The notes beneath the pieces are model-generated. The model saw only the letters and a list, made by a program, of their open reading frames with translations, had not been told where the DNA came from and did no database searches. Source: Patescibacteria group bacterium (lineage in GTDB: Bacteria; Patescibacteriota; Patescibacteriia; GWA2-46-9). Taken from it: a stretch of 64,000 bases of DNA. The translations under genes were made by a program, and so were the position numbers. The stretch spans positions 6,159 to 70,158 of the forward strand of contig JBAYUF010000005.1 of the NCBI GenBank assembly GCA_041675205.1, in the 5' to 3' direction. Positions 1 to 64,000 of this stretch are shown here, piece by piece (position 1 is the stretch's first letter; each line of letters begins with the position of its first letter).

Positions 1-5
1 AAAAT

Positions 6-446
6 ATGTCTATAACACTACACAGTTTAACGGGTCAGCCTCGCCGTTCACGGCGCCGAATTGGTCGTGGAAATGCCTCGGGTCGAGGAACAACTGCGGG
101 CAAAGGTACCAAAGGGCAGCGGGCGCGAACGGGCGGTAGCCGCGGTATTGCTCGACGGGCGATGCAGCAGTACTTCCGTCGCATTCCGAAGCGGGGTGGT
201 TTCACGGTTGATCGTCAGGCCGTGGCTATCGTAAAGCTTGGCGACATGAACACCGCCTTTGCAACTGGTGCAACGGTGACGCCTGCCGTACTCGTGAAAA
301 AAGGTATGGCGCCGAGTGGAGCAATCATTAAGATATTGAATACCGGGGTCATTACCCGTGCGGTCACCGTTAAGGGGTGTCGCGTGTCGGCTACCGCTGC
401 CGCAGCTATAACGGCTGCCGGTGGTACGGTTGTCGCTAAAAAATAA
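6..446 (+). CDS. rplO: 50S ribosomal protein L15
   Basis: Gly/Arg-rich N-terminus ([23 protein letters not shown]) typical of L15; directly upstream of secY as in the spc operon. Confidence 0.9.
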
Positions 447-450
447 GCCG

Positions 451-1764
451 ATGGGTGTAATGAACGTGCTTCGGCAAATTTGGCAGGCGAAAGATTTGCG
501 CCGCAGTCTTATGATTGTGGTGGGAATGCTAGCTATTTTCCGCGTTCTTGCACACATTCCTTTGCCTGGTGTCGATCAAGAGAATTTGCGGGCGCTTTTT
601 GCCGGCAACCAGCTCCTGGGGTTTGTGAACATTTTTTCTGGTGGTGGTCTTGAGAATTTTTCTATCGTTGCTTTGGGTGTTGCGCCGTATATTACCGCCT
701 CCATCATTTTCCAGCTTTTGGCTATGGCGGTGCCGAGTCTTGAAGAGCTTTCCAAAGAGGGTGACTATGGTCGGCAAAAGATTAACCAGTACACACGCTA
801 CGCTACGGTTCCATTGGCCGCACTGCAAGGCATTGGTATTATCACCCTACTCCGTCAATCGCCAGCCTTGGGTGTACCGGTGTTGCCGGCTATCATGACC
901 CCATTTGTGTATGGGTCGCTCATCATCACCATGATTGGTGGTTCGATGTTACTCATGTGGATTGGGGAACTCATAACTGAGCGAAAAATAGGTAATGGTA
1001 TTTCGCTTCTTATCTTTGCTGGTATTGTTTCACAGTTACCATCGACCGTTATCAATACCTGGCAATTGTTACGGAGCCCAGGCGGCGGCATTGATACGGC
1101 ACAATTAATGCAAATTGGCGTCTTCTTAGCCATTGCCGTAATAACTATTTATGGGGTGGTGTATGTAACGGAAGCGCAGCGGAATGTTCCGGTGTCGTAC
1201 GCCAAGCGCGTTCGCGGGAGTAGAATGTTTGGCGGCGTTGATACGCATTTACCACTGCGGGTTAACCAAGCTGGCGTTATCCCAATTATTTTTGCCATTT
1301 CAATTTTACTATTTCCACCATTAGCCGCCCAGTTTTTTGCTGGTGCCACCACGCCATGGCTCGCAAATATGGCTAATGGCATCACGCGCCTTTTCCAGAA
1401 TCAAACGTTTTACGCCGCTAGTTATTTTGTGCTTGTTTTCATTTTCACCTACTTCTATACCGCAGTCATTTTTCAGCCAATACAAATTGCGGAGAATCTT
1501 CAGAAGCAGGGCGGTTTTATCCCTGGTATTCGTCCCGGACGACCGACGGCTGAGTATCTTGGGTACGTTATAAATAGAATTATTTTTGCGGGAGCTCTCT
1601 TCCTTGGAACCATCGCCGTTTTGCCACTGGTGATGCAGCAGACCACCGGTATTACAACGCTCGCGATTGGCGGAACGTCGCTCCTCATCGTTGTTTCGGT
1701 GGTGATTGAAACAGTGCAGCAAATCAAAGCGCAGCTTGTCATGCGCGATTACGAAAGCTTTTAG
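451..1764 (+). CDS. secY: preprotein translocase subunit SecY
   Basis: 10-TM protein with the [11 protein letters not shown] signature. ATG at 451 follows the L15 stop at 444-446; the track ORF start at 421 overlaps rplO. Confidence 0.9.
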
Positions 1765-1826
1765 ATTGCACGCGCTCTGGTTTACTGCGGAAGTTGCTTG
1801 CCTGCGTCGTGCTATACTGCACTGAT

Positions 1827-2480
1827 ATGATGACGTCCGGTAGACACCGCTATGTATTATTAGGGCCACAGGGTTCCGGCAAGGGGACGCAGGGTGCGTT
1901 GCTCTCTCAAGAAATTGGCGTAGAGCATATTTCAACTGGTATTCTTTTTCGTTCTGCTATTGCTGACCGAACTGCGTTAGGCGTAGAAATTGCGGAAACA
2001 ATGGCGCGTGGCGATTTGATTTCAGACGAGACGGTCAACAGACTCATCGCCGGCGCTTTTGCGAAGCAGTCGAGTGCTCCGTCGTATATTTTAGATGGGT
2101 ATCCACGGACGCTTCCGCAATTGGCATATCTTGAGAAGCTAGCCGCACCGCGATTGGCACTGCTGTTTACGCTTACCGATGAAGAAGCGGTGAACCGTTT
2201 GGCGGGTCGGTTAGTTTGCACGCAGTGCGAAGCGATTTATCATATTAGTCGTCGGCCGCCGAAGAGTAATGGCGTGTGCGATCAATGTGGAGGGGTAATT
2301 GCCGCCAGAAGTGACGATACGCCTGAAGCTATTCGACGGCGCTTGAAGCAGTACCACGACGAAACAGAGCCGTTACTTACTGAGTACGAACGAGCCGGTA
2401 AACTCATACGCATTGATGGGCGACCTGACGCAGACACCGTCTACGTTGAGGTTCGACGTGTGCTTGGCCTTTTACAATAG
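1827..2480 (+). CDS. adk: adenylate kinase
   Basis: P-loop LLGPQGSGKGTQ and a zinc-lid CTQC...CDQC. Start placed at the internal Met just before the P-loop. Confidence 0.85.
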   Translation: MMTSGRHRYVLLGPQGSGKGTQGALLSQEIGVEHISTGILFRSAIADRTALGVEIAETMARGDLISDETVNRLIAGAFAKQSSAPSYILDGYPRTLPQLAYLEKLAAPRLALLFTLTDEEAVNRLAGRLVCTQCEAIYHISRRPPKSNGVCDQCGGVIAARSDDTPEAIRRRLKQYHDETEPLLTEYERAGKLIRIDGRPDADTVYVEVRRVLGLLQ

Positions 2481-3264
2481 TGTGGCGCGCTACACCTCAG
2501 CGGAAATTACAATCATTCGTGAGTGCGGCCGCTTGCTTGCACAAATTTTACATGAGGTAATAGCGCAGGTGCGGCCAGGTGTTCAGACTGCGGCGCTTGA
2601 TGCGTTAGCTCGGGAACGTATGCAAGCAGTCGGTGGGGTGCCATCGTTTCTTGGGTATACTGCTGGTGGTTCTGTTCCATTTCCTTCAACGCTCTGTGTG
2701 TCTATAAATGGTGAGGTTGTTCATGGCCCTGCGTTACCATCACGAGAACTGCATGACGGCGACATCGTTGGTCTTGATATTGGTATGCGCTACCCAGCCA
2801 AGGGGGGATTCTGTACGGATATGGCAATGACCGTTCCCGTTGGACGCGTGAGTGAAGCAGACAGACGATTACTGGAAGTAACGCGTGAGGCATTGCAGCT
2901 TGGCGTGGCGGCTGCTTTACCGGGCGCTACTGTTGGCGATATTAGTCGCGCCATTGAGAAGCGGGTGAAAGCAGCTGGGTATGGAATCGTTCGCGAGCTT
3001 GTTGGTCATGGCGTTGGTCGTCAGGTCCATGAAGCCCCCGAGGTGCCGAATTTTTTTGTGCGCGGACCAATTGCGGCGACGGTATTGCAACCCGGCCTGG
3101 TTATTGCCATTGAACCAATGGTGAATGCTGGCAGTGCTGCTATTCGGACGCTGAAAGACAATTGGACCATCGCAACGCGTGACGGTTCTCGGGCGGCGCA
3201 TTTCGAGCAAACTATCGTGATTGCTGAGCATGGTCCGGCTGAAATTTTGACCCCTTTCCTGTGA
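2481..3264 (+). CDS. map: methionine aminopeptidase type I
   Basis: MAP pita-bread fold motifs (HGVGRQVHEAP, metal ligands D/D/H/E/E). Probable GTG start at 2481 right after the adk stop; an alternative ATG at 2413 would overlap adk. Confidence 0.8.
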
Positions 3265-3665
3265 CCGTCATTGCTATTGATTTTGGTGAGCGCTGGCTGG
3301 GGGTAGCCGTTGGTAGAGATGAGCCTAAAGTTTCAATGCCACTTTTTACCATTGACAGAAACAGTGAGCCTGATGCAGTTGCTCGGTTGCGAGCTGCAGC
3401 AGTGAACGAAGGTGCTGATGCAATTGTCATTGGTGCTCCAAACCCATTGCGTGCAGAACCCGGTGTTGCTGCCTCAGCCATAACACAAGCGGTTAGCGTT
3501 TTTGCTGCCTCGCTACGTGAGGCAATGCCCTACACTATCGAATTTATGGACGAGCGGTTTACCTCGAACGCGGCTGCAGTGCTTCGTCGAGATTTCCCAA
3601 CCGCTGATGAGCATGCTTTGGCGGCTATGCTCATCGCTGATAATTATTTGGGTCACCGCGCATGA
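3261..3665 (+). CDS. ruvX: Holliday junction resolvase-like protein RuvX/YqgF
   Basis: N-terminal IAIDFGERWLGVAV motif, about 134 aa. GTG start overlaps the map stop. Confidence 0.75.
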   Translation: MTVIAIDFGERWLGVAVGRDEPKVSMPLFTIDRNSEPDAVARLRAAAVNEGADAIVIGAPNPLRAEPGVAASAITQAVSVFAASLREAMPYTIEFMDERFTSNAAAVLRRDFPTADEHALAAMLIADNYLGHRA

Positions 3666-4444
3666 GCGCGTACTTGCGAACCCGTGCCGTCGTTCTGCGG
3701 CATGAGCAACCCAGAAACGCTGATGTTCGAATTCTGTTTCTGTCCGCCGCGCACGGTAAGGTAGATGCGGTTGCCCGTGGATTGCACTTACAAAAAAGTA
3801 AGCTGGCGGCGTCGCTGCAACCGTTTACGGTTATCGAAGCGTCATTTGTGCAAGGCCGGCAGCGGCGAATAGTAACTGGTTCGATCCCGGAACGACTGCA
3901 GGTGATTATTCGACAAGATCCAGCTCGGGCATTTTCGGCCGGACTCATCGTTCGTTTAGCGGATTTGATGTTGCCGATAGAGCAACCTGATGCTGCTACT
4001 TTTGAGCTAACGGTCGATGCGCTCGAGGCGCTTGATCGTCCCAAGGTCTCACCACAAGGTTTAAATATCCTGCCCTATGCCTATGCCTGGAAATTATTCA
4101 GTCGGGTAGGGTATTTACCTGATCTTGCTACTTGTCGGGTGTGTGGCCAAGCATTCGCTACGCAATCGTTGTTCCTTGATGCTCGTGGTGGCGGCGTTAT
4201 ACACCAGACGTGCGCAGCCAATGGGTTTATCGCTATGCCGATAAACGCCAGTATTATTCGGGCGCTTCTGCTACTCACGCAAGCGCCATTAGCTGAAGCC
4301 GTTCGAGCGCGTATGAGTACATCATTGCAAGACGCGATTATGCTGGTAACGAGAAGTCTCATGGAAGAGCGGTATGACGTGCCTATGCATGGCTCATTTT
4401 GGACTACGCTTTCGTTTGTCCGCCAGCCTGTCCACGAGACCTAA
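3662..4444 (+). CDS. recO: DNA repair protein RecO
   Basis: N-terminal OB-fold region plus a CRVCG...HQTC zinc-binding segment. ATGA overlap with ruvX. Confidence 0.7.
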   Translation: MSAYLRTRAVVLRHEQPRNADVRILFLSAAHGKVDAVARGLHLQKSKLAASLQPFTVIEASFVQGRQRRIVTGSIPERLQVIIRQDPARAFSAGLIVRLADLMLPIEQPDAATFELTVDALEALDRPKVSPQGLNILPYAYAWKLFSRVGYLPDLATCRVCGQAFATQSLFLDARGGGVIHQTCAANGFIAMPINASIIRALLLLTQAPLAEAVRARMSTSLQDAIMLVTRSLMEERYDVPMHGSFWTTLSFVRQPVHET

Positions 4445-4464
4445 TTTCTTGTATACTCAGGTCT

Positions 4465-5868
4465 ATGCTGAGAACACATACTGTTGCCGAACTTATTACT
4501 TTGCCAGCTGGAACAACCGTAACGGTGGCTGGTTGGGTACATCGTCGACGCGATCATGGCCCCATTCTTTTCGTAGACCTACGCAATCGAACGGATGTTG
4601 TTCAAGTCGTTGTTCGGTTGAAAGATTTTAGTGCTGAAGTACAAGAACAAATTAAGGACGGGCTCCGATCAGAATCAGTTGTGGCAATCACTGGTACCGT
4701 CACCGCTCGTCGACCAGGAACGGAAAATGCTGAGCTCTTAACGGGTAACATTGAACTTGTCGCAACCACAGTGACGGTCCTCAATCGTTCCGAGACGCCA
4801 CCATTTGTCATTGACGACCCGGCGCTCGTTGCAGGTGAAGAAGTGCGCTTAACCTATCGGTATCTTGATTTACGTCGTCAGAAGCCGCTTAGCAATATGC
4901 TACTTCGCAACAGTGTTATTCAAGCCATGCGACAGTATCTCTTAGAGCGAGATTTTATTGAAATAGAGACACCAGTCTTAAGCAAATCAACGCCAGAAGG
5001 AGCGCGAGATTATTTGGTGCCAGACCGTCGTCGGCCGGGTCAATTTTACGCCCTACCACAGTCGCCACAGCAGTATAAGCAGCTCTTGATGGTGGCCGGT
5101 CTGGAACGCTATTTCCAAATAGTGCGTTGTTTCCGTGATGAAGATACGCGAGGCGATAGGCAGCCAGAATTCACGCAATTAGATATTGAGATGAGTTTTG
5201 TTGAGCAGGAAGACTTGTTGCAGCTCATTGAGGCGCTCTACATTCATTTGGTAAAAACGTGCACACCAGAAAAAAAGATTCAAGAAATTCCGTTTCCTCG
5301 GCTCACCTACAAAGAGGCCATGGAAAAATATGGAAACGACAAACCAGATTTGCGAAAAGATAAAGATGATCCAACTGTTTTGGCGTTCTGTTTTATTCTG
5401 GATTTTCCAATGTTTGAACGCAAAGACGATGGAACACTGGGCGCCGTGCATCACCCGTTCACGAAGCCGCGGGTGGCGAACGCCGAAGCATTGCGAGCTG
5501 CTGAGCCAACATCCATTCTGGCCGATCAGTACGACTTCGTGTTGAACGGCTATGAGATCGGTGGCGGAAGCATTCGAACGCACGACCCTGAGTTGCTCGC
5601 CGCTGTGTTTGAAGTCTTAGGGCATCCACCAGAGGATGTTGAGCGACAGTTTGGGCATCTCCTGCGGGCCTTCCGCTATGGCGTTCCGCCACACGGCGGT
5701 ATTGCGCCAGGTATAGACCGATTCATAATGCTCTTGGCAAATGAACCAAACATTCGTGAAGTCATCGCGTTTCCAAAAACGGGTGATGGACGAGACCTCA
5801 TGATGGATGCACCAAGTCTTGTTTCAGATGAACAGATGAAGGAACTGCATCTTTCCGTTCGGAAGTAG
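4465..5868 (+). CDS. aspS: aspartate--tRNA ligase (compact form, no large GAD insertion)
   Basis: Class II aaRS motifs (FYALPQSPQQYKQLLM, RCFRDED, GGGSIR) and a bacterial-type HHPFT motif. Starts at the internal Met; the track ORF begins 66 nt earlier. Confidence 0.85.
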   Translation: MLRTHTVAELITLPAGTTVTVAGWVHRRRDHGPILFVDLRNRTDVVQVVVRLKDFSAEVQEQIKDGLRSESVVAITGTVTARRPGTENAELLTGNIELVATTVTVLNRSETPPFVIDDPALVAGEEVRLTYRYLDLRRQKPLSNMLLRNSVIQAMRQYLLERDFIEIETPVLSKSTPEGARDYLVPDRRRPGQFYALPQSPQQYKQLLMVAGLERYFQIVRCFRDEDTRGDRQPEFTQLDIEMSFVEQEDLLQLIEALYIHLVKTCTPEKKIQEIPFPRLTYKEAMEKYGNDKPDLRKDKDDPTVLAFCFILDFPMFERKDDGTLGAVHHPFTKPRVANAEALRAAEPTSILADQYDFVLNGYEIGGGSIRTHDPELLAAVFEVLGHPPEDVERQFGHLLRAFRYGVPPHGGIAPGIDRFIMLLANEPNIREVIAFPKTGDGRDLMMDAPSLVSDEQMKELHLSVRK

Positions 5869-5886
5869 GGTTGTTCGTCAGCGTTT

Positions 5887-6606
5887 TTGATGATGTATTC
5901 GGTAACGTTAGAACGGTTTGAAGGACCGTTAGATTTGCTTTTGAAGCTCATCGAGAAAGAAGAGCTACTCGTTACCGATATCTCGCTCGCCAAAGTTACT
6001 GAGCAGTATTTAGCCTACATTGATAACACGCCGACGCTGCGGGCTGATGATCTGGCCGATTTTTTGGTAATTGCCGCACGACTACTGCTCATTAAATCTC
6101 GTGTACTTTTGCCACACCTTTTCATGGCTGATGAAGAGGCCGTGACTGATACGCTAACAGAAGAGCTAGCGCGGTATCGACTGTATGTCTCCGCCGGGAC
6201 CTTGTTGTATCGACAGTATCGGGCGAACCAAGTCTGCTTTGTGCGTGAGCGCATGGCCAGAGTGACTGTGGCGAGCTTCAGCCCCGCGTCTAACGCTGGT
6301 TTAGAGTACCTGGAGCAAGCATACGTAGGGATTCTCGCCGAAATTGGTAGGTTGGTGCGTCCGAAGCCGGAGCTCATAACACGAACAATCAGTCTTCAAG
6401 AGCGGATTACCGTATTGCGTACGCTGTTTTCAAACGCAAATAGTGTAGACTTTAGACAGGCGCTGGCGAATACAAAAACAAGAACCGAAGTCATTGTTAC
6501 CTTTCTGGCCCTTCTCGAATTAGTGAAGCAGCGACACGTTGTCGTTGCACAAGAAGAGGGGACTGATATTATTCGTATAACTCGCTATGACAACAGCACC
6601 ACTTAA
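5887..6606 (+). CDS. scpA: segregation and condensation protein A
   Basis: N-terminal FEGPLDLLLKLIEKEEL kleisin motif. Confidence 0.8.
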   Translation: MMMYSVTLERFEGPLDLLLKLIEKEELLVTDISLAKVTEQYLAYIDNTPTLRADDLADFLVIAARLLLIKSRVLLPHLFMADEEAVTDTLTEELARYRLYVSAGTLLYRQYRANQVCFVRERMARVTVASFSPASNAGLEYLEQAYVGILAEIGRLVRPKPELITRTISLQERITVLRTLFSNANSVDFRQALANTKTRTEVIVTFLALLELVKQRHVVVAQEEGTDIIRITRYDNSTT

Positions 6607-7171
6607 ATCACAACTCGAGGCAATATTGTTCGTGGCCACTCGGCCGCTTTCAATTGATAAGTTGGCTGGTATCGTACATGCTGAAGCGGCAGCCGTTGAA
6701 ACAGCGCTCGGCGAATTGGCGGCAGAGTACGACGAACGGGTGGTGCACGCTGGTGGCGTCCAGCTGCTGCGACACGCTGGTGAAGTGCAGTTGGTCACCA
6801 GCAGTGCCGTGAGTGACGTCGTAAGAGAATTTTTAAAAGCGGAAACCACTGGCGAGCTAACGAAGCCGGCCGTGGAAACCTTGTCTATCATTGCCTACCG
6901 TGGGCCAGTAACGAAAAGTGATTTAGAAAAAATAAGAGGGGTAAATTGTACGTTGATATTGCGCAACCTCATGATGCGCGGACTAGTTATCGTTGAGGAG
7001 GATAAAAAGAAAATGCTGCTCTACTACACAGTGTCGAGTGATTTCATTCGACATTTAGGTTTAACGTCAATTCAGCAACTGCCACAGTACGAAACGCTCC
7101 ATCGTCCTGAGGTTGTCGATCAGCTTTTAGCTGAGCGGACCGATGAAATACGAACCACTGTCACTGAGTGA
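6587..7171 (+). CDS. scpB: segregation and condensation protein B
   Basis: LEAILFVATRPLSIDKLA winged-helix motif. Overlaps scpA as in scpAB operons. Confidence 0.8.
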   Translation: MTTAPLKSQLEAILFVATRPLSIDKLAGIVHAEAAAVETALGELAAEYDERVVHAGGVQLLRHAGEVQLVTSSAVSDVVREFLKAETTGELTKPAVETLSIIAYRGPVTKSDLEKIRGVNCTLILRNLMMRGLVIVEEDKKKMLLYYTVSSDFIRHLGLTSIQQLPQYETLHRPEVVDQLLAERTDEIRTTVTE

Positions 7172-8132
7172 TTCTCGGGTGGCGCTCGTTGTCGCGCTGG
7201 TGGTGCTTGCCGTGCTAGCGAATGCGTTGCTTTTCGTTGGCTCTTTTCCTGGTGTCCGTGTGTCTGCGGCTACAACAGCAACGTTACCAGTACAGCGAGA
7301 CGTATACCGACCGACTGTGCCGGGAGCGCTACTGTCCGAGGTAACAGCCATGAACGTCTATATGAGTAGTGAAGGGTCGTCACCCTTGCCGCTCATGAAA
7401 TATCATGCCGATGACCCGGTACCGTTGGCCAGTCTTACAAAGCTCATGACCGCGCTTATTGCCTTGACGTATAATCCGGCCTGGGACGAGTCGGTTACCA
7501 TTCTGGCAGAAGATAGGCGACCGGGTGCGCGGCAACGCTTGCATCCTGGTGACACGGTTACTGTGGCAGATCTTTGGAAGTTATTACTCATCGCCTCAGA
7601 CAATGATGCCGCTGCGGCGCTTGCACGAAGCTTGGCTGGGAGCGAGAGCGCGTTTGTTAATGCCATGAACGCTTTGGCGAACTCGTGGTCATTGTCAGCC
7701 GTTACGTTTGCTGATGCCAGTGGCCTGAGTGATGGGAATCGAGCATCAGCCCGAGACTTTGCGGTAATTGCTCGCAAGGCTTTTTCGGAAGAGCGCATCG
7801 TTACCGCAGCAAGTGTGACCGACAGCACAGTGTTTATCGGTGGTGAAGCTGAACGCATTTTTAATACCGATCAAGTACTGCAAGATAATGCAGAAACAGC
7901 CACCTACGGCTGGACGCTCACGGCGGGCAAAACAGGGCACACTGAGGAAGCTGGTTATAACATAGCGCTATTAGCTGGAAATGAAACAGGGGAAGCGGCG
8001 CTCATGGTTTTACTTGGCGGAAAAACAGCAACAGATCGTGCCGAGGACGTACTCCGTTTAGTACCCTGGGCACTTACCACGACAAAAAATTTGCCAACTG
8101 GTGAACGACACGATGAACGTCTGCTATACTAA
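7143..8132 (+). CDS. D-alanyl-D-alanine carboxypeptidase (serine-type, PBP5/6-like)
   Basis: Signal/TM N-terminus; SxxK (ASLTK), SxN (SDN) and KTG (KTGHT) motifs. Confidence 0.75.
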   Translation: MKYEPLSLSDSRVALVVALVVLAVLANALLFVGSFPGVRVSAATTATLPVQRDVYRPTVPGALLSEVTAMNVYMSSEGSSPLPLMKYHADDPVPLASLTKLMTALIALTYNPAWDESVTILAEDRRPGARQRLHPGDTVTVADLWKLLLIASDNDAAAALARSLAGSESAFVNAMNALANSWSLSAVTFADASGLSDGNRASARDFAVIARKAFSEERIVTAASVTDSTVFIGGEAERIFNTDQVLQDNAETATYGWTLTAGKTGHTEEAGYNIALLAGNETGEAALMVLLGGKTATDRAEDVLRLVPWALTTTKNLPTGERHDERLLY

Positions 8133-8137
8133 TTGCT

Positions 8138-8860
8138 ATGAAGATGCCGATAGTTGTCGCCAATTGGAAAATGTATTTGAACGTACCTGAAAGTGTTGCC
8201 TTGGCTCAGAAACTGGTGCGGGCACCGCGTCTGCCTGTTACGGTCGTCGTTTGCCCGAGCGCTATAAGTATCTCAGCCGTGGCTGATATTCTGCGGGGTA
8301 GCGCTACCAGCCTTGGTGCGCAGTTGGTTAACACAGCGGTACGCGGTGCGCATACGGGGGGTGTATCGGCGGCAGATTATGCTTCTCTTGGTGCCACCTA
8401 TGCCATTGTTGGCCATTCAGAGGTACGTCGACGAGAGGGAACTGATGTGCATGCTTTGCGTGAGCAGTGCCTAACAGCACTCGCCAATGGCTTGACGCCC
8501 ATACTATGCATTGGGGAGACGCTGGAGCAGCACAATGAAGCAAGCTCGATACTGCGTGAACAATATACACAAGTAGTTGGTTCAGGACTCCCTGGTTCTT
8601 TTTTGGTTGCGTATGAGCCACTATGGGCAATCAGCGCCACGTCCGGCGCGCATCCGCTGTTAATTGAAGACGTTGCCGAGTCTAGTGCACTGCTTCGGTC
8701 GTTTATTGATGACGCGGTGCCTGTTTTGTATGGCGGCAGCGTGGACCAAACAAATGCGGCAGGGTTCATCGGCGCACATGGTTTTGATGGTGTACTCGTT
8801 GGTGCGGCGAGTACCGAGGCGGTTTCATTTCAAAATATTATTGCTCAAGTAGCTCGTTAA
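8138..8860 (+). CDS. tpiA: triosephosphate isomerase
   Basis: ANWKM N-terminus; catalytic loop AYEPLWAIS/GT; about 240 aa. Confidence 0.9.
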   Translation: MKMPIVVANWKMYLNVPESVALAQKLVRAPRLPVTVVVCPSAISISAVADILRGSATSLGAQLVNTAVRGAHTGGVSAADYASLGATYAIVGHSEVRRREGTDVHALREQCLTALANGLTPILCIGETLEQHNEASSILREQYTQVVGSGLPGSFLVAYEPLWAISATSGAHPLLIEDVAESSALLRSFIDDAVPVLYGGSVDQTNAAGFIGAHGFDGVLVGAASTEAVSFQNIIAQVAR

Positions 8861-8862
8861 GT

Positions 8863-9774
8863 ATGCTGTACGACGTTTTACCCATCCTCGTTCTCTTCGG
8901 TGCTATTGTTGGTTTTGTGATAACGGTTGGCAGACGGTGGTCGGATATACGCTTAATGAAGATTGAACATCTTCCTGAAGTTATTACAGCTACGAAGAAG
9001 CGACAGTTATTGCTTCGTGGTTTGCAACGTCGTTTACGCGAGCGAACAGGGCACCTTTGGCAGCGCACTGCGGCGCTTCGCGCTGAAACGGGGGAACGTC
9101 TTGGTGACTTCTATGAACGGCTTCTCGAATTAGATCGCCGGTATCGACATGCGAATCCTTCATCCGCCGCAGATGTCTCAACGACCGATATTGCCTCGCT
9201 TTTAGCTGTTGCAAAGAACGCCGAACAGACAGGTAACAAAGAAGAAGCGGAACGCACGTACCTCGATATCATTACGCATGACCATCGCAACACGGAAGCC
9301 TACCGAGGTCTTGGCCGTATTTACTGGAACGCCGGAAACCGCGAAGAAGCTGCGCAGTCGTTCGAATATGCGCTGCGGCTTGATCCACGTGACGCCGAAA
9401 CGTATGCATTGCTCGCCGCAGTGAGCGTGGAGCTAGGTGCCTTGGCGCGAGGTTGTAGTGCCTATGAGCAAGCCGTCTCCTTTGAGCCCGATCATGTGCC
9501 GTATCGTATTGGTCTCGGTGACACGCTTGTCAGTATGGAAGACTTCCCAAGTGCCATTGCAACATTTGAAGCGGCGGTGGCGTTGGAGCCGTCAAATCCT
9601 CGTTGCCTTGACCGACTCATCGATGTTTGTATACTTGGGGGTAATAAGCGGCTTGCGACTAGCACTTTACGGCACTTAGCCACGGTTAATCCTGACAATA
9701 ATAAGCTTCAGGAGTTCGAGGATCGTATAAAAGCGATGCCTCGAAAACGCCGGACGACTGAGCCGTCGAGCTAG
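8863..9774 (+). CDS. TPR-repeat protein with N-terminal membrane anchor
   Basis: Hydrophobic N-terminus followed by repeated TPR-like helices (AYRGLGRIYWNAGNREEAAQSFEYALRLDP...). Confidence 0.6.
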   Translation: MLYDVLPILVLFGAIVGFVITVGRRWSDIRLMKIEHLPEVITATKKRQLLLRGLQRRLRERTGHLWQRTAALRAETGERLGDFYERLLELDRRYRHANPSSAADVSTTDIASLLAVAKNAEQTGNKEEAERTYLDIITHDHRNTEAYRGLGRIYWNAGNREEAAQSFEYALRLDPRDAETYALLAAVSVELGALARGCSAYEQAVSFEPDHVPYRIGLGDTLVSMEDFPSAIATFEAAVALEPSNPRCLDRLIDVCILGGNKRLATSTLRHLATVNPDNNKLQEFEDRIKAMPRKRRTTEPSS

Positions 9775-9804
9775 ACCAAACAAGCTGTTTTTTACGTCTT
9801 TGTA

Positions 9805-9880
9805 GGCCCACTTAGCTCAGTTGGTAGAGCATCTCCATGGTAAGGAGAAGGTCCGCAGTTCGAATCTGCGAGTGGGCTCC
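9805..9880 (+). tRNA. tRNA-Thr (anticodon GGU)
   Basis: Hand-folded cloverleaf: acceptor GGCCCAC/GTGGGCT, D-arm GCTCAGTTGGTAGAGC, anticodon stem TCTCC/GGAGA with loop ATGGTAA, T-arm GGTCCGCAGTTCGAATCTGCG. Confidence 0.8.
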
Positions 9881-9991
9881 ATTCGACTCGGTTTGCCTAT
9901 GGCAAACCTCGCTCATGGCAAGCCATCTATATTGAGTCGAATGTCCTGAGCGACTGTAAGGAGTCGAAGGGCGAGTGATAAGTTTTAGTCT

Positions 9992-10078
9992 GGGTGGTTA
10001 CCGAAGTAGTCAAACGGACCTGACTGTAAATCAGGTGGCCCTGTGCCTTCGAAGGTGCAAATCCTTCACCACCCACCA
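9992..10078 (+). tRNA. tRNA-Tyr (anticodon GUA), long variable arm, CCA encoded
   Basis: Acceptor GGGTGGT/ACCACCC, anticodon loop CTGTAAA, extended variable arm, T-loop TTCGAAG. Confidence 0.8.
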
Positions 10079-10214
10079 GCCTTCGCTCAAGCTTCGGCTG
10101 GCGTGCCAGCCATAGTTTCAACGACGGTTGGCGGCCAGACGATATAGTAAAGCGGCTGTTCGCCGTAGTTTTAACGAAGGAGAACAAATTGTCAGTTGCC
10201 ATAAGTAAATATAC

Positions 10215-10290
10215 GCCGCCTTAGCTCAGCTGGTAGAGCAACACTTTTGTAAAGTGAAGGTCCCCGGTTCGAGTCCGGGAGGCGGCTCCA
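10215..10290 (+). tRNA. tRNA-Thr (anticodon UGU), CCA encoded
   Basis: Acceptor GCCGCCT/AGGCGGC, anticodon loop TTTGTAA, T-arm CCCGGTTCGAGTCCGGG. Confidence 0.8.
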
Positions 10291-10389
10291 ATAGCGTACA
10301 TTTTGATTTATCAAAATGTTTGCAACGTCAGTAGTCCCGCCAGCGGGCGGGGCTCCAGTAGTGTATAAAACAGGATTAACTACTAAAAA

Positions 10390-11280
10390 ATGTTTCTTTT
10401 CTTTTTCAATCCGTTTTTGCTAGGGTACTTTATTTTACCCGCGTCATTGTTTGCTCTGGCGGTCGGTTTCTATAAATATCGTCAAAAGGAATTATCCGTC
10501 AATCAGAAAGCAAAAAAAACTGCCTTTGTTTCAGCAGTTCTGGTTTTTGTTGTGTACACTGCCTACACAATTTATCTGATTTCAATCTCGACTAATTCAA
10601 CCGCAATTTTGGGCGTAATAGAAATACCATTCTCTGGCATTCCGCTCGCATTATTTGCTTACGCAATTGAATGGTCCCTAGCATATTTGTTTTTTTCTAA
10701 AGTTACAAAGGAATCATATACCGGAGAAAATCATTCGCGACGGATAATCATTGCGGCTGTCGTAGTTGCACTCGTCGTAATTCTAGGATCGGTGGAAAGC
10801 TATAGAACCGCTCTTGCCATGAAAGTCAGCAATAGTACAAAGGCAGGGGAGATACAAAAAGTCTACGATTCTTTTTTTGTGAAGTACGATGATAAAATTC
10901 TGAGCCAAATTGCAAGTAATGAGTACACTCCTGTTGAGGTTTTAAACGAACTTGCCCACGATGATCGCGAACGTGTTCTTCACGAGGTTGCTCGTAATCC
11001 AGCAACGCCTCTCGAAGCGCTACGCTTTATGTATGAAAATCAGGGCAGCGAAAGATTTGGTGACAGATACGTAGCGTATGATCTCGCAGTTAATCCTAGT
11101 ACACCGCTCGACATATTGCTTGAACTTAGCAAGAGCGATGATGATGTGGTTCGAAGCAATAGCACATATAATCCCAATCTTCCCCTTGAAATTTTGTGTG
11201 AGCTAAGCAAAGAGCAAAAGGGCGTAGTGTCGTCGCAGGCCAAGTCAAATATCAAAGCCCGCGGGGTCGCCTGTCCTTAG
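10390..11280 (+). CDS. membrane protein with C-terminal leucine-rich-repeat-variant (LRV-like) repeats
   Basis: Four or five N-terminal TM helices, then three repeats of the NP(S/A)TPL(D/E)xLxxL...VR(S/E) type. AT-rich relative to the flanks. Confidence 0.55.
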   Translation: MFLFFFNPFLLGYFILPASLFALAVGFYKYRQKELSVNQKAKKTAFVSAVLVFVVYTAYTIYLISISTNSTAILGVIEIPFSGIPLALFAYAIEWSLAYLFFSKVTKESYTGENHSRRIIIAAVVVALVVILGSVESYRTALAMKVSNSTKAGEIQKVYDSFFVKYDDKILSQIASNEYTPVEVLNELAHDDRERVLHEVARNPATPLEALRFMYENQGSERFGDRYVAYDLAVNPSTPLDILLELSKSDDDVVRSNSTYNPNLPLEILCELSKEQKGVVSSQAKSNIKARGVACP

Positions 11281-11344
11281 TTGACAGTTACCCCATTTTC
11301 TATCACACTGTGTTGACTTACTAGTATCAAAACAATAGAACGAT

Positions 11345-11500
11345 ATGTCCCAGGATAACCTGATAAAATTGGAGTGCACGGTTTGCAAGCGTGTTAACTA
11401 CCATACTTTTAAGAATAAGAAGAAGATTAAGGAGCGTCTTGAGATCAAGAAGCACTGCGAATGGTGCAAGAAGCACACGTTGCATAAGGAAACGAAGTAA
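11345..11500 (+). CDS. rpmG: 50S ribosomal protein L33 (51 aa; absent from the ORF track because it is under 60 aa)
   Basis: Translation [51 protein letters not shown] shows the L33 CxxC...CxxC zinc ribbon and the [10 protein letters not shown]-terminus. Sits just upstream of tRNA-Trp as in many bacteria. Confidence 0.85.
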
Positions 11501-11620
11501 CTAGTCGTGGATGGCTTATGGCAAGTAGCTGTAAGTAGCATTCATTCCGGGAAAGAATTAAACTATCAGGGTGTTATGACAATCTAGCGTTGCCATTTGC
11601 CAATGGCCTTTGCTAACTAC

Positions 11621-11694
11621 GGGGGCGTAGTGAAGTGGCATCATGCGGGTCTCCAAAACCTAAGTCGTAGGTTCGATTCCTACCGCCCCTGCCA
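11621..11694 (+). tRNA. tRNA-Trp (anticodon CCA), CCA encoded
   Basis: Acceptor GGGGGCG/CGCCCCT, D-stem GTGA/TCAT, anticodon stem CGGGT/ACCTA with loop CTCCAAA, T-arm GTAGGTTCGATTCCTAC, discriminator G. Confidence 0.75.
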
Positions 11695-11695
11695 G

Positions 11696-11735
11696 AAAAA
11701 TCCGTCACCATTTGGTGTACGGATTTTTCTGTTAT
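11696..11735 (+). terminator. intrinsic terminator hairpin (AAAAATCCGT...ACGGATTTTT), A- and T-flanked
   Basis: Perfect 10-bp stem flanked by an A-run and a T-run. A second, near-identical copy lies at 14652-14690. Confidence 0.7.
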
Positions 11736-11860
11736 TGGAAGGCGGAGTCGAACCTGGGGAAGGGGTCGGGGAACGGGAGTTCCCCGTGGCGGAATTATTC
11801 AAACCGAGGGGTTTGAAAGAGTCGCGGAGCGACGATGGTTCTAGCGAAGCGGATTCTACC

Positions 11861-11882
11861 GCCCCTGCCAGTTTGAGCTAGC
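11861..11882 (+). repeat. direct repeat of the tRNA-Trp 3' end (GATTCTACCGCCCCTGCCAG), att-like
   Basis: Matches 20/21 nt of tRNA-Trp positions 11674-11695. A further partial copy (CATCTACCGCCCTTGCCA) lies at 16262-16280. Confidence 0.7.
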
Positions 11883-11996
11883 ACAAGAAGCATCGTTTCA
11901 AGAGAGTACACGTTAGGATCAATACCCAGGCGAAAGCCTGGGTATTGGCGTATTAGGGCGAAAGAATTGAATTTGCATATATGATATTATGTCCTT

Positions 11997-12755
11997 ATGC
12001 GCGATGATGAACAGCCGGTATGTCCCAACTGTGGTTGGCCACTCCACATAGGCCAGCATGGGCCCCATCCTGAAGATGCTCCGAGAGAACCAACTCATCC
12101 ATTGCCGGAGGATTTGGCTCATCGGTTTGTGAACGGCACTATTTTTAATGATGCTGAAGTAGTAGCTGAAGGAGAACATGGTGATATCTATCGAGGCTTT
12201 ATTCGGGAGGAGCCGAATATTGGTATTCAAGCGGCGAAACTTCGGATAGATTTTCAGAAATCTAGTTCTTCAAATGCTGACACTCCAAAACAGGTACGCT
12301 TTGAATACGTACAGCCGGATAAAGTTGATTCAGAAAGTGATGTATTAGTGGCAGAAATGCATATCGCTCCATGGGGTAAAAATAAATTTGTTTTACAGCA
12401 CCGTTACGTTCAACCTGAGTTTCAAGGTAAACTTGGTCTTGGGACTAAACTTTTGCAGCAGGTAGAAAGTTGGTTAGCGCAAGTGGCGAGTGAAAAGAAA
12501 GAGGATGTGATTCTCGAAGTAGATACAGGCCAGAAGGGAGTGATTTCTTGGGTCGAGAAAAATGGTTTTTCTGTTGATCCTGATCAAGTCAAAGAATTGC
12601 AGGAGGTTGTGGATCATCCTGACCGATATGCGCTCGAAGACGTTCCTGATGTTGACGGATTGACTAAACCCGAATTCATTTTTAGAAATGATACCCCGGG
12701 CAGAACCGTTATTGACGCAGTTCGTTTTACTTTTAGTAAGAAGATTTCTGGTTGA
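11997..12755 (+). CDS. GNAT-family acetyltransferase with N-terminal CxxC zinc-ribbon-like motif
   Basis: CPNCGWPLH N-terminus; GNAT motif A-like FQGKLGLGTKLLQQVE. Confidence 0.5.
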   Translation: MRDDEQPVCPNCGWPLHIGQHGPHPEDAPREPTHPLPEDLAHRFVNGTIFNDAEVVAEGEHGDIYRGFIREEPNIGIQAAKLRIDFQKSSSSNADTPKQVRFEYVQPDKVDSESDVLVAEMHIAPWGKNKFVLQHRYVQPEFQGKLGLGTKLLQQVESWLAQVASEKKEDVILEVDTGQKGVISWVEKNGFSVDPDQVKELQEVVDHPDRYALEDVPDVDGLTKPEFIFRNDTPGRTVIDAVRFTFSKKISG

Positions 12756-12765
12756 ACAGAGTCCG

Positions 12766-12856
12766 CTCGAGGTGCATTGTTTTGATCATTGAAACAAGGC
12801 CCCAAAAGCCTTACTGGTGTTGACCGATTGAGGTTCGATCTCGAGGTGGCCTGCCA
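12766..12856 (+). repeat. structured intergenic repeat, family A, copy 1 (CTCGAGGTG...GGTTCGATCTCGAGGTGGCCTGCCA)
   Basis: Aligned by eye with four other copies. Conserved ends and a central AAGGC/GCCTT hairpin; the 5' hairpin varies in sequence but keeps its structure. Confidence 0.75.
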
Positions 12857-13032
12857 AAAGAGTTCTGTCTGTGAAAGGCCTTTTTAATACAGTAATCATT
12901 GACAAGGGATGCCTTTTTCCATACAGTGCTGCTCGTCGTGGATGTAGAAGATTCGTAAGTTTCAATTCACAACTCAGGGCTTGGTCGGCTCTGACCCACA
13001 GAGAAGCCGAAGAAATTCGGCAAGGAGGAACC

Positions 13033-13614
13033 ATGACCGCAATCCGAAGAGTAGTTGATATGCTGGGGCTCAATTGCTTGCCGTTACTCGTCTCGTTCCG
13101 CAAGGCACATGACGATCGACGGCAGGGAGGTGCTCGCAAGCCGCGTCGCATCGCGCCTCGTGTGCTCATCCGCTGCGGATGCTGCAAGCAACGCGTCGAG
13201 GTGTGTGTTGATGAGCATCCGACGGGAGATCCTCATGTTGACATGCTCGAAATCAACGGCGTCTATGGCAGCATCGACCAGTGGCGACAGGTGCTGCTGC
13301 CACTCCTCGGTGTACCGATGCCGGACGCTGAGCGTCGCGAAGCTCGTCTCGCGCTCGTTCGCCGTCGTATGGTGAACGACGGCAGGATGAGGGAGGCGGG
13401 AGACTGCAGATCGTGTGGCGATCCGGCGGAAGAGCCTGAAGGCGAAGACGTTCCCGCCGGTCTCTGTTCGGAGTGCCAGGATATGCAGAAGAAGGGCTGG
13501 CTCAGCAACACGGAGCCCTCGCGACCACTGGTGCCACGCGCATCGGATCGGAGAGAGCCTCTTACCCGAAGTGGCCCGGCGTATTCGCTTTACGATCCAG
13601 CGCGTCAGGGCTGA
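13033..13614 (+). CDS. Cys-rich hypothetical protein in a high-GC cassette
   Basis: Roughly 62% GC against about 40% in neighbours. Strong SD (AAGGAGGAAccATG). Multiple CxxC pairs (CGCCKQ, CRSCG, CSECQ). The track ORF extends upstream to 12871. Confidence 0.5.
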   Translation: MTAIRRVVDMLGLNCLPLLVSFRKAHDDRRQGGARKPRRIAPRVLIRCGCCKQRVEVCVDEHPTGDPHVDMLEINGVYGSIDQWRQVLLPLLGVPMPDAERREARLALVRRRMVNDGRMREAGDCRSCGDPAEEPEGEDVPAGLCSECQDMQKKGWLSNTEPSRPLVPRASDRREPLTRSGPAYSLYDPARQG

Positions 13615-13626
13615 TCGAATGTGCGT

Positions 13627-13680
13627 GGGGCGGGTTCGGTTGGTTGCAACAAGCTTCCGACCGACCCGCCCTTCGTCCTT
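13627..13680 (+). repeat. GC-rich imperfect palindrome, family B copy 1 (GGGGCGGGTTCGGTTGG-TTGCAACAAGCTT-CCGACCGACCCGCCC)
   Basis: Long imperfect inverted repeat with a conserved loop. A second copy at 24810-24866 follows the other high-GC cassette. Confidence 0.65.
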
Positions 13681-13711
13681 TTCAAACATTTTTTTATTTG
13701 AAGTTACTGAG

Positions 13712-13803
13712 CTCGAGGTGCGGCGTTTCGTTCATCTAAAATAGACCCCAAAAGCCTTACTGGTGTTGACCGATTGGGGGTTCGGTCTCGAGGCGGCCTG
13801 CCA
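13712..13803 (+). repeat. structured intergenic repeat family A, copy 2
   Basis: Same ends (CTCGAGGTGC ... CTCGAGGCGGCCTGCCA); hairpin GACCG...CGGTC fully paired in this copy. Confidence 0.75.
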
Positions 13804-13848
13804 AAAGAGTTCTGCCCGAGGAGGGCGGGACTTTTTTGTTTTTATTTT
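13804..13848 (+). terminator. intrinsic terminator (AAAAGAGTTCTGCCCG-gagga-GGGCGGGACTTTTTT)
   Basis: GC-rich stem with G-U pairs, A-run upstream and T-run downstream. Related copies at 12857-12885 and 16281-16320. Confidence 0.65.
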
Positions 13849-13910
13849 ATTCAGATTCAATTTCTCTGTCTGATACCAGGTCTTTCGGCGAGATATGACA
13901 GTATCAGAAT

Positions 13911-14486
13911 CTATATAAAATCGGTTTTTTGAAAATGCTGCCAGTCTTTTTGTTGCCATGTTCCGCCCCAGTCCCATCCATATTTCTTAAAAAGCTTAAC
14001 CACATGGCCGTCCGCTACTATTGCTCCTGTCGCACCGGGGTCATATGTCGCCCCTGGAGGAAAGACTGTTCCATCAATCGCGACGTAAGGGTTTGTTGCC
14101 GGGTTGATATCTATAGCAAGGCCGTATGAGTGATTAGACGGCTTATTTGTGCCGTAGATCAAGCGGTAGTTAAATGCTGAAGTGTTATTCGCAGCCATGC
14201 TGTTCTCGTCAATCCAGTTGTAGGCGACAATCGGAAGCATTTTTTCAATTGGGAAGCGTATCTCATAAAGTTGCTTGAAAATCTCCAGTACTTCTTGTTG
14301 CACCTTTTTATTTATAACTAGTTGTCCTGTATGTGTTCTTTTGTCAAAAGAAATGTAGTCGATAGTCAAAAGAGCTTGGCTATGACGAACTTCGTCGGGC
14401 ATTTGTCCAGCCAAGGATTCTTCTATTGTCATTGCGCTATCAATAATTTTGCTCATGTTTGCTCTCAGCAAGGTTATAACTTGCAT
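13911..14486 (-). CDS. M15-family zinc D-Ala-D-Ala carboxypeptidase/peptidoglycan peptidase (VanY/endolysin-like)
   Basis: SNHSYGLAIDINP and DWQHF zinc-ligand motifs. Start uncertain (Met at 14486 or 14456); the track ORF runs on into repeat A3. Confidence 0.6.
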   Translation of the reverse strand: MQVITLLRANMSKIIDSAMTIEESLAGQMPDEVRHSQALLTIDYISFDKRTHTGQLVINKKVQQEVLEIFKQLYEIRFPIEKMLPIVAYNWIDENSMAANNTSAFNYRLIYGTNKPSNHSYGLAIDINPATNPYVAIDGTVFPPGATYDPGATGAIVADGHVVKLFKKYGWDWGGTWQQKDWQHFQKTDFI

Positions 14487-14560
14487 ATAAATATTATCAT
14501 AAATAGGAACTCGTGATCGGGCCGTGTCACTTTTGTCACTTTTCACTAAATCCGCAGGTG

Positions 14561-14651
14561 CTCGAGGTGTGTCGTTTTGATCATCGGAAAAAGGTTCCAA
14601 ACGCCTTACTGGTGTTGACCGATTCGGGTTCGGTCTCGAGGTGGCCTGCCA
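14561..14651 (+). repeat. structured intergenic repeat family A, copy 3
   Basis: CTCGAGGTGT...GGTCTCGAGGTGGCCTGCCA, followed directly by the AAAAATCCGT terminator copy. Confidence 0.75.
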
Positions 14652-14690
14652 GAAAAATCCGTCACCGTTTTGGTGGACGGATTTTTCTGT
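14652..14690 (+). terminator. intrinsic terminator, second copy of the AAAAATCCGTCACC...ACGGATTTTT hairpin
   Basis: Near-identical to 11696-11735. Confidence 0.65.
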
Positions 14691-14773
14691 TGTTGGGTGA
14701 AAGGAATCGAACTTGAGAAGGGGGTCGTAACTGCAAGAGGAGAAGAAAAATTAGATTATGATAGAATAAGGTT

Positions 14774-15844
14774 ATGAAAATTGCAGATATCAATAAGTAT
14801 AGTTGGATAAAAAATTGGGGTGGAAACTGGAGTTTCCTGACGTGTTTTTACTTTGCCAATTACTATACAGGTGAAATGTGGAAGCAGATGGGTAAGGGTA
14901 TAAAAAAAGCCGTCATCATTTCGAATAATGGATATGGTTTTTGTTATTTCGATCCTAGTGATCGAGAATTATATGGAAAATACATAGGACTAAAAATAGG
15001 TAAGAATAAAGCGGCAGCTTTGAAATTTAGTAATGAACTAAAAAATCAAGCCGACACCTTGATTGAATATACTCACAAGTTAAGGAAGATGAAGACCGTT
15101 TCCTCAGTAGAGTATTATGATTTTCTGAGAAAATTTCTAGCATATTCTGGCCCGCACATGAGCATTCGGCCTACAGTTGATTATCTGCCAGAAAAACAGG
15201 TGAGACTGGTTCTGCCAATTTTCGAAAAAACTAGATTGTACGTAGAGGATGTTTATTTTGCGACAGAAGTGTTTATGCGTCATTGGGCCGAACAATTATC
15301 TGAACGAATGCGAGTCAATCCAAAATTCATACTCTCTTGCACGCCGTCCGAAATTAAGAATTATTGGCTTCATCAAAAGCTACCACCAACAAAGATTTTA
15401 AAAGCGCGATTTGTATCAAGCGGTATTATTTTTGATCGATTAGAAAACAAGGTTTTTGTTGGCCGCACCGTGGAAAGAATTGAAAAACTTCTTCAAGGCA
15501 GGCCGGACAAAAAAGAAATTAAGGGCCAAACAGCCTACGGAGGATTGGTTAAAGGTAACGCAAGAATCATTTTTAATCCTACGGTTCATAGCGCGCGAGT
15601 TTTTCAGAAGGGCGATATATTAATTACTGGAATGACAAGGCCAGAATTTTTACCTTTGATGCGAAAAGCTGGTGCAGTTGTTACAGATGCTGGAGGTATT
15701 TTAAGTCACGCTGCAATTACAGCCCGTGAAATGAAAATACCGACCGTCATAGGCACTACTGTTGCGACCAAAATTTTCAAAGATGGTGATATGGTTGAAG
15801 TTGATGCCACCCACGGAGTAGTAAGAATACTAAAATCACAGTAG
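14774..15844 (+). CDS. PEP-utilizing-enzyme mobile (phosphohistidine swivel) domain protein with uncharacterized N-terminal domain
   Basis: C-terminal GDILITGMTRPEFLPLMRKAGAVVTDAGGILSHAAITAREMKIPTVIG matches the PEP-utilizer His domain (catalytic His in SHAAI). About 37% GC. Confidence 0.6.
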   Translation: MKIADINKYSWIKNWGGNWSFLTCFYFANYYTGEMWKQMGKGIKKAVIISNNGYGFCYFDPSDRELYGKYIGLKIGKNKAAALKFSNELKNQADTLIEYTHKLRKMKTVSSVEYYDFLRKFLAYSGPHMSIRPTVDYLPEKQVRLVLPIFEKTRLYVEDVYFATEVFMRHWAEQLSERMRVNPKFILSCTPSEIKNYWLHQKLPPTKILKARFVSSGIIFDRLENKVFVGRTVERIEKLLQGRPDKKEIKGQTAYGGLVKGNARIIFNPTVHSARVFQKGDILITGMTRPEFLPLMRKAGAVVTDAGGILSHAAITAREMKIPTVIGTTVATKIFKDGDMVEVDATHGVVRILKSQ

Positions 15845-15935
15845 CTCGAGGTGCATCATTTTTGCCATCAAAATAAGGCCCCAAAAAGCCTCACTGGTGT
15901 TGATTGATTGGGGTTCGATCTCGAGGTGGCCTGCC
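15845..15935 (+). repeat. structured intergenic repeat family A, copy 4
   Basis: Begins immediately after the TAG stop at 15842-15844. Hairpin 3 carries compensatory changes (GATTG/CGATC). Confidence 0.75.
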
Positions 15936-16420
15936 GTAGAAGGAGGAGTGTCCGAATGGCTGTTCGTCTTTTCTGTTATATGAGTTGTCTAGACAGGTGT
16001 GTGTGCCTTCACTATACTACTTACTATATGGATGAATCACTTATCATACAAAAGCTGGTTTCCTTGGATGAAAAGATTAGTGGTATTGCGACTCAAGACA
16101 GCCTGATAAAACTTTCTGATGACATCACGCAGGCACTTGATGACCAGCTTGTTATTTTGCAAAGATTGGATTAAGAGAGGCTTTTCACTATGGAACGAAT
16201 AAAGAGAATTGAAGCGGATGTTGAAGAATTAAAATTACAACTGAAAGTGGCTTAAGAGCTTCGACTTCATCTACCGCCCTTGCCAAAAGAGTTCTGCCCG
16301 TCGGGGCGGGACTCTTTTTACGTGAGAGAATATTGAAAAAGAGGGTATTTTTTATTGTAGAAAGATAGTACAGCGAGAATCAGAGGTATGGTAAACTGAT
16401 TTTGCTGACTAAATGACTCT

Positions 16421-16918
16421 ATGAGAACTAGAAAAGAATTAGAGAGGTATGTTACTTCAGTCGGAAAGGATATTAAGGATTGTAGAATAGCTGTCGGTTC
16501 ACTCATTTTTGACAAGGAAAATAAAGTCATACTACTTGAACGTGGAGATAGTTCACGCGATAGTGCTGGTAAGTTTGAAGGTGTAGGCGGGGGTGTTGAC
16601 GCCGCCGAAGAAAATTTGCACGAAGCGCTACAACGAGAGATACATGAGGAAATCGGTGAAGTTCAGGTTGATATAAAAGAGTTACTCACCGTAATGATTC
16701 TACCAGGCTCGACGGGCGGTACGTGGGTTGTTCCAATTTATTTATGTAGATTAAAAAGCGGGGAGCCAATAGTTATGGAGCCTGATAAGATAGTTAAAAT
16801 ACATCATTTCAAGCTGGGGGACATACCCTACAATAAGCTGAGCGCGTATCAGAAAAGTACGATGGATGCTTATCGTGAGAAGTACGGCCAAGAAGTATTT
16901 GACGTTCTTTCGAGTTGA
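16421..16918 (+). CDS. NUDIX hydrolase
   Basis: Nudix box GGGVDAAEENLHEALQREIHEEIGE. Confidence 0.7.
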   Translation: MRTRKELERYVTSVGKDIKDCRIAVGSLIFDKENKVILLERGDSSRDSAGKFEGVGGGVDAAEENLHEALQREIHEEIGEVQVDIKELLTVMILPGSTGGTWVVPIYLCRLKSGEPIVMEPDKIVKIHHFKLGDIPYNKLSAYQKSTMDAYREKYGQEVFDVLSS

Positions 16919-16939
16919 CTTGCAGAAGGGATTATCTGT

Positions 16940-18424
16940 TTGGACTCACTACGTAAGCGAAATATGAAGTTTGATAATTTTGAAATTTACGAAAGAATTT
17001 ATAGTAGCCATTGGTTTCTGACTTCCTACAATGGAATCGGATTTATTTTTGATTTCCCAAAAATCGGCGGTGGCAATTTTCTAAAGAAAGTCATTTATGT
17101 GATGGAAAATCAGATGTGTCGCTATATATTTAATCATAAGGAGTTTGAGCTGGCTGCCAACTATACTGCCGATAAATTAATCAATAATAACAAATGGAGA
17201 AAAGAAGTTTACGAAAAAATTGATTATTTTACAAAACAGTATTTTGATGCAGGAGAAAATTTAAGAGATTCAAATTTATCTTTGCTCTCTAACAAAGAGC
17301 TAATTAAACGCATTCGACGAATAATTGTTTTTCAGCATTACCATCAAGTCTACAGTGTTTTGGCCAATGGAGTAGTTTTAGATGGCCGCAATCATATGTC
17401 GAATAAAATTCGAGATGAATTACGAAATAATTTAAACTTCCCTCCGAAGTTTGAGAATTATTGGAGCACATTAACTCAAATTACGAGGATGAGTCTTCGG
17501 CAGAAAAAAGATTATGAAATTTCTCTTTTAGCAAAAAAGGTTGGAATACTAACTCAGAAACAAATTGAATCAAAATTAAAAAAGCTGCATAAAGAGTATT
17601 GTTGGCTCGACTATAATAATATGGGACCGGCAACGTCGTTTGATGCGTTTCGACAGCAACTTAAAATGGCAAAGCGGAGCGATAAGGACTTGAATGTACC
17701 GAAGCGTTTGGCAGTTTTGAAGAAAAAACAAAGACAATTGATGTCTACATTGAAATTTAACCGAAGGTCTAGATTTTTGATTGCATTAGCCCAACAGGTG
17801 ATTTGGCAGAAAGGGTATCGAAAGGATGTTCAGTATCATGGATTTTATTGCTATGAGCCCTTGTTGCAAGAGCTCGTAAGAAGAAAAAAAGTTTCTGATT
17901 GGCAAACATTGAGTTTCCTATTCCCTTGGGAACTTGAGGGTTATATAAAATCAAATAAACCGACCACTGCTGAATTGGAACAAAGGCGCAAGCTTTCAGT
18001 CTTTATGGTGACAAGAGCGGGACATTCAATCATGGTAGGAAAAAAAGCAAAGATGACTGTAAAAAAATTTGGATCACTTGAAAATTTTACAAGTGTAACC
18101 GAAGTAAGGGGTCAAGTTGCGTATACAGGATTAGTTCGCGGTAAGGTTAAAATCATTCAAACTCCGTCAGACATGGTCAAAATGAACAAAGGGGATGTTC
18201 TCATGTCCCAGGCAACCAGTCCTGATTTACTGCCCGCAATGAAAAAAGCTGGTGCAATTGTTACGAATACCGGTGGTTTAATTTGCCATGCTGCAATAAC
18301 TTCTCGCGAATTAAAGATTCCTTGTGTAGTTGGCACAGCAAAAGCAACCTTAGTCTTTAAAGACGGAGATTTGGTAGAGGTTGATGCAACTAGCGGAGTC
18401 GTAAAAATAGTAAAATCAGAATAG
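16940..18424 (+). CDS. PEP-utilizing-enzyme mobile-domain protein, paralog 2, with larger uncharacterized N-terminal region
   Basis: C-terminal GDVLMSQATSPDLLPAMKKAGAIVTNTGGLICHAAITSRELKIPCVVG is homologous to the C-terminus of 14774-15844. AT-rich. Confidence 0.6.
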   Translation: MDSLRKRNMKFDNFEIYERIYSSHWFLTSYNGIGFIFDFPKIGGGNFLKKVIYVMENQMCRYIFNHKEFELAANYTADKLINNNKWRKEVYEKIDYFTKQYFDAGENLRDSNLSLLSNKELIKRIRRIIVFQHYHQVYSVLANGVVLDGRNHMSNKIRDELRNNLNFPPKFENYWSTLTQITRMSLRQKKDYEISLLAKKVGILTQKQIESKLKKLHKEYCWLDYNNMGPATSFDAFRQQLKMAKRSDKDLNVPKRLAVLKKKQRQLMSTLKFNRRSRFLIALAQQVIWQKGYRKDVQYHGFYCYEPLLQELVRRKKVSDWQTLSFLFPWELEGYIKSNKPTTAELEQRRKLSVFMVTRAGHSIMVGKKAKMTVKKFGSLENFTSVTEVRGQVAYTGLVRGKVKIIQTPSDMVKMNKGDVLMSQATSPDLLPAMKKAGAIVTNTGGLICHAAITSRELKIPCVVGTAKATLVFKDGDLVEVDATSGVVKIVKSE

Positions 18425-18514
18425 CTCGAGGTGCGTCGTTTTCGTCTTCGAAACAAGGCTCCAAACGCCTTACTGGTGTTGACCGACCGGGGTTCGATCT
18501 CGAGGTGGCCCGCA
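18425..18514 (+). repeat. structured intergenic repeat family A, copy 5
   Basis: Starts right after the TAG stop. Its 3' end is degenerate (GGCCCGCA instead of GGCCTGCCA). A terminator hairpin CTGCC-ttaaac-GGCAG-TTTTTT follows at 18523-18551. Confidence 0.7.
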
Positions 18515-18598
18515 GCAACAAATCTGCCTTAAACGGCAGGTTTTTTATTACTCAAAACGACAGGCATCGTGAAGTTAGAACTGTGATAGAATGTATGT

Positions 18599-18934
18599 AT
18601 GACCTTTTTACAAAAAACTATATTTGTTCTGATTATCCTGCTTATCCCCATAGCCTTTTTGCTAGGAGGTTTTCTTGGCAATTTGAAATATGCAGCACCT
18701 TTGGCACACTGTAATCCTGCCTCCGTGCCATATGAAAACGCTGAAACCCAAGAAGTATCTCTACCGATGAGTACTATGTTCAGAAACTATTATGGACATA
18801 CGTATAATTTTAGTGGTCATATTGTGCCTAAAGGGGTCAGTCTAAAAGATTATTATTCAACATTTAACTCTGGTGGTTTTCATTATCTTAAAACTACCAA
18901 TGGAGAGGTAGTCGCTTGTGGATTTTATAAGTAG
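18599..18934 (+). CDS. small membrane-anchored hypothetical protein
   Basis: Hydrophobic N-terminus. ATG lies 7 nt after an extended -10 element (TGATAGAAT, 18584-18592), implying a leaderless transcript. Confidence 0.45.
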   Translation: MTFLQKTIFVLIILLIPIAFLLGGFLGNLKYAAPLAHCNPASVPYENAETQEVSLPMSTMFRNYYGHTYNFSGHIVPKGVSLKDYYSTFNSGGFHYLKTTNGEVVACGFYK

Positions 18935-19015
18935 CGAGCGGGGACTAATCGCAAATCAGGAACATAAATAAACTCACACTGCCGCTGAATAATGGTTTTG
19001 ACGTCCTCCACGATG

Positions 19016-19099
19016 CCCTGCCATCAGAAACGACCCGTAAACTCGGGTCGTTTCTGGTAGAGGGGAGTGGGACATAGAACTGTGATAGAATATTTAAGT
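19016..19099 (+). promoter_or_regulatory. terminator-promoter junction module (CCCTGCCA / 13-bp hairpin / extended -10 TGATAGAAT)
   Basis: Perfect hairpin CAGAAACGACCCG-taaact-CGGGTCGTTTCTG, then GGACATAGAACTGTGATAGAAT. ATG of the next gene is 9 nt after the -10. Confidence 0.6.
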
Positions 19100-20278
19100 A
19101 TGCAAAAAATTACTACAAGCGAGTACGCGGATTTGACACAGCACGAACTAGAGGCGCTGAAACATGAGTTTAACCTTGCGGATGCACATACTCATCAATC
19201 GCAATCGCTCACCCAGCGGAAGATTATAAGTCGACTACCAAGCCTCTGGTACCAATCGGAAAGAGCCACACAGGTCGAAATGGAGAATAAATTTATTCGT
19301 TCTTTTTTTCAGTATCATCAACAGCCTACGGCATTGAAAACACCTTCATTGTTAGTCTATGCAGCCTCCATTGGGATGGTAATTGTCTCTAACTATTTCA
19401 AGAAAAAACAACTGTCCGTTCAGCTGATAACCCCTTGTTTTGATAATCTTCCTGACCTACTAAGAAATCTTGGAGTACCAATTAAGCCGTTGCGAGAAGA
19501 GTTATTAGAGGACGCTAGTGCTATTTATCAGAATCTAGAGCGACATTGTAAAAGTGACGTTATTTTTCTTGTCTCTCCCAATAATCCGACGGGGTTTGAA
19601 CTTACAGGTAACGTAGGCACTGACTATAAGGCACGATTTAAGGAACTGATTCGCTTTGCCAAGAATCATAATAAAATCCTTGCGTTCGACTTTTGTTTTG
19701 CTTCGTTTATAGTGCAGGATGCAAAAGTACCTACGTTTGATGTCTACAGCCTGCTAGAAAAATCGGGTGTGAGCTATATTGCCATTGAGGACTCTGGGAA
19801 AACGTGGCCGCTGCAAGATGCCAAGGTGGCACTTATTAAAGCGAGCAAGAATCTTTATCCTGAGCTCCACAATATTCATACGGCGTATTTGCTCAACGTT
19901 TCACCATTTATTTTGAATCTTGTAAGCGAGTATTGTGAAGATTCGATAAAAGACAAGGGTTCTAGTATCAAGAACCTGCTTGAACGAAATCGCAAGATTG
20001 TTAAAAAGGAATTAAGCGGAGACCTGCTTGAGTTTATGGAACCTGGCACACTTGTTAGTGTCGCGTGGTTCAAGATTAGAAATTCGAAGATTATGGCAAC
20101 GACCTTGCAGAAGCATCTCTATCGCAAGGCAAGGGTGTACGTATTGCCAGGAACATACTTTTTTTGGGATAAGCCGACCAGGGGAGAAAGGTATATACGA
20201 ATTGCCTTAGCGCGTGACACGATTATGTTCAAAAAAGCAATCGCAAAAGTTAAGAAGGCTCTCTATGCATACAGGTAA
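19100..20278 (+). CDS. PLP-dependent aminotransferase (class I/II fold)
   Basis: SPNNPTG motif and a candidate PLP-lysine in EDSGKTW. Start moved to the ATG at 19100 because the track start at 19067 lies inside the promoter element. Confidence 0.6.
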   Translation: MQKITTSEYADLTQHELEALKHEFNLADAHTHQSQSLTQRKIISRLPSLWYQSERATQVEMENKFIRSFFQYHQQPTALKTPSLLVYAASIGMVIVSNYFKKKQLSVQLITPCFDNLPDLLRNLGVPIKPLREELLEDASAIYQNLERHCKSDVIFLVSPNNPTGFELTGNVGTDYKARFKELIRFAKNHNKILAFDFCFASFIVQDAKVPTFDVYSLLEKSGVSYIAIEDSGKTWPLQDAKVALIKASKNLYPELHNIHTAYLLNVSPFILNLVSEYCEDSIKDKGSSIKNLLERNRKIVKKELSGDLLEFMEPGTLVSVAWFKIRNSKIMATTLQKHLYRKARVYVLPGTYFFWDKPTRGERYIRIALARDTIMFKKAIAKVKKALYAYR

Positions 20279-21023
20279 AGAACTCGCGATTCCTTTAGTA
20301 TCCCCTATGCTTGACGGGGCGATAGATAAAGAGTCCATCAGACGCCTTGTGTCATTCTGCGAACCGTATGTGGATATATATGTTCCATGTCTTTCTTCGG
20401 GTGAAGGTGAGAAACTTAGTTCGAGTCAGTGGTCAGAAGTGGTTAGTGCAGTGAGAAGCGAAACAGACAAACCCGTCTATTGTGGGATTTTGAAAGAGGG
20501 AAAAGAAGAGGTACAACAGTATTTGGTTTTGGCGGCCAAGTATGGGTGTGAGGGCGTTGTTATTAAGGTGGAGATGCTTCATCCAAACAATGGTTTGGAT
20601 TTTTCTGGCCTGAAGCTCATTCTTTATAATCAAGAGGGGTCTAAAGCAACGGCGGCTGAATTACTACAACTATCAAGGCATCCTCAAGTAGTCGCAATTA
20701 AAGACAGTTCTGAGAATGTAAGTTTATTCAACGAGCTCTCGGAGTCTTTAGCTCGGGAGGGGAGTGCGGTGAAATTATATCAAGGAATGGAAACCACGAT
20801 TCTTCAAACGCCTGACGCCGATGGGATGCTCATTTCATTGGCTAATGTAGAGCCGAGCTTTTGTAGAAAACTGCTATCGGAGCAAGGTGGAAAGGCTGCA
20901 CAAGAGCTCGATGGCTACATTGAGCGCTATAATCTAAAAGACGGTCAGTGGTATAAGTCCTTAAAAGAAGCCCTGTATAGTATGAAAGTCATTAACTCTC
21001 CGCAACTTGTTGGCCAGGAGTAA
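20264..21023 (+). CDS. DapA/N-acetylneuraminate-lyase family class I aldolase-like protein
   Basis: AIPLVSPMLDG, SSGEGEKLS and VAIKDSS (Schiff-base Lys context). Overlaps the aminotransferase stop, suggesting an operon. Confidence 0.5.
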
Positions 21024-21024
21024 T

Positions 21025-21510
21025 ATGAAAAATATTTACGTAGATTCAGGCGTATTTTTGGCGATGCATAGCATTGATGAAAAAATCCGTGTTACGTGCA
21101 AGAACTTTTTTGTTGCCAATTTTTCAAAGCAGTTGTTCATGTTGCTGGAAGATGTTGGGCAGTGTGATGCCGTGATTTGGAAGGAAGAAAGAGAATTGCA
21201 GGATGCTTATTATCCATTCATGGACAACTTGCATACGTTGATGAAAATCGAGCGAGTTCCTTATAATAAGGGCGCCTTAGAGAATATTGATGAGCTACGG
21301 ATAATTGATAGTAGTTTCTCTATCAGCGACCTTCTGACCTTGTCTCATGTTAAAGCGAGTGGTGCAGTACTGTATACACTTGGGGTATCTCGTTTGAAAA
21401 TTGATAGCATATGTAAAGCCTTGCCTGAACAGGAGGCGAGTGAACTTAGTTTCGAGCAGCAGCTTGAGCGACTATATCAAGAGTCTTTAAAACTAAGAGT
21501 GGGTCAGTAG
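21025..21510 (+). CDS. hypothetical protein
   Basis: ORF continuing the operon with no recognizable motifs. Start ambiguous (21007 or 21025). Confidence 0.4.
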   Translation: MKNIYVDSGVFLAMHSIDEKIRVTCKNFFVANFSKQLFMLLEDVGQCDAVIWKEERELQDAYYPFMDNLHTLMKIERVPYNKGALENIDELRIIDSSFSISDLLTLSHVKASGAVLYTLGVSRLKIDSICKALPEQEASELSFEQQLERLYQESLKLRVGQ

Positions 21511-21613
21511 CTCCGTGTATACATATCAGGACGGTAACTAGATAAAGCAAAGTTCTGCAGTTGAAGTTCTAGTTTGATAGCTACCCAATTCTAGGTTCAA
21601 ACTTGTGTACTAG

Positions 21614-21692
21614 CCCTGCCATCAGAAATGACCTATAAACTCGGGTCGTTTTTGATAGAGCGAAACAGGACATGGAACTGTGATAATATAAC
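21614..21692 (+). promoter_or_regulatory. terminator-promoter junction module, copy 2 (degenerate hairpin; extended -10 TGATAATAT)
   Basis: GCCCTGCCATCAGAAATGACC...GGACATGGAACTGTGATAATAT. ATG at 21696 is about 7 nt after the -10. Confidence 0.55.
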
Positions 21693-22373
21693 TTGATGAA
21701 AGACAAAGTCATTGTTATTACGGGTGGAAGCAAAGGCCTCGGCAAGGGTCTCGCTAATATTTTGGCAAATAACAGTAATAGAGTAGTCATTTGCGCTCGA
21801 CATGAAGTTGAATTAGATAAGACTGCGAAAGAGATTGGCGCAATCCCTTTTCTTGCGGATGTGGCAAAAGAAGAGGATGTAGAATTGCTTGCCGCCTATG
21901 CTGTAAAAGAATTTGGATGCATTGATTTATGGATAAACAATGCCGGCATTTGGTTGCCCCATGCATCGATTGAAGACACCGATCTAAAAAAAGTGCAAGA
22001 GATGTTTTTGGTTAATGTGTTTGGTACGATGAATGGCTCAAAGATTGCGCTTACGCAAATGAGGAAACAGGGTCATGGAACGGTCGTTAACATTATTTCA
22101 ACAAGCGGATTAATTGCTCGGCCTCAGTCGTCAGGATATGCGGCAAGTAAGTGGGCAGTTCGTGGATTTACTGATTCAATTCGTGAAGAAGTTAAGGGCA
22201 CGGATATCCATGTTCTGAGTGTGTACCCCGGGGGCATGCAAACAGATCTATTTGGCGAACAGAAACCGGAAGAGATGAATAAGTATATGACGTTCGAATC
22301 AGTGGCAGAGAAAATTATTGAAAATTTAGATGCCCTGGAACCATTGACGGAACTAATCATCAAGCGCACGTAA
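21693..22373 (+). CDS. SDR-family short-chain dehydrogenase/reductase
   Basis: TGGSKGLGKG cofactor motif, NNAG, and catalytic YAASK. Confidence 0.75.
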   Translation: MMKDKVIVITGGSKGLGKGLANILANNSNRVVICARHEVELDKTAKEIGAIPFLADVAKEEDVELLAAYAVKEFGCIDLWINNAGIWLPHASIEDTDLKKVQEMFLVNVFGTMNGSKIALTQMRKQGHGTVVNIISTSGLIARPQSSGYAASKWAVRGFTDSIREEVKGTDIHVLSVYPGGMQTDLFGEQKPEEMNKYMTFESVAEKIIENLDALEPLTELIIKRT

Positions 22374-22396
22374 GTTCTGTTCGTTTTTGATAGAAG

Positions 22397-23347
22397 GTGA
22401 CGATGATTCTAGTCCCGCTGTGCGGGACGGATTCAACTATTTCCGAGCCGCTCCTTGTTACGATACGAGACATAGTTGAGTACCTCAAAATCCTATTTAT
22501 GCGATACGATTACAAAATTAGCCGCGCTGTTTCATTCGCCATTGAAACGCACGAAATTAACCAAAAACAAAAGCGGAAGGGAAAAGATATTGCCTACATC
22601 ACGCATCCTCTCACTGTTGGGCTTATATTGTCGCGCTGCGGTGCTAGTGACGAGGTCGTAGTGGCGGGCATACTGCATGATACTGTTGAGGATAGCGTTG
22701 ACGATCACAAAGTAACTATCGCGATGCTTCAAGAACGTTTTGGTAAGAAAGTTGCTGAACTCGTTACTAGTGTCACCGAAACAAACCGAGCGCTGCCATG
22801 GAGTGAGCGCAAGCGTGAAGCACTCGAACATGTTGCATCATTTTCACATGAGGCGTTGCTGGTGAAATCCGCCGATGTCATTAGTAATGCAACCGAAATC
22901 ATAGATGACCACAAGCATGATGGCGACTCAGTGTTTGCTCGTTTTAATGCGCCAAAGATTGATGTTCTTCAGAACTACTTATGGGTAATTACGGCCATTA
23001 TTAAATGTTGGCCAGACAGCCCACTTGCAGAAGACTTGCGTTCCGTTGCTAATGGACTACAGGATATGGCTGCGCTTCATTTCATGCAGAACCATCGAGC
23101 TATTGTTATTGAGTATCGGGATTACAGTGAAGACATGCCTATTCAGTGCCCGGTGTGTGATTGGAGTGGTACGCCCAAGGAAAGTGGACTCCTCAATACT
23201 GACAGCCAGGCAGCGCTTGATGTCTCCTGCCGTAATTGCGACAAGATTCTGCTCGTCGTAGAGTATGCCTCTGGCAATGAGGTGGGTAACGAAAGTGAGA
23301 TTGCATTTATTCCCAAGATGAAAAAGAAAATGGACGAAAGTAGCTAG
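22397..23347 (+). CDS. HD-domain phosphohydrolase (RelA/SpoT-type ppGpp-hydrolase-like) with C-terminal CxxC...CxxC zinc ribbon
   Basis: AVSFAIETHE...GKDIAYITHPLTVGLIL...GILHDTVED (HD motif); CPVCDW...CRNCDK at the C-terminus. True start may be the Met at 22499. Confidence 0.55.
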   Translation: MTMILVPLCGTDSTISEPLLVTIRDIVEYLKILFMRYDYKISRAVSFAIETHEINQKQKRKGKDIAYITHPLTVGLILSRCGASDEVVVAGILHDTVEDSVDDHKVTIAMLQERFGKKVAELVTSVTETNRALPWSERKREALEHVASFSHEALLVKSADVISNATEIIDDHKHDGDSVFARFNAPKIDVLQNYLWVITAIIKCWPDSPLAEDLRSVANGLQDMAALHFMQNHRAIVIEYRDYSEDMPIQCPVCDWSGTPKESGLLNTDSQAALDVSCRNCDKILLVVEYASGNEVGNESEIAFIPKMKKKMDESS

Positions 23348-23611
23348 GCATTGCTTCGAAGCACTTTCTTTTTAAGCTAGAGTGATCCTGGATCAAGCAC
23401 CGCAAGCGTTTTCAAGTCTGGTACATAAAATCCGTTTGACTGCCGTATACTGGTTCTAACGTCCTCTATGATGCCCGCCAGTTTGAGCTAGCACGAGAAG
23501 CATCGTTTCAAGATAGTTAGAAATCAACACCCAGGTGAAAGCCTGGGTGTTGATGTTTGATAGGTAAACCAGAAAAGTTTGGAACTGTGATAAAATTACA
23601 TAATGCAAGAT

Positions 23612-24101
23612 GTTAACTTTTCAGTTGATGGAAAAAAGCTCACAGGTAACACTTTTTTCCAGAAACACTTCAGTTAAAAAATCCAGCCGCTTTGATTATT
23701 CATGGATGGGAGAGTAAACAGGACAGAGGTTTTTTATTAGCGGAGGCGCTCGCTGAACAACGTGACTAAAAAGTTTTATCACAAATTGCCAGGAGGGGGA
23801 GTTGAGGAAGGTGAAGACATTGAGACTGGATTGCGTCGAGAATCGTTTGAGGAGATTGGTTGTACAATTGAGTATATTCATGAGCTAGGAACTATTGAAG
23901 AATATCGAAATGAATGCAGAAACGGGGGAGGTCGGCATCAAATCTCACATTGCTTCATCGCCGAAATTGCTGGAGATACTTGAAGTTGCTATCGAGAAAT
24001 TAGAAAGCGAGGCAAGTGTTGAAGATTATGAGGGCAAATTTATAAGATTAAGAGATCTTTTGTTTCTTAAAGAAGCAAGTTCGTGGATGCAGATCAATTG
24101 A
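23612..24101 (+). pseudogene. NUDIX hydrolase pseudogene (at least two frameshifts)
   Basis: The Nudix box LPGGGVEEGEDIETGLRRESFEEIG lies in one frame while the N-terminal and C-terminal segments continue in other frames (23612-23677, 23762-23983, 23895-24101). Confidence 0.55.
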
Positions 24102-24259
24102 AGCCCCTTCTTGATAGCTGTTGTTCTGCTGTGAGGTGGTTTTTAATAATAAAGTAATCATTGACAAAGAAAGTTTTTTTCAATAAGGTGTTGCTCGTCG
24201 TGGATGCGGAACGATTTTTAAAAACGAAGAAAGATTCAAATATTCGGTACGGAGGAATC

Positions 24260-24778
24260 ATGAACGAGGTGAAAACATTGGCACAGGTCTTGGCAAGGAT
24301 GACCTCAGAATTCATGCAAAGCGAAGCATTCAGGTTTCTCGCGAACCGGAGGCAGTATACGAATGAAGTGGTGCGTCGCGTCGATACATCCATCCCTGAG
24401 CTGAGGGTATTCGTTCAGGCAGTTATCTGTGTCTTCGGTAACAGAGGTGCTAGTGGGCTCACATTTGCCCTGGGTATCATCTTCCACTTGGTGGACCAGG
24501 ATACACCAAGTCGGGTGTGGCTTGAAAAGCACTTGCTGTTGCTTGATGACGAGATTGTCGAGAGGGCCGTCGACACGTTGCAGGAGGAGCCCCGCTGTCT
24601 CGTTGCTGCGGGTGAGCGTTCATCCGCAGGTGCTTATGAGGTTGCGGGCACTATAGAAGGCATGGGTACTTTCGAGGGTGAAGATGCAGCCAGGGGCGCA
24701 TTTGCAATCTTCGGATTACTGCAACAACTCGACAATGCACCCGCTGATGACGATCCTGGCTCTGCGTACTTGATTTAA
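24260..24778 (+). CDS. hypothetical protein in the second high-GC cassette
   Basis: About 60% GC. Strong SD (ACGGAGGAATCATG). Upstream promoter and leader are homologous to those of the 13033 cassette. Confidence 0.5.
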   Translation: MNEVKTLAQVLARMTSEFMQSEAFRFLANRRQYTNEVVRRVDTSIPELRVFVQAVICVFGNRGASGLTFALGIIFHLVDQDTPSRVWLEKHLLLLDDEIVERAVDTLQEEPRCLVAAGERSSAGAYEVAGTIEGMGTFEGEDAARGAFAIFGLLQQLDNAPADDDPGSAYLI

Positions 24779-24809
24779 TCACCACGGGTAACACTCAGTG
24801 GTGCTGACA

Positions 24810-24866
24810 GGGGGGCGGTCTGATTGGTTGCAACAAGCTTCCAAACGGCCCGCCCCTCGTCCTGTC
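24810..24866 (+). repeat. GC-rich imperfect palindrome, family B copy 2
   Basis: GGGGGCGGTCTGATTGG-TTGCAACAAGCTT-CCAAACGGCCCGCCCC, with the same loop as 13627-13680. Confidence 0.65.
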
Positions 24867-24908
24867 CAAATATTTAATTTTCATTTGAAACCATAGTTCT
24901 CAAGGTGG

Positions 24909-24991
24909 CCTGCCATCAGACATGACCCGTGAACTCGGGTCTTTTTTGGTAGAGAGGAGTAGCACATGGAACTGTGATAGTATTCGTACGT
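24909..24991 (+). promoter_or_regulatory. terminator-promoter junction module, copy 3 (extended -10 TGATAGTAT)
   Basis: GGCCTGCCATCAGACATGACCCGTGAACTCGGGTC...CACATGGAACTGTGATAGTAT. ATG at 24992 lies 8 nt after the -10. Confidence 0.55.
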
Positions 24992-25615
24992 ATGGAACTA
25001 TTTCTAACATCGAGCGTTCACGCTGTGGCGCAAGACATTGCCAAGAAGATTAACCTTGTTAAGGCAAACAAGCTAGTGTTTATCACTACTGCCGCTGAGC
25101 CGAAAGAGGAAGGGGATTTAACCTGGCTTTATAACGATAGACAGGCGTTGGTCGATGCTGGCTTTAATGTCGTTGATTATACAATTACTAATAAGAACAA
25201 AAGCGAGCTAGAGCGTGACCTTGAGGGTTTCGACTACATCTATCTCTCAGGAGGGAATACCGCTTATCTTTTACAACAATCTCAAAAATCAGGATTTGTT
25301 GCTTTGGTAAAAGAACTCGTTCAGAAGAAAGGTAAAGTCTACATCGGGACTAGTGCAGGCTCAGTCATTGCCGGGCCGAGACTCTCTGATTACTACATTG
25401 ACGAATCAACAGAGTTGGAAGACAAAAAAGGATATGGGTTTGTAAATTTTACAATTGTTCCGCATTGGGGTTCTGGTGATTTTAGAAAAACGTACTTAGG
25501 CGAGAGATTGAAGATTGTGTATAAAGAAGATCAAGTGCCCCTACTTCTTCTTACTGATAATCAATACGTTCACATAAAAGATGAGCAGATGAAGATCATT
25601 GATGTGAAAGAGTAA
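24992..25615 (+). CDS. S51-family peptidase (dipeptidase E/cyanophycinase-like)
   Basis: LSGGNTAYLL and GTSAGSVIAGP motifs. Confidence 0.6.
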   Translation: MELFLTSSVHAVAQDIAKKINLVKANKLVFITTAAEPKEEGDLTWLYNDRQALVDAGFNVVDYTITNKNKSELERDLEGFDYIYLSGGNTAYLLQQSQKSGFVALVKELVQKKGKVYIGTSAGSVIAGPRLSDYYIDESTELEDKKGYGFVNFTIVPHWGSGDFRKTYLGERLKIVYKEDQVPLLLLTDNQYVHIKDEQMKIIDVKE

Positions 25616-25629
25616 ATCGTGAGTTTTTT

Positions 25630-25740
25630 ATGAAGTTGCTAAAAACAATAAGTGATACAGAAAACCCACCCTGGGGGTGGGTGGGTGGGAAAAGGTGAGG
25701 ATATAGAGACCGGGTTGCGCACGAGACAATCTGCTAGAAG
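25630..25740 (+). pseudogene. NUDIX gene remnant carrying a G-quadruplex-type G-run
   Basis: GEDIETGLRTRQ Nudix-box fragment, homologous to 23800-23860, placed out of frame behind GGGGGTGGGTGGGTGGG (25673-25690). Confidence 0.45.
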
Positions 25741-25822
25741 ATAGTGAGTAGCAACCTTGTTGAATAGTAGGACAGCGATTATTCCGTAAGGCTTGATGTA
25801 GGACGGAGCCCCATACCTCGAT

Positions 25823-26128
25823 TCAGGGGCCTAAGGTGAGCAACAACAATTGAAACAGCAAGGGAACACCGAGCAACACGATACCCCAGCCAATACCTCG
25901 CCCGAGTTGGATCCATGGAAAGGGGAGCCTTTTGGCCAGTACACCCGGAAGCAAGATGCCTATTACGATCAGAGGCAACCAGATAATCTCGCTGCGAACA
26001 CTCGACCTGAATGTAGCCTGAAAGAACAAGAAAACGGTAACAGTGAGCAGGAGTAGAGAAGGGCTTACCAGAAAGCCGACTACGTATTGAATCAACGGGT
26101 AACGATATCGGGGTGTCATATGAATCAA
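25823..26128 (-). CDS. small multi-TM hypothetical membrane protein
   Basis: Strongly hydrophobic 101-aa ORF, preferred over the overlapping 169-aa frame. Low confidence. Confidence 0.3.
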   Translation of the reverse strand: MIHMTPRYRYPLIQYVVGFLVSPSLLLLTVTVFLFFQATFRSSVRSEIIWLPLIVIGILLPGVLAKRLPFPWIQLGRGIGWGIVLLGVPLLFQLLLLTLGP

Positions 26129-26334
26129 GTATACGCTTGGTGGACCGGTGACTGTGTGGATAAGTGGTGTCGAGCCGGCCGGAGAGTGAACGTCGGGATC
26201 TTGGCGGTTCCAGCCGTCGACGGGGCGGATTGGCTTCGTTCAGCAATTCTTCCGACTGACCTGCTCCTCGTCCTTCTCTGACCTCCAAAATAGTTCTCGC
26301 TAGGATGAAATTTTAATTATGTTAGAATAAAATC

Positions 26335-27015
26335 ATGAAAGATAAAGTCATCGTTATTACTGGCGGTAGTAGAGGTCTTGGGAAAGGGATGGCACAGCTT
26401 CTTGCGTCTAAAAAGAATACAGTAGTAATTTGTTCAAAAAATAAAACAGAAGTTGAAAAGACGGCGAAAGACATAAATGCCACTGCCTTCGTTGCGGACG
26501 TTACCAAAGAAAGCGATGTTAAAGCCCTGGCTGATTTTACAGTGAAACAATTTGGAGGTATTGATGTTTGGATAAACAATGCTGGCGTATGGTTGCCACA
26601 TGCAACAATTGAAGAGGTAGACATGAAACGAGTAGACGGTATCTTTGCGGTAAATGTGTTCGGCACTATGTATGGCGCAAAAACCGCCTTGCTTCAAATG
26701 AGGAAACAGCAATGCGGAACCGTTGTTAATATCGTTTCTACGAGTGGTCTTGATGCGAGGCCGACATCCTCAATCTATGCAGCCAGTAAATGGGCGGTAC
26801 GAGGCTTTACGGATTCCATCAGAGAAGAGTACAGAGAGACGAACATTAAGATACTGGCAGTATATCCAGGCGGAATGCAGACGGCTTTGTTTGATGAGAA
26901 AAAGCCAAATGATATAAACACATACATGAGCTTTGAATCCGTTGCAGAAAAAATCGTTGCCAACCTGGAGTTGGCGGAACCTTTAGAGGAATTGATTATT
27001 AAACGGCCATCTTGA
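26335..27015 (+). CDS. SDR-family short-chain dehydrogenase/reductase, paralog of 21693-22373
   Basis: TGGSRGLGKG, NNAG, YAASK. About 55-60% identical to the first SDR over its full length. Confidence 0.75.
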   Translation: MKDKVIVITGGSRGLGKGMAQLLASKKNTVVICSKNKTEVEKTAKDINATAFVADVTKESDVKALADFTVKQFGGIDVWINNAGVWLPHATIEEVDMKRVDGIFAVNVFGTMYGAKTALLQMRKQQCGTVVNIVSTSGLDARPTSSIYAASKWAVRGFTDSIREEYRETNIKILAVYPGGMQTALFDEKKPNDINTYMSFESVAEKIVANLELAEPLEELIIKRPS

Positions 27016-27025
27016 GGGCGGGTAT

Positions 27026-27373
27026 ATGAAACATTACATGAAATTATCAGCAGAACCTTTTCAAAAAATTAAGAGCGGCTCCAAAGTAATAGAGTCACGA
27101 TTATATGATGACAAGAGAAAACTAATTTCGGTGGGCGATGAAATTGAATTTAGTGAGAATGAGTATCCAGAAAGTAAGGTATGCACGAAAGTTTTAGAAC
27201 TCCTACGTTATCCAACCTTCGCTGAGCTTTTTGCAGACAATAATCCGGTTCTATTCGGTGACAGCAGCAGAGATTCTCTTTTGAAAATAATTAGAAAGTA
27301 TTACTCCGACGACGACGAGAAAAAGTTTGGGGTGGTTGGCATTCGTATTGCTTTAGTTGACAAAACCGCATAA
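27026..27373 (+). CDS. ASCH-domain protein
   Basis: PUA-like ASCH pattern (F..I..G.K..E.R; GDEIEF). Confidence 0.5.
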   Translation: MKHYMKLSAEPFQKIKSGSKVIESRLYDDKRKLISVGDEIEFSENEYPESKVCTKVLELLRYPTFAELFADNNPVLFGDSSRDSLLKIIRKYYSDDDEKKFGVVGIRIALVDKTA

Positions 27374-27469
27374 ATTCAGTAGGTTTTCGCCGTACCCAAT
27401 CACGGGTACCAAAACCCTAGTTGCTTAAGGGTTGATGCCCTAGCAACACACAGAGAGGGGTTCTTTCAA

Positions 27470-28792
27470 ATGGTAGACATTCGAAATGTCACACGCGATG
27501 ACTTACCTGTTGTCGCCGAGATGATGCACGAGGCGCTCGATCCGTACTACGGAGGAGATCACCGTGCACACGCGAAACGTATCGTCGAAACCGCCGCAGA
27601 AGGGAGTGCGGATACGAAGGGGCATTTTTCAGCAGCGCAGATCATGTACGTGGCGGAAGAAGAAGGGCAGATTATCGGCCTTCTCAACTTCGTGGTCAAG
27701 CATCAAGGGACGCTGAAGGTCAGTCCGCTCATCGTCCTCGAAGCTGCGCGAGGGAAAGGCGTCGGTCGTCTTCTGTTGCAGAAAATGGAAGCGTACGCGA
27801 AGGAGTACGGTATTCGGCAGATTTACTGTACCGTTGCAGCTCAGAACAAGCTCGCGTTGTCGTACTTCCTCGGCCATGGCTTCATTCGGGCGGGCATGGC
27901 GCATGGACACTACCGGCCCAACGCAGACGAGTGCATGCTGTACAAAGTTGTTGAACATGGACCGCTTCCCGAGGAACGTCTCATCTCCGTGCTACCGATG
28001 ATTGACGACGAAAAACCGCAAGTGCGCGCGTTCGTCAAGGCTCGTCTTGCGCCATACTTCGAAGGCGTCGATGACCGGTGGATGGATGCTCTCTTCGCAG
28101 GGTACGCGCGCAAAGACAGTCGTGACCCCAATGAAAAGTACAAGATCATTTGGGTTGCCAAAGCATCCGACGGCACTGTCCTTGGTGTTGCCGCGGCCAC
28201 ACCGAAGAAGGGGGAGCCAATCAAGTTGATGCCACTCGTGGCAGAAGACATCCGGGCATTCTCAGCCCTCGTTGCGGAGCTCCCTGGTTTACTCCGCGAG
28301 TATGGGCATAAGCTCTACACGCATACCGTACCAACGAGTGTTGAAGCTGAGACGCTTCAGCACCATGGATGGCAGGTGGAAGCGATGATGCCCGAGGCAT
28401 ACAAATGTGGCGTGGTCACCCAACAATGGGGACTCGCACTAGAGGAGAAGGTTATGAAAACAATGCGAGTGAAGCGACAGTATTTCGACGCGATCATGGC
28501 TGGCACTAAGCCGATCGAAGCTCGCGTGGGGTACGACAACATCCGGCGGATCCAGGGCGGAGACAATATTCAGTTGGAATGTGGACGACTCTCGGGGGTC
28601 GTGCAAGTTGTCGACGTACGCGTCTACCGCACGTTCGAGGAGATGCTCCAGACGGAAAATGCTAGGAACATCGTTCCTGACAATCCGGTTGGCGCGCTGG
28701 AAGTTCTCCAGCACATCTATCCACCCGAGAAGGAAAAGCTTGGTGTCTACGTGTTTGAGCTGATGGTGCTGAGGGGTCCGGTTTCTCGGTAG
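27470..28792 (+). CDS. GNAT acetyltransferase fused to a C-terminal ASCH domain (high-GC gene)
   Basis: N-terminal GNAT motif ARGKGVGRLLL; C-terminal YFDAIMAGTKPIEAR ASCH pattern. About 60% GC. Confidence 0.55.
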   Translation: MVDIRNVTRDDLPVVAEMMHEALDPYYGGDHRAHAKRIVETAAEGSADTKGHFSAAQIMYVAEEEGQIIGLLNFVVKHQGTLKVSPLIVLEAARGKGVGRLLLQKMEAYAKEYGIRQIYCTVAAQNKLALSYFLGHGFIRAGMAHGHYRPNADECMLYKVVEHGPLPEERLISVLPMIDDEKPQVRAFVKARLAPYFEGVDDRWMDALFAGYARKDSRDPNEKYKIIWVAKASDGTVLGVAAATPKKGEPIKLMPLVAEDIRAFSALVAELPGLLREYGHKLYTHTVPTSVEAETLQHHGWQVEAMMPEAYKCGVVTQQWGLALEEKVMKTMRVKRQYFDAIMAGTKPIEARVGYDNIRRIQGGDNIQLECGRLSGVVQVVDVRVYRTFEEMLQTENARNIVPDNPVGALEVLQHIYPPEKEKLGVYVFELMVLRGPVSR

Positions 28793-28808
28793 GTCGGTTT
28801 CGTAGAGC

Positions 28809-28852
28809 GGGCGGTTATCAGTAATGGTAACCGCCCGCCAGTTTTTTCCTAC
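28809..28852 (+). terminator. intrinsic terminator (GCGGGCGGTTA...TAACCGCCCGC + T6)
   Basis: 11-bp perfect stem followed by TTTTTT. Confidence 0.75.
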
Positions 28853-28934
28853 CTTCCATGGACAGGATTTTTTCTTTTGTTAACTACAGCCTATTCGTAA
28901 AGTTTACAATGCGGTAGTCTGAACTCAATAGATT

Positions 28935-30068
28935 ATGCGTACAAATTCACAAGTTATATTAGGAGTGATTGTGGGCGCTGTTGTTGTTGCCGCCTTGGTT
29001 TATGCTTGGCAGCGTTTCGCAGTGTCTGACGAACCGCAGCCAATTAATTCAATTAATAAACTGGGCGAAGCCTTTCAGCAGGAGGGGAACCTTGTTAAAG
29101 ATGGTCCAGGCTTCAAGCCAGGTGTTTGGTATCTCATATATGAAGCGCCGGGGCAGCCGGGTTTGAGTGTTGAACTTTCTTTTGATGCAAATAGTACCTG
29201 TGTGATATTAGAAAAAAGCTCGGCTTGTCAGCTGTCCGATTTACAAATAGGGGACCGCGCAGCAGTGGAAGGCTATATCTTGGAATCGTTAGTGAATGTA
29301 GAAAAAATAATAGTGATTTCGCGAGCAGACCAAGTTCCGGATAAAAGCGATCTCATTCAAGCAACCATGCCTGTCGCAAATCAAGTCGTTGCCAGTCCGC
29401 TTGTGATTGCAGGAAAAGCGCGTGGCACCTGGTACTTCGAGGCATCATTTCCCGTAAGTTTGTATGACGCCAATAATAAACTTTTGGGGTCCACGCCTGC
29501 GCAAGCCGAGAGCGACTGGATGACGACGGAATTCGTGCCATTTAGGACAACGTTAACGTTTACGAAACCAACAACCGCAATCGGAACGTTAGTGCTTCAA
29601 AAAGATAATCCATCCGGCCTGCCAGAGCATGACGATGAGCTTCGCATTCCTGTTACGTTTTCAACGGCAACGCGACCCATAAAACTCTATTACTATAATC
29701 CCAATCTCGATAAAGACGGCAGCGGTAACATTTTATGTTCTGCCAACGGGTTAGTGTCTGTTGAGCGAGTAATTCCCGTTACCACAGTACCCATTCAAGA
29801 CACGGTTCGACAGCTGTTACGTGGGGACCTAACGGTTACGGAAAAAATACTGGGCATCTCAACCGAGTTTCCGCTGGCAGGTGTTGAGTTGGAGGGAGTG
29901 TCACTTTTGAACGGCGTCCTTACATTAAATTTCAGCGATCCTCAGAACAGGACGGGTGGCGGTTCTTGTCGGGTGGGCATTTTGTGGGCGCAAATTGAAG
30001 CTACTGCCAAGCAATTTCCCGAAGTGAAAAGTGTCCGTTTTACGCCAGAAGAGCTTTTTCAACCGTAA
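28935..30068 (+). CDS. membrane-anchored GerMN/Gmad2-like domain protein
   Basis: N-terminal TM; C-terminal GerMN-like segment (LLRGDLT...GVSLLNGVLTLNFSD). Confidence 0.5.
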   Translation: MRTNSQVILGVIVGAVVVAALVYAWQRFAVSDEPQPINSINKLGEAFQQEGNLVKDGPGFKPGVWYLIYEAPGQPGLSVELSFDANSTCVILEKSSACQLSDLQIGDRAAVEGYILESLVNVEKIIVISRADQVPDKSDLIQATMPVANQVVASPLVIAGKARGTWYFEASFPVSLYDANNKLLGSTPAQAESDWMTTEFVPFRTTLTFTKPTTAIGTLVLQKDNPSGLPEHDDELRIPVTFSTATRPIKLYYYNPNLDKDGSGNILCSANGLVSVERVIPVTTVPIQDTVRQLLRGDLTVTEKILGISTEFPLAGVELEGVSLLNGVLTLNFSDPQNRTGGGSCRVGILWAQIEATAKQFPEVKSVRFTPEELFQP

Positions 30069-30090
30069 TATTTTTCCATAAACTCAGTTT

Positions 30091-30753
30091 ATGGAAATCG
30101 ACGAATTACAACCTATTGCAGGTGAAAAGAAGTATATAATTTTCGATCTTTCTGAAGTTTTATTAACGGGCATTAAAGATACTGGTTTAGCGCTTGCTGA
30201 GAAGCATCAACTGAGCGTTGCAAAAGAGCATACCGCCGCATGGACTCACCACGCGACACCCTTGTTGACGCCGTTAGTAAAGGAATTTTTCAATGGGAAC
30301 GTGAGCGAAGATGAATACATCAACGAAGTTCTCGCCACCTATCCGCAACTTGGTGAGGCTGAGTCACTGAAGCAACATATTAGAAATAACTTTAAGGAAG
30401 TCGAAGGAACGAGGGATATTATTATAAATCTAAAAACATCAGGTTACACGCTGGCTCTATTCTCCGTCCATGCGAAAGAATGGGTGGACTATTGTGAACA
30501 GAAATTTAACTATCATGACCTGTTTGATGTGCGTGTTTATTCCTATGAAGACAAGGTTTCTAAACCAGATCCTGTTTCATTCCAAAAAGTACTTTCACGT
30601 CTCGCAGCTGATCCAGCAGAGTGCCTCTTTATCGACGATTCAGTGTTCAATATTGAAGCCGCAAGAAATTTAGGCATTCATTCTATTTTATTCACAACGG
30701 CCGATGAGCTGCAGAGTGAGTTGAGGATAATGCTGCCAGATCTCGCACCATAG
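30091..30753 (+). CDS. HAD-superfamily hydrolase
   Basis: N-terminal IIFDLSEVL (motif I variant) and C-terminal LFIDDS (motif IV). Confidence 0.5.
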   Translation: MEIDELQPIAGEKKYIIFDLSEVLLTGIKDTGLALAEKHQLSVAKEHTAAWTHHATPLLTPLVKEFFNGNVSEDEYINEVLATYPQLGEAESLKQHIRNNFKEVEGTRDIIINLKTSGYTLALFSVHAKEWVDYCEQKFNYHDLFDVRVYSYEDKVSKPDPVSFQKVLSRLAADPAECLFIDDSVFNIEAARNLGIHSILFTTADELQSELRIMLPDLAP

Positions 30754-30824
30754 TGCGCCATTTATACCAGTTTTGCTGTTTTGCGAACCACGACCTACAG
30801 AAGAGAACATGATAAACTTCAATT

Positions 30825-32591
30825 ATGAACGCTGAACAACAGGGCGTTAATTTTACATCCTGGCAACTAATTAAGGATATTTTTCAACTGACTAAGCCTT
30901 ATAAGTTTAGGTTTATTGTCGCGTCGTTAATTAGAGTAGCGGGCGACCTTGCGCAACTTTATCCGGCGTTTGCTTTTGCCTCTACTGTTGTATTTCTGAC
31001 TCACTATAGTGCCGGGCAGTCGCTAACTCCTTTATGGGTGATTATAGGTTTATGGTTTGGGGCAACAATAATTCGAGCACTCAGTCAGTTTTTCTCGAAA
31101 TTTAGCGGCTACTGGATTGCTGAAAGAGTCGCCTTAGACGTTACCTTAAAAGCAGTTCAGCACCTGTTTCTTCTTGATATGGTGTGGCATGAGCGAGAGA
31201 ATTCCGGAAATAAAATAAAGAGGGTTCAGAATGCCGCAGATGCCTACACTAAGATTTTACGTCTTTGGTTTAACAGCATTATTGAGGTTATTGTAAACCT
31301 TGTTGCCATCAGCATAATCATTTCACGGTTTGACCATACGGTATTAGGGGTATTAATAGTTTTTTTGATTAGCTACTTCATTATCTCCGCAATCATGACC
31401 CGAAGGGCGGGGAATGCATCGTATGCGGTGAACGCCCGTGAGGAAGATGTGAACGGATTGTTATTTGAAGCAATCAATAATATCCGAACAGTTAAGGTCA
31501 TGGCCATGGCGAAAACGTTATATGCAACGATTGTAAAGGGTACCGAAGCTTTGTTTGGCAAGATACTCATACGAATCTTTTGGTATCAATCAAGAAATTC
31601 CTTCCTCTCGTTTTGGGCAGCAGCATTTAAAATTGGCATCATTGTAATAATCGTCAAAGGCATTATGGTGGGCAACTATGAAATAGGATTTCTCATTTTG
31701 TTCAATAGTTATTTTTCAGATTTGAGGGAGTCAATTGATGAACTTTCTGTCGCGAGCGTAGATTTTGTAACCTCACGTTTTAGTATAGCGAGAATGAGGA
31801 CCATTCTAGACGAACCAGTGACGATAGATGATGAAAATAAAAAAAATATACTTCCCACAGAGTGGCAAAAAATTGTATTGAAGAATGTATCGTTTGCCTA
31901 TGGCGAGAATGAAGTTCTGAATGACATATCCTTTGAAGTACGACGTGGGGAAAAAGTTGGCATTGTTGGACTTTCCGGAGCCGGAAAATCAACATTGTTT
32001 AAACTGCTTCTTAAAGAGCGAGAAGATTATAGTGGCGATGTCTTCTTTGACGATTTATCAATTAAATTAATTAGCAAAATTGACTACTTCAAACATGTTT
32101 CCGTTGTGCTTCAGGATACAGAGGTTTTCAACTTTTCTCTCAAAGATAACATTACAATCACAAATAATAAGAAGAAAACAAATCAAAAATTACTGCAACA
32201 GGCGCTCACAACCGCCCACATGGCTGAGGTGGTTAACAAACTCCCCAACGGCCTAGATACGATTATAGGAGAAAAAGGCGTGAAACTTTCCGGTGGGGAA
32301 AGACAGCGGTTGGGTATCGCTCGAGCGGTGTTTAAGGAGCCACAAATTCTCCTTCTCGATGAAGCTACTTCACACTTAGATTTGGAATCAGAACAGAAAA
32401 TTCGTGATTCGCTACACAAGTTTTTTGAAAATGTAACTGCAATTGTCATCGCCCATAGGCTCACAACAATTAAAGAGATGGACAAAATATTAGTTATTGA
32501 AGACGGAAAAATTGTCGAAAGCGGCACTTTTGACGAACTTCAGGCACGCGGCGGTAGATTCCGAGAACTGTGGGATAAACAGAAATTGTAA
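30825..32591 (+). CDS. ABC exporter, fused permease/ATP-binding protein
   Basis: Six TM helices followed by Walker A GLSGAGKST, signature LSGGERQR and Walker B LLLDEATS. Confidence 0.85.
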   Translation: MNAEQQGVNFTSWQLIKDIFQLTKPYKFRFIVASLIRVAGDLAQLYPAFAFASTVVFLTHYSAGQSLTPLWVIIGLWFGATIIRALSQFFSKFSGYWIAERVALDVTLKAVQHLFLLDMVWHERENSGNKIKRVQNAADAYTKILRLWFNSIIEVIVNLVAISIIISRFDHTVLGVLIVFLISYFIISAIMTRRAGNASYAVNAREEDVNGLLFEAINNIRTVKVMAMAKTLYATIVKGTEALFGKILIRIFWYQSRNSFLSFWAAAFKIGIIVIIVKGIMVGNYEIGFLILFNSYFSDLRESIDELSVASVDFVTSRFSIARMRTILDEPVTIDDENKKNILPTEWQKIVLKNVSFAYGENEVLNDISFEVRRGEKVGIVGLSGAGKSTLFKLLLKEREDYSGDVFFDDLSIKLISKIDYFKHVSVVLQDTEVFNFSLKDNITITNNKKKTNQKLLQQALTTAHMAEVVNKLPNGLDTIIGEKGVKLSGGERQRLGIARAVFKEPQILLLDEATSHLDLESEQKIRDSLHKFFENVTAIVIAHRLTTIKEMDKILVIEDGKIVESGTFDELQARGGRFRELWDKQKL

Positions 32592-32796
32592 ATTACGTCG
32601 TAGCGTTTTTGCTCTACATGTGCGAAAATTAAACTGAACAGAGTAGAATATAATGGCACGCTAGACTCGTTTCGGGAGAATAAGAAATTCACGAGAAGTT
32701 TAATAGGGGCTGTTTGAAGTTAACTGTGATAAACTCAAAATGAAGATTTTATAATGGTAGTATTTATATTGTTTAATACATTCATAGCGAGTATAT

Positions 32797-33183
32797 ATGG
32801 ATACAACGATTTTCCTCGCCAAGATATGGGGACCTGTTATCTTAGCTGTTGGGCTTGGCGTTTTTGTGAGTCGTAGCTACTACATTAAAATATATAGAGA
32901 CTTAGAAAAGGAAACGCTCGCTGTGCTTATCTTTGGCATGGTAGGGATGGCCGCCGGTATTGCCCAGGTACTTTCGCATAACGTTTGGGGCACACTTTCA
33001 CAAATTATTATCAGCCTGCTCGGCTGGGGGCTACTTATTAAAGGTTTAACATTTGCCATTACTCCTCGAATCGTTGATTGGAGCGGCAATTTGGTTAGCA
33101 ACACCAAGCTGATTTCTTTCGTGGGAGTATTCACTCTTGTAGTTGGTGCGTATCTCTCCTCGGTTGGTTATTTCGGTTTTTAG
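32797..33183 (+). CDS. hypothetical membrane protein
   Basis: Four predicted TM helices and no other motif. Confidence 0.4.
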   Translation: MDTTIFLAKIWGPVILAVGLGVFVSRSYYIKIYRDLEKETLAVLIFGMVGMAAGIAQVLSHNVWGTLSQIIISLLGWGLLIKGLTFAITPRIVDWSGNLVSNTKLISFVGVFTLVVGAYLSSVGYFGF

Positions 33184-33207
33184 CTATAAAGCAAAGAGCT
33201 ACATTGC

Positions 33208-33624
33208 GTGATGTCTTTTTTATCTGAAAGAACATGGGCACGACACGCTAACCCATGGAGCGGATGGACGCGGGTGCTGACTATGCCTGTGCTTGCCGCA
33301 GGACTCTACAGGCATAGTTTTTTAATTCTTGGAGCGGCGGTGGTTTGGATGGTAATTAATCCGATGGTTTTTTCGAAACCAAAAAGAGTAAATAACTGGA
33401 TGAGCAAGGGAGTACTTGGTGAGCAACGGTACTACCGAGAGGGAAAGAAATTTAAAAGGGATTTACCAACATTATTGAACGTTATCAACGTTCCTGTTTT
33501 TGTTTCTTTTTTGTACTTTGGTTGGCAACAAGAGTTTGTGCCGATGATTCAGGCGGGTCTACTCACCATGACTATTAAGTTCTGGTTTATTGATCGGATG
33601 TATCGTTTGGCTGATGAGGTTTAG
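33208..33624 (+). CDS. hypothetical membrane protein
   Basis: Hydrophobic helices. Confidence 0.4.
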   Translation: MMSFLSERTWARHANPWSGWTRVLTMPVLAAGLYRHSFLILGAAVVWMVINPMVFSKPKRVNNWMSKGVLGEQRYYREGKKFKRDLPTLLNVINVPVFVSFLYFGWQQEFVPMIQAGLLTMTIKFWFIDRMYRLADEV

Positions 33625-33810
33625 TAAGTCAACGTATGAAGCTATAACGCGCAAGCCCCAGTCAAAAAAGTTCTGCTCATGAGGGCGAAACTTTTGTTAT
33701 CCTCATATTCTAAAATGTAAAGTCAACTTGACATACAAATTGTGAAGGTTTACGCTAAGGACAGTATTCAAAGTGTCTCTTGGTTCACTTGAGACGCTGC
33801 TAATAATTTT

Positions 33811-34398
33811 ATGAATAACAAAATAATCGCAATTGCAGTTACCGCGCTTGTCGTGATTGGTGGTGTCATTATGTACGCCAACCGCCCAGGTACAGCACCC
33901 GTAGACACGTCCGATAGCATGATGAATGAGGATAGTAACGTACCGGCTGACGCTATGATGGGCGACGAGGCAACAGAAGAAGGAGAAAAAATGATGCTCG
34001 ACGACGGCACGTCAAAAGACAAAAATAGCATGATGGAGCAAAAGGATGATAGCGCCATGATGAAGTCATCGGCTGGAACTTACGTCGACTTTTCCCCAGA
34101 AGTTTTAGCGGCGGCGCAAAACGAACAAAAAGAGGGACGTAAAATTGTACTCTTTTTTCACGCAGCATGGTGCCCTTTTTGTATAGCGGCGGACAAGGAT
34201 TTTCGTGAGACGCTTGCAATGAATAGTTTTCCAGCCAATGTGACGCTCATAAAAACTGATTACGATACGCAAAAGGAGCTAAAGAAGAAATACGGCGTAA
34301 CCAATCAACACACTTTTGTGCAAATCGATTCAAACGGCAATCAGATTACAAAGTGGGTGAGTGGGGAAACTGCGTCGCTCATTGCTAACGTTCGGTAG
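33811..34398 (+). CDS. membrane-anchored thioredoxin-like protein with Met-rich low-complexity linker
   Basis: WCPFC active site; Met-rich region between the TM anchor and the Trx domain (MMNEDS..MMGDE..KMMLDD..SMMEQKDDSAMMKS). Confidence 0.6.
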   Translation: MNNKIIAIAVTALVVIGGVIMYANRPGTAPVDTSDSMMNEDSNVPADAMMGDEATEEGEKMMLDDGTSKDKNSMMEQKDDSAMMKSSAGTYVDFSPEVLAAAQNEQKEGRKIVLFFHAAWCPFCIAADKDFRETLAMNSFPANVTLIKTDYDTQKELKKKYGVTNQHTFVQIDSNGNQITKWVSGETASLIANVR

Positions 34399-34415
34399 TC
34401 GTTCAACAGATTTCT

Positions 34416-36041
34416 ATGGTACATATTGCCCTTGCATTCGTTGCCGGCGTCTTAACCATAGCGGCGCCGTGTATTCTCCTGCCTCTGCCAATTATCTTTG
34501 GTGGCTCTGTCGGAGTGAGAAGTAAAACCCGGCCGTTGTTTATCACGTTAGGATTCGTGGTCAGCTTTTCGGTGGTGGCCTTGCTGATCTCCTATTTAAC
34601 GCAGCACCTCGGGCTTGATCCGAACACATTGCGTACGGCCGCCGTCGTGTTGCTTGGGGCCTTTGCATTGTTCATGATTTGGCCGACGCCGTTTGAGCGG
34701 CTCATGGCGCACTTCAGTGGGTTACTGAATCGAGCAGCAGTGATGGGACAGCAAACAGGACAAGGAAACCTTGGCGGGTTTGTACTCGGTATGATTATTG
34801 GGATTTTGTGGGCTCCTTGTGCTGGCCCAATTCTCGGGTCCATATTGACGCTGGTCGCTTTGCAAGAGAATCTCGGCGAAGCAAGCCTGCTGTTGGTTGC
34901 CTATGCAGTTGGTGCTGGTTTACCTATGCTGGCAATTGCGTATGGAGGACAGGCACTAACGACAAAAATTAAGAGTATATCCAAGTACGCACAGCGATTG
35001 CAGCAGGGTTTCGGTATCATTCTTTTACTTTTGGCCACAGCTGTTTATTTTCAATACGATACGGTTGTTCAGGCCGCCTTGGTCAAGCGACTGCCTGTAT
35101 TTAGTGTGACGCTTGAAGAAAAACTTACGTCAGCCTTTTCTCCTGCAGCACCTGGTACGAAGAACGATTACGGCGCTGCACCGGATTTTGTCGGCATAGC
35201 GAACTGGCTAAACACTGATCCTCTAAAAATCGCCGATTTGCGCGGCAAGGTTGTCCTTGTCGATTTCTGGACCTATAGCTGCATTAACTGTATTCGTACT
35301 TTACCGTACATTACAAAGTGGTATGACAAATACCAGGACGAGGGTCTTGTCATTGTGGGTGTGCATACCCCTGAATTTGCATTCGAAGAAAATACCAATA
35401 ACGTGGCTACTGCTTTGGTGCAGCACGGAATTAGGTATCCTGTGGCTCAAGATAATGATTATCAAACCTGGCGGGCGTACAACAATCGCTACTGGCCTGC
35501 TAAGTATCTCATTGACCAAAATGGACGCATTGTTTACACCCATTTTGGTGAAGGAAACTATGAGGAGACAGAGGCGGCAATTCGGTCGTTGCTAGGACTT
35601 AGTTCGGTCGATGGCGAAGAAGAAAAGCCTCGCGCTAGCAGTAAGTCCCCGGAAATGTATTTGGGAACTGATCGCATTGCGAACCTAGCACCCCAGCAAA
35701 AACCATCGGCTGATGCAGCAACGTACATTTTACCCCCATCGCTACTACTCAATCAGTTTGCACTGGCGGGGGAGTGGCGATTTAGTCCGGAGTTTGTATC
35801 GACGGTGGCACCTGGTGCTCGTGTGCGTTTACGATTTAACGCTGGTAAAGTTTTTATGGTTGCTAGCGCATCGAAACCAGCAACCATCTCGGTGCTGGTC
35901 GACGACGAGCCGCAACCCGATGTTGTTGTTAGCGCCGCAACACTGTATACATTATTTGATTCGGATGATTATCGTGAACATACCCTTGAGTTCATTGTCC
36001 CAGAGTCTGGTTTTGAACTCTTTACGTTTACCTTCGGATAG
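34416..36041 (+). CDS. CcdA/DsbD-type transmembrane disulfide-transfer domain fused to a TlpA-like thioredoxin domain
   Basis: Multi-TM N-terminal half with a conserved Cys pair; FWTYSCINC thioredoxin CxxC motif. Confidence 0.65.
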   Translation: MVHIALAFVAGVLTIAAPCILLPLPIIFGGSVGVRSKTRPLFITLGFVVSFSVVALLISYLTQHLGLDPNTLRTAAVVLLGAFALFMIWPTPFERLMAHFSGLLNRAAVMGQQTGQGNLGGFVLGMIIGILWAPCAGPILGSILTLVALQENLGEASLLLVAYAVGAGLPMLAIAYGGQALTTKIKSISKYAQRLQQGFGIILLLLATAVYFQYDTVVQAALVKRLPVFSVTLEEKLTSAFSPAAPGTKNDYGAAPDFVGIANWLNTDPLKIADLRGKVVLVDFWTYSCINCIRTLPYITKWYDKYQDEGLVIVGVHTPEFAFEENTNNVATALVQHGIRYPVAQDNDYQTWRAYNNRYWPAKYLIDQNGRIVYTHFGEGNYEETEAAIRSLLGLSSVDGEEEKPRASSKSPEMYLGTDRIANLAPQQKPSADAATYILPPSLLLNQFALAGEWRFSPEFVSTVAPGARVRLRFNAGKVFMVASASKPATISVLVDDEPQPDVVVSAATLYTLFDSDDYREHTLEFIVPESGFELFTFTFG

Positions 36042-36046
36042 TCGTT

Positions 36047-36247
36047 ATGCCTGTGTATAATGACATCAAGAAAATGAGGATGGCCAAAGGTATCACGCAA
36101 GATGAATTGGCAACTGCAGCTGGCGTCTCTCGTCAAACGATTGTGGCTATAGAGAAGGGGAACTATACACCCTCGCTCCTACTTGCCATGGACTTGGCCC
36201 ACATTTTTAAGGTGCCGGTCGAAAGGCTTTTTAGTATAAAAAAATAG
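36047..36247 (+). CDS. XRE-family helix-turn-helix transcriptional regulator
   Basis: ITQDELATAAGVSRQTIVAIEKG HTH. Confidence 0.75.
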   Translation: MPVYNDIKKMRMAKGITQDELATAAGVSRQTIVAIEKGNYTPSLLLAMDLAHIFKVPVERLFSIKK

Positions 36248-36249
36248 TT

Positions 36250-36612
36250 ATGAAAATAATTTATTACAATCTGTTCCTTCTGATTTTCTTTATACTTTTT
36301 GCAGGTTTTTTGATGAGTACCCCCATGGCAACAATGAGTATGACTGAGGGCGTGACCATCGCTATCGTACTCGGTTTGTATGTTGTAGCGATGTCGCTTG
36401 TTGGTGAGGGCAAAGTTGTTGATGAACGAGGAATGCTTCACCGATACCTAGCCAATCGTTGGGCTCTTGTGTCCGGAACGACCGTGTTAACCCTCGGAGT
36501 CGTATATCAGCTATTTGTCAGTCATGAACTCGACTACTGGCTACTCAGCACCTTAATTGCTATTAATGTCGTCAAAATTGTCGGTCTAATATATTCTGAG
36601 TACCGGCGATAA
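36250..36612 (+). CDS. small membrane protein co-transcribed with the XRE regulator
   Basis: Three or four TM helices, 3 nt after the XRE stop. Confidence 0.45.
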   Translation: MKIIYYNLFLLIFFILFAGFLMSTPMATMSMTEGVTIAIVLGLYVVAMSLVGEGKVVDERGMLHRYLANRWALVSGTTVLTLGVVYQLFVSHELDYWLLSTLIAINVVKIVGLIYSEYRR

Positions 36613-36662
36613 ACACTTCTGAGTTACTAGATTTTTTTAAATTCTAATGTGCTCACGCTGTG

Positions 36663-38495
36663 TCATCGGTTCCACTCAATAGGAAGTTGGCCTGTAAAAG
36701 GTTTAAGACCAAACAGTACGTCGGCCACTCCTTGCCCTTCGCTCCCTGGCAGCCATGAGGCTACGACACCATCCCAGGTGCTACTGTAGGGTGAAATTTC
36801 TAGTGGTCTTCCAGCAACAATTAGTACAACCAACTTCTTACTTTGCTTTTTTAATTTATTGATTGCTGCCAGGTCTTCGTTACTTAAGCGAGGATGTTCA
36901 TTGTCACCCCATCCTTCGGCGTAGGTTTTTTCTGAAACCACCGCGATACCTACATCTGCAAGACTCTGTTTTGATGCAAAATTAGCATCTACGTTGTATT
37001 CAACCTGTGTGTCCTTCGATACAGTGTTTTTTATCCCTGCCAGTATTGTGGTGCCTGGCAGCCAGTTACCATCGACCCCTTGCCACTCTACTGTCCACCC
37101 GCCGCTCTGGCGCCCTAAATTATCGGCCCCTGAGCCAGCGACAAAGATTTTCTTTACAGACGAAGACAGTGGCAGAATATCGTTACTGTTTTTCAATACT
37201 ACTTGCGACGCTGCAACGGCTTGTCGTGCTAACTCTTTATGCTTTTGATTACCAATCACAGAAAGACCGTTCGCCGTTGCAGCCGGCCGATCAAACAGAC
37301 CTGTTTTAAATTTCACAGTGAGAATTCTACGGACGGCATCATCCAGACGGTCTCTCGATATGTCACCGTTGTGTATGGCCGCTTGCATATTTGATACAAA
37401 ATCTTTGTACTCAAACGGGGTCATTACCATGTCTACCCCTGCATTAATAGCCATGACAAGAGACCGATATCTATCGTTATCTAATATATATACGGCATAC
37501 CAGTCCGAAACGATAAATCCAGAAAATCCGAGCTCCTTTTTTAAGACGTCGGTTAACAGGTACTGATTTGAAGGATTTTTAATCCCATTCCATGCAGCGG
37601 TACCCACCATGATTGTTTGTACGCCTTCGGTGACGGCTTTATGAAAGGGGGTTAAATGAGTTCCGCGTAATGCTTGTTCGTCGAGCGTGATATTTCCTTC
37701 CTCTATTTTAAAATCCTTATTGCGTGACGTTCCGTATTCCATGGCGCCGCCGCCAAGAAAATGTTTCGCCGTCGCTAGGACGTTAAAATAACCAGTAGAC
37801 GATTCTTGCGTCCCGGCTAAGTACGCCGCACCTAATTGCGTGACGTTGTCCGTATCTGACCCAAAGGTTTCGTATGTTTTGCCCCACCGGCTATCTTGAG
37901 GAACGTCGAGGTTAGGGGAGTAACTCCAGTAAATTCCCGTGGCAGCCATCTCTTCAGCAGTAGCTTTGGCAATGCGTCGTACAAGGTCTGCGTCTCTCGT
38001 GGCGCCTAATGCGATAGCGTGAGGAAAAATGGTGGCACCGAAAACGTTATTGTGACCATGAATTGCGTCAGTCCCATAGAGAAGTGGAATGCCTAAGCAC
38101 GTATTAGCAGCTGCAGACTGAAACGTTTGTACCATTGCAAGCCATGCTTGTGGGGTATTCTCTTTCGGCGCACCACCACCACCGCTTAACAGGGCACCCA
38201 GGTTGAAGTGGCTAATGTCGTTAACATTTTGAATACTATCTTTTTCAATGATTACCATTTGGCCAATTTTCTCTGCGTCGTTCATCCGCTTCATCAAGTC
38301 GTCTACCCGTTCCTCTGTCGATAGTGCTGCGTTCAGGTACTTGGCGTCCACGCCGTCGCAACGAGGCTCTGAAGAAAAATCAATAGGTACGATGGCAGAT
38401 TTCTGATTCTGAACGAGGAAAAAAGCAATCATCGCTCCGATTAGCGTCATGAGCAGAACACCATATATCATGACGGTATGTTTGAATTTGAACAT
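36663..38495 (-). CDS. glycoside hydrolase family 3 (beta-glucosidase/beta-hexosaminidase-like), membrane-anchored
   Basis: GFSGFIVSDW catalytic Asp motif; N-terminal TM; 610 aa. Confidence 0.8.
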   Translation of the reverse strand: MFKFKHTVMIYGVLLMTLIGAMIAFFLVQNQKSAIVPIDFSSEPRCDGVDAKYLNAALSTEERVDDLMKRMNDAEKIGQMVIIEKDSIQNVNDISHFNLGALLSGGGGAPKENTPQAWLAMVQTFQSAAANTCLGIPLLYGTDAIHGHNNVFGATIFPHAIALGATRDADLVRRIAKATAEEMAATGIYWSYSPNLDVPQDSRWGKTYETFGSDTDNVTQLGAAYLAGTQESSTGYFNVLATAKHFLGGGAMEYGTSRNKDFKIEEGNITLDEQALRGTHLTPFHKAVTEGVQTIMVGTAAWNGIKNPSNQYLLTDVLKKELGFSGFIVSDWYAVYILDNDRYRSLVMAINAGVDMVMTPFEYKDFVSNMQAAIHNGDISRDRLDDAVRRILTVKFKTGLFDRPAATANGLSVIGNQKHKELARQAVAASQVVLKNSNDILPLSSSVKKIFVAGSGADNLGRQSGGWTVEWQGVDGNWLPGTTILAGIKNTVSKDTQVEYNVDANFASKQSLADVGIAVVSEKTYAEGWGDNEHPRLSNEDLAAINKLKKQSKKLVVLIVAGRPLEISPYSSTWDGVVASWLPGSEGQGVADVLFGLKPFTGQLPIEWNR

Positions 38496-38817
38496 ACTGC
38501 GAGCGTAGCACCCTTTGCTTGGAATGTCTTATGCTGTATTAAAAAATAGCTTCGCAGAAGGTTTTTGGATGAATGTAGCGTATAGAACAGCATTCAGCGT
38601 AGTGCTGAGGGGGGATTTTGAACAGAACTTATTTCTTTTTGACTTTTTACTCAGCTTTCATTGGCTGGTTTTTTATGTAATTAAACATACAAGAATATTA
38701 AGATTGGTTGTGTCGGCGCGTATCTGGGTGTACGGTAGTAATTGCATATAGAGATTTGTGCTCATCTCGACAACGTGACAGAACCTTGCATAATTTATTT
38801 ATTATAAGTTTATTTCA

Positions 38818-39366
38818 ATGGATGTAGAAAAAGGTTGGCATACAAAGATAACGATGTGGCAGTGGCTGGCACTCCTTGTCGCCGCAGCGGTCGTAGTTTC
38901 GGCGGTAACGTACTATGCTCTTCCAATATCAGATTCTGAGAATAATGACGTGGCTTCAGATCAGGCTGCCCCTATCGAGAACGAGCAGCAAGAGACAACC
39001 GATGTCGGTACGCCAGAGGCAACTACTTCTGACAAGCCCGGTGTTTCAGTAAAGGCACCTGTGGTTTCGTCAAAGCTTACCTATGAGCAAGCGATAGCGG
39101 TTTCAGAGTATCGTTTCCAGTTTGATAACAATTGTAACGGTAGCACAGGAATTACGAGTGGCGGAGCACTGAATGTGAAGCAAGGGGCCAATATCATGCT
39201 GGAGAATCACGGTGATGCTTCGCACGTAATCGCGCTTGGCAATGACGCACACACCATTGCCGCTGGTGGTTTTGTGGTGACGAAAGCTCCGAAGGTCACC
39301 AAGACAACAGGGCTCTATATTACGTGCGACGGTGGAGGAGCCGGTAACCTTTTCGTGAATCCGTAA
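38818..39366 (+). CDS. hypothetical secreted/membrane-anchored protein
   Basis: TM or signal anchor followed by an acidic linker. Confidence 0.4.
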   Translation: MDVEKGWHTKITMWQWLALLVAAAVVVSAVTYYALPISDSENNDVASDQAAPIENEQQETTDVGTPEATTSDKPGVSVKAPVVSSKLTYEQAIAVSEYRFQFDNNCNGSTGITSGGALNVKQGANIMLENHGDASHVIALGNDAHTIAAGGFVVTKAPKVTKTTGLYITCDGGGAGNLFVNP

Positions 39367-39530
39367 ACGAGAATTGGTCATAAAAACGAGTAAAGTAGTT
39401 AGTGACAAACGAGCGACCATACGGCCGCTCGTTTGCGGTATGTATTGGCGGGAAGGAACGGTCACTTTTTCTGAATAGACCCGGCGTGCTATTATTAAAT
39501 CATTATTAATAAGTTCGTAGCGTACCGAAT

Positions 39531-39596
39531 ATGGCAAAGGGAAATAACGCCCAGCAAAGGAACAAGAAAAAGCCCAAGAAAGAGAAGGCTAAGTAG
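39531..39596 (+). CDS. possible 21-aa Lys-rich micro-ORF (MAKGNNAQQRNKKKPKKEKAK)
   Basis: Too short for the ORF track; strongly basic. No further support. Confidence 0.2.
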   Translation: MAKGNNAQQRNKKKPKKEKAK

Positions 39597-39618
39597 TTGA
39601 GGCAATAACTCGCCAACA

Positions 39619-39816
39619 ATGACTGGACGAGATAGAGCAGCCGTAGCGGTCGGCAAGGTGGTAGAGGTTGTCTTGAAAGCAGACCAAGAAAGTGGCAAGC
39701 GAACAAAAGGTGTTGTTGCTGAAATATTGACGAGTTCATCGTTTCATCCTCGGGGCATTAAAGTGCGTTTAGAAAATGGATTGGTGGGCAGGGTGCAGGA
39801 GATAATTACGCAATAG
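39619..39816 (+). CDS. YwbE-like small conserved protein
   Basis: G.V..V.K.DQ..G..T.G.V..IL....H.RGIKV.L.NG.VGRV pattern. Confidence 0.45.
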   Translation: MTGRDRAAVAVGKVVEVVLKADQESGKRTKGVVAEILTSSSFHPRGIKVRLENGLVGRVQEIITQ

Positions 39817-39845
39817 TCGTGAATACGGTAGTGCAAAGAAAATAG

Positions 39846-40406
39846 ATGCGAGCTGAAAAAAACAGTGCCTACAGTTTTCGTGTCAGTAATCGTTCTCGTC
39901 GAACGCGCATTACTATTTATCCTGATGCGAGCGTGGTCGTTAGTGCTCCGAAAGAAGTGAGTGCGCATCAAGTTGAACAGTTTATAGCGAAGAAAGCGCA
40001 TTGGATATTAAAAAAAGTTGCTTATTTCAAGCGCCAGCATTCTTTACCGTCTGTTTTCGCAAAAAATAATCATTTTCAAGACCATAAGGAACAAGCGCTT
40101 CTATTGGCGCGCGAGCGAGTCACGTATTTTAATGAGAAGTATAATTTCGTATTTAAAAAAATCTACATTAAAAACCAAAAAACAAGGTGGGGAAGTTGTT
40201 CAAAAAATGGGAATTTAAATTTTAACTACAAAATTGCGTTGCTCCCGCAGCACTTTGCAGATTATGTAATCGTGCATGAATTGTGTCATCTAGGGGAGTT
40301 CAATCATTCTGCAAAGTTTTGGGCATTGGTGGCGCGTACTGTTCCGGATTACTTGGACATTCGAAATATGATGAAAAAGGAAACGATCAATGTATATGCA
40401 AGGTAG
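39846..40406 (+). CDS. YgjP/DUF45-type metal-dependent hydrolase
   Basis: HELCHL (HExxH) with a WGSCS upstream motif. Confidence 0.65.
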   Translation: MRAEKNSAYSFRVSNRSRRTRITIYPDASVVVSAPKEVSAHQVEQFIAKKAHWILKKVAYFKRQHSLPSVFAKNNHFQDHKEQALLLARERVTYFNEKYNFVFKKIYIKNQKTRWGSCSKNGNLNFNYKIALLPQHFADYVIVHELCHLGEFNHSAKFWALVARTVPDYLDIRNMMKKETINVYAR

Positions 40407-41646
40407 TCGAACGGGTCGTGTTTCTTGGGATGCTGTTGTCATTGGTGGTGGCCCAGCCGGAATGATGGCGGCTGGCCGCGCCGCAGAGTGTGGCCATTCT
40501 GTTTTGTTACTGGAAAAAAATGCCACGCTTGGTAAAAAATTACTTATTACTGGCGGCGGGCGATGTAATGTGACGAACAATAAAGAACTTCGCATTATGC
40601 TGGCCAAATATAAAGGGAAAGATAAATTTCTTTTCTCAGCTTTTTCACAATTTAGTATCGAGGATGCACTGTCATTTTTTCACCGTCGTGGTATGGCGAC
40701 CAAAGAAGAAGCGGAAGGCCGTATTTTTCCAGTTTCAAACAGCGCACAGTCCGTCTGGAATGTTTTGGTACAGTATATGAAAGAAGGGGGAGTGCGAGTG
40801 CAGACAGCAGCTGCGGTGATGGCGGTAGAGGCTCGAGACGGGCAATTCATAATAAAATTAAAGGATAAAAGTGAGATTAGCGCGAAGGCGTGCATCATCG
40901 CCGCCGGTGGCATTTCACGGCCGGAAACAGGCTCAACCGGTGAAGGTTTTTTGTGGCTTAAAAAAATGGGTCACCGTATAGTGGAGAATGATTTTGCACT
41001 TGTCCCCGTTGCGTTGAAAGATTCTTGGGTAAAAAAGCTGGCCGGTGTATCACTGCGAGATTGTAAACTCACCACATTTCAAAACGGGCAAAAACAGGAA
41101 GCCAGTAAAGGGACACTTCTTTTTACTCATGTTGGCATAAGCGGCCCGATGGTATTGAATATGAGTAGAGGTATCGGTGAGCTGCTGAAGTATGGTGAAG
41201 TTAGTATCATGCTCGATCTGTTCCCTAAAGTTGATGGGGGCGAACTGAAACAGCAGCTGCAGACGCTACTCGTGACAGAAAGTAATAAGAAGATTAAAAA
41301 TGTTCTTGGTAAAGTAATACCAAATGCCCTTGTGCCGGTTTTGCTGTCGCTAGCTGGCATCGACGGCGAAACACCAAATCACAGCGTGCGGTCCGAATCA
41401 CGAAAAGCGCTTATACGCTTAATGAAAGCAGTTCCACTCTCTGTTAAGGGCCTTCTTGGCAAAGATAAGGCGGTTGTTTCGTCTGGTGGCGTTTCTTTAG
41501 AAGAAGTTAATTTTAAAACAATGGAATCTCGCACCGTGCCGGGTTTGTACGTAGTAGGGGACATGTTAGATATTGACCGTCCGTCGGGTGGCTATAGCTT
41601 GCAGTTGTGTTGGACAACCGGCTTTGTGGCGGGAAGCAGCTGCTAG
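40390..41646 (+). CDS. HI0933/BaiN-family flavoprotein (FAD-dependent)
   Basis: VIGGGPAGMMAA dinucleotide-binding motif and GGGRCNVTN family signature. Confidence 0.75.
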   Translation: MYMQGSRTGRVSWDAVVIGGGPAGMMAAGRAAECGHSVLLLEKNATLGKKLLITGGGRCNVTNNKELRIMLAKYKGKDKFLFSAFSQFSIEDALSFFHRRGMATKEEAEGRIFPVSNSAQSVWNVLVQYMKEGGVRVQTAAAVMAVEARDGQFIIKLKDKSEISAKACIIAAGGISRPETGSTGEGFLWLKKMGHRIVENDFALVPVALKDSWVKKLAGVSLRDCKLTTFQNGQKQEASKGTLLFTHVGISGPMVLNMSRGIGELLKYGEVSIMLDLFPKVDGGELKQQLQTLLVTESNKKIKNVLGKVIPNALVPVLLSLAGIDGETPNHSVRSESRKALIRLMKAVPLSVKGLLGKDKAVVSSGGVSLEEVNFKTMESRTVPGLYVVGDMLDIDRPSGGYSLQLCWTTGFVAGSSC

Positions 41647-41678
41647 GGTGGAACAAATAAATAGCGCATACTGTAGCT

Positions 41679-42269
41679 ATGAACAACTATTCGCCAAACT
41701 ATCCAAGCGGTTTTGTCTTTGTCGGTTTTGTTATTGCCATAGGGCTTTTTGCAGCTTTTGTGCTCCGAAGCTTTTATGGCAACCAGGCAGCTGGTCAGCA
41801 ATCTATTTTCTCAGTCGGTCAGAAAGCGATTAATCAAATTAAAGCGCTGCCTGTGCCGAGCGTCCCTGACGAGTTATCAGACGGCAATGTGGGCAGTAAA
41901 GAGCTTCTTGATTTAAGTAATCAGAACCTCGACAAAGTTCCTGTGTACGCATTGCAAATGAAAGAATTAGAGGTGCTTGATTTGTCTGGTAATAAACTCA
42001 CTGGTGCACTGCCAGGAGAGATACGTTTTCTACAAAACCTCCGAGAGCTCAAACTGAGCGGTAACAATATGACTGGTATTCCGTCAGAAATTGGTCAGCT
42101 GAGCAAACTCGAATCACTCGATTATTCGTACAATAAAATCAATGGCTTACCGAATGAGCTCGCTAATCTAAAAAATTTAAAAACGCTGAACCTGACGGGT
42201 AATCAGTTTTCACAGCAAGACCTTGATGGCATTGTAAAGCAACTACCCAATCTCCAGGTTATTTATTAA
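41679..42269 (+). CDS. leucine-rich-repeat protein with N-terminal membrane anchor
   Basis: Tandem LxxLxLSGNxLTG repeats. Confidence 0.65.
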   Translation: MNNYSPNYPSGFVFVGFVIAIGLFAAFVLRSFYGNQAAGQQSIFSVGQKAINQIKALPVPSVPDELSDGNVGSKELLDLSNQNLDKVPVYALQMKELEVLDLSGNKLTGALPGEIRFLQNLRELKLSGNNMTGIPSEIGQLSKLESLDYSYNKINGLPNELANLKNLKTLNLTGNQFSQQDLDGIVKQLPNLQVIY

Positions 42270-42294
42270 TTGACGGGCACGAAAAGATTGTTTT

Positions 42295-43176
42295 ATGAGC
42301 GAACAACCAATAGACGCACAAAAAACAAAAGGCATGTGTCCACACGGAAATTTTTTTTCTTCACCCTGTGGGGCTTGCAAGCTCGAAGCGGGTAGTGGCG
42401 TGGAAGACGCGCAAGAGCTAGCTGTTCCCGAACTTTCAAGGGTAGATGCGGCAGACCGAGCGGCGATTGCGGCGTATTATCAATTTGAACTTGATCAAGG
42501 GTTTTCTACCGTGCGACCAGAAACAACGCTTGATAGAATGATTGATTTTCGACAGCAACAGATTGCCGAAAATAAGTTGCGAGTCGTCATGGTTAAAGAT
42601 GGAAATAAACTTGTGGCGACCAGTGTTGTTGTGCTTGAGAGCGGCACTATGGGAAAAAGTATTTTAGACAATGAAGCCTATGCGGCTGGCGCGGTCGTCG
42701 ACCCAAGTTTTCGTAGCGGCGGCATTGGTAAGCGCGTAGCAGCAGAGCAGGAAAAGATTGCCAGAGAGGCTGGTAGGGATTCCATGGTAACGATAATTAA
42801 AGACGACAATTATCCGAGCATGCGGCTGCGCATGGGCGTGGGCTATCAGCTAGATGGCGTTGAGGAAAGAGAAGACGAAGTAGATTATCATTATCGGAAG
42901 GATTTGCAGAAGGAGATGGGGGAAGCCAGAGATTGGAAAAGAGAAATGGAGAGTGGTAACTTGAATTTTATAGAAGATGAAATCAGTGGTGACTCGCCTG
43001 ACCAGTTTTTACTTCGGCCAAATGATTTGCCACGCATTAAAGAAGCGCTACAGAATAACTATCGTGGCGTTTACTTATTACGTCCTGAAGATTTTTCTGA
43101 AACTACGGTATTGACCGAAAATGCAGTTGTTTTTGTGAAGCAAAAAAGCGAGGTTAAAAATAATGCTAGTAGTTGA
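42295..43176 (+). CDS. GNAT-family acetyltransferase with N-terminal Cys cluster
   Basis: CPHGNFFSSPCGAC at the N-terminus; GNAT motif A-like FRSGGIGKRVA. Confidence 0.45.
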   Translation: MSEQPIDAQKTKGMCPHGNFFSSPCGACKLEAGSGVEDAQELAVPELSRVDAADRAAIAAYYQFELDQGFSTVRPETTLDRMIDFRQQQIAENKLRVVMVKDGNKLVATSVVVLESGTMGKSILDNEAYAAGAVVDPSFRSGGIGKRVAAEQEKIAREAGRDSMVTIIKDDNYPSMRLRMGVGYQLDGVEEREDEVDYHYRKDLQKEMGEARDWKREMESGNLNFIEDEISGDSPDQFLLRPNDLPRIKEALQNNYRGVYLLRPEDFSETTVLTENAVVFVKQKSEVKNNASS

Positions 43177-43320
43177 GATTACCATAAAGCCACTGCCTTA
43201 TGTGTGGGTTATTTACTAAATTGCGCATCGTGTTAAGTAGATAAGCATCTTTTCCTTTCCCCACTTCATTGCTTTAAAGCATTGACAGGGGGAGGGGGGT
43301 GGTGTTATGGTGGGGAACAT

Positions 43321-43665
43321 ATGGCACGAAGACGTTTTTCCGAAGATGAATACAGACAGAATCCCTGGTTCCGGCAACTCTGCCAGGCGCTCTTGTCGTG
43401 CCGGACAGAGGCCGAATTAGCTGATTTTTTGCGTGACATAGCCACCCTGCCAGAGTTGCAGTCCTTAGGTGAGCGGCTAGAAGTTGCTAAGCAATTAGCA
43501 AAAGGGAAAACCTATCGCGACATAGTTGATACAACAGGAGCAAGTTCAGCAACAATTTCACGAGTGTATAGTTTTTTGAGTGACGGCGCAGGTGGGTACA
43601 AACGAATCTTAAAGAAAGAGCATACCGGCAAATCACCCTCCAGGGTTGGTTTGCGTCGTTCTTAA
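43321..43665 (+). CDS. TrpR-like/YerC-YecD family DNA-binding protein
   Basis: FLRDIATLPELQSLGERLEVAKQLAKGKTYRDIVDTTGASSATISRV HTH. Confidence 0.55.
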   Translation: MARRRFSEDEYRQNPWFRQLCQALLSCRTEAELADFLRDIATLPELQSLGERLEVAKQLAKGKTYRDIVDTTGASSATISRVYSFLSDGAGGYKRILKKEHTGKSPSRVGLRRS

Positions 43666-43750
43666 TTTTTTTAAGCACGTTGTTAACGAGCCCTGTCACG
43701 AGGGCTTGTTTTCGTTTGTGGTCAACGAAAAAATAGTGTGGAGTTGAAAA

Positions 43751-44050
43751 GTGTCGAAAAGAATACTTGTGGTTAACCCTCCCCGCATCGGGCGTGAGGA
43801 CTATGGCGATGTCGCTTTTGACGAGCACGGAGTTGAGGTGACCCCAACGCAGGGTGAAACTGCCACGAGATTGGTTTATCCGCCGTCGGTTGAAGTTCTT
43901 ACCAATTCGAGTGGGATCACCAACCGCCGGCTTCGTCTTAATCTTCAGCCGACCAGTGAGGAGCAAGTTACGTTCGACTGCATCTTTGGCTGGTACTCCT
44001 GGGAGGAAGGGTTCGAGAATCGACAAACCGATCCGCGTCTGGCGCCGTAG
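43751..44050 (+). CDS. hypothetical protein
   Basis: 99-aa ORF, preferred over the antisense 243-aa ORF at 43487-44218, which overlaps the TrpR-like gene. Confidence 0.3.
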   Translation: MSKRILVVNPPRIGREDYGDVAFDEHGVEVTPTQGETATRLVYPPSVEVLTNSSGITNRRLRLNLQPTSEEQVTFDCIFGWYSWEEGFENRQTDPRLAP

Positions 44051-44100
44051 AAGGTGACAGTCGCAAGATTTCACGTCGTTACCATTGGAGGTAAACAGCA

Positions 44101-44988
44101 ATGGATCCTTTAAAGTTGGTACTTTGTAATGGTTCTCTTTCGGCCAGTCTGCGTGTGTATCTCGGACGGGCAGGCTACGACATAGGTAAGGCTGATCGCA
44201 GAGGATATTGTGGAACATCCACAGATGGAAGCATCGAATTTTGGGAACGAGACCGTCGTATGGTTCCGTATCTTGTGGCAGGTGGGTACGACGCTGGTAT
44301 CACTGGCCTTGATCTCACGCTTAACAGCTGTGTTCAAGGTCTGCGACAGATAGCTGGTCTCTGCTTTTCAAGAGCGACCAACAATCCAACGCGTTGGGTG
44401 CTGGCAAGCAAGGGTACGTGTGATCTATCCGGCTCGCTACGAATCGGATGCGAGCTAGAGAATTTACCCGCGCTTCTTCTGCCGGCATGTCCTTACCCAA
44501 TTCGTGATTACCAAGTGGTGAAGCTTGAAGGCAATGAAGAAATGGCCATTGAAGAAGGTCTCTGTGATCTGATTCTCGTGGTTACTGAAACTGGCAGCAC
44601 ACTTCAAGCCCTCAGTCTTACCATCCTGCCTGGTTGCGAACGTTTGCTCGTTAGCGTTCCTCAAATCATCGCAAAAGGTAATCTCTGTGATGAGAAAGAG
44701 GAGGCCTTGCAAGCGCTTAGCTTCGCTCTTACGGCAGTGATCGGAGGGTCGGCTCATGTAATGCTAACGTTCGACATTCCCAAATTTGCCCTCAGTTCGC
44801 TTCAGCTGCCTGGTGAGGTAGCGCCCACGGTATCACCGCTTTTACGCGAAGGCTGGTGTGCCGTGCAGATTTGTATCGATAGAAGCGATATTGGGAAGGT
44901 CGGTCGTTTAGTTGAGTTGGCAGGAGGTCGTGCCATCGTCGCACAAGACATCCTGGCCTACTCCGACTCAAGTCGTACAGCGAGGTAA
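44101..44988 (+). CDS. hisG: ATP phosphoribosyltransferase (HisG long-form)-like protein
   Basis: HisG-like core (WERDRRMVPYLVAGGYDAGITGLDLTLN) plus a C-terminal regulatory-domain-like segment (TVSPLLREGWCAVQICI...GGRAIV). No other his genes are present in the window. Confidence 0.5.
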   Translation: MDPLKLVLCNGSLSASLRVYLGRAGYDIGKADRRGYCGTSTDGSIEFWERDRRMVPYLVAGGYDAGITGLDLTLNSCVQGLRQIAGLCFSRATNNPTRWVLASKGTCDLSGSLRIGCELENLPALLLPACPYPIRDYQVVKLEGNEEMAIEEGLCDLILVVTETGSTLQALSLTILPGCERLLVSVPQIIAKGNLCDEKEEALQALSFALTAVIGGSAHVMLTFDIPKFALSSLQLPGEVAPTVSPLLREGWCAVQICIDRSDIGKVGRLVELAGGRAIVAQDILAYSDSSRTAR

Positions 44989-45053
44989 CAAGGGAATTTC
45001 AGCGTAAAAAGGGGCTGTCTGACAATGTTCAGACAGCCCCAACTACTATTAAC

Positions 45054-45638
45054 GTGGACATCAAATTGTGGAGTATAATGAAAGAACAAGTAAAAAAAGT
45101 ATTTATGGACGAGAAAAGACACACACCAATTGATGAGATTGAAAAAGATCTCGACCATGCGGCGCTAAAAGAAGCCGAGCATAGTAAGATGTTAGCCTAT
45201 TTAGAGAAGGCAAGAGATCTTGGAAAGTTTGATGCAACAAATCCAGGCATAGATCAGAGTATGACGCCTAGGGAACACCTTCACATCGGAAGCTCAGTTG
45301 AGGGGTTGGGTTATCATCCAAATTTACCGTTCGGCTTTCTTGGTGGTAGCTCACTAGAAGTAATCAATAGAGTTCGAGAGGAAATGAATAAAGATGGAGC
45401 ACGTCGGTTTTTTTGTGAAACCCCCGAAGGGAAACCCATGTATGTATTAGTTGAGTTTCTTCCACTGACAGAACAGGCATTACTAAGCGAAGAGCCAACG
45501 GTAACGTTTAAAATAGTGGGTGCGATGTCCCACGTAGATGAACCAATGCCAATTCCAGCGAATGCTGAAGCGTACCTGATTGCAAAAATGCAAAAAGTGC
45601 AAATTGCAGCAAAGAAGGAACCAAAGTCGTATGGGTGA
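45054..45638 (+). CDS. hypothetical protein
   Basis: ORF with a charged N-terminus and no motif. Confidence 0.4.
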   Translation: MDIKLWSIMKEQVKKVFMDEKRHTPIDEIEKDLDHAALKEAEHSKMLAYLEKARDLGKFDATNPGIDQSMTPREHLHIGSSVEGLGYHPNLPFGFLGGSSLEVINRVREEMNKDGARRFFCETPEGKPMYVLVEFLPLTEQALLSEEPTVTFKIVGAMSHVDEPMPIPANAEAYLIAKMQKVQIAAKKEPKSYG

Positions 45639-45644
45639 ATACCC

Positions 45645-46412
45645 ATGATTAGACAAGAAAAAATACCAACGGACAATGGTGGATATATTGCTGCGGCTAT
45701 ACATCACCCACCACAGACGACAGATTGCTTAGCCATTCTTTGCCCTGGCTGGTTAGATTCAAAAGAGTATAATCATTTGGTATTTTTGGCCGACGATTTA
45801 GCAAACGAGGGTTACACGGTTGTTCGTTTTGATCCAACAGGCACTTGGGAAAGTGAAGGCGATACACCACATACCGTTTCTGAATACCTCAATGATATAA
45901 GATCTGTTTTGGAATATATGCTTGAAACGGGCAGTTTCAAGCACGTGCTTCTCGGTGGGCATAGCCGTGGGGGAATGGTTTCTATTCTTTACGCTATTCG
46001 TGATTCTAGAATCTCTACTGTCCTGGCCATAATGACCCCCTACAGTATTGTCAGAACACAAACAAAAGACACCATTGAAGCATGGAAAAGTAAGGGTTAC
46101 CGCATTTCTTTACGAAACGTACCAAATAGTAAAGAAATAAAAGAATTTCGCGTGCCGTATTCACACGCCGAAGATGCAGAGATGTATAATGTTCTAGAAG
46201 AGGTTAAAAATCTTCACACGCCATTGCTTCTTGTGACAGGGGATGTAGACACAGTTGTGTCACCCGATGATGTTAAGCAGATTTATGACAAAGCCAATGA
46301 GCCAAAGCAGTTCTTGACCCTGGAAGGCATTGGGCACGATTATCGTCATAATGATGATGAAATTAAAATCGTGAATGAAGCTGTATTGAAAGCTTTAGAA
46401 TCTTTCGAGTAA
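45645..46412 (+). CDS. alpha/beta-fold hydrolase
   Basis: Nucleophile elbow GGHSRGG; downstream Asp and His (GIGHD) candidates. Confidence 0.65.
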   Translation: MIRQEKIPTDNGGYIAAAIHHPPQTTDCLAILCPGWLDSKEYNHLVFLADDLANEGYTVVRFDPTGTWESEGDTPHTVSEYLNDIRSVLEYMLETGSFKHVLLGGHSRGGMVSILYAIRDSRISTVLAIMTPYSIVRTQTKDTIEAWKSKGYRISLRNVPNSKEIKEFRVPYSHAEDAEMYNVLEEVKNLHTPLLLVTGDVDTVVSPDDVKQIYDKANEPKQFLTLEGIGHDYRHNDDEIKIVNEAVLKALESFE

Positions 46413-46414
46413 CT

Positions 46415-47137
46415 ATGACAAAATTTTTTCTTGCCGCTCTTTTAGTCATTGGATTATTTATTACGTACCAGTGCGTTCGGACGATGCGCTACATTCGTAT
46501 TGGGAGAGCCATTGAACAAAAAACAATTCCTTTTTCACGTTCGGTGGAATCTCCTCAACTGCGCATACTTGTTATCGGGGATAGTAGTGCGGTTGGGGTT
46601 GGGGCAGGAGCGCCAGAAGAATCAGTGGCAGGTCGACTTGGAGCATTTTATCCAGATGCAGAAATTGTGAATGACGGCGTGAGCGGCGCTAGAACCGCCG
46701 AGCTCATCCCACGTTTAGCCGCTCGTGCTGGTCAGCATTTCGACCTCGTTCTTCTTCAGATTGGCGGCAATGATATTGTTCGGCTGACGGACGTCGATGA
46801 ACTTGCGAAAAGTATTGAGGGCGTTCTCGACGGTGCTGTCGCAATTAGTGACCACGTTGTACTTGTCAGCTGCGGTAATGTTGGCACAGCAAAACTGTTT
46901 CCACCCGGAGTGCGTGCGATTCACGAGCGACGGACGCGAGTTGTGAGGGAACTATTTATGCGCACCGCGAACGAAAAACGGGTTCCATACATTGATCTTT
47001 TTCGTGAGGCATATGCGGACCCCTTTGCCCGAGAACCGAAGCGGTTTTATGCGGCAGATTGGTTTCATCCAAGTGGCGAAGGATATGGGGACTGGTTCGG
47101 TTTCATAGAGCGTGCTTTGCCAGATTTGGCAAAATAG
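46415..47137 (+). CDS. SGNH/GDSL hydrolase, membrane-anchored
   Basis: GDSS (block I) and GGND (block III). Confidence 0.7.
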   Translation: MTKFFLAALLVIGLFITYQCVRTMRYIRIGRAIEQKTIPFSRSVESPQLRILVIGDSSAVGVGAGAPEESVAGRLGAFYPDAEIVNDGVSGARTAELIPRLAARAGQHFDLVLLQIGGNDIVRLTDVDELAKSIEGVLDGAVAISDHVVLVSCGNVGTAKLFPPGVRAIHERRTRVVRELFMRTANEKRVPYIDLFREAYADPFAREPKRFYAADWFHPSGEGYGDWFGFIERALPDLAK

Positions 47138-47188
47138 CAGTGCTTCTCGCAACTGGATTTTAAGTCGAAAAGATGCTAGAATAACTCA

Positions 47189-47632
47189 ATGAAATTGAAT
47201 ATACAAACAAAGTTGCTTGTCCTTTTGCGCGTCACTTTGGGCGCGCTATTTGTGTATACCGGCCTACTTAAACTGTTTACGCCGGGCTGGTCGGCGGCGG
47301 GTTATTTAGCCGGTGCAAAGAATTTTACTGCTCTGTATGCCTTTCTTGGTCAGCCGGGCATTATCGAATGGGTCAGTCTTATAAACGAGTGGGCGCTCAC
47401 GCTTTTGGGCGTGGCACTTATTACTGGTTTGTTCCTTCGGGTGGCTGCACCTCTCGGCGCCTTACTCATGCTGCTGTATTACGCCGTTTTACCTTTTCCT
47501 TTCCAAAGTCCAAATAGCTTTTTAATCGATGAGCACATTATTTACGCGCTAGTACTCCTGGTGTTGGCATCTGCGAACGCGGGTCGTCATTTAAGCATTC
47601 AGGCACTTTGGCGGTCACGTCGTACACTATGA
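47189..47632 (+). CDS. DoxX-family membrane protein
   Basis: LLRVTLGALFVYTGLLK and four TM helices. Confidence 0.6.
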   Translation: MKLNIQTKLLVLLRVTLGALFVYTGLLKLFTPGWSAAGYLAGAKNFTALYAFLGQPGIIEWVSLINEWALTLLGVALITGLFLRVAAPLGALLMLLYYAVLPFPFQSPNSFLIDEHIIYALVLLVLASANAGRHLSIQALWRSRRTL

Positions 47633-49383
47633 GCACAGTCATTACTTGGATTCGAACCCACTACGTTTGGTCGGCTGTTATTGCGGTTGTCATAGTTGGT
47701 ATTGGTTTCGGCATTGTTCGAAGTCGTTCGGGTGGAGATACGACGTTTGAAACGATTGTTGCGCGTAAGCAAAATATAACGCAGACCGTTGAAGTAACCG
47801 GCAAGGTGAAGCCTGCGTCGGCGGTGGACCTGGCGTTTGAAGGCACGGGGCGAGTGGCGGCGGTTAGCGTTATCGTTGGCGCCAAAGTGGCACAAGGGGA
47901 TACGCTGGTTCGATTGGAAGGTGCCACATTGTCTGCCTCGGTTTCTGAAGCGAATGCAAATGTCACGAGTGCCTTAGCTCGACTTAAGCAACAAGAGGCA
48001 TTATTGGATGCGGCTCGGGCAGAGTATGACGAGCTTCTTCGTGGCCCAAGAACTGAGGAGCGAACTATTTCTGCTACGAAGGTGGCTCGTGCTGAGCAGA
48101 CATTGGCGGACAGTAAGAAAAAATTAATTGATTCCACAAGCACCTCTGACACGGCGCTGCGTAACGTTTACGCCAGTGCTGGTGACACACTGCAAGATGC
48201 GTATCGAGTCGCAGACGATGCGTTGGCGAAGCAAGTTGATGATTTTTTTCTTGACCAAGGTTCAGGTACGCCACGACTTTCTTACGTAACCGCTGACACA
48301 CAATCTGGAATCGATGCCGAGAATCAGCGTCTGGCGGCTGGCTTGGCAGTGCAGTCGCTAGCCACACTTGCAACTGTCGACGTTACAAACGGTGCTGCGG
48401 TTACAAGTGCGCTTTCTGTTGCTGTTAGTAAGCTGCGAATTGTGCAAGCTATGTTGGAACGTTTAGCCGACACCTTGAATGTATCGACTAGTTTAAACAG
48501 CACTTCACTCGCAACGTATAAAGCTAATCTCAACACGGCTCGAACAAATATTAATGCGTCAATTAGTGCAATTAATTCACAGTCGCAGAGTATAAGTGCT
48601 CAGCAGGCCACAAACCAGGCCGCTACCACCACAGCGCAGGCAGCGGTAAATGATGCGGAGCAAGCCGTAATGGCTGCTAAAAATGAGCTAGCCTTACTTG
48701 ACGCCGGGGCGTCTTCGGAAAAATTGAGAAGCGAAGCCGCCGCGGTAAAGCAGGCAGAAGCGAATGTCGCTTCGCAGCGGGGAGATGTCGAGCGTGCGCA
48801 AGCTGCTGCGGCAAGCGCTCGAGCAGAGTTGGCGAAGGCAACGCTACGGGCGCCGATAGCCGGCGTCGTGACGGCCGTTGCTATTGAACCGGGAGAAATA
48901 GTGTCTGCCAATAAAACTATCGTTTCGCTTATAGGTGACAGCGCCTATGAAGTTGAATCATTTGTACCAGAGGCAGAAATCTCTAAAGTCAAAATAGGGG
49001 ATGATGCAGCTATTACGCTGGACGCTTATGGCAGCGATGTTGTTTTAACGGCAGTGGTCACCAGTGTTGATCCTGCGGAAACTGAAGTTGAAGGGGTAGC
49101 AACGTACAAGATGGTACTACAATTTACCGGGCAAGATGAACGCATTAAATCAGGCATGACCGCTAACATAGTGCTCACGACTGGCGAACGTACAAATGTT
49201 TTGGCAATTCCTCAACGAGCAATTTTTAGTCGCGATAGAATAAAGTACGTTCGGGTGCTGGTGGGCGAGTTACCAGAAGAGGTAAAAGTAACAACGGGCC
49301 TTAATGATATTTTGGGCAACGTTGAAATTCTTGAAGGCTTAGAGGAGGGTGACACCGTTATTGTTTCGGAAAAAGCAAAGTAG
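47608..49383 (+). CDS. HlyD-family/efflux membrane-fusion (periplasmic adaptor) protein with long coiled coil
   Basis: N-terminal TM, lipoyl-like beta segments flanking a long Ala/Gln-rich coiled coil, and a C-terminal beta-barrel. Confidence 0.7.
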   Translation: MAVTSYTMSTVITWIRTHYVWSAVIAVVIVGIGFGIVRSRSGGDTTFETIVARKQNITQTVEVTGKVKPASAVDLAFEGTGRVAAVSVIVGAKVAQGDTLVRLEGATLSASVSEANANVTSALARLKQQEALLDAARAEYDELLRGPRTEERTISATKVARAEQTLADSKKKLIDSTSTSDTALRNVYASAGDTLQDAYRVADDALAKQVDDFFLDQGSGTPRLSYVTADTQSGIDAENQRLAAGLAVQSLATLATVDVTNGAAVTSALSVAVSKLRIVQAMLERLADTLNVSTSLNSTSLATYKANLNTARTNINASISAINSQSQSISAQQATNQAATTTAQAAVNDAEQAVMAAKNELALLDAGASSEKLRSEAAAVKQAEANVASQRGDVERAQAAAASARAELAKATLRAPIAGVVTAVAIEPGEIVSANKTIVSLIGDSAYEVESFVPEAEISKVKIGDDAAITLDAYGSDVVLTAVVTSVDPAETEVEGVATYKMVLQFTGQDERIKSGMTANIVLTTGERTNVLAIPQRAIFSRDRIKYVRVLVGELPEEVKVTTGLNDILGNVEILEGLEEGDTVIVSEKAK

Positions 49384-49481
49384 AGTTTTTGCCAGCGCAT
49401 TGGTCGAGGAAAAAAAGAAGCCCGCGCCTAAAGGTCGACGCGGGCACAACGGACTGGCCTACCGGCCGGTGGACTAGCGCG

Positions 49482-49700
49482 CTACTCGCCACACCTGCTG
49501 CAGAAGACTCTGCTCTCAGTGAGCGCCCGCGCCGTTTCCAGCAGGGCTTCGTATGAAATCGGGAGGGACTTCCTCCCACATCCCGCGCATTCCAGCACGT
49601 ACGTTGCGCCCGCAGGCAGCGCTGGCACGTCCAGCTGCTGCGTGTCGATCCGCATGACGGCACGAATGCTCGGTTGAGTACCCTCGGTTGTTGCGTTCAT
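49482..49700 (-). CDS. small CxxC...CxxC zinc-ribbon protein in a high-GC islet
   Basis: Strong SD (AGGAGGTG) 7 nt upstream of the ATG. ECAGCG...CSRCGE. About 62% GC. Confidence 0.5.
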   Translation of the reverse strand: MNATTEGTQPSIRAVMRIDTQQLDVPALPAGATYVLECAGCGRKSLPISYEALLETARALTESRVFCSRCGE

Positions 49701-49778
49701 AAGCCACCTCCTGTGGCGTCGCCGGTCTGTTTATTGGCGACTATTCTACCCTAGCATTCCAAAAGGAAAAGGCAAGAG

Positions 49779-50390
49779 CTAGCCAATATCCATGGCTGAG
49801 GGGTCTTTTTGGCGCCGAGGGGGTGGTGCAAGTTGCGGTAGGATGTGTGGGGCAGCACGTTCCTCAATCTCAGTTTCTTCATCAGGATACTTCTCATCAT
49901 CCGACTCAGTTACGCTCTCAACAGGTAGTCGCGTTAGTGGAGCGTTGTGAAGTTCCACCGGTGCAGCGCGCGCTGTTGGCGTCGCCGTCGATTCGTGCTG
50001 CCGCACAAGACGATGCAGCTCAGGAACGTGCTCTGCGCTTAACGCGTTAACAATTTTTTTTAAATCTTTTCTATCTGACGAACTAATTACTCCAGCCCGT
50101 TGCGCTTTCCAGCCCGCTTTCTGCATCCGTCGTCGAGCGAAGTAAGAAATACTCGTTGCGCCAGTGGGCAAGCGTTTTAGTTCGTCACCAATAATATTTG
50201 CAATTGTGCTGAGATCTTTTTTTGAAAGGTTTTTGGCTTCTCGGCGGACAGCTCCACCCGACCATTTAAAACGTCGGAGCTGACCAGCCAATCCCTTGTG
50301 GCGAGCATCACCAAACCGGCCAGATTGAAAATGGCTGCCCGTGCCGGCTTTAGACAGGTCAACGCTTGCGTCTTCTTTATGAGATTGCAT
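49779..50390 (-). CDS. hypothetical protein
   Basis: 203-aa ORF, basic with an acidic C-terminal tail. Confidence 0.4.
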   Translation of the reverse strand: MQSHKEDASVDLSKAGTGSHFQSGRFGDARHKGLAGQLRRFKWSGGAVRREAKNLSKKDLSTIANIIGDELKRLPTGATSISYFARRRMQKAGWKAQRAGVISSSDRKDLKKIVNALSAEHVPELHRLVRQHESTATPTARAAPVELHNAPLTRLPVESVTESDDEKYPDEETEIEERAAPHILPQLAPPPRRQKDPSAMDIG

Positions 50391-50434
50391 TTTTTAGACG
50401 TAACTTGAATGTTTTGCTGGTAACGTATACAATT

Positions 50435-51262
50435 ATGACATATTTCATGGGTTTTTTCAATATGACTACTACAAAAAAATACAGTATTGCATTGGTTCTT
50501 GTGGTGCTCATAGGTCTTTTTGGGCTGAAAGTAGTACTGAACCAAGGCACAACACCACCACAAACTGAAACACCGGACAGACCTGTTGTGGATTTGGTGA
50601 CACCAAGCGAGGGCGAAACAGAACAACCCGCGGCGCCAGTACAGCCACCGGTAGATGAACCTGTCGCAGAAACGAAACTTCCCGTGAAAATAAATATTAC
50701 TGTTCCTTTTACTTCGCAAGCGCCATTTGGCGATTGGGATGATCAACGACAGCAAGATGGTTGTGAGGAGGCGTCAACGTTGATGGCGGCGAGATGGATT
50801 ACTGGCGAGTCATTAAATCCAACAACGGCATTGGCGGAGCTAATGAAAATTTTTTCTTGGGAGGTTGAAGCCTTTGGAGCCTCGAATGACACCAATGCGG
50901 CAGATACTGCTCGCATTTTGACTGACTATTTTAAAGTCCCACAGGTCACGGTGAGTCGAGACGTTTCGGTTGCCAGTATTCGTAGTGCGTTGGCTTCTGG
51001 TAAGGTCGTCATTGTGCCTACTGACGGTCAAGCCTTGGGGAACCCATATTTTAGTGGTGATGGACCAGAGCGCCACATGCTTATCATTATTGGGTACGAT
51101 GATTCGACAAAACGCTTTATAGTGAATGACCCAGGTACAAAGCGGGGTGCTTCGTATCAGTATAACTACGACGTGCTTTTCGACGCTATTCGAGAGTACC
51201 CGTCGGGTGTGCATCAGCCAATCGTTGCGGATCGAAAAGCAATGATTATAGTTGCCAAATAG
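50435..51262 (+). CDS. membrane-anchored C39-like (papain-fold) peptidase-domain protein
   Basis: QQDGCEEAST (Cys context) and ERHMLIIIGYDD (His context) resemble the Peptidase_C39_2 family. N-terminal TM. Confidence 0.5.
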   Translation: MTYFMGFFNMTTTKKYSIALVLVVLIGLFGLKVVLNQGTTPPQTETPDRPVVDLVTPSEGETEQPAAPVQPPVDEPVAETKLPVKINITVPFTSQAPFGDWDDQRQQDGCEEASTLMAARWITGESLNPTTALAELMKIFSWEVEAFGASNDTNAADTARILTDYFKVPQVTVSRDVSVASIRSALASGKVVIVPTDGQALGNPYFSGDGPERHMLIIIGYDDSTKRFIVNDPGTKRGASYQYNYDVLFDAIREYPSGVHQPIVADRKAMIIVAK

Positions 51263-51295
51263 TAATTTACTCATCTTTTTTCTTGCAAAACGAAA

Positions 51296-52216
51296 ATGGA
51301 AAAGAAAAAACCATTGACTCCAGAAGAGGAATTGCAACGACTTGCCACAGAGTTTTACGAACGCTTTCAGCGTGGTGGTAGCGGCATACGCTCTGTTGTT
51401 CGAAACATTGCGCTGGTCGTTGGTCTGCTCATTATTGTTATAAATAACCCCTTACTTTTAAGTTTACTTCCTATGGACATTACTTTTGTTCCAGTACTTA
51501 TAGTTTTGTTTGTTGTACTCATAAGTATTCGGCAGGTTAACCAGTACGAGCGGGGAGTGAAGTTTCAATTTGGAAAATTTCGACGCATGGTAGAACCAGG
51601 TTGGCGTTTGGTTTGGCCAATTATTCAAAACATGACCAAGGTGGATATCCGCGTAAAGGTTACTGACGTCCCGTATCAAGAAACGATTACGCGCGACAAC
51701 GTTTCGGCGCGTATTAACGCTGTTCTTTTCTACAAAATTACTGACGTAGAAAAAGTGATTATTGAAGTTGAAAATTTTCGAGATGCTGTTTCTCAGCTGG
51801 CGCAAACCACCATGCGGAATGTTATTGGTGAAATGACGTTAGACGAGTTGCTTTCAAATCGCGATGCTGCCGCCGAGCGTATTCGAGAAATCATTGATAA
51901 AGCCAGTGATCCATGGGGCATTAAAGTAGAGTCCGTTGAGTTAAAAGATATTGTGCTTCCTGAAGATATGGTGCGCACTATTGCGAAGCAAGCAGAAGCC
52001 GAGCGAGAACGACGAGCAGTTATCATTAACTCTGAAGGTGAAGTATCGGCCGCTGAGAATTTGCGGAAAGCTGCGGAAATATTGTCTGGCTCCCCAGGCG
52101 CACTGCATCTCCGTACATTGAATAGCATCAACGACATTTCGAGCGACGCATCAAACACCATAGTATTCGCCGTGCCACTCGAGGTACTCAAAGCATTTGA
52201 ACGGTTAGGTAAATAG
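51296..52216 (+). CDS. SPFH/Band-7 (stomatin/HflK-like) protein
   Basis: TM followed by an SPFH core (KVDIRVKVTDVPYQETITRDNV...). Confidence 0.75.
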   Translation: MEKKKPLTPEEELQRLATEFYERFQRGGSGIRSVVRNIALVVGLLIIVINNPLLLSLLPMDITFVPVLIVLFVVLISIRQVNQYERGVKFQFGKFRRMVEPGWRLVWPIIQNMTKVDIRVKVTDVPYQETITRDNVSARINAVLFYKITDVEKVIIEVENFRDAVSQLAQTTMRNVIGEMTLDELLSNRDAAAERIREIIDKASDPWGIKVESVELKDIVLPEDMVRTIAKQAEAERERRAVIINSEGEVSAAENLRKAAEILSGSPGALHLRTLNSINDISSDASNTIVFAVPLEVLKAFERLGK

Positions 52217-52225
52217 GTCGTTTCT

Positions 52226-52993
52226 TTGGCGATGCTCTTTGGTAAAAAAATAGTTGTCGTCATGCCGGCGTATAACGCCGAGCAAACAGTGCGACAAACG
52301 TATGAAGAAGTACCAAAAGATTTTGTTGATGAGGTAGTTCTTGTTGACGACCAGAGTGTTGATCAAACAGCCGCCGTTGCCGCTTCGCTTGGCATACGGA
52401 CAATCAGCCATCCGAAGAATACGGGGTATGGTGGCAATCAAAAGACATGCTATCGAGAAGCTTTGCGACTCGGGGCGGATGTTGTTGTTATGTTGCATCC
52501 GGATTATCAGTATTCGCCAAAACTTGTACTACCCATGGCGGCGCTCATTGCCAGCGGACAGTATGATGCTGTGCTCGGCTCACGATTTATTTCGGAAGGC
52601 GCCATGAAAAACGGTATGCCGTTGTATAAGTATGTTTCAAACCGTTGTCTGACCTTGTTTGAAAATTTGTGCACCGGCAAACGACTTTCAGAGTATCACA
52701 CGGGCTATCGTGCCTTCTCGCGACGTGTACTCGAGTCGCTGCCGCTTGCCGAGAACTCTGACGATTACGTATTTGATAGCCAGATGCTAGCGCAGGTGTT
52801 GTATGCAGGTTTCAAAGTAGGTGAAATTTCTTGCCCGGCGCGATACTTTCCTGAAGCTTCATCCATAAATTTTCGCCGTTCGGTTCACTATGGGTTTGGT
52901 GTGCTAGCAACGTCACTGCAATATCGACTCAATAAACTTGGGGTAATGAAGACTGGTCGGTTTCAGAATATTCAATTTCCCGACACGTTGTAG
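52226..52993 (+). CDS. family 2 glycosyltransferase (DPM1-like)
   Basis: VVMPAYNAE and [10 protein letters not shown] (DxD) motifs. Confidence 0.75.
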
Positions 52994-53523
52994 CGCTCAG
53001 CATTCTCTAGATGAATGAGCGCGGTCTGTAGTGCCTGGTAGCTGTAGTCAATTCGCGTAATTCTGTTTTTTGTAAGGACACCAATGATGCCGAGATTTTC
53101 ACGGAAAGAACCGTCTTTGCTGTAGCCGAGTTCGACCGCTGCATCGGTTGCTTCCAGGCCGGCTTTCATTTTTGCAATTATTTCAGATTGATACTCAAAG
53201 CAGCTGGACAACCCAAGGTGTACATTTGTGCCATCCCAGATGGCGCATGCGGTTGTATCCATGTGTCCAGTTTTTGTATAGGGGACGTCAATAAGTCCGG
53301 ATTCAAGGCCAACGCCATAGTCTCCACCTAGCTCCATAAGGGCGGCACGAGCACGGTCAGCCGCTCCACGAATTGTTTCTTCAAGGTTCATTGGTTGTGC
53401 TGGCACAGAAGTTTTAACACTGACACCAATAACTTCGGCGTTTGCTAATAGTGGGTATTCACGAACAGCTCTTCGAACGGCTTCCAGCTTCGCTTCGTTT
53501 TTTGTGCCGACGATAATTCGCAT
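52972..53523 (-). CDS. inosine/xanthosine triphosphatase-like NTPase (YjjX family)
   Basis: N-terminal [16 protein letters not shown]. Start trimmed to the ATG at 53523. Confidence 0.5.
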
Positions 53524-53606
53524 AGTTACTATTGGTTGCTGCTTTGCAGTATAGCAAATAAATTGAACGCACTTGTCTTCTGCGCCTGACAAGCTACTAT
53601 ACAACC

Positions 53607-54524
53607 ATGTTTATTGTGGAAATTGCAATCGTTGTTTTTGGCCTCTGCCTTTTTGAGGTAATTTCTAGCATTGATAACGCCATAATCAATGCCGAAGTTT
53701 TAAGTGGCATGGGTGCTAAAGCGAGAAAGTGGTTTTTGTTGTGGGGTTTGTTATTGGCAGTTTTTGTCGTTCGAGGGTTGTTGCCCCTATTCATTGTTTG
53801 GGTCACCGCGCCCGAGCTTGGGTTTTGGGGAGCGTTAACCGCAACGTTTAGTAGTGACCCTCAGGTGCTCGCCGCGGTGGAAATGGCAGCGCCGATACTA
53901 CTCACCGGCGGCGGTGTCTTTTTGATTTTTTTATTTTTCCATTGGTTGTTCTTGGAAGATAAGAATTATGGTCTACCACATGAAAAGTTTTTTTATCGTT
54001 ATGGCCTGTGGTTCTATACCGTGGTTTCGATAATACTTGCAGCAATAGTATGGTTTACTATTCATGAAAATCCCTTGATGGCGTTTAGTGCCGTGGTTGG
54101 GTCAACGGCGTTTTTTATTACCCACGGGTTTAAACAGAACGCCGAATTGGCTGAAAAGGATTTATTGACGTCGCACCGTTCGGATATGAGCAAGATTCTT
54201 TATCTGGAGGTTATTGACGCCACTTTTTCGGTTGACGGAGTTCTCGGTGCATTTGCATTCACCTTATCCGTGCCGCTTATTTTCTTTGGGAATGGTGTGG
54301 GTGCCTATGTTGTGCGGGAGCTTACAATTAGAAATGTCGAGAATATAAAAAAGTATTTGTTTTTGAAAAATGGTGCGATGTATTCGATTCTTTTCTTGGG
54401 AACCATAATGCTGCTTGACGCTTTTGGTGTGCACGTGCCAAGTTGGGTGTCGCCACTGACCACGTTTGGAGTGGTCGGGTATTTCTTTATGAAGTCGAAG
54501 CGGGAGATGGTGGTTAGTGGTTAG
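53607..54524 (+). CDS. DUF475-family integral membrane protein
   Basis: Multi-TM protein with FEVISSIDNAIINAEVL N-terminus. Confidence 0.5.
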   Translation: MFIVEIAIVVFGLCLFEVISSIDNAIINAEVLSGMGAKARKWFLLWGLLLAVFVVRGLLPLFIVWVTAPELGFWGALTATFSSDPQVLAAVEMAAPILLTGGGVFLIFLFFHWLFLEDKNYGLPHEKFFYRYGLWFYTVVSIILAAIVWFTIHENPLMAFSAVVGSTAFFITHGFKQNAELAEKDLLTSHRSDMSKILYLEVIDATFSVDGVLGAFAFTLSVPLIFFGNGVGAYVVRELTIRNVENIKKYLFLKNGAMYSILFLGTIMLLDAFGVHVPSWVSPLTTFGVVGYFFMKSKREMVVSG

Positions 54525-54538
54525 TAGCGGGTGGTCTA

Positions 54539-54952
54539 TTATGGAGTCGTCTTTATAGCCCGCGAAGAAGTGTCTAGCCAGGATTCAGGAAGAAGTTCAA
54601 ACATTTTTATATTTCTATCTTGCGCTACGTGAACAAGCGTTTCTTTGTTGTTGGCGTGTATTTGAAGCAGTAGTTCTCGACAGCGACCACAGGGTGGAAT
54701 AACAGTTCCGGAATTTTTAACCGCCAACATTTCTACAACTTCAGATTCACCTGATTTTAACATTTCAGCCACTGCTGCGTGTTCAGCGCAAAAGCCAAGA
54801 CTGCAGTCAGTATCAATGCAGATTCCCGTATAAATATTTCCATCCTTCGTTTTTAGGGCGGCTCCGACCCCGCCACAACTTGCAAAAGGGGTTAGTTGAC
54901 GGCCAGCACTTATCGCAAATGCTTTTTGGTAGAGTTCTTCAAAATTATTCAT
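54539..54952 (-). CDS. cdd: cytidine deaminase
   Basis: CAEHAA...PCGRCRELL zinc-binding motifs. Confidence 0.8.
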   Translation of the reverse strand: MNNFEELYQKAFAISAGRQLTPFASCGGVGAALKTKDGNIYTGICIDTDCSLGFCAEHAAVAEMLKSGESEVVEMLAVKNSGTVIPPCGRCRELLLQIHANNKETLVHVAQDRNIKMFELLPESWLDTSSRAIKTTP

Positions 54953-54994
54953 ATTACCTTAAAAAAATTTCGATTGTTCGAAATGTATATTAAT

Positions 54995-55240
54995 GACGTT
55001 GGGCTGGTCCCGCTGCTGCGGGACTACTAGCTGTTGAAACATTCTGACTACATCAGAATGATCATTATCGTTGCGGGACCATATTCCCGGGGTTCGTCGG
55101 CCATGGGCATCGCCGAACCCTTCGAGTCCCGACGCACAACAAACTGTTGTTGTCCTCCAGCCCTCAGTCACGATGTTCTCCCGCCCTGTGGCGGGACTAC
55201 TGACTTTCAAAACATTATGACAACGTCATAATGCACGTTA
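54995..55240. repeat. tandem duplicated hairpin module sharing GTCCCGCC with the adjacent tRNA-Pro T-arm
   Basis: Two units of about 95 nt: TCCCGCTGCTGCGGGACTACT...CATTCTGACTACATCAGAATG and TCCCGCCCTGTGGCGGGACTACT...CATTATGACAACGTCATAATG. The hairpin arms carry compensatory substitutions. Confidence 0.55.
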
Positions 55241-55244
55241 GTGT

Positions 55245-55321
55245 GGTCGGGCTGGCGGGACTCGAACCCGCGACCTCGTCGTCCCGAACGACGCGCGCTA
55301 GCCAACTGCGCTACAGCCCGA
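55245..55321 (-). tRNA. tRNA-Pro (anticodon CGG), CCA encoded
   Basis: Reverse complement folds as CGGGCTG acceptor, GCGCAGTTGGCTAGCGC D-arm, anticodon loop TTCGGGA, T-arm GCGGGTTCGAGTCCCGC. Confidence 0.8.
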
Positions 55322-55425
55322 TATGAGGAAATTTGGAACCTAGTTTATTCGTCATTAAACAAGGTTAGCCAAGTATAGCTGGCACAACGTTTTTACTCAA
55401 TTAGCGGGATTGACCGTAAAAGCCA

Positions 55426-56769
55426 TTAATCTTCCACAAAATGTATAAGCTTCTGTTGAAGCACTTCAATTTTATCCGGTAATTTTGCAGCCATTGCGAG
55501 CGCCAGTTTTGCTGCCTCAGCGTCAGTTGGTCCTTCTCGAAGTGAAATACCAAGCTGCTGTGCAGTTTCTAGTATTTCGTCAGACTTTGTTTTTCGATTT
55601 TTTAACATCAGTTCAAGTGGCTCCAAAATGAACTGTCTTTGATTCGGAATAAAGTTTTTTGCAAGCTTGAGAAGCGCTGAGCAGTAGCTATAAATAGCGT
55701 CGTCATCAAATCCGCTTAAAGCCGCCTTGCCTTGTAAAGTAAAACGGACATGACTATCTGGCGGAACAAAAATTGTTTTACGGTCAAAAGTAAAAGGTTC
55801 AGGAATGGCACTGTCGCTTGGTTGCACGGTAAGCCCTTTTTCGTACACCGCTGTTGCTAAAAATTTAATTAACTGTGAAATGGCGACTAAAATTTCGGGG
55901 TCGTTCATGTCTGGCGCACGATGTTCAATCGTGCCTACAGAATTTATTCGTATTGGATTCCATGAGGCGTCTAGCAGGGAGCCACGTTTTGCAAGTGAGC
56001 GTGCCTGTATACCAAGCTTATGTAGAGTAGCTTTCCAGTTGTGGGATCGTTGCTGAATAACATGTAGTAAATTCCCTCCGGTAGCTTCGTATGGTTGAAG
56101 TGCTCCAAGGTCTTGATAATTTGCATAGAGACCACCGGGATAATTAAATGGTTTTCCGCCTCGGTAGGCAATTATTCGGCTAGCTTTCCCGAGTCGTGTT
56201 CCTTGGTAAAAAGGTGATGATTGAGAAAAAGCAATCAGTGCCGGGTCCATGGCTATAAACAGATTATGTACATTCACGAGGTTCGTCTGTTGATTAGAAA
56301 AAAATCTATATACAAGATTCTTTGCAGTTTTACTATATACACCGCGCGGTAATGTAAAGTGGCAGTGCATGCCAGCGCACCGGCCAGCAATTGCAAAGCG
56401 TTGTTTACCAAAAATTTCTTCTTGTGCTCTATATCGTGGGGCATTCCGAATCGCCGGCGTGAATGTTCCCGGGTATGTTCCGAGATGGTAAATAACTAAC
56501 TCCTCCTTTTCTGCGGCGGCTAGCAAAGCTTTAAAGTCCTCCATGGACTGCCACATAATATTTGGCAAGTTTGTATGCGGCTTCGTTCGTAGCTCAATCA
56601 GGTTTTCAGATGCCTCGTATGTTGCATCTACGCTCGGGCTATCTGCACGTAATCGTTTAAGTAAACGGTCTGCGCCATTATGAATATACCCATCCTTGTC
56701 AAGAATGTGGAATTCAAATTCAATACCGAATGTTAGGTGTTTCAGCGGAACAGCGTTTATTTTTGTCAT
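55426..56769 (-). CDS. carboxylate-amine ligase (glutamate-cysteine ligase family 2, YbdK-like)
   Basis: N-terminal TFGIEFEFHILD and overall GCS2-like organization. Confidence 0.6.
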   Translation of the reverse strand: MTKINAVPLKHLTFGIEFEFHILDKDGYIHNGADRLLKRLRADSPSVDATYEASENLIELRTKPHTNLPNIMWQSMEDFKALLAAAEKEELVIYHLGTYPGTFTPAIRNAPRYRAQEEIFGKQRFAIAGRCAGMHCHFTLPRGVYSKTAKNLVYRFFSNQQTNLVNVHNLFIAMDPALIAFSQSSPFYQGTRLGKASRIIAYRGGKPFNYPGGLYANYQDLGALQPYEATGGNLLHVIQQRSHNWKATLHKLGIQARSLAKRGSLLDASWNPIRINSVGTIEHRAPDMNDPEILVAISQLIKFLATAVYEKGLTVQPSDSAIPEPFTFDRKTIFVPPDSHVRFTLQGKAALSGFDDDAIYSYCSALLKLAKNFIPNQRQFILEPLELMLKNRKTKSDEILETAQQLGISLREGPTDAEAAKLALAMAAKLPDKIEVLQQKLIHFVED

Positions 56770-56916
56770 AACACAAAAACCGAGTTTTGCTCGGTCTTAA
56801 AAGTTAAAACGATAAATTTTGTACCTGCATATAGACACATACTTATTATAGTTCAGCACCGTCTCTTTTGTCGAGCACCATTGCACGATTTTTTTTGTGA
56901 CGTACACTGGAATTAT

Positions 56917-57183
56917 ATGTGGGAGAACGAGCGCGAAACGCTCATGCGACAGGGGTCTATTGTGCTGCGCCTTATGGCAACAGCAGAGAAAAGTCGCACC
57001 ATGGCGAGAGGTCAGCAAAAGAATGGCGTTGTTAAAATAGACGTTAGAGAGCCTGCTTCGAAAGGACAAGCCAATCGCGCCATTCGTGCCTATCTTGCCG
57101 ATGTCTTTCGAGTACCGGTTGAGAATGTTCGTTTGCTTTTGGGCGTACGCAGTCCACGCAAACAATTTAAAATAATGCTTTAG
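56917..57183 (+). CDS. YggU/DUF167-family protein
   Basis: EPASKGQANRAIRAYLADVF...LLLGVRSPRK conserved core. Start ambiguous (56917 or 56944). Confidence 0.55.
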   Translation: MWENERETLMRQGSIVLRLMATAEKSRTMARGQQKNGVVKIDVREPASKGQANRAIRAYLADVFRVPVENVRLLLGVRSPRKQFKIML

Positions 57184-57186
57184 GGT

Positions 57187-58476
57187 GTGGCTATACAACA
57201 AGCCGATTCAAGTGACGATTTGTTTGCCGCTCGCGGCATAGAAGAAAAAAAGCAATTCGCACCACTAGCAGACCGCATGCGGCCGAGTACGCTTGCTGAA
57301 TTTTTTGGGCAAACACATTTGGTTGGTGAAGGCACGTCACTGCGTCAGGTGCTCGAGGCTGATGCGGTGCCTTCAATGATTTTGTGGGGGCCGCCAGGGT
57401 CGGGGAAGACAACGTTGGCTCGCATTGTCGCTCATATGACTGGTTCGACGTTTATTTCTTTCCACGCAGTAACGGAAGGGGTGGCGGCATTACGGAAAGT
57501 TATTGCCGAAGCCGCCGAGCGGCTTAACTTATATCATTCGAGAACGATTTTATTTATTGATGAGATTCATCGCTGGAGTAAGGCGCAGCAAGACGCCCTG
57601 TTGCCGCATGTTGAAAATGGAACCATCACCTTAATCGGAGCGACAACGGAGAATCCATCATTTGAAGTCGTCAGCGCTTTGCTATCTCGTTGTCGTGTTT
57701 TTACGTTTCAAAAACTTACCACCGATGAAGTTGCGGCTATCATACATCGGGCGTTGTCTGATCGCACGATGGGTTTGGGTAATATTCGTGTGGCTGCGCC
57801 AACAGTTTTGTTTTTGGCAGCCGCGGCGGATGGTGACGCGCGTGTGGCGCTCAACGCATTAGAATTTGCTGTAAAAGCAGCGGTGCGACAAGGACGTATG
57901 GACATTACAAAAGAAGACATTATCCAGGCGTTATCCTCACCACAACTACCGTACGACAAAAATGGCGAAGAACATCACAATATAATCTCAGCGCTTCATA
58001 AAAGTATGCGTGGCTCAGACGCTAATGCGTCGCTCTATTGGCTGGGTCGAATGCTCGAGGCAGGGGAGGATCCGCTCTACGTGGCTCGGCGATTGGTTCG
58101 TTTTGCGAGTGAAGATATTGGCTTGGCGGATCCGAACGCCTTAGTGGTGGCGGTTGCCGGTTTTCAAGCGACGCACGTCATTGGCATGCCCGAGGCGAAC
58201 GTCGTGCTGGCTGAAGTTGCGGCGTATTTAGCGCGGGCACCAAAATCTAATGCGGTGTACACGGCTTATGGAGCGGTGCAGGAAGCTATTCGTGACACTG
58301 GCGCTCTTCCTGTGCCGCTCCACCTTAGGAATGCGCCAACTGCACTTATGCGAGAATTGAATTATGGAAAAGGGTACCAATATACGCCAGAAGCAAAAAA
58401 GCGTGGAGAAGCATTAGCGCAGACCTATTTGCCAGATGAAATCAGTGACCACGAATTTTTTAAAGCGGACGCTTAA
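57187..58476 (+). CDS. rarA: replication-associated recombination protein A (AAA+ ATPase RarA/MgsA)
   Basis: Walker [10 protein letters not shown], Walker B FIDEIHRW, sensor and C-terminal MgsA domains. Confidence 0.85.
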
Positions 58477-58482
58477 AAAAGA

Positions 58483-58530
58483 CCGGCCGGCTACCTCGAG
58501 AGAGAGCGTAGCCGGCCTTGGTGCGGGGGA
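58483..58530. terminator. GC-rich hairpin terminator (GACCGGCCGGCTAC...GTAGCCGGCC), probably bidirectional
   Basis: Perfect 14-bp stem between the convergent rarA and minus-strand genes. Confidence 0.6.
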
Positions 58531-58553
58531 GCGGTTGTCCTGACGGCGCGGCG

Positions 58554-58721
58554 TCAGGAGGTGGGGAATAGGACCGACCAGATGATCGGTCCGGCGACAA
58601 AGATGAAGATGAAGGTGAGGCCGATGATGCCGACCTTCCTCTTGGTCTCTTCACTCCAGCCGATGTTCGAAGGTGCCTTGGAAGGTACGATGACCTGTCG
58701 CTTCTGTCGGTTTCGACTCAT
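58554..58721 (-). CDS. small high-GC membrane protein (55 aa), absent from the ORF track
   Basis: Strong SD (AAGGAGG) 6 nt upstream of the ATG. MSRNRQKRQVIVPSKAPSNIGWSEETKRKVGIIGLTFIFIFVAGPIIWSVLFPTS. Confidence 0.45.
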   Translation of the reverse strand: MSRNRQKRQVIVPSKAPSNIGWSEETKRKVGIIGLTFIFIFVAGPIIWSVLFPTS

Positions 58722-58739
58722 GGCGTTGCCTCCTTGTTG

Positions 58740-59003
58740 CTATTTGGCGATTGTTTTCTGTGCGAGCGTCTGTCGCCTCGCGCGGGAACGATTCGCAATG
58801 ACTTGCAGTCGCACGATTCCGAAAATCGAAACGACGATGAACGCGAGTGGGAACCACGCGTCCTTCTTGAATTGTTCGGCGACCAGAACTATCGCGCTCG
58901 CGAGCGCCACAATTCCAAAGCCGAGTTGGTACGCACGAAGCAGTTGCACGTTTCTCTTGCCTCCTTGTCTATCGCTAAGCGAGTCGACTCGCTTTTTTAT
59001 CAT
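58740..59003 (-). CDS. small two-TM hypothetical membrane protein
   Basis: 87-aa ORF with two hydrophobic helices. Confidence 0.4.
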   Translation of the reverse strand: MIKKRVDSLSDRQGGKRNVQLLRAYQLGFGIVALASAIVLVAEQFKKDAWFPLAFIVVSIFGIVRLQVIANRSRARRQTLAQKTIAK

Positions 59004-59029
59004 TTCACAGCCACTTTGTCAACGCTTCT

Positions 59030-59377
59030 TTGAGTTGGTATACTGTGGTTACTATGACTGATGAACGTTGGGACGAATTAATCGGACAATTGAAAGATGC
59101 TGGTGTTGTTGAGTCGGAAGTTGAGGAGACGCTGGAAGACCGGCCGGGTGTGGTAATTCGGGTTATCGCTAAAACTCCCGCTGGGCGTGTTTGCTTATCT
59201 CGCACAACACAGCCGCGCAAAATAGGCGAAAAAACTTTTTTTGCTAAACGGTCTAGTTCCACGGCCGCAGTAGAAAACGTTTATGACGAAAAAGACGTTG
59301 TGCATGTTTTCACCGTAGAACGTGAAATAGACGGTGAATGGTCGGAAATTAGGGCAAGTGACTTTGGCCTTGGATAA
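59030..59377 (+). CDS. hypothetical protein
   Basis: ORF with no motif. Start may be the Met at 59054. Confidence 0.4.
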   Translation: MSWYTVVTMTDERWDELIGQLKDAGVVESEVEETLEDRPGVVIRVIAKTPAGRVCLSRTTQPRKIGEKTFFAKRSSSTAAVENVYDEKDVVHVFTVEREIDGEWSEIRASDFGLG

Positions 59378-59379
59378 CT

Positions 59380-59799
59380 ATGAAAAAACACGACCTACTA
59401 CTACTTTTTCTTGCCGTCATCACCATACTTGCGGTAAATGTTTCCGTACAAGCTATGAATGCAGTGGTTCTGACACAAGCGACACAGGTTGCTTCAAAAC
59501 CGTCTCCCGTTGACACGAAAGCGTACCAAAATGGTGCGGCCGCAGCGCTTACAAGTTTCGTGGTGGCGTATCAAGCTGACAGTAAAGAAGAGCGTGTGGT
59601 TGCGATAACAAATGCCCGAACCGCACTCCTCGCATTGCGCGTACCGATGGATCTTAAAGACGTGCATTTGGATTTGGTGCTAGCGCTCGATGCTTTAGCA
59701 GCGGCTGAAGCAGCAGAAAACGAAGTAGCCATGAGCAGTGCCCTGGCTGGGTTACGAGCCATTAGTGTTGCTAACCCGTGGTTAGCGGCTGGGCAATAA
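59380..59799 (+). CDS. Ala-rich secreted hypothetical protein
   Basis: Signal-peptide-like N-terminus (MKKHDLLLLFLAVITILAVNVSVQA). Confidence 0.45.
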   Translation: MKKHDLLLLFLAVITILAVNVSVQAMNAVVLTQATQVASKPSPVDTKAYQNGAAAALTSFVVAYQADSKEERVVAITNARTALLALRVPMDLKDVHLDLVLALDALAAAEAAENEVAMSSALAGLRAISVANPWLAAGQ

Positions 59800-59806
59800 G
59801 TATTCT

Positions 59807-60691
59807 GTGCGCAACTACGCTTTAGGTTTACTACAATGGTTGCGCCAGCTATACAACCGTTTGCGATACGCTGGCCGGGGGTTTCTTTTGACGCTGCGTC
59901 AGCAACCAGCACGGCGACTACTACCAATAATAAGTGGCGTCGTTTCTATTAGTCTTTTTGAATTTGTACTGTTTCGCCCCGACCTTTGGGCAATAGTGAT
60001 TCTGCTCATTATCGCCATGGCTGTTACCACGGGTATTGGTCTTATGAACACCCGGCTCACTTTACCAGGTTGGTGGCACACGCTTATTACCCCGGCGCTT
60101 CTGGGTATTACCTCGGTCGGGCTTTTGCTTTTTCTCCCTACTGCAACCAGTCGTCAGGTAACCATTATTCTCGTTGCCGCCTTGTTTTTACTGTTTTGGG
60201 AAAACATTTGGCGCTATTACTGGGATAGGGCGCGGTATCATGATGAGGCACTTGAAAATATATCGCTGGCGTTAAACACCGCCATCATCTGGTTCTTTTC
60301 TCTCTTTGCGTTTAATGCACTACTCGACGCCACGATTTTCCCTGGCATTATTGCAAGCAATGCACTCCTCATTGGTTCAGGGTTAGTGGTGGCAATCGTT
60401 TTCTTTATCGATTACCGCACAATTTGGGTGCAACGGTACAATGCAGAAACCGTCTGGCTGCTGCAAGTATCGCAAGCGTTAATTTTAGGCGAACTATTTT
60501 GGGTAACCAATTTCTTACCGCACAGTGTTGAAGTAAAGTCTTTCTTGCTGGTTTTGGCGTACTATCTATTTACAAATATTGGCCGGTCATACTTAGACGG
60601 CACCCTGCGGTCGTCTGTGCTTCGTCGGTATCTGTACCTTGGCACGTTTACCTTGCTTGCTGTCTTTATTACTGCTAATTGGTTTGTTTAG
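59807..60691 (+). CDS. polytopic hypothetical membrane protein
   Basis: Eight or more predicted TM helices. Confidence 0.5.
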   Translation: MRNYALGLLQWLRQLYNRLRYAGRGFLLTLRQQPARRLLPIISGVVSISLFEFVLFRPDLWAIVILLIIAMAVTTGIGLMNTRLTLPGWWHTLITPALLGITSVGLLLFLPTATSRQVTIILVAALFLLFWENIWRYYWDRARYHDEALENISLALNTAIIWFFSLFAFNALLDATIFPGIIASNALLIGSGLVVAIVFFIDYRTIWVQRYNAETVWLLQVSQALILGELFWVTNFLPHSVEVKSFLLVLAYYLFTNIGRSYLDGTLRSSVLRRYLYLGTFTLLAVFITANWFV

Positions 60692-60852
60692 GGCGGTGTA
60701 GATAGGGTAGTTACCATTGACTTTTTGAATAAAAAGTAGTAATTTCTTTGGTCGCCTACAGTCGTAGGGGGCCAGCTTTTCTCGTGAGTAACGAGACTAA
60801 GTTGAGCTGAATGTTCACTGACAATCAAAGGTTTTTAGAAGGAGAAATTCCG

Positions 60853-61056
60853 ATGGCCGAGAAATCTGAGACGAAACAGCCGATGGGGTTTGTTTGCCCT
60901 GGCTGGGCAAAGCCTCACTGGAATGCCCTCGAGTGCACTATCGAAGAGTGCACCGACGGCAGTCACGTCGTGCTGGACCACTCGTTGAACGGCGTGACCA
61001 TTTATGCCGGTGCAACGCGTAAAGATTGCAGCGACTGGCTGAATCCCTACTGCTAA
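60853..61056 (+). CDS. small Cys-containing hypothetical protein (high-GC module, gene 1)
   Basis: SD (AGAAGGAGAAAT) before the ATG at 60853. About 58% GC. Confidence 0.4.
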   Translation: MAEKSETKQPMGFVCPGWAKPHWNALECTIEECTDGSHVVLDHSLNGVTIYAGATRKDCSDWLNPYC

Positions 61057-61096
61057 CCTTCGCTACTGCGAAGCTGACTAAGAAACTGGAGGAACC

Positions 61097-61684
61097 ATGA
61101 ACGGGATATTTTCCATGACCCAGTTCCTCCAGGAATACCCTGAGGTGCTGGACCCACGTCGATTAGTCGACGATGAGGAACATTACCGGCGATGGATTGC
61201 GGCGCGAGAAACGCTCGTCTGGAAGGCCTACGCCGCCAGAGAACGAGCAATTTCGTATCGCGGCTTTAAGGTAGGGTGCGCCGTTTACGCATGGCGACCA
61301 TATCGAGAAGCCAAAGAAGCATGGCAGGTTAGCGAAGACCCCGCTGACTACATGGGTGTCCGGTGGACGACGTTCACTGGGGCAAACATGAAGACGGCAG
61401 AGGATATTCGCCCAGTTTGCGCCGAACAAGTGGCAGTTTCCGCAGCTCGTATGGCTGGCTATACCCGTATCATTGGGATTGTCGTTGTCGGCGAACCGCA
61501 AACTGACCACGATAGTGGACTCAGCCACAGAACGCTGCACCCGTGTGGCGTTTGCAGACGAACCCTTGCTGCACTTCCAGAGGTGCATGGCGACACTCCA
61601 ATTCTGACCGGAGGAATCGATGGAGACGTCATTCATCTCGAAGAGTTCAGCTTGGACGAGCTCGTGCAGTTGCACGAGATTTGA
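61097..61684 (+). CDS. CDA-fold zinc-dependent nucleotide/nucleic-acid deaminase-like protein (high-GC module, gene 2)
   Basis: CAEQVAVSAA (C/H-A-E) and HPCGVCRRTL (PCxxC) zinc motifs. Strong SD (CTGGAGGAACCATG). Confidence 0.55.
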   Translation: MNGIFSMTQFLQEYPEVLDPRRLVDDEEHYRRWIAARETLVWKAYAARERAISYRGFKVGCAVYAWRPYREAKEAWQVSEDPADYMGVRWTTFTGANMKTAEDIRPVCAEQVAVSAARMAGYTRIIGIVVVGEPQTDHDSGLSHRTLHPCGVCRRTLAALPEVHGDTPILTGGIDGDVIHLEEFSLDELVQLHEI

Positions 61685-61710
61685 TGGTCAACCAACAAGG
61701 AGAAGAAACC

Positions 61711-62013
61711 ATGAAACCAACACGTGTGGTCGTCATCGACGACGGCCCCGAAGGCCTGAAAGCGTACCTCGGTACGCTGGATGGAACGGGGACTGTCTAC
61801 TTCACCCGTTGCGGTGACGGTGGATGCCCGGTGACTCAAGCCGACCCCTCCGAACTTCCGGCGGACGGCTGGGTCGAGAGTGTCGGCGGCGACGAGCTGC
61901 ACGTCGACGTCGAGAACGTCCGGATTAGTCTGGACGACGGCCGCATCAAGTGGGACGTCAGCTGTGACTGGTTCGAAGTCTCACCGCAGCCCCTGAGCCC
62001 CGACGAAGCCTGA
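61711..62013 (+). CDS. small hypothetical protein (high-GC module, gene 3)
   Basis: SD (CAAGGAGAAGAAACC) before the ATG at 61711. 100 aa, acidic. Confidence 0.4.
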   Translation: MKPTRVVVIDDGPEGLKAYLGTLDGTGTVYFTRCGDGGCPVTQADPSELPADGWVESVGGDELHVDVENVRISLDDGRIKWDVSCDWFEVSPQPLSPDEA

Positions 62014-62168
62014 GTCAGCCACCCGGCGACGAAGACAACCTACAATCAGAAGACCCCCGCATCGCTTGAAATAATAGTGGTGTCGGGGTCTTTAAACTTT
62101 ATGAAGTAAAAATGGCGTTTAATGATAGGCTCGCCCCACAGCGAGCCTTCTGCTATTATTCTTTCACT

Positions 62169-63260
62169 ATGGAACAAACAGAGATACCAACGTTTCCACT
62201 CGAGCGCAAAGCAGGCGTTCCAGTGCCGGTGTTAATCATTCTGTCGCTGGCTGGCGGTATGGCTGGAGCGGCGCTTCTTTTTTCGTTGTTTCCGGAACTC
62301 AGAAAAGCAGTAATCCCACCGGGTACAGAGTCTGTCATTGTGTCGTCTCCTGGTACGGTGGTGGTTGAAGAGGGGGCACGAGTGGTGGATGTTGTTCGGC
62401 AGAGCAAAACAGTTGTCGCTTCGATATTTAAGAAAGGTAATACCACCCGTCTTGGCAGCAGTGTTGTTTATCCACACTCCTCGGCAAGTGGCTCGGCAAT
62501 TATGCTGACAGCGGATGGTTGGTTTGGAACTGTTCAAAACGCCAATGTTTTGGTTGGGGATATCTTGATTGTGGATAATGTTCCTTTCGAAATTAAGACT
62601 GTGTATAAAGACAGTGCTAGCCCATTCGTGCTCGGCAAGGTTGAAGGTGCCCATTTCGCCTCTGTTACTTTTTCAGAACCAGATAACGTAGCGGTCGGAA
62701 TGACCGTTGTCGCCACAACCGGCGAGGAAGATGGCGAGCGTCTTTCACTTGTTTCTTTGACCACACCTTTCGATAGTAGCGACAAGGTACTCACGAGTGA
62801 CCGCCTCACCTATGGGTATGGGGTTTCCTCACTTCGGTTATCGACCGTTGGAATTCCGGTTTTCAGTTTACGCGGTGACCTCGTGGGCCTGACAACAAGC
62901 TCTACGTCTGGCGCAACGGTTTTGGTTCCGGCGGACGTATTGCAGTCACTTCTTGATCAGCAAATTCAATTCTCGAATAGTAAGCGAGCGAGCCTGGGTA
63001 TTACCTACGTGCGGGCATCAGTGCAGGGGGATGTGAGCGGCATGATTAGAACTGTTGTCGCTAGTGCTGCAAAGAGTGCTTCCATACCGGTTGGTAGCAT
63101 CATTGTTTCAATTGATGAAGAAATAGTTGAAGACGCAGATATTTTTCGGGTGATATCTAAAAAACAACCTGGTCAAACAGTTACGTTGAAATATCGCTCT
63201 GGTGTGGAAAGTTCTCAAATCATTGAGAAGACAGTAATCCTTGGTGAGTTATCCACCTGA
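62169..63260 (+). CDS. HtrA/DegP-like trypsin-fold protein with C-terminal PDZ domain, catalytic motifs degenerate
   Basis: N-terminal TM, a trypsin-like beta-barrel region, and a PDZ-like C-terminus (GSIIVSIDEEIVEDADIFRVISKKQPGQTVTLKY). No recognizable GNSGG or TNxHV motifs. Confidence 0.5.
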   Translation: MEQTEIPTFPLERKAGVPVPVLIILSLAGGMAGAALLFSLFPELRKAVIPPGTESVIVSSPGTVVVEEGARVVDVVRQSKTVVASIFKKGNTTRLGSSVVYPHSSASGSAIMLTADGWFGTVQNANVLVGDILIVDNVPFEIKTVYKDSASPFVLGKVEGAHFASVTFSEPDNVAVGMTVVATTGEEDGERLSLVSLTTPFDSSDKVLTSDRLTYGYGVSSLRLSTVGIPVFSLRGDLVGLTTSSTSGATVLVPADVLQSLLDQQIQFSNSKRASLGITYVRASVQGDVSGMIRTVVASAAKSASIPVGSIIVSIDEEIVEDADIFRVISKKQPGQTVTLKYRSGVESSQIIEKTVILGELST

Positions 63261-63289
63261 GGATAACGTTATTTCCAGCCTTACAGGGA

Positions 63290-63480
63290 TGGAAATAACG
63301 TGCCGTATGCAGGTACGACTTACGCTATACGTTATACGGGAGATAGAGGCTATACGGCATACGCCGTAGGTTATACGCCTTACGCTATAGGCTGTACGGA
63401 AAGTCACCGTTGGCCGTAAACTACTTGGCGTACTGCGTACTGCGTATGGCGTATAACGTACTTTTCCGCTATACTTTTTA
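63290..63480. repeat. TACG-rich degenerate short tandem/palindromic repeat tract
   Basis: Reiterated TACGCTATACG, TATACGG and GCGTACTGCGTACTGCGTATGGCGTATAACGTAC units upstream of the ECF sigma gene. Confidence 0.6.
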
Positions 63481-63616
63481 GGTATTTTGTGTTGAAAAGG
63501 GCCTGTTTTTAATTATGAATTCACGGGTGTAACATAACCCTCTTTTTTTCGTCTTATTTATTGTCAGCTTACTGCATCTGCAAAGCTCTCCTTGGCAAGA
63601 AAAGATACTGCTGTAC

Positions 63617-64000
63617 CGATTGTACGACGGAGACCCGTCGGCTTTCGCAGAGCTCTATGACGCATATGCGCCAAAGATTTACCGCTTCATCTACTTCAAA
63701 GTAGGAACACAAGCGGAAGCAGAAGACCTGGCAAGTGAAGTGTTCCTTAAAACGTGGGAGTACGTGAAGCGACGAGAACGACGGATTAAGAATTTTCGGC
63801 CGTTCGTTTATCGACTCGCCCACAACGCTGTCATCGACCATTACCGTTCACGCAGTCAACAGCCGCAAACGCAAATCGATGAACAGCTAGCCACGTTCCC
63901 GGCCGAGATAGATTTAGCAGCCGATGCCGTTCGAAGTTCAGATTTGGAAATAGTTAGACGAGCATTACTGCTCATTAAAGAAGAGTACCGAGATATTATT
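63617..64000 (+). CDS. ECF-type RNA polymerase sigma-70 family factor (3'-truncated by window end; start uncertain)
   Basis: Region 2 pattern: LYDGDPSAFAELYDAYAPKIYRFIYFKVGTQAEAEDLASEVFLKTW...FRPFVYRLAHNAVIDHYR. There is no in-frame ATG, so a TTG at 63617 is proposed. Confidence 0.6.

Follow-up and report, generated by a model that had tools for sequence, protein, structure and literature searches.

Two sister gene cassettes in an array of small units behind a tRNA-Trp gene of a Patescibacteria genome

Integrase-less CIMEs accrete at tRNA 3' ends in streptococci. The tycheposons of Prochlorococcus are tRNA-adjacent islands in which partial tRNA copies have been left scattered by successive integrations (bioRxiv 10.1101/2020.12.28.424599), and for the hyperplastic regions of T4-type phages, gene swapping at PeSL motifs has been proposed (PMC2839356, PMC4122927). 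Here, we analyzed a 64,000-nucleotide stretch of DNA (the window) from a MAG of the Patescibacteria (CPR), a host that the preliminary description of this DNA had guessed correctly in general terms, and compared its tRNA-anchored island with these systems.

As in the tRNA islands (tycheposons and CIMEs), the island starts at a tRNA 3' end and has partial tRNA copies scattered inside it, the accessory cargo varies between related genomes, and there are units without an integrase of their own. It differs from them in that its units are of about 1 kb, mostly with one gene, and stand about 12 in a row; no unit has an integrase or a replication module, a 7- to 9-nt core alone is common to all junctions, each unit has its own hairpin and promoter, and the host belongs to the Patescibacteria. 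The resemblance to chromosomal integron arrays (attC/VCR) lies in the dense, co-oriented, mostly single-gene units, in the conserved repeats that come right after stop codons, and in the combination of hypervariable cargo with inter-cassette repeats that are conserved between genomes. Unlike those arrays, this one is without IntI, attI, Pc, and attC R and L boxes; its core is a tRNA 3' end, and its cassettes bring their own promoters and putative terminators.

The PeSL regions of T4-type phages likewise place terminator-hairpin and promoter modules around unrelated ORFs in a hyperplastic setting (PMC2839356, PMC4122927); however, the array is cellular, lying in a CPR chromosome, is anchored at a tRNA gene, and has junctions that share a short tRNA-derived core rather than a whole module. 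Phage morons are similar to cassettes 1 and 2 described below, and to a module at 60720-62090, in being self-contained, promoter-ORF-terminator-like units of host-atypical composition, but the present modules have no prophage context and did not resemble any known phage or plasmid. The 60720-62090 segment is a third self-contained transcription module, with a GC content and translation signals unlike those usual in the host.

The array behind tRNA-Trp

The anchor and the array are as follows.

11621-11694, + strand: tRNA-Trp (CCA), anchor of the array (ARAGORN, Rfam, sequence)
11695-25690, + strand: array of about 12 small units of 0.18 to 2.6 kb (repeat families, Pfam, junction table, HSP termini)

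The array, of about 14 kb, begins at 11695 and abuts the tRNA-Trp 3' end at 11694; the anchor is the same in L004, another Patescibacteria MAG. Its units, delimited by means of the repeat families D1 to D6, D12, D18, and D19 and of HSP termini, are co-oriented (11 on the + strand) and mostly contain a single gene between conserved repeats. Each right end is (G)CC(C)TGCCA or a close variant, and each left end is a hairpin, which in most units is followed by a promoter. The cargo comprises GNAT, ORF1, an M15 peptidase (on the - strand), two PEP-utilizers proteins, NUDIX, aminotransferase-DHDPS-DUF6190, SDR-HD, a decayed NUDIX, ORF2, and an S51 peptidase.

Gene order is identical in three assemblies, and the array is therefore not an assembly artefact. 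Look-ups of exact proteins for population variants returned identical gene orders only; neither excised or circular units nor polymorphism was seen. Recombinase and transposase domains were absent from the approximately 75 window ORFs that were scanned and from the genes called past the window's 3' end on the roughly 71-kb contig.

The two sister cassettes

Cassettes 1 and 2 are modular units in which unrelated ORFs are set in one backbone of promoter, leader, SD site, and 3' hairpin. Nearly all of the backbone features that had been listed in the preliminary description were recovered in place, and the coordinates are given here.

12857-13803, + strand: cassette 1, complete unit from core to core (junction table, HSP termini)
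12899-12927, + strand: sigma-70-type promoter of cassette 1, TTGACA (12899-12904), 17 nt, TACAGT (12922-12927)
12928-13032, + strand: 5' leader of cassette 1 (fold, alignment, sequence)
13033-13614, + strand: ORF1, 193 aa, 61.5% GC (family and profile searches)
13627-13671, + strand: GC-rich hairpin of cassette 1, about 15 pairs, loop TTGCAACAAGCTT, then TTCGTCCTTTTC (fold, alignment)
24122-24915, + strand: cassette 2, left boundary approximate, right boundary the core at 24909-24915
24161-24189, + strand: promoter of cassette 2, TTGACA (24161-24166), 17 nt, TAAGGT (24184-24189)
24190-24259, + strand: 5' leader of cassette 2 (fold, alignment, sequence)
24260-24778, + strand: ORF2, 172 aa, 52.8% GC, orphan (homologue search, composition)
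24811-24856, + strand: GC-rich hairpin of cassette 2, homologous to 13627-13671 (fold, pair counts)
26222-26286, + strand: degenerate third copy of the GC-rich hairpin (68% identity; fold lost, z +0.2)

The left boundary of cassette 2 is approximate because its upstream core has decayed. Promoter and leader had been described as homologous between the two cassettes; this holds for the upstream flanks (12862-12958 versus 24123-24221, 77% over 100 nt, E=2e-14; family D6) but not for the middle of the leader, which has diverged, contains a 35-nt indel, and is not alignable, nor for the SD-proximal part, whose similarity on its own is not significant (E=0.48). The downstream flanks (13627-13720 versus 24812-24907) are 77% identical over 97 nt (E=6e-14; family D3), in agreement with the earlier view that the same palindrome follows both ORFs. 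The shared flanks are longer than had been described and run out to the tRNA-Trp 3'-end copies at 12850-12856, 13797-13803, and 24909-24915, and the pattern of unrelated cargo inside conserved flanks recurs in all other units of the array.

The leader of cassette 1 starts with the conserved GCTGCTCGTCGTGGATG (12928-12944), which includes an ATG-TAG start-stop, and has a non-conserved hairpin; its SD site, AAGGAGGAA, lies at 13022-13030, ahead of the ATG at 13033. That of cassette 2 starts with the conserved GTTGCTCGTCGTGGATG (24190-24206), followed by a 5-codon mini-ORF, and has the SD site ACGGAGGAA at 24249-24257 and the ATG at 24260. A riboswitch-like fold, raised as an idea for these leaders, was not borne out: no Rfam family matched at the gathering score or at E<=10, and the folds were no better than those of shuffled sequences (z -0.9 and +0.7). 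SD sites of the GGAGG type occur in only 4 of the 63 genes, as expected from the earlier remark that strong SD sites are otherwise absent locally. The usual arrangement in this host is an extended -10 element, 6 nt ahead of the start codon, without an SD site, and most operon-first genes look leaderless. With most host genes leaderless or devoid of an SD site, the cassette backbone is atypical for this genome.

A GC content of about 60% had been ascribed to both ORFs; it applies to ORF1 (61.5%) but not to ORF2 (52.8%), compared with 36-46% for neighbouring genes and 46.6% for the window. That the encoded proteins are unrelated was upheld (BLASTP E=1.9), and no residual DNA similarity was found either. 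The N-terminal ~90 aa of ORF1 belong to a small-protein family with at least 264 cluster representatives; among the 20 members that were looked up, the named ones were all Patescibacteria or Paceibacterota MAG proteins, and at four of five distinct loci, the ORF1-family gene was GC-richer than its own contig. The C terminus gave a weak match to a DksA/TraR-like CxxC...CxxC zinc finger, and if this match is real, ORF1 might bind RNA polymerase. In one pipeline, an antisense ORF was called in place of ORF1. The ORF2 homologue search was empty, with no family, phage, or plasmid match; its codon-position composition is what a coding sequence would show (purine at position 1, 0.65), and a single-sequence structure model was uninformative (pLDDT 39). 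The high-GC, actinobacterial donor that had been suggested finds no backing in these results: the named members of the ORF1 family are from Patescibacteria, ORF1 had no actinobacterial link and no match in 50,697 phage or 72,556 plasmid records, and ORF2 is without a homologue.

The GC-rich hairpins start 13 nt (cassette 1) and 33 nt (cassette 2) past the stop codons and are very stable, at -41.7 kcal/mol (z -6.3) and -47.1 kcal/mol (z -5.5), respectively; compensatory changes are present at four pairs among the homologous hairpins. The U content 3' of the stems is imperfect (UUCGUCCUUUUC, 7 U in 12; CUCGUCCUGUCC, 4 U in 12), and a consensus terminator scan flagged neither hairpin (the loop is of 13 nt). 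We read the element as a putative factor-independent terminator or 3'-end stabiliser. Across metagenomes and viral sequences, the hairpin pattern (GGGGCGG..GCAAC..CCCGCCCYTCGTC) gave only seven matches, on unrelated contigs of 64-72% GC, none of them viral; these are ordinary GC-rich hairpins and are uninformative on the donor.

Parts of the backbone were also found in L001, a Patescibacteria-like contig. There, a homologous promoter and SD site accompany an ORF1 homologue with a short hairpin variant (tail, UCGUCUUUUU), and the long hairpin (86% identity) sits after a different gene, a sigma-70-like ORF; the hairpins after these two genes have z values of -3.7 and -4.7. Given these homologues, a local duplication devoid of matches elsewhere does not suffice to explain the shared elements.

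Junction cores and the assortment of unit ends

The last 7 nt of tRNA-Trp, CCTGCCA (11688-11694), are the core that is reiterated at the junctions. Between 11600 and 25000, there are eight exact copies, all intergenic and on the + strand, and four near-exact variants; we estimate that about 0.8 exact copies would be expected (one strand, 13.4 kb). Counting exact copies and variants together, the core recurs about 12 times from 11694 to 24915, with a hairpin after each copy. The elements located at the junctions are as follows.

11738-11870, + strand: X element, with an inverted tRNA-Trp 3'-end copy at its start and a direct copy at its end
12765-12856, + strand: D1 copy a, right end of the GNAT unit, whose core (12850-12856) is the left boundary of cassette 1
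13711-13803, + strand: D1 copy b, right end of cassette 1, core 13797-13803
14560-14651, + strand: D1 copy c, core 14645-14651 (repeat families [D19], junction table, HSP termini)
15845-15936, + strand: D1 copy d, variant core CCTGCCG (junction table)
16279-16285, + strand: core variant CTTGCCA, with the tRNA-Trp-like CTACCGCC just before it (junction table)
18424-18515, + strand: D1 copy e, degenerate core GGCCCGCAG (sequence comparison)
19017-19105, + strand: core and c-type left end (D2, junction table)
21615-21703, + strand: core and c-type left end, second copy (junction table)
23474-23552, + strand: core variant CCCGCCA and d-type left end (GTTTGAGCTAGCAC..., hairpin) (D12, D18)
24896-24997, + strand: short right end TTCTCAAGGTG-GCCTGCCA and c-type left end of the S51 peptidase unit (D2)

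The right ends are diverged versions of the tRNA-Trp 3' end that span a T-loop-like GGTTC through CCTGCCA, and the GGTTC is kept 25-30 nt upstream of the core in the D1, G, and H types. The hairpin of the next unit starts immediately past the CCA, so that each junction mimics a tRNA gene with a terminator of its own. In the first elements past tRNA-Trp, the tRNA 3' end is reproduced exactly, with CTACCGCCCCTGCCA repeated exactly at 11856-11870; the interior of the X element contains two conserved hairpins. D1 begins 0-10 nt past the stop codon in three units. Copy b is composed of CTCGAGGTG, a 75-nt segment, and then CTCGAGGCG-GCCTGCCA; past copy c, the terminator found downstream of tRNA-Trp and the 5' part of X occur for a second time; and copy e, together with the adjacent hairpin and promoter, is 84% identical over 128 nt to L004. 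The short right end at 24896 is D1 minus its 75-nt segment. Among the left ends, the c-type (19017-19105) consists of the hairpin GAAACGACCCG/CGGGTCGTTTC and then the extended -10 promoter TGTGATAGAAT, and the d-type at 23474-23552 matches 11864-11947 at 90-93% identity. The c-, d-, and f-type left ends are all composite modules in which a hairpin precedes a TGTGATAnnAT (TGnTAnnAT) promoter.

Right-end and left-end types assort independently at the core, both inside the array and relative to L004. In seven junction pairs, the sequence on the left side of the core is similar and that on the right side is not (for example, 12856/14651, left.92 and right.26; 19023/L004_4795, left.87 and right.05); in seven others, the reverse holds (11694/14651, left.11 and right.92; 19023/24915, left.13 and right.87). 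At least 16 of the 35 HSPs between junction regions begin or end inside the core. Some breakpoints lie off the core, namely at the 75-nt segment of D1, which is flanked by the 9-nt direct repeat CTCGAGGTG, and in L004, which has only the 3' half of D1.

A single scan of the genome collection with the D1 pattern yielded one additional genome, L004, and the same pattern had no match in viral contigs; the comparison set consists of two retrieved genomes with junction elements. Past its tRNA-Trp, L004 has junction elements of the same types, at 84-95% identity, whereas the tRNA region itself is 80% identical. Only one partial protein match to the genes of the window was found; the two loci differ almost completely in the genes that they carry. 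The core of the X element has a counterpart at L001 2296-2360 (81% identity), the ends of which mimic tRNA-Asn rather than tRNA-Trp. No junction elements were found in more distant CPR genomes that carry homologues of the PEP-utilizers cargo. The idea that D1, D2, and X are functional tRNAs or tmRNA-like genes was rejected: ARAGORN and Rfam (E<=10) returned no match, and their weak folds were no better than those of shuffled sequences (z -1.0, -0.4, and +0.3).

Origin of the array and competing explanations

Cassettes 1 and 2 are probably, although by no means certainly, sister expression units in a tRNA-Trp-anchored, integron-like accretion array built by site-specific recombination. Each comprises a -35/-10 promoter, a 70- to 105-nt leader with a canonical SD site, a single GC-rich ORF, and a very stable hairpin predicted to terminate transcription. 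The array may have been assembled, and may still be rearranged, through site-specific recombination at the core from the tRNA-Trp 3' end, with excised or circular units carrying an att site that would mimic tRNA-Trp plus terminator, and with a recombinase acting in trans from a gene off this contig. The source of the ORF1 and ORF2 backbone presumably lies within the CPR, in a lineage or mobile element that uses SD sites, rather than in the Actinobacteria. We tentatively go further and regard as possible, rather than probable, a hitherto undescribed, integron-like system of gene capture in some Patescibacteria, in which the att site would be a tRNA-Trp mimic (CCTGCCA and a variable hairpin), the recombinase would act in trans, and the ORF1 and ORF2 units would be CPR imports. 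The units that are inserted, excised, and rearranged would be about 1 kb long and would hold one gene or a few along with a terminator and a promoter of their own; the enzyme could be either a tyrosine recombinase or one of the HUH type that recognises hairpins.

The model of the preliminary description, in which the units are integron-type cassettes and the GC-rich palindrome is attC, is very improbable as an account of the array, and membership of both cassettes in this class is refuted. The mostly single-gene units in one orientation, the repeated structured elements between them, and the imperfect palindrome just 3' of each of ORF1 and ORF2 are what it had in its favour. However, no IntI or other tyrosine recombinase was found among the window ORFs and the called genes past the 3' end, the units have their own promoters, and neither attC core motif is present in 13600-13720 or 24780-24920; RYYYAAC...GTTRRRY pairs 50-140 nt apart numbered zero on both strands of 11695-27400, compared with 3.8 +/- 3.2 in shuffled sequences. 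The palindrome is intact in only 2 of the ~12 units and lies inside the units, away from the similarity breakpoints, the distance from hairpin to downstream core being 126 nt in cassette 1 and 53 nt in cassette 2. Similarity breaks at CCTGCCA, outside the palindrome; the array is integron-like, and yet the palindrome is not its recombination site. Of the earlier cassette idea, the units' own expression signals and the cassette-like array stand, and the palindrome as recombination signal falls. It is also improbable that a single cassette was simply doubled within the island, its ORF being later replaced or diverged and its flanks having no function in mobility. The two copies are 11 kb apart in one island with flank identity of ~77-82%, which would suit such an event, but the ORFs retain no similarity in protein or DNA, homologues of the backbone stand beside other genes in L001, and conserved flanks with unrelated cargo are a feature of every other unit.

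Shuffling of the kind proposed for T4 PeSL elements, by general or microhomology recombination between conserved intergenic modules and without a dedicated recombinase, is rather unlikely but more credible. It would accommodate the composite hairpin and promoter modules at several left ends (c-, d-, and f-types), the ~100 nt of backbone on each side of the cassettes, which is enough for homologous exchange, the breakpoints that lie off the core, and the lack of a recombinase encoded nearby. Many junction pairs, however, share just the 7- to 9-nt core, which is too short for RecA-type exchange, and such shuffling predicts neither that the core is the 3' end of the anchoring tRNA nor that the first elements carry exact copies of it. 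Finally, the tRNA-like right ends could have their role in the RNA, as signals for 3'-end processing or stabilisation that imitate a tRNA 3' end, and owe their conservation to it, the GC-rich hairpin being an extra mRNA stabiliser; we consider this doubtful, and it is compatible with recombination. The spacing of GGTTC ~25-30 nt ahead of ...GCCA with a hairpin next, as in a tRNA gene, and the stronger conservation of the elements than of the tRNA region between genomes point in this direction. Against it, D1 and the other right ends lack an acceptor-stem partner, and the folding and Rfam results given above for these elements are negative.

Gain and exchange of accessory genes in the tiny genomes of the CPR/Patescibacteria are poorly understood. 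A largely leaderless, SD-poor genome apparently tolerates imported genes whose expression depends on a classical -35/-10 promoter, an extended leader, and a strong SD site, and these SD-led units, together with the miscall of ORF1, bear on gene calling in CPR genomes. If site-specific recombination at the tRNA-Trp core is the correct explanation, a tRNA-anchored hotspot where self-expressing units of 1 kb are re-assorted at a core of 7 nt would provide genome flexibility by compact means, and the integron and tRNA-island paradigms would be extended to a new phylum at a much finer grain. The signature of a tRNA 3'-end core followed by a hairpin would then be searchable in thousands of MAGs and could be correlated with candidate recombinases.

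The tRNA-Trp locus and host expression signals

The two high-GC loci are sister expression units in a tRNA-Trp-anchored, integron-resembling array. The array lies on a ~71.5-kb contig, of which the window is part, in the MAG "Patescibacteria group bacterium," and an identical gene order was found in three independent assemblies. The genes of the accessory stretch, which extends downstream from tRNA-Trp to ~25.7 kb, are of low GC content (36-46%).

Main features of the locus
1-11,700: core genes secY, adk, map, recO, class II aminoacyl-tRNA synthetase, scpAB and tpiA, four tRNAs, and a 51-aa ORF read as rpmG (L33)
11621-11694 (+): tRNA-Trp, upstream edge of the accessory stretch
12857-13803: cassette 1, core to core, with ORF1 (13033-13614, +)
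~24122-24915: cassette 2, with ORF2 (24260-24778, +); its right boundary is the core at 24909-24915 and its upstream core is decayed

An extended -10 box (TGnTAnnAT) ends 6 nt 5' of the start codon in at least 9 of the 63 genes in the window, against 0.45 expected by chance (for example, 14752-14776, 18577-18601, 26313-26337, 30803-30827 and 47167-47191). Such spacing implies leaderless mRNAs, and the genome appears to be largely leaderless. A GGAGG-type Shine-Dalgarno (SD) site precedes only 4 of the 63 genes; the strong SD sites of the two cassettes are thus as exceptional locally as the preliminary description had held, and their -35/-10 promoters and long leaders are likewise atypical for this genome. 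Some mechanically called start codons, such as GTG 19067 and GTG 24974, are probably wrong, and ATGs 8 nt past -10 boxes are better candidates.

Outside the array, a third leadered, SD-using module of high GC content (55-59%) was observed at 60716-62090. It has the promoter ATTGACT-17-TAATTT, the sequence GGAG(G)AA(A)CCATG before each of its three ORFs (60853-61056, 67 aa; 61097-61684, cytidine-deaminase-like; 61711-62013, 100 aa) and a hairpin terminator at its end. The matches of the second ORF to NCBIfam cytidine deaminases were all subthreshold, and PADLOC returned no match for the module. TACG-rich short repeats (TACGnnTTACGCTATACG...) lie near the window end (63314-63399), and similar repeats occur between rpoD and tRNA-Asn (2010-2060) in L001, a second Patescibacteria-like contig. 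Nine tandem PEP-utilizers (phosphohistidine swivel) paralogues were seen in JAHZTO010005939.1 (L019; GCA_020049755.1), positions 1-14054; this family, which is widespread in CPR and DPANN, is the source of two cargo genes in the array.

The two high-GC units

The motifs listed for both cassettes were found in place. The upstream flanks (12862-12958 and 24123-24221; repeat family D6) share 77% identity over ~100 nt (E=2e-14), and the downstream flanks (13627-13720 and 24812-24907; repeat family D3) share 77% identity over ~97 nt (E=6e-14), while the encoded proteins are, as described, unrelated (E=1.9). The reported GC content of ~60% fits ORF1 (61.5%; GC3, 0.63) but not ORF2, which at 52.8% is still ~10 points over its neighbours.

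The leaders are conserved in three parts only: the promoter, the SD region and, between them, the first ~17 transcribed nt (G[C/T]TGCTCGTCGTGGATG). Their middle parts differ by a 35-nt indel. At the 5' end of each leader, the conserved GTCGTGGATG precedes a very short reading frame, which is a start-stop (ATG TAG) for cassette 1 (12934-12946) and a mini-ORF of 5 codons for cassette 2 (24196-24220). A similar motif with a mini-ORF also lies just 3' of the putative rpmG (11503-11530); the mini-ORFs are 4 to 5 codons long. The suggestion of a riboswitch-like leader was rejected: the folds were no better than those of shuffled sequence (z scores of -0.9 and +0.7), and an Rfam scan of the leaders gave no match even at E<=10.

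ORF1 has two close homologues, and a profile search recovered 264 cluster representatives of its family, 75 of them at E<=1e-10. These are mostly 80-130 aa long, align with the N-terminal ~90 residues of ORF1 and have the consensus PLRVTxRK...CGCC...PTGDPHxDTLEINGVxGTIDQWRQVLLPLLG. Among the 20 representatives looked up, all organism-named entries are Patescibacteria or Paceibacterota MAGs, and family genes exceed the GC content of their contigs in four of five distinct loci. The high GC content of ORF1 thus seems to be a family trait and not evidence of recent import from Actinobacteria, and the proposed actinobacterial donor is not supported. The C terminus of ORF1 gave a weak DksA-like zinc-finger match (PHROG; E=4.6e-4); no structural neighbours of its AlphaFold model (pLDDT, 72) were found. 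An antisense ORF of 201 aa (13084-13689, -) overlaps ORF1 and was annotated in its place by the gene caller of one assembly; conservation among homologues supports the plus-strand ORF as the probable gene. ORF2 has a codon-position composition typical of coding sequence; a homologue search found none, and its single-sequence structure model was uninformative. Neither ORF matched phage or plasmid records.

Both copies of the GC-rich palindrome are hairpins of ~15 pairs (-41.7 and -47.1 kcal/mol; z scores of -6.3 and -5.5), and a third, decayed copy lies at 26222-26286. In L001, a sigma-70-like gene is followed by the long form (86% identity over 56 nt), and an ORF1 homologue by a short form. 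Compensatory changes keep the stems, and the stem is followed by YTCGTC and a T-rich run, an imperfect U-tract; a consensus terminator scan did not flag the hairpin. We read it as a terminator or 3'-end stabilizer that is part of its unit. It had been likened to an attC site but does not resemble one: there were no RYYYAAC/GTTRRRY core pairs (3.8 expected), intact copies occur in just two units, and its position is off the similarity breakpoints between units.

Junctions and re-assortment in the array

Almost all intergenic regions between 11.7 and 25 kb fall in a repeat family.

Intergenic repeat families in the array
12765, 13711, 14560, 15845, 18424: D1, five copies of ~95 nt
19009, 21607, 24901: D2
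11864, 23474: D12/D18
Within 11.7-25 kb: D5 and D19, further families

Alignment of the junctions showed that every right end terminates in (G)CC(C)TGCCA, the last 7 to 9 nt of tRNA-Trp. The exact core, CCTGCCA, occurs in eight plus-strand copies in 13.4 kb, all intergenic (~0.8 expected, by our own rough estimate), with four near-exact variants. Several right ends retain a T-loop-like GGTTC 25-30 nt upstream of the core, and the tRNA-Trp sequence CTACCGCCCCTGCCA has an exact second copy at 11856-11870. Immediately 3' of each core, a new sequence type opens with a hairpin, followed in most units by a promoter; six such left-end types (a to f) were distinguished.

Right and left ends are freely combined. 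The left-end types seen after D1 are b, b, a, e and f. Three different right ends precede type c and two different ones precede type d; type a occurs both after D1 and after tRNA-Trp itself. Seven pairs of junctions are similar on the left side of the core only and seven on the right side only, and, of the 35 HSPs that link junction regions, at least 16 have an endpoint inside the core. In L004, a related MAG (JBAZXG010000001.1), an island likewise lies 3' of tRNA-Trp; its elements are of the same types (84-95% identity) but differently combined (for example, a G-type right end followed by a b-like hairpin). At the protein level, the two islands have a single, partial match in common.

The right end of cassette 2, TTCTCAAGGTG-GCCTGCCA (24896-24915), equals D1 minus a 75-nt segment. 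D1 is thus composite (13711-13803 and other copies), and in it this segment lies between 9-nt direct repeats, CTCGAGGTG, that contain the palindrome CTCGAG; L004 has the 3' half of D1 only, directly after a stop codon.

The small X element (11738-11870), 3' of tRNA-Trp, has copies of the tRNA 3' end at both of its termini, inverted at the start and direct at the end, and contains two conserved hairpins. A homologue of its core (81%) lies 3' of tRNA-Asn in L001 (2276-2405 and 2440-2650), with ends that mimic tRNA-Asn. X may be an att remnant or a MITE-like element whose ends adapt to the tRNA that it targets. In a decayed unit without a clear 3' core (23604-24101), a truncated leaderless ORF was seen together with NUDIX fragments of 73 and 68 aa in two frames. 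The 720 nt at 25616-26334, which may be the distal edge of the array, hold the degenerate hairpin copy and no convincing plus-strand gene; a possible 101-aa membrane ORF (25823-26128, -) and a bidirectional-looking hairpin (25664-25686) were also noted.

Possible origin of the array

The 7-nt core at all junctions, its identity to the 3'-terminal sequence of the tRNA that anchors the array and the independent assortment of the flanks suggest that the array was built by site-specific recombination at the tRNA 3' end. Each junction (right end, CCA, hairpin) imitates the tRNA gene with its own terminator, the expected look of an att site on a circularized unit. The closest documented pattern is that of the Prochlorococcus tycheposons, which likewise form tRNA-adjacent islands with scattered partial tRNAs from successive integrations. 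The array also resembles integron arrays in its fine grain (~1 kb and one gene per unit) and in repeats that start immediately 3' of stop codons, and T4 PeSLs in its hairpin-plus-promoter modules.

Four points count against a simple core-recombination model: some breakpoints fall inside D1, away from the core; no recombinase gene was found in the window or among the called genes past its 3' end; no circles or variants of the array were observed; and the junction elements were retrieved from two genomes only. Exchange of the PeSL kind, by homology or microhomology, is therefore a serious rival to core recombination, especially where ORF1 and ORF2 were swapped inside a shared backbone of ~100 nt per side.

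A literature search on Patescibacteria and integron cassettes returned resistome surveys only, and we know of no tRNA-anchored accretion island of this kind described in Patescibacteria. The original cassette proposal was right in spirit, although its palindrome, leader and donor components were not supported, and we rate the array as a variant of the tRNA-anchored accretion island.

Follow-up and report, generated by a model that had tools for sequence, protein, structure and literature searches.

Introduction

The closest described systems to the proteins analyzed in this work are rifampin phosphotransferase (RPH), whose mechanism with the catalytic residues Arg666, Glu667 and Lys670 has been worked out (PMC4844700), and the two-component dikinases HpeHI, CreHI and PpsAB. 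In the latter, the H component consists of a domain resembling the rifampin (RIF)-binding domain followed by a swivel domain, and the I component is the ATP-grasp protein; HpeH, CreH and PpsA are about 45% identical to each other and have a mass of 71 kDa (PMC12167813). In the literature, we found no description of the two protein families treated here, or of their arrays, in Patescibacteria or DPANN archaea, and the NCBI product name of both proteins is only "PEP-utilizing enzyme". In the present work, both genes, termed A and B, were analyzed in a 64-kb stretch of DNA from a Patescibacteria group bacterium (the window).

Results

Two swivel domain genes in the window

Genes A and B are located on the forward strand on either side of a gene for a Nudix hydrolase. 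The features of the locus are as follows (positions in the window):

14774-15844, + strand: gene A, short-type dikinase module, ORF of 356 aa with ATG start; residues ~1-245 helical and substrate-binding-like, residues ~246-356 swivel phosphohistidine domain
15707-15709, + strand: His312 codon of A (predicted phosphocarrier), within GGILSHAAITARE; invariant alignment column
16297-16310, + strand: terminator-like hairpin and subsequent T-run in the A-Nudix intergenic region (consensus scan only)
16421-16918, + strand: Nudix hydrolase gene, 165 aa, directly 5' of B (PF00293, E 9e-15)
16940-18424, + strand: gene B, long-type dikinase module, ORF of 494 aa from TTG 16940 or 486 aa from ATG 16964
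16964-18088, + strand: substrate-binding-like domain of B
17813-17827, + strand: codons of K283-G-Y-R286-K287 (486-aa numbering), invariant basic motif in the substrate-binding domain of B
18089-18424, + strand: swivel domain of B
18287-18289, + strand: codon of the predicted phosphocarrier histidine of B (His450 in the 494-aa, His442 in the 486-aa numbering), within GGLICHAAITSRE
18520-18543, + strand: terminator-like hairpin (9 pairs) with T-run, 3' of B (consensus scan)

Both open reading frames and both histidine motifs had been pointed out in a preliminary description of this DNA and were recovered here. For B, we favour ATG 16964 as the likelier start because of the public gene calls and the N-termini of homologues. 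The proteins have masses of 39 kDa (A) and 56 kDa (B). PF00391 is the sole Pfam match in either of them (A residues 277-348, E 5.8e-23; B residues 416-486, E 5.2e-23), and the His312 and His442 columns are invariant in the respective family alignments of 65 sequences. In larger sets, the swivel histidine is 100% conserved among short (n=24) as well as long modules (n=82). Both proteins thus end in a PEP-utilizer swivel domain with its catalytic histidine, as had been proposed. The absence of an ATP-grasp or PEP/pyruvate-binding N-terminus was likewise borne out, since neither PPDK_N nor PEP-utilizers_C was detected by Pfam. A PADLOC defence search gave no match for A or B, and a match in the PHROGs search was limited to the swivel domain and to a "kinase" family.

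The AT-rich setting beside the Nudix gene was also seen, with a GC content of 0.35-0.44 in the A/B region versus about 0.5 in the flanks. The Nudix gene ends 45 nt before the ATG of B, and these two genes are probably co-transcribed; the terminator-like hairpin located 5' of the Nudix gene suggests that A would be transcribed separately from them. Nudix genes adjoin B-type genes elsewhere as well, immediately upstream in locus L010 and immediately downstream in L022. Orthology of the Nudix proteins of the window and L010 was considered and rejected, as only the common Nudix box aligned (E 0.007). Since these neighbours are not orthologous, the association of Nudix genes with B is only a weak lead.

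A and B are homologous over their whole length

In a BLASTP comparison, A and B are 43% identical in their C-terminal ~188 residues (E 2e-40), which is in line with the paralogy assumed from the beginning. The preliminary description had also stated that the N-terminal domains differ from each other, and this did not hold: hhalign aligned the profiles of the two families along their entire length (probability 100%, E 7e-61), and the N-most parts compared by themselves (A 1-170 vs B 1-300) gave a probability of 92% and an E of 6e-7. Relative to A, B carries about 130 additional residues of inserted helices. As the binding domains are only ~14% identical, A and B probably act on different substrates.

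Similarity to RPH

The AlphaFold (AF2) models of A (pLDDT 94.4) and B (pLDDT 93) show neither an ATP-grasp fold nor a PEP-binding barrel; the N-terminal domains are therefore not the ordinary nucleotide-binding domains of PEP synthase or PPDK, a possibility raised earlier. In Foldseek searches, both models matched RPH-Lm (5hv1/5fbu/5fbt) best. For B, the match extends over ~570 alignment columns (E 7e-13) with a TM of 0.48-0.52, as compared to ~0.2 for swivel-only matches. For A (E 7e-12), the corresponding TM values are 0.42-0.43 and ~0.28, so that its modelled likeness to RPH beyond the swivel domain is modest.

By sequence, the B profile aligns to RPH 612-866, reaching into the RIF-binding domain, and B residues 226-491 match NCBIfam RPH-like models at positions 612-868. 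The columns of K283, R286 and K287 are invariant in the B family alignment, and the arginine of this motif is conserved in 85% of 82 divergent long modules. The helix carrying the motif corresponds in the alignment to the RPH catalytic block R666-E667..K670, with K-G-Y-R-K-D of B lying 1-2 residues out of register with "GYREYPKY" of RPH and no glutamate aligned; the exact Arg-Glu pair of RPH is thus not reproduced in B in the profile alignment. In A, no counterpart of the R666/E667/K670 block could be identified with confidence. For A, the RPH-like assignment draws mostly on homology to B, with direct evidence weaker than for B. We define the N-terminal domain of A and B as a putative substrate-binding domain for which there is no Pfam model.

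Among PDB entries, 8a8e and 9dae match the swivel domain best by sequence, and the family profile gave E values as low as 1e-40. NCBIfam models of PpsA and PPDK match A and B in the swivel domain only and far below cut-offs. The unnamed PRK08296 models (~570-630 aa, C-terminal swivel domain) match only the last ~110-125 residues, again far below cut-offs. With regard to PTS Enzyme I, PEP-utilizers_C was not found by Pfam, and matches to Enzyme I are weak and confined to the swivel domain.

A probable ATP-grasp partner is encoded next to some B orthologues

The separate ATP-grasp partner anticipated for a split dikinase is present in orthologues, where it is encoded immediately upstream or fused, and is absent from the sequence around A and B. 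The PPDK_N parts of proteins P0021 and P0074 detected no ATP-grasp gene in the window by tblastn, and the upstream 6 kb of the contig contain only a ribosomal protein operon. Together, the sequence examined reaches up to ~1.3 kb before the contig end and comprises no less than 70 kb of its 71.5 kb. The ATP-grasp partner of this genome is assumed to be encoded outside the sequence examined.

In relatives, an ATP-grasp gene directly precedes the B orthologue, overlapping it in L005 (Nanoarchaeota, 60% identity to B) and L095 (64%) and lying 1 bp from it in L097 (59%). The B orthologues P0021 (864 aa) and P0074 (801 aa) carry the ATP-grasp domain as an N-terminal fusion, which recreates the domain order of RPH. 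In the giant protein of L023, an A-type domain (residues 340-679) directly follows the ATP-grasp domain. No ATP-grasp gene lies within ~10 kb in 35 of the 53 related loci, and in the lineage of the window and in L010 the slot 5' of B is occupied by a Nudix gene rather than an ATP-grasp gene. A module can also lie far from the ATP-grasp gene, as in GCA_964348825.1, where a lone A-type gene is located ~130 kb from an array and its ATP-grasp gene. An unannotated 317-aa gene upstream of the orthologue in L008 was considered as a divergent ATP-grasp gene and rejected (hhalign probability 0.2%).

Tandem arrays and giant fusions

Both families have large numbers of members in Patescibacteria and DPANN archaea, and A family members of ~350 aa occur across the two groups. 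The B sequence retrieved only 4 loci in a metagenome scan; among the matches listed, a genome scan gave mostly distant relatives and true PpsA genes. Tandem arrays contain up to 12 modules per locus and extend over up to ~20 kb. A single ATP-grasp gene accompanies 7 modules in L092, 4 in L094, 9 in L019 and 4 in L029; in other cases one ATP-grasp domain is fused with several swivel modules, namely 8 in L023 (by Pfam; 3761 aa), 4 in L044 and 3 in L038. Among the related loci, there is never more than one ATP-grasp at a locus. The ATP-grasp partners are ~60% identical across lineages, and the binding domains share only 3-4 conserved residues.

Genes of ~220 aa that adjoin ATP-grasp genes are mostly unrelated to one another. 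Those in L031 and L094 encode His_Phos_1 proteins, as does the gene preceding the L004 B orthologue, and one encodes a pyruvoyl arginine decarboxylase. A family of 225-317 aa without Pfam match recurs in L008, L090 and L019 and has no member in the window.

Discussion

Proposed split dikinases with one ATP-grasp for many modules

Taken together, A and B are likely to be paralogous "H-type" components of split RPH-like dikinases that work with a separate ATP-grasp protein and, at the level of the families, in a hub-and-spoke arrangement. With the same good measure of confidence, we assign to each of them a helical domain for substrate binding, a homologue of the RIF-binding domain of RPH, and a C-terminal phosphohistidine swivel domain. 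The function originally suggested, an RPH-type small-molecule phosphotransferase or a split dikinase, is supported by the folds of the N-terminal domains, the alignment of B to RPH and the ATP-grasp partner of orthologues, and nothing points to an antibiotic as substrate.

By homology, the following mechanism can be proposed. The separately encoded ATP-grasp protein (PPDK_N type, ~310 aa) would bind ATP, and the swivel histidine (His312 in A, His442 in B) would attack the beta-phosphate to give phosphohistidine, AMP and Pi. The charged swivel domain would then return to its own substrate-binding domain, where a hydroxyl or enol oxygen of the bound small molecule would accept the phosphate, a step in which the conserved Arg and Lys of the K-x-x-R-K helix may assist. 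At the family level, one conserved ATP-grasp protein appears to serve many divergent modules. More tentatively, A and B could be orphan spokes of a hub-and-spoke dikinase system found across Patescibacteria and DPANN, with the ATP-grasp gene beside B replaced by one for a Nudix protein or histidine phosphatase in lineages such as this one; we regard this as possible but doubtful. Such a replacement would hint at a coupled cycle of phosphorylation and hydrolysis, or at another phosphate donor.

Alternative explanations

The absence of an ATP-grasp gene from the contig sequence examined and from the surroundings of so many related loci would also fit autonomous phosphotransferases or phosphocarriers, in which the histidine is charged by a phosphorylated metabolite bound to the N-terminal domain and then passes the phosphate to a second acceptor, or which work with a neighbouring phosphohydrolase such as the Nudix protein. 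HpeH by itself catalyzes phosphotransfer between substrates (PMC12167813). Phosphohydrolase genes do recur beside the modules: Nudix (window, L010, L022), His_Phos_1 (L004, L031, L094) and HAD (L092). However, the Nudix neighbours are not mutual orthologues, and we know of no Nudix enzyme that donates phosphate to a swivel histidine. Moreover, the coupling or fusion of B orthologues at 59-64% identity to an ATP-grasp indicates that the ancestral function of B needs this partner, and lone modules and a distant ATP-grasp gene are found in the same genome. We therefore consider autonomous function rather unlikely. The modules might also run in reverse. Host-derived high-energy phospho-metabolites would then donate phosphate to the modules, which together with the ATP-grasp protein would convert AMP and Pi to ATP, as PPDK does in some anaerobes. 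PPDK and PpsA chemistry is reversible, and a fermentative, energy-poor lifestyle is attributed to Patescibacteria and DPANN; this reading is based on these two points only. Donors with PEP-like energy are few and would fit poorly with up to 12 divergent modules, and the characterized RPH-like enzymes all operate in the forward direction, which makes the reverse reaction very improbable.

An equally slim chance is given to a phosphorelay role, Enzyme-I-like or regulatory, in which the helical domain would dock a protein partner instead of a small molecule, as the helical subdomain of EIN docks HPr. Foldseek does list EIN structures (E ~1e-5), and subdomains of RPH resemble PTS proteins according to Stogios et al. 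(PMC4844700). These EIN matches are far weaker than those to RPH (TM ~0.2-0.3), though, and can be explained by the common swivel domain; neither a PEP-binding domain nor an HPr-like gene came to notice beside the modules, and the partner that was found is an ATP-grasp protein. Finally, the NCBI product name and the best sequence matches of the swivel domain, which are PEP synthases, might suggest that A and B are what is left of PEP synthase or PPDK genes after truncation or decay, without function of their own. This explanation, to which we attach practically no weight, is refuted by the domain and family evidence: the N-terminal domains lack a PPDK_N or PEP-utilizers_C signal and fold confidently as a different, RPH-like domain, A and B each belong to a large family of full-length proteins with invariant residues, and the swivel domain is C-terminal with Leu or Ile in place of the regulatory Thr of PpsA and PPDK.

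Implications

Patescibacteria and DPANN archaea have tiny genomes with few recognizable metabolic enzymes, yet some of them spend up to ~20 kb on module arrays. If one ATP-grasp protein charges many substrate modules, this would be a compact route to phosphorylating a wide range of compounds, be it for scavenging, detoxification or antibiotic resistance, and the hub-and-spoke system, if true, would act as a broad ATP-driven battery with which genome-reduced symbionts phosphorylate host-derived metabolites or toxins. The RPH-like dikinase superfamily would thereby gain a multiplexed format. For annotation, the present results indicate that the genes called "PEP-utilizing enzyme" or "PEP synthase" in large numbers in Patescibacteria and DPANN do not encode gluconeogenic enzymes.

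Comparison with known systems

With PpsA and PPDK, A and B share a homologous swivel phosphohistidine domain, and the partner ATP-grasp of their relatives is of the PPDK_N type. In contrast, the PEP/pyruvate-binding TIM barrel is absent from A and B, the swivel domain is central in PpsA and C-terminal in A and B as in RPH, and the regulatory Thr two residues before the histidine (PMC12167813) is not present.

The C-terminal swivel histidine is common to RPH (PDB 5FBS/5FBT/5FBU, 5HV1), A and B. The ATP-grasp domain is fused in RPH, whereas neither the A nor the B polypeptide contains one (no PF01326). The binding domain comprises ~430 residues in RPH versus ~245 in A and ~375 in B, and the identity of RPH to A and B is only 12-22%. 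Nothing leads us to expect that A or B acts on rifampin.

In the HpeHI, CreHI and PpsAB systems, the H or PpsA component has the same layout as A and B, with a substrate domain followed by the C-terminal swivel histidine, and the ATP-grasp protein (I or PpsB, ~310-340 aa) is separate; B orthologues have such a gene directly upstream. The ATP-grasp gene is encoded together with the H component in these systems, as it is with the modules in L005, L095, L097, L092 and L094, whereas none is located near A and B. H and PpsA are much larger (~600-630 aa, ~70 kDa, versus 356 aa for A and 486 aa for B) and come from aromatic-degrading bacteria, and the A and B families from Patescibacteria and DPANN. 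Judged only by size and by the PRK08296 models, A and B do not appear to be close relatives of HpeH, CreH or PpsA. While no such description was found for HpeHI-type enzymes, the A and B families combine many modules with one ATP-grasp, in arrays as well as in giant fusions.

Results

Domain composition of the two swivel-domain proteins

The genes under study and the elements between them are as follows.

Genes A and B and intervening features (window coordinates)
14774-15844, + strand: ORF A, 356 aa, with a C-terminal PF00391 domain
16297-16310: terminator-like hairpin between A and the Nudix-B pair (consensus match only)
16421-16918: Nudix gene between A and B (Pfam scan)
16940-18424, + strand: ORF B, 494 aa from a TTG or 486 aa from the ATG at 16964
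18520-18543: terminator-like hairpin 3' of B (consensus match only)

The ATG at 16964 was taken as the start of B, since public gene calls and the N-terminal consensus of its homologues point to it; the protein then has 486 aa. The preliminary description of two paralogous swivel-domain proteins is borne out by both ORFs. The motifs quoted in it, GGILSHAAITARE and GGLICHAAITSRE, were found in ORFs A and B of the window sequence, and the PEP-utilising enzyme mobile domain (PF00391) is the sole Pfam domain of each protein, located at the extreme C-terminus (E 5.8e-23 for A and 5.2e-23 for B). Over the final ~188 residues the two proteins are 43% identical (BLASTP, E 2e-40). Neither PPDK_N, the ATP-grasp domain, nor PEP-utilizers_C was detected in A or B by the Pfam scan. 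The NCBIfam models for PpsA, PPDK, rifampin phosphotransferase (RPH), PigC/RedH and Enzyme I matched the C-terminal ~110 residues only, with scores far under their cut-offs, the exception being some RPH-like 'PRK06241' models that cover residues 226-491 of B.

The GC content around A, the Nudix gene and B is 0.35-0.44 as compared to about 0.5 in the flanks, with gene B having the lowest value in the window (0.35). The gap of 576 bp between A and the Nudix gene is unusually long and contains a small ORF (16028-16174, 48 aa, public gene calls), followed by the first hairpin.

Homology and fold of the N-terminal domains

For each family an alignment of 65 sequences was built (A1 for the A family, A2 for the B family). 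Profile-profile comparison aligned A1 and A2 over their whole length (probability 100%, E 7e-61), and the stretches beyond the reach of BLASTP, residues 1-170 of A and 1-300 of B, still matched with a probability of 92% and an E-value of 6e-7. The earlier view of two dissimilar N-terminal domains was thus not upheld. Relative to A, B has about 130 residues of inserted helices. The AlphaFold2 models of A (pLDDT 94.4, pTM 0.86) and B (pLDDT 93.0, pTM 0.89) have the same order of elements, namely a strand, a helix, a hairpin, long helices, a second hairpin and the swivel domain.

With both models, the top Foldseek match in the PDB was Listeria RPH (5hv1, 5fbu, 5fbt, 5fbs). B aligned to RPH with E 7e-13 over about 570 alignment columns and a TM-score of 0.48-0.52 (about 0.2 for swivel-only matches), and A with E 7e-12 and a TM-score of 0.42-0.43 (about 0.28 for swivel-only matches). 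Furthermore, the A2 profile matches residues 612-866 of RPH by sequence, ~150 of which lie inside the RIF-binding domain (residues 327-754; PMC4844700). From the fold match and this alignment it therefore follows that the N-terminal domains are neither ATP-grasp nor PEP-binding domains. They are relatives, in reduced form, of the substrate-binding domain of RPH. The direct evidence from profiles and models is strong in the case of B; the kinship of A to RPH rests mainly on its relationship to B and on an A-type domain being fused to PPDK_N in another locus (L023).

Among 82 long modules, i.e. binding-like N-domains followed by the swivel His, this His is 100% conserved, while only four residues of the binding domain are more than 70% conserved (R294, R315, E331 and R349 in the 494-aa numbering). 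R294, which is R286 in the 486-aa numbering, lies within the invariant K-G-Y-R-K-D motif of the B family, and this motif aligns with the catalytic block G-Y-R666-E667-Y-P-K670 of RPH 1-2 residues out of register.

Association of the modules with ATP-grasp domains

The B family is common in Patescibacteria and DPANN archaea, with a size of about 480 aa. In three loci the B orthologue is coupled to a separate PPDK_N gene: a 239-aa gene overlaps its start in L005 (Nanoarchaeota, 60% identity to B), a 220-aa gene overlaps it in L095 (64% identity), and a 314-aa gene ends 1 bp before it in L097 (59% identity). In the homologues P0021 (864 aa) and P0074 (801 aa), an N-terminal PPDK_N is fused to a B-type protein, which restores the domain order of RPH. 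For the A family, the series of modules in the L023 protein opens with an A-type domain (residues 340-679), which comes directly after PPDK_N. The C-terminus of P0021, 'ILQSRPITTLKK', duplicates a conserved motif located at the C-terminal end of this protein's ATP-grasp domain and may be an assembly artefact or the remnant of a tandem ATP-grasp/module repeat.

The window comprises bases 6159-70158 of a chromosomal Patescibacteria contig of 71,480 bp. No PPDK_N was found within its 64 kb by tblastn, and no ATP-grasp in the upstream 6 kb of the contig, which contain a ribosomal protein operon; the search thus covered the contig up to its last ~1.3 kb. The ATP-grasp partner, if present, is encoded elsewhere in the genome. 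Such a remote location has a precedent in GCA_964348825.1, where ~130 kb separate an isolated A-type gene (L090) from an array of seven modules with an ATP-grasp gene (L092). Across bacterial and archaeal lineages, the stand-alone ATP-grasp proteins share about 60% identity.

Module arrays and giant fusions

All retrieved loci were scanned with purpose-built HMMs representing the swivel domain, both types of N-domain and the ATP-grasp.

Multi-module loci (locus coordinates)
L016 (Nealsonbacteria), 483-21361, one strand: 12 modules in 21 kb
L019, 3-16734, one strand: 9 modules and one ATP-grasp gene
L026 (Woesearchaeota), 2-17842, one strand: 8 modules
L092, 4051-15831, one strand: seven module genes in a row (494, 485, 330, 353, 410, 473 and 497 aa), followed by a HAD hydrolase and a single ATP-grasp gene
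L094: one ATP-grasp gene and four modules
L023, 6221-17506, + strand: giant ORF, 3761 aa, one N-terminal PPDK_N and eight PF00391 (Pfam)
L044, 6935-12919: giant ORF, 1994 aa, one PPDK_N and four swivels
L038, 5957-10156: giant ORF, 1399 aa, one PPDK_N and three swivels
L036, 1-8814: ORF of at least 2937 aa, eight swivels; the contig end cuts the N-terminus and any ATP-grasp

The arrays of L016, L019, L026 and L092 consist of 7-12 divergent paralogous modules with at most one stand-alone ATP-grasp gene each. The giant ORFs joining one ATP-grasp to three to eight modules occur in DPANN and Patescibacteria genomes. The 53 non-redundant loci that contain a module may include a few truncated PpsA genes, in the form of single-module loci at contig ends. 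Two or more modules are present in 23 of the 53 and four or more in 14, and the number of ATP-grasp domains per locus never exceeds one. Module length is bimodal (about 340-380 aa and about 460-520 aa), A and B representing one of each class. When 1.84 billion cluster representatives were searched by phmmer with the N-domain of B alone, 421 clusters matched at E <= 1e-3, 112 of them at E <= 1e-10; some of the matched proteins are 1000-2309 aa long and align in two to four separate stretches.

Discussion

RPH consists of an ATP-grasp, a RIF-binding and a swivel His domain, and at the ATP-grasp its His picks up the beta-phosphate of ATP, which it then hands over to the substrate (PMC4844700). 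In the two-component relatives described in 2025, HpeHI, CreHI and the phenylphosphate synthase PpsAB, the H component combines a RIF-binding-like and a swivel domain, while the I component is the ATP-grasp; both are required for ATP-dependent phosphorylation, and H alone is able to shuttle phosphate between substrates (PMC12167813). A and B match the H component in domain content. By analogy, an ATP-grasp acting in trans would bind ATP, His312 of A or His442 of B would become phosphorylated with release of AMP and Pi, and the swivel would return to its own binding domain to phosphorylate a small molecule. One ATP-grasp could serve many modules, and the substrates of A and B would be expected to differ. 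The observations underlying this scheme are the domain content of A and B, the homology to RPH, the adjacency or fusion of ATP-grasp domains in close relatives, and the conserved His together with the conserved basic motif within the binding domain.

That A and B are merely truncated PpsA or PPDK proteins is excluded, as domain, fold and family evidence all contradict it. It is less likely that they act as ATP-grasp-independent phosphotransferases in this lineage; this would agree with the lack of a visible partner in the contig sequence searched, but the orthologues that share 59-64% identity are tied to an ATP-grasp. An Enzyme-I-like role in protein docking is very improbable; it draws on weak, swivel-driven fold matches and nothing further. 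We likewise give hardly any credence to reverse operation with formation of ATP, which fits poorly with the many divergent modules. The most probable reading is an H-type function in concert with a trans-acting ATP-grasp.

Phosphohydrolase genes recur next to the modules. Nudix genes adjoin them in the window, L010 and L022, these genes not being orthologous to one another; histidine-phosphatase genes of the His_Phos_1 family (L004:9282-9995, L031:12367-13026, L094:5672-6349) directly adjoin a B orthologue or the ATP-grasp gene; and a HAD hydrolase closes the L092 module array. A pairing of kinase and phosphatase is a lead rather than a result. A 73-aa ORF with a Nudix box (window 23762-23983) resembles a truncated second Nudix gene. 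In three unrelated loci, an uncharacterised family of 225-317 aa directly adjoins modules (L008:7045-7998, L090:9136-10068, L019:13858-14535). Its members in L019 and L090 share 36% identity (E 1e-40); the family has no Pfam match and no member in the window, and was rejected as a candidate ATP-grasp.

Archaeal proteins are found among the close relatives of B (P0016 in L005, Nanoarchaeota; P0063, Altiarchaeota; P0118, Micrarchaeota). Because these reach up to 60% identity and the GC content of gene B is the lowest in the window, transfer between Patescibacteria and DPANN archaea is suggested. Four clustered tRNA genes (Thr-GGT, Tyr-GTA, Thr-TGT, Trp-CCA; window 9806-11694) immediately precede the lower-GC A/B stretch and could mark the border of an acquired region. 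Within the AT-rich region lies a GC-rich patch (0.55; window 12786-13744) with long overlapping ORFs of 247 aa on the + strand and 201 and 133 aa on the - strand; the 201-aa public gene call has no precomputed Pfam family, and Rfam gave no match in the patch. Downstream on the same strand (window 19067-23347), genes for a class I/II aminotransferase, a DHDPS-like protein, DUF6190, a short-chain dehydrogenase and an HD_4 (SpoT-like HD) protein form a cassette that is kept only in near-identical contigs (L001-L003), and no connection of it to the modules was established.

Public annotation of the A and B families is limited to 'PEP-utilizing enzyme' or 'phosphohistidine swiveling domain-containing protein', and the full-text literature searched, the coverage of which is incomplete, yielded no account of either family, of the arrays or of the fusions of several modules. 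A and B alone are a modest finding; the multiplexed architecture behind them is unusual and testable. Functionally, A and B come closest, among known systems, to the two-component RPH-like dikinases, from which they differ in that an ATP-grasp is absent both in cis and from the neighbourhood. Nor do they have the size or the expected close sequence kinship of the HpeH/PpsA clade, a distinction drawn indirectly, from protein size and the reach of NCBIfam model matches. Overall, A and B are best described as minimal H-type modules belonging to Patescibacteria- and DPANN-specific subfamilies of the RPH-like superfamily.

Follow-up and report, generated by a model that had tools for sequence, protein, structure and literature searches.

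Integrons hold small cassettes in one direction, bounded by hairpin-forming repeats, captured at one fixed site and served by a common Pc promoter. CIMEs of the Firmicutes are integrase-less, att-flanked segments derived from ICEs, and accrete in tandem at one site with a recombinase supplied in trans. At the level of expression, extended -10 (TGn) promoters work without a -35 hexamer and start transcription about 7 nt downstream, and leaderless genes with -10-only promoters occur in Actinobacteria and Deinococcus-Thermus, where they are confined to the first genes of operons. In the additive flexible genomic islands of Alteromonas and other bacteria, the 3′ end of a tRNA gene is a hotspot for variable small foreign cassettes, and partial tRNA direct repeats are found downstream of the inserted cassettes (PMC4898812). 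Tycheposons, found in islands of Prochlorococcus, are defined by a tyrosine or serine recombinase and by replication genes of their own, and successive integrations at one tRNA shift older elements inward (bioRxiv 10.1101/2020.12.28.424599).

The DNA analysed here (the window, 64 kb) comes from an Uhrbacteria-like genome of the uncultured Patescibacteria and contains 12 junctions within 13 kb, which separate cassettes of 0.2-3.3 kb with 1-3 genes each. The whole is probably a set of small gene cassettes, imported and lined up behind a tRNA-Trp gene, with the repeated pieces as the joints between them. Five repeated promoter elements are likely to be the promoter-proximal portions of the junction sequences of this array, which lies directly downstream of the tRNA. 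The anchor (J0) is an intact tRNA-Trp (CCA) at 11621..11694 on the + strand (ARAGORN; Rfam tRNA, 59.1 bits). It is preceded by a gene encoding an LRV-repeat protein and followed by its own terminator hairpin at about 11693-11731 (-24.7 kcal/mol). The final 7 nt of the tRNA, CCTGCCA (acceptor end, discriminator and CCA), are the repeated core. CCTGCCA was found 18 times in the window versus 6.6 expected. Between 11688 and 24915 there are 8 exact and 4 degenerate cores, 12 in total; every one is on the + strand and none falls inside a called gene. At J1 and J5b the duplication of the tRNA 3′ end extends to 19/20 nt and 14/15 nt, respectively; at most cores the match is limited to 7-9 nt, which counts against a tRNA-anchored reading. 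An intact tRNA at one end and direct repeats of its 3′ end, features by which tRNA-anchored islands are recognised, are both present.

Each junction consists of a left arm, which is part of the upstream cassette, the 7-nt core, and a right arm, which is part of the downstream cassette. The left arm is either a conserved element of ~92 nt that resembles the 3′ half of a tRNA (D1) or a shorter arm of the GGTTCTAAC... type. The right arm runs from a hairpin at or near the core through an extended -10 without a -35 and, after 6-8 nt, to the first ATG of the cassette. By family, the left arms are D1 (J2-J6, partly J10), tRNA-end copies (J0, J1, J5b) or the type common to J7 and J9, and the right arms are RA (J7, J8, J10; 82-85% identical), RB (J1, J9; 88%), RC (J2, J3, J5b) or RD (J0, J4). 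Left and right families combine freely and switch at the core, and this independent assortment with its breakpoint at the core points to site-specific recombination.

All junction features lie on the + strand. J1 (11852..11996) carries the tRNA-Trp 3′-end copy GATTCTACCGCCCCTGCCA (core end 11870) and an RB right arm with a hairpin at about 11918-11953 and the -10 TGATATTAT at 11982-11990, 6 nt from the ATG of a GNAT gene at 11997. J2 (12765..12856) is a D1 element that ends in CCTGCCA. D1 elements ending in the core also form J3 (13711..13803), which is followed by a hairpin at 13802-13838, and J4 (14560..14651), whose right arm has the terminator sequence of the true tRNA-Trp; positions 14569-14651 of J4 were weakly called as a tRNA by ARAGORN at a relaxed threshold. 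The D1 element of J5 (15845..15936) has the degenerate core CCTGCCG and a decayed hairpin. J5b (16268..16320) is again a tRNA-Trp 3′-end copy, CTACCGCCCTTGCCA, with its core ending at 16285 and an RC-type hairpin after it.

The five promoter elements fall in J6-J10. J6 (18424..18598) has a D1 element with the degenerate core GCCCGCA (end 18514), a hairpin at 18520-18543 and a promoter-only copy, GAACTGTGATAGAAT, at 18578-18592, 6 nt before the ATG of a 111-aa ORF at 18599. J7 (18996..19099), the first full copy, has the left arm TTTTGACGTCCTCCACGATGC, the core CCTGCCA at 19017-19023, an RA hairpin at 19023-19058 and the promoter TGTGATAGAAT at 19081-19091; the ATG follows after 8 nt at 19100 and opens an aminotransferase-DHDPS-DUF6190 operon (19100-21510). 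In J8 (21613..21695) the core (21615-21621), RA hairpin (21617-21662) and promoter TGTGATAATAT (21679-21689) precede by 6 nt the ATG at 21696 of an SDR gene and an HD-domain gene (21696-23347), the latter operon-internal and with a Shine-Dalgarno-like GAAGGTG. J9 (23454..23605) has the left arm TTCTAACGTCCTCTATGATG and the core CCCGCCA (end 23480), and contains repeat families D15 and D20; its RB right arm, with a hairpin at about 23523-23556, ends in a promoter-only copy, GAACTGTGATAAAAT, at 23582-23596. The ATG 6 nt further on is at 23603, not at 23612 as an earlier reading of the sequence alone (the sequence-only reading) had placed it. It opens an ORF of 24 codons; the ORFs after it are fragmentary, one of them a 73-aa NUDIX fragment, and the J9 cassette is therefore regarded as decayed. 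In J10 (24908..24991) a left flank like the D1 3′ end (TCTCAAGGTGG) and the core at 24909-24915 are followed by an RA hairpin with a GC stem at 24924-24941 and TTTTTT, and by the promoter TGTGATAGTAT at 24973-24983, 8 nt before the ATG of a peptidase S51 gene at 24992.

The GC content of the cargo genes ranged over 36-62%, and that of the housekeeping genes at 0.4-9.8 kb over 48-54%. This heterogeneity points to foreign origins, and the three RA copies stand before genes that are not related to one another (aminotransferase, SDR, peptidase S51). The foreign, heterogeneous cargo of a tRNA-anchored island was thus found. In two further lineages of Patescibacteria (L021 and L025), the same aminotransferase-DHDPS-DUF6190 operon lies behind tRNA-His in arrays of a similar, repeat-bounded kind. 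In L021 it stands just after the tRNA, between 112-nt repeats present in four copies, the first of which overlaps the end of the tRNA. In L025 it stands in a 5-junction array whose core is the end of that tRNA, followed by a hairpin, and the left arm TTCTAACNTCCTCTA is common to J9 and one L025 junction. Elsewhere among Patescibacteria, the operon occurs in five distinct genomic settings. The proposal of the sequence-only reading that these genes behave as cassettes is borne out by the unrelated cargo, its uneven GC and the recurrence of the three-gene operon in the arrays of other lineages.

Contigs from three samples were colinear at 99.6-100% and showed no presence/absence polymorphism of cassettes; likewise, 10 contigs of the L025-type array were colinear, with no cassette variation. 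The integrase by which a tRNA-anchored island is also recognised was not found, there being no tyrosine or serine recombinase among the scanned window proteins or in the annotation of contig record 623-41773. The best homologue of the TIM of the window was 43% identical, and the genome appears to have no close relatives for comparison.

Paralogous cargo in or beside the region comprises two SDRs (68% identical), two PEP-utiliser proteins (43%) and two NUDIX proteins, and the PEP-utiliser pair shows 80% DNA identity adjoining D1 (repeat family D14). Local duplication therefore contributed, as the SDR and PEP-utiliser pairs indicate. It is nevertheless unlikely that the array as a whole arose by local segmental duplication and gene conversion, with intergenic regulatory regions copied along with paralogues and then diverging, and with an incidental match of CCTGCCA to the tRNA. 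The paralogues, and the failure to find a recombinase or strain polymorphism, would suit such an origin. However, the genes behind the RA copies are not paralogues, the arm families switch exactly at the core, J1 and J5b copy 15-20 nt of the tRNA end, the GC heterogeneity suggests foreign sources, and the array cores of the other lineages match their own tRNA-His.

The repeated modules described by the sequence-only reading are real. The segment GAACTGTGATAnnAT had five exact matches in a scan of the window, on the + strand at 18578, 19077, 21675, 23582 and 24969, and seven matches at two or fewer mismatches, a number that 0/100 shuffles reached. The three full copies (repeat family D2: 19009-19105, 21607-21703 and 24901-24997; identity 70-81%) are ~84 nt long, with similarity that begins at GCC(C)TGCCA and ends at the ATG. 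All three belong to a single right-arm family, RA; each promoter-only copy sits in a different kind of right arm that has only the promoter segment in common with it. All five contain TGn and a TAnnnT hexamer (TGATAGAAT twice, TGATAATAT, TGATAAAAT and TGATAGTAT), separated from the start codon, in each case ATG, by 6, 8, 6, 6 and 8 nt. No -35 at these sites met the criteria of the scanner and no Shine-Dalgarno-like words were found upstream of the five ATGs, in agreement with the -10 without a -35, close before the start, that had been proposed. With a -10 ending 5-9 nt before the ATG and no Shine-Dalgarno, all five genes show the sequence pattern used here to recognise leaderless genes, and would be translated from leaderless mRNAs. 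Independent gene calls chose the same ATGs. For the start at 19100, and for that one only, homology gives support: the N-terminus of the aminotransferase aligns with those of five homologues, whose starts lie 3-8 residues ahead of a conserved EYxDLTQHE block. A literature search found no paper tying leaderless genes to Patescibacteria.

The sequence-only reading had taken this extended -10 to be specific to the cassettes. Across the window, TGnTAnnnT before first ATGs peaked at 6-8 nt, with 13 sites versus about 0.3 per other spacing, and 9/13 of these sites fall outside the five elements (including those of adk, tpiA, an ABC transporter and a GH3 glycosidase). With independent gene calls, the box stood at this spacing before 12/29 first genes versus 3/21 inner genes. 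Because at least nine unrelated genes share it, the box is a general promoter type and not a cassette-specific one; start-codon-adjacent extended -10 promoters appear to be the ordinary promoters of this genome. The same reading had allowed that a motif with similar spacing before most genes would simply be the general promoter; this applies in part to TGnTAnnnT in the window but not to the 15-mer GAACTGTGATAnnAT, which alone is local to the array.

That the modules are free-standing terminator-promoter units, specific to cassettes and moving with or between genes without tRNA-based integration, is decidedly unlikely. Three of them, 70-85% identical, span exactly from core to ATG before unrelated genes, and the promoter segment alone is common to two more junctions with different hairpins, as portable units would require. 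Yet the promoter type and its spacing are general in the genome, and no unit was found elsewhere in the window, nor in the public sequence collections scanned. Moreover, the first bases of every module repeat the 3′ end of tRNA-Trp; all copies lie on one strand, no more than 13 kb downstream of the tRNA, and each makes up the right arm of one of the 12 array junctions.

In a related proposal, the 15-mer would be a shared operator and promoter under selection, through which one regulator controls five transcription units irrespective of how the cassettes arrived. GAAC and TGTG upstream of the -10 are invariant in the five copies despite three types of preceding hairpin, a conservation that exceeds the need of RNA polymerase when compared with the other leaderless-type promoters of the window. 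TRTG upstream of the -10 is a polymerase contact in Gram-positive bacteria, and this leaves only GAAC to be explained; no operator-typical palindrome or direct-repeat symmetry was seen on reading the sequence, and no regulator gene is encoded nearby. A shared operator, though compatible with the tRNA-anchored cassette explanation, is very improbable.

Stable hairpins were found at or near the core in 10/12 junctions (z-scores -2.5 to -7). As previously described, one RA hairpin is perfect and the rest are decayed: the J7 copy (19016) has a 15-bp stem and -33.1 kcal/mol, versus -20.0 kcal/mol for the 21614 copy, which includes G-U pairs, and -18.8 kcal/mol for the 24908 copy. The G-U pairs would fit an RNA-level function on the + strand. 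The modules had been described as terminators, and this is better supported for one of the three full copies than for the other two: 24924-24941 with its TTTTTT passed the terminator scan, whereas the J7 and J8 hairpins failed it because their T-runs are weak (GTTTCTG and GTTTTTG). The RA modules may insulate cassettes from their upstream neighbours, as had been suggested. A short repeated intergenic element with a hairpin, between mostly co-oriented cassettes and with a core partly complementary to TGGTAG downstream of the RA hairpin, might also recall a miniature transposable element (MITE/REP-like, or tRNA-derived and SINE-like) or an integron attC site (to our knowledge, Rfam has no attC-type family), but this is extremely improbable: the sole inverted repeat is the internal hairpin, with neither terminal inverted repeats nor target duplications; all copies lie on the + strand in one 13-kb stretch beside one tRNA; no transposase or IntI was found in the window proteins; the R''/R' consensus (RYYYAAC/GTTRRRY) was absent on reading the three RA copies, where the only GTT is in GTTTCTG and GTTTTTG (TTTTTTG in J10), none of which fits GTTRRRY; and the cassettes bring their own promoters.

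Under the tRNA-anchored cassette explanation, cassettes would be joined in succession through site-specific recombination at the tRNA 3′ end, by a recombinase provided in trans, and every insertion would leave a core repeat behind. The hairpin would halt transcripts arriving from the tRNA or the preceding cassette, and the promoter downstream of it would start a leaderless or near-leaderless cassette mRNA. More tentatively, and on balance doubtfully, Patescibacteria may capture genes through a system like that of integrons but anchored on the 3′ ends of tRNAs. Its small cassettes would have on the left a conserved pseudo-tRNA arm (D1 or GTTCTAAC.TC.TCC...) and on the right an arm made up of hairpin and start-codon-adjacent promoter, and a putative recombinase in trans would stack them behind tRNA-Trp or tRNA-His. 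If so, the aminotransferase-DHDPS-DUF6190 operon and a similar arm motif would circulate among Uhrbacteria-, Kerfeldbacteria- and Parcubacteria-like lineages.

The array thus shares features with each of the systems introduced above. Its five genes resemble the leaderless genes of Actinobacteria and Deinococcus-Thermus in a -10 that ends about 6-8 nt before the ATG, in having no Shine-Dalgarno and in being first genes of their operons, but the box carries a TG/TRTG extension and the lineage is Patescibacteria. Like an integron it is a one-way row of small cassettes bounded by hairpin-forming repeats at a single fixed site; it differs in having no IntI, attI or attC consensus, in its tRNA-end anchor and in its cassette-borne promoters. 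With CIMEs it shares integrase-less segments in tandem between att-type repeats and, as proposed, a recombinase acting in trans, although CIMEs are much larger than its units and no ICE or recombinase is linked to it. As in tycheposon arrays, elements are parted only by partial tRNA copies and resemble their integrase-less remnants and cargo modules; unlike tycheposons, the array has units of 1-3 genes, a core that is the last 7-20 nt of the tRNA, and no recombinase or replication genes that could be found. The additive flexible islands share its tRNA 3′-end site, small foreign cassettes and partial tRNA direct repeats. It departs from them in packing 12 junctions into 13 kb, with no nearby integrase and no strain variation seen, in its Patescibacteria host, and in cassettes with conserved tRNA-like left arms and right arms that have a hairpin and a leaderless-type promoter built in. 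The array is best read as a compact version of a tRNA-anchored additive genomic island.

Five exact copies of GAACTGTGATAnnAT were present in the window, all on the forward strand (18578, 19077, 21675, 23582 and 24969), and a search allowing up to two mismatches returned seven matches, a number that none of 100 shuffled sequences gave. A repeat finder returned three copies of ~97 nt (19009-19105, 21607-21703 and 24901-24997; 70-81% identity), and alignment of these full copies showed that the likeness runs from GCC(C)TGCCA through to ATG. The repeated modules proposed in the sequence-only reading are thus real, and so are two of the details ascribed to them. The hairpin of the full copies (right-arm family RA) was said to be perfect in one copy and decayed elsewhere; indeed, the first copy has a 15-bp stem without mismatch (-33.1 kcal/mol), and the second and third are weaker (-20.0 and -18.8 kcal/mol), with only one of the three satisfying simple terminator criteria in a scan. 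Likewise, an extended -10 box (TGnTAnnAT) was found in all five copies, and no -35 element meeting the scan criteria was found at the five sites. The downstream ATGs (18599, 19100, 21696, 23603 and 24992) follow the -10 box by 6, 8, 6, 6 and 8 nt, respectively. The close spacing claimed for these starts therefore stands at 6-8 nt, but the start placed at 23612 was wrong and is 23603. The start at 19100 agrees with the N-termini of five homologues. The two promoter-only copies, at junctions J6 and J9, lie in right arms other than RA and have only the last ~25 nt in common with it. A partial fourth RA copy, consisting of the 3′ half of the hairpin and a TTTTTGATAGA tail, was observed at 22371-22394 between the SDR stop codon and the HD gene, where it overlaps the Shine-Dalgarno-like GAAGGTG of the latter.

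Every module opens with a copy of CCTGCCA, the last 7 nt of tRNA-Trp (11621-11694, 3′ end ...CTACCGCCCCTGCCA). The window contains 18 copies of this heptamer (6.6 expected); eight forward-strand copies lie at 11688-24915, none within a called gene, and four more junctions have cores with one- or two-base changes. The twelve junctions have core ends at 11694 (J0, tRNA-Trp itself), 11870 (J1, with 19 of 20 nt of the tRNA end copied), 12856 (J2), 13803 (J3), 14651 (J4), 15936 (J5, degenerate core CCTGCCG), 16285 (J5b, with 14 of 15 nt of the tRNA end copied), 18514 (J6, degenerate core GCCCGCA), 19023 (J7), 21621 (J8), 23480 (J9, core CCCGCCA) and 24915 (J10). A stable hairpin follows ten of the twelve, those of J2 and J5 having decayed, and in seven junctions it begins inside the core, as does the terminator of tRNA-Trp itself.

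The sequences on either side of the core fall into families. Left arms comprise D1, an element of ~92 nt (J2-J6 and partly J10), copies of the tRNA end (J0, J1 and J5b) and GGTTYTRACGTCCTCYAYGATGC (J7 and J9). Right arms comprise RA, with its hairpin and promoter (J7, J8 and J10; 82-85% identity), RB (J1 and J9; 88% identity), RC (J2, J3 and J5b) and RD, which is the terminator after the true tRNA-Trp (J0 and J4). Left and right families assort freely, and the change from one to another falls at the core. Such swapping of homologous flanks at a short, fixed tRNA-end core would be the footprint of elements that integrated site-specifically, time after time, at a tRNA attachment site. On this view every cassette would begin with a right arm (hairpin, promoter and first gene) and end with the left arm of the next junction.

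Other repeats were observed in the window. A 176-nt unit without a gene (11695-11870) separates the true tRNA-Trp from J1; it has a terminator in common with the J4 right arm (14652-14720), followed in both by inverted tRNA-3′-end-like sequence, TGGAAGGCGGAGTCGAACC and TGGGTGAAAGGAATCGAAC being the reverse complements of ...GGTTCGACTCCGCCTTCCA and ...GTTCGATTCCTTTCACCCA, respectively. Near tRNA-Pro (55244-55320, in a minus-strand context), the 55 nt just downstream of the gene recur 173 nt on at 75% identity (55013-55067 and 55186-55240), with a partial 3′ end resembling that of tRNA-Pro (GGGTTCG...GGTCCCGCAACGA) ahead of the second copy. In this small tRNA-linked pair the phenomenon of the tRNA-Trp array may recur, with a single unit. 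Three overlapping imperfect repeats of ~26 nt (TACGNCTTACGCTATAGGYTRTACGG) lie near the window end at 63314-63399.

The D1 copies (12765-12856, 13711-13803, 14560-14651, 15845-15936 and 18424-18514) stand just after genes, three of the five within 10 nt of the stop codon. From its sequence D1 appears to resemble a tRNA 3′ half: it contains a T-loop-like GGTTCGATC and ends in CCTGCCA, a CTCGAG...CTCGAG helix closes it, an AAGGC/GCCTT hairpin bears a loop, (C)TCCAAA(C), resembling the tRNA-Trp anticodon loop, and a GACCGA/TCGGTC hairpin shows a compensatory change, one of a few overall. At a relaxed threshold, ARAGORN called two copies as weak tRNAs with ends exactly at the core. The Rfam tRNA model gave no match to D1 even at E<=5, so D1 is termed only tRNA-3′-half-like; the known RNA families found in the window were true tRNAs only, at both the gathering threshold and E<=5. 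D1 may act as a structured RNA or as an arm to which a recombinase binds.

The promoter had been taken to be specific to the cassettes, and this part of the reading failed. TGnTAnnnT was counted upstream of first-ATG ORFs of at least 80 aa throughout the window, with spacings of 0-5 and 10-30 nt as background. It occurred 8, 1 and 4 times at 6, 7 and 8 nt before the ATG, and the 27 background spacings together gave 8. Nine of the 13 sites at 6-8 nt fall outside the repeat modules, upstream of adk (1827), tpiA (8138), a GNAT gene (11997), a PEP-utiliser protein (14774), the second SDR (26335), an ABC transporter (30825), a GH3 glycosidase (38495, minus strand), DoxX (47189) and a C39-like peptidase (50435). 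In independent gene calls that accompany the contig, a -10 box lay 4-10 nt before the start of 12 of 29 first genes (9 with TG) versus 3 of 21 operon-internal genes. The spacing counts and the gene-call comparison indicate that the putative leaderless-type extended -10 is the organism's general operon-starting promoter, and that only the longer 15-mer is local to the array. Shine-Dalgarno-like words were few in both groups (6 of 29 and 4 of 21), and do precede the cassette-internal genes at 20265, 21025 and 22403. Many genes in the window have neither such a word nor an adjoining -10 box. In this lineage, translation seems to start largely independently of Shine-Dalgarno sequences, and an extended -10 at 6-8 nt before an ATG offers a practical rule for start calling and for the design of expression constructs. 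Assignment of GAAC-N4 to a LexA/Cheo-box was ruled out on reading, as the GTTC partner is absent.

The cargo proteins are mutually unrelated (GNAT, M15 peptidase, PEP-utiliser proteins, NUDIX, aminotransferase-DHDPS-DUF6190, SDR with HD, and peptidase S51), with paralogy between the two SDRs (68% identity) and between the pair of PEP-utiliser proteins (43%). GC content of the cargo genes is 36-62%, versus 48-54% in the housekeeping genes at 0.4-9.8 kb. The ORF at 23603 has only 24 codons and is followed by gene fragments; this decayed cassette (23603-24101) lies behind a well-kept promoter, and its frame-shifted pieces include a 73-aa NUDIX one (23762-23983). To trace its origin, ten proteins of the window, the alpha/beta hydrolase (45645) and NUDIX (16421) among them, were compared with 23590-24150 by tblastn, with no match. 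Two ORF regions whose proteins are not detectably alike (BLASTP E=0.04) lie between alike flanks: a TTGACA-17-TAnnnT promoter-like 5′ flank (12885-12949 and 24147-24211; 82% identity) and a GC-rich 3′ hairpin (13627-13691 and 24811-24875; 82% identity), of which a third copy lies at 26222-26286. These pairs are a second case of kept flanks around swapped cargo.

Nearest homologues of the aminotransferase (60-65% identity) were found in other Patescibacteria, with the three-gene operon kept in five genomic contexts. In one contig (L021, GCA_964581035.1) the operon directly follows tRNA-His and is bounded by a 112-nt repeat with four copies (5872, 8444, 10002 and 10968, the first overlapping the tRNA-His 3′ end), composed of a tRNA-end-like GACCCCA, a hairpin and ~40 nt more; the ATG of the operon lies 7 nt past TGGTATGAT. 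In another (L025, whose aminotransferase P0020 has its NCBI name from a Kerfeldbacteria MAG) the operon forms a single unit within an array of five junctions behind tRNA-His, each junction consisting of AGTTCTAACATCGTCCAGACACCGACCCA, an A-tract and a hairpin that differs in sequence. One of these junctions and J9 of the window have an almost identical arm, TTCTAACNTCCTCTA. The tRNA-His arrays span 5829-11080 in L021 (four junctions) and 3799-14140 in L025 / L113 (five junctions), and their junctions show a pseudo-T-arm left arm, a core that is the tRNA end, and a hairpin. No repeats flanked the operon in two further contigs (L026 and L027), so it does not always lie within an array. In each genome compared the core equals that genome's own tRNA end, which speaks against a generic terminator motif and against a MITE. 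The MITE was rejected: the internal hairpin is the only inverted repeat, and all copies stand on the forward strand within one 13-kb stretch.

The window is part of a metagenome contig in ENA ERZ27247358 and opens within the ribosomal spc operon, after which come secY, adk and map. Ribosomal protein S3 shares 77% identity with its counterpart in a Candidatus Uhrbacteria MAG. Close relatives for synteny are absent: for triose-phosphate isomerase the next-best homologue reaches only 43% identity, and the contig encoding that homologue stops short of the tRNA cluster. No recombinase emerged from Pfam, NCBIfam and PHROGs searches of the window or from the precomputed annotation of the upstream part of the contig. 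In two further samples, contigs of this organism were colinear (99.6-100%) without strain variation, as were ten contigs of the L025-type array, and no ongoing cassette turnover is visible in the contigs compared. Of the other-sample assemblies, L005 stops at window 9842 and L031 (SRR6484325) corresponds to window 11792-12829; they break inside junction repeats or at the tRNA cluster, and one 1,038-bp contig is exactly one cassette (GNAT); the breaks are probably repeat-induced. The module pattern had no match in the genome contig collection, three scans of viral contigs (module, D1 and cross-lineage arm motif) gave none, and 13 matches in metagenome contigs were an unrelated gut-bacterium TTGACA promoter or chance.

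To our knowledge, gene gain and expression in the ultra-small, host-dependent Patescibacteria are poorly understood. The sequence-only reading is borne out in part: it recognized the repeated modules and missed their tRNA-anchored junction context. We consider it fairly probable that the locus is a compact, integrase-less variant of a tRNA-anchored additive island, whose cassette heads would combine a hairpin with the lineage-standard leaderless-type promoter. It represents a compact, ordered stockpiling of foreign genes behind a tRNA, in which each unit appears to carry its own stop signal and minimal promoter; these would let a gene work at once where Shine-Dalgarno sequences are hardly used. 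Should the conserved arms prove to be the mark of a dedicated recombinase system, such arrays, and the enzyme, could be sought across the radiation by this signature.

An integron, with which the locus is alike in layout, was ruled out, there being no IntI in the window or the annotated upstream part of the contig and no attC consensus on reading of the three RA copies, and the cassettes having their own promoters. In its working the locus resembles tRNA-anchored additive islands and tycheposons; the defining recombinase of the latter was not found at this locus. In Prochlorococcus, tycheposons stack at one tRNA with only partial tRNA copies between them, and leave remnants (10.1101/2020.12.28.424599).
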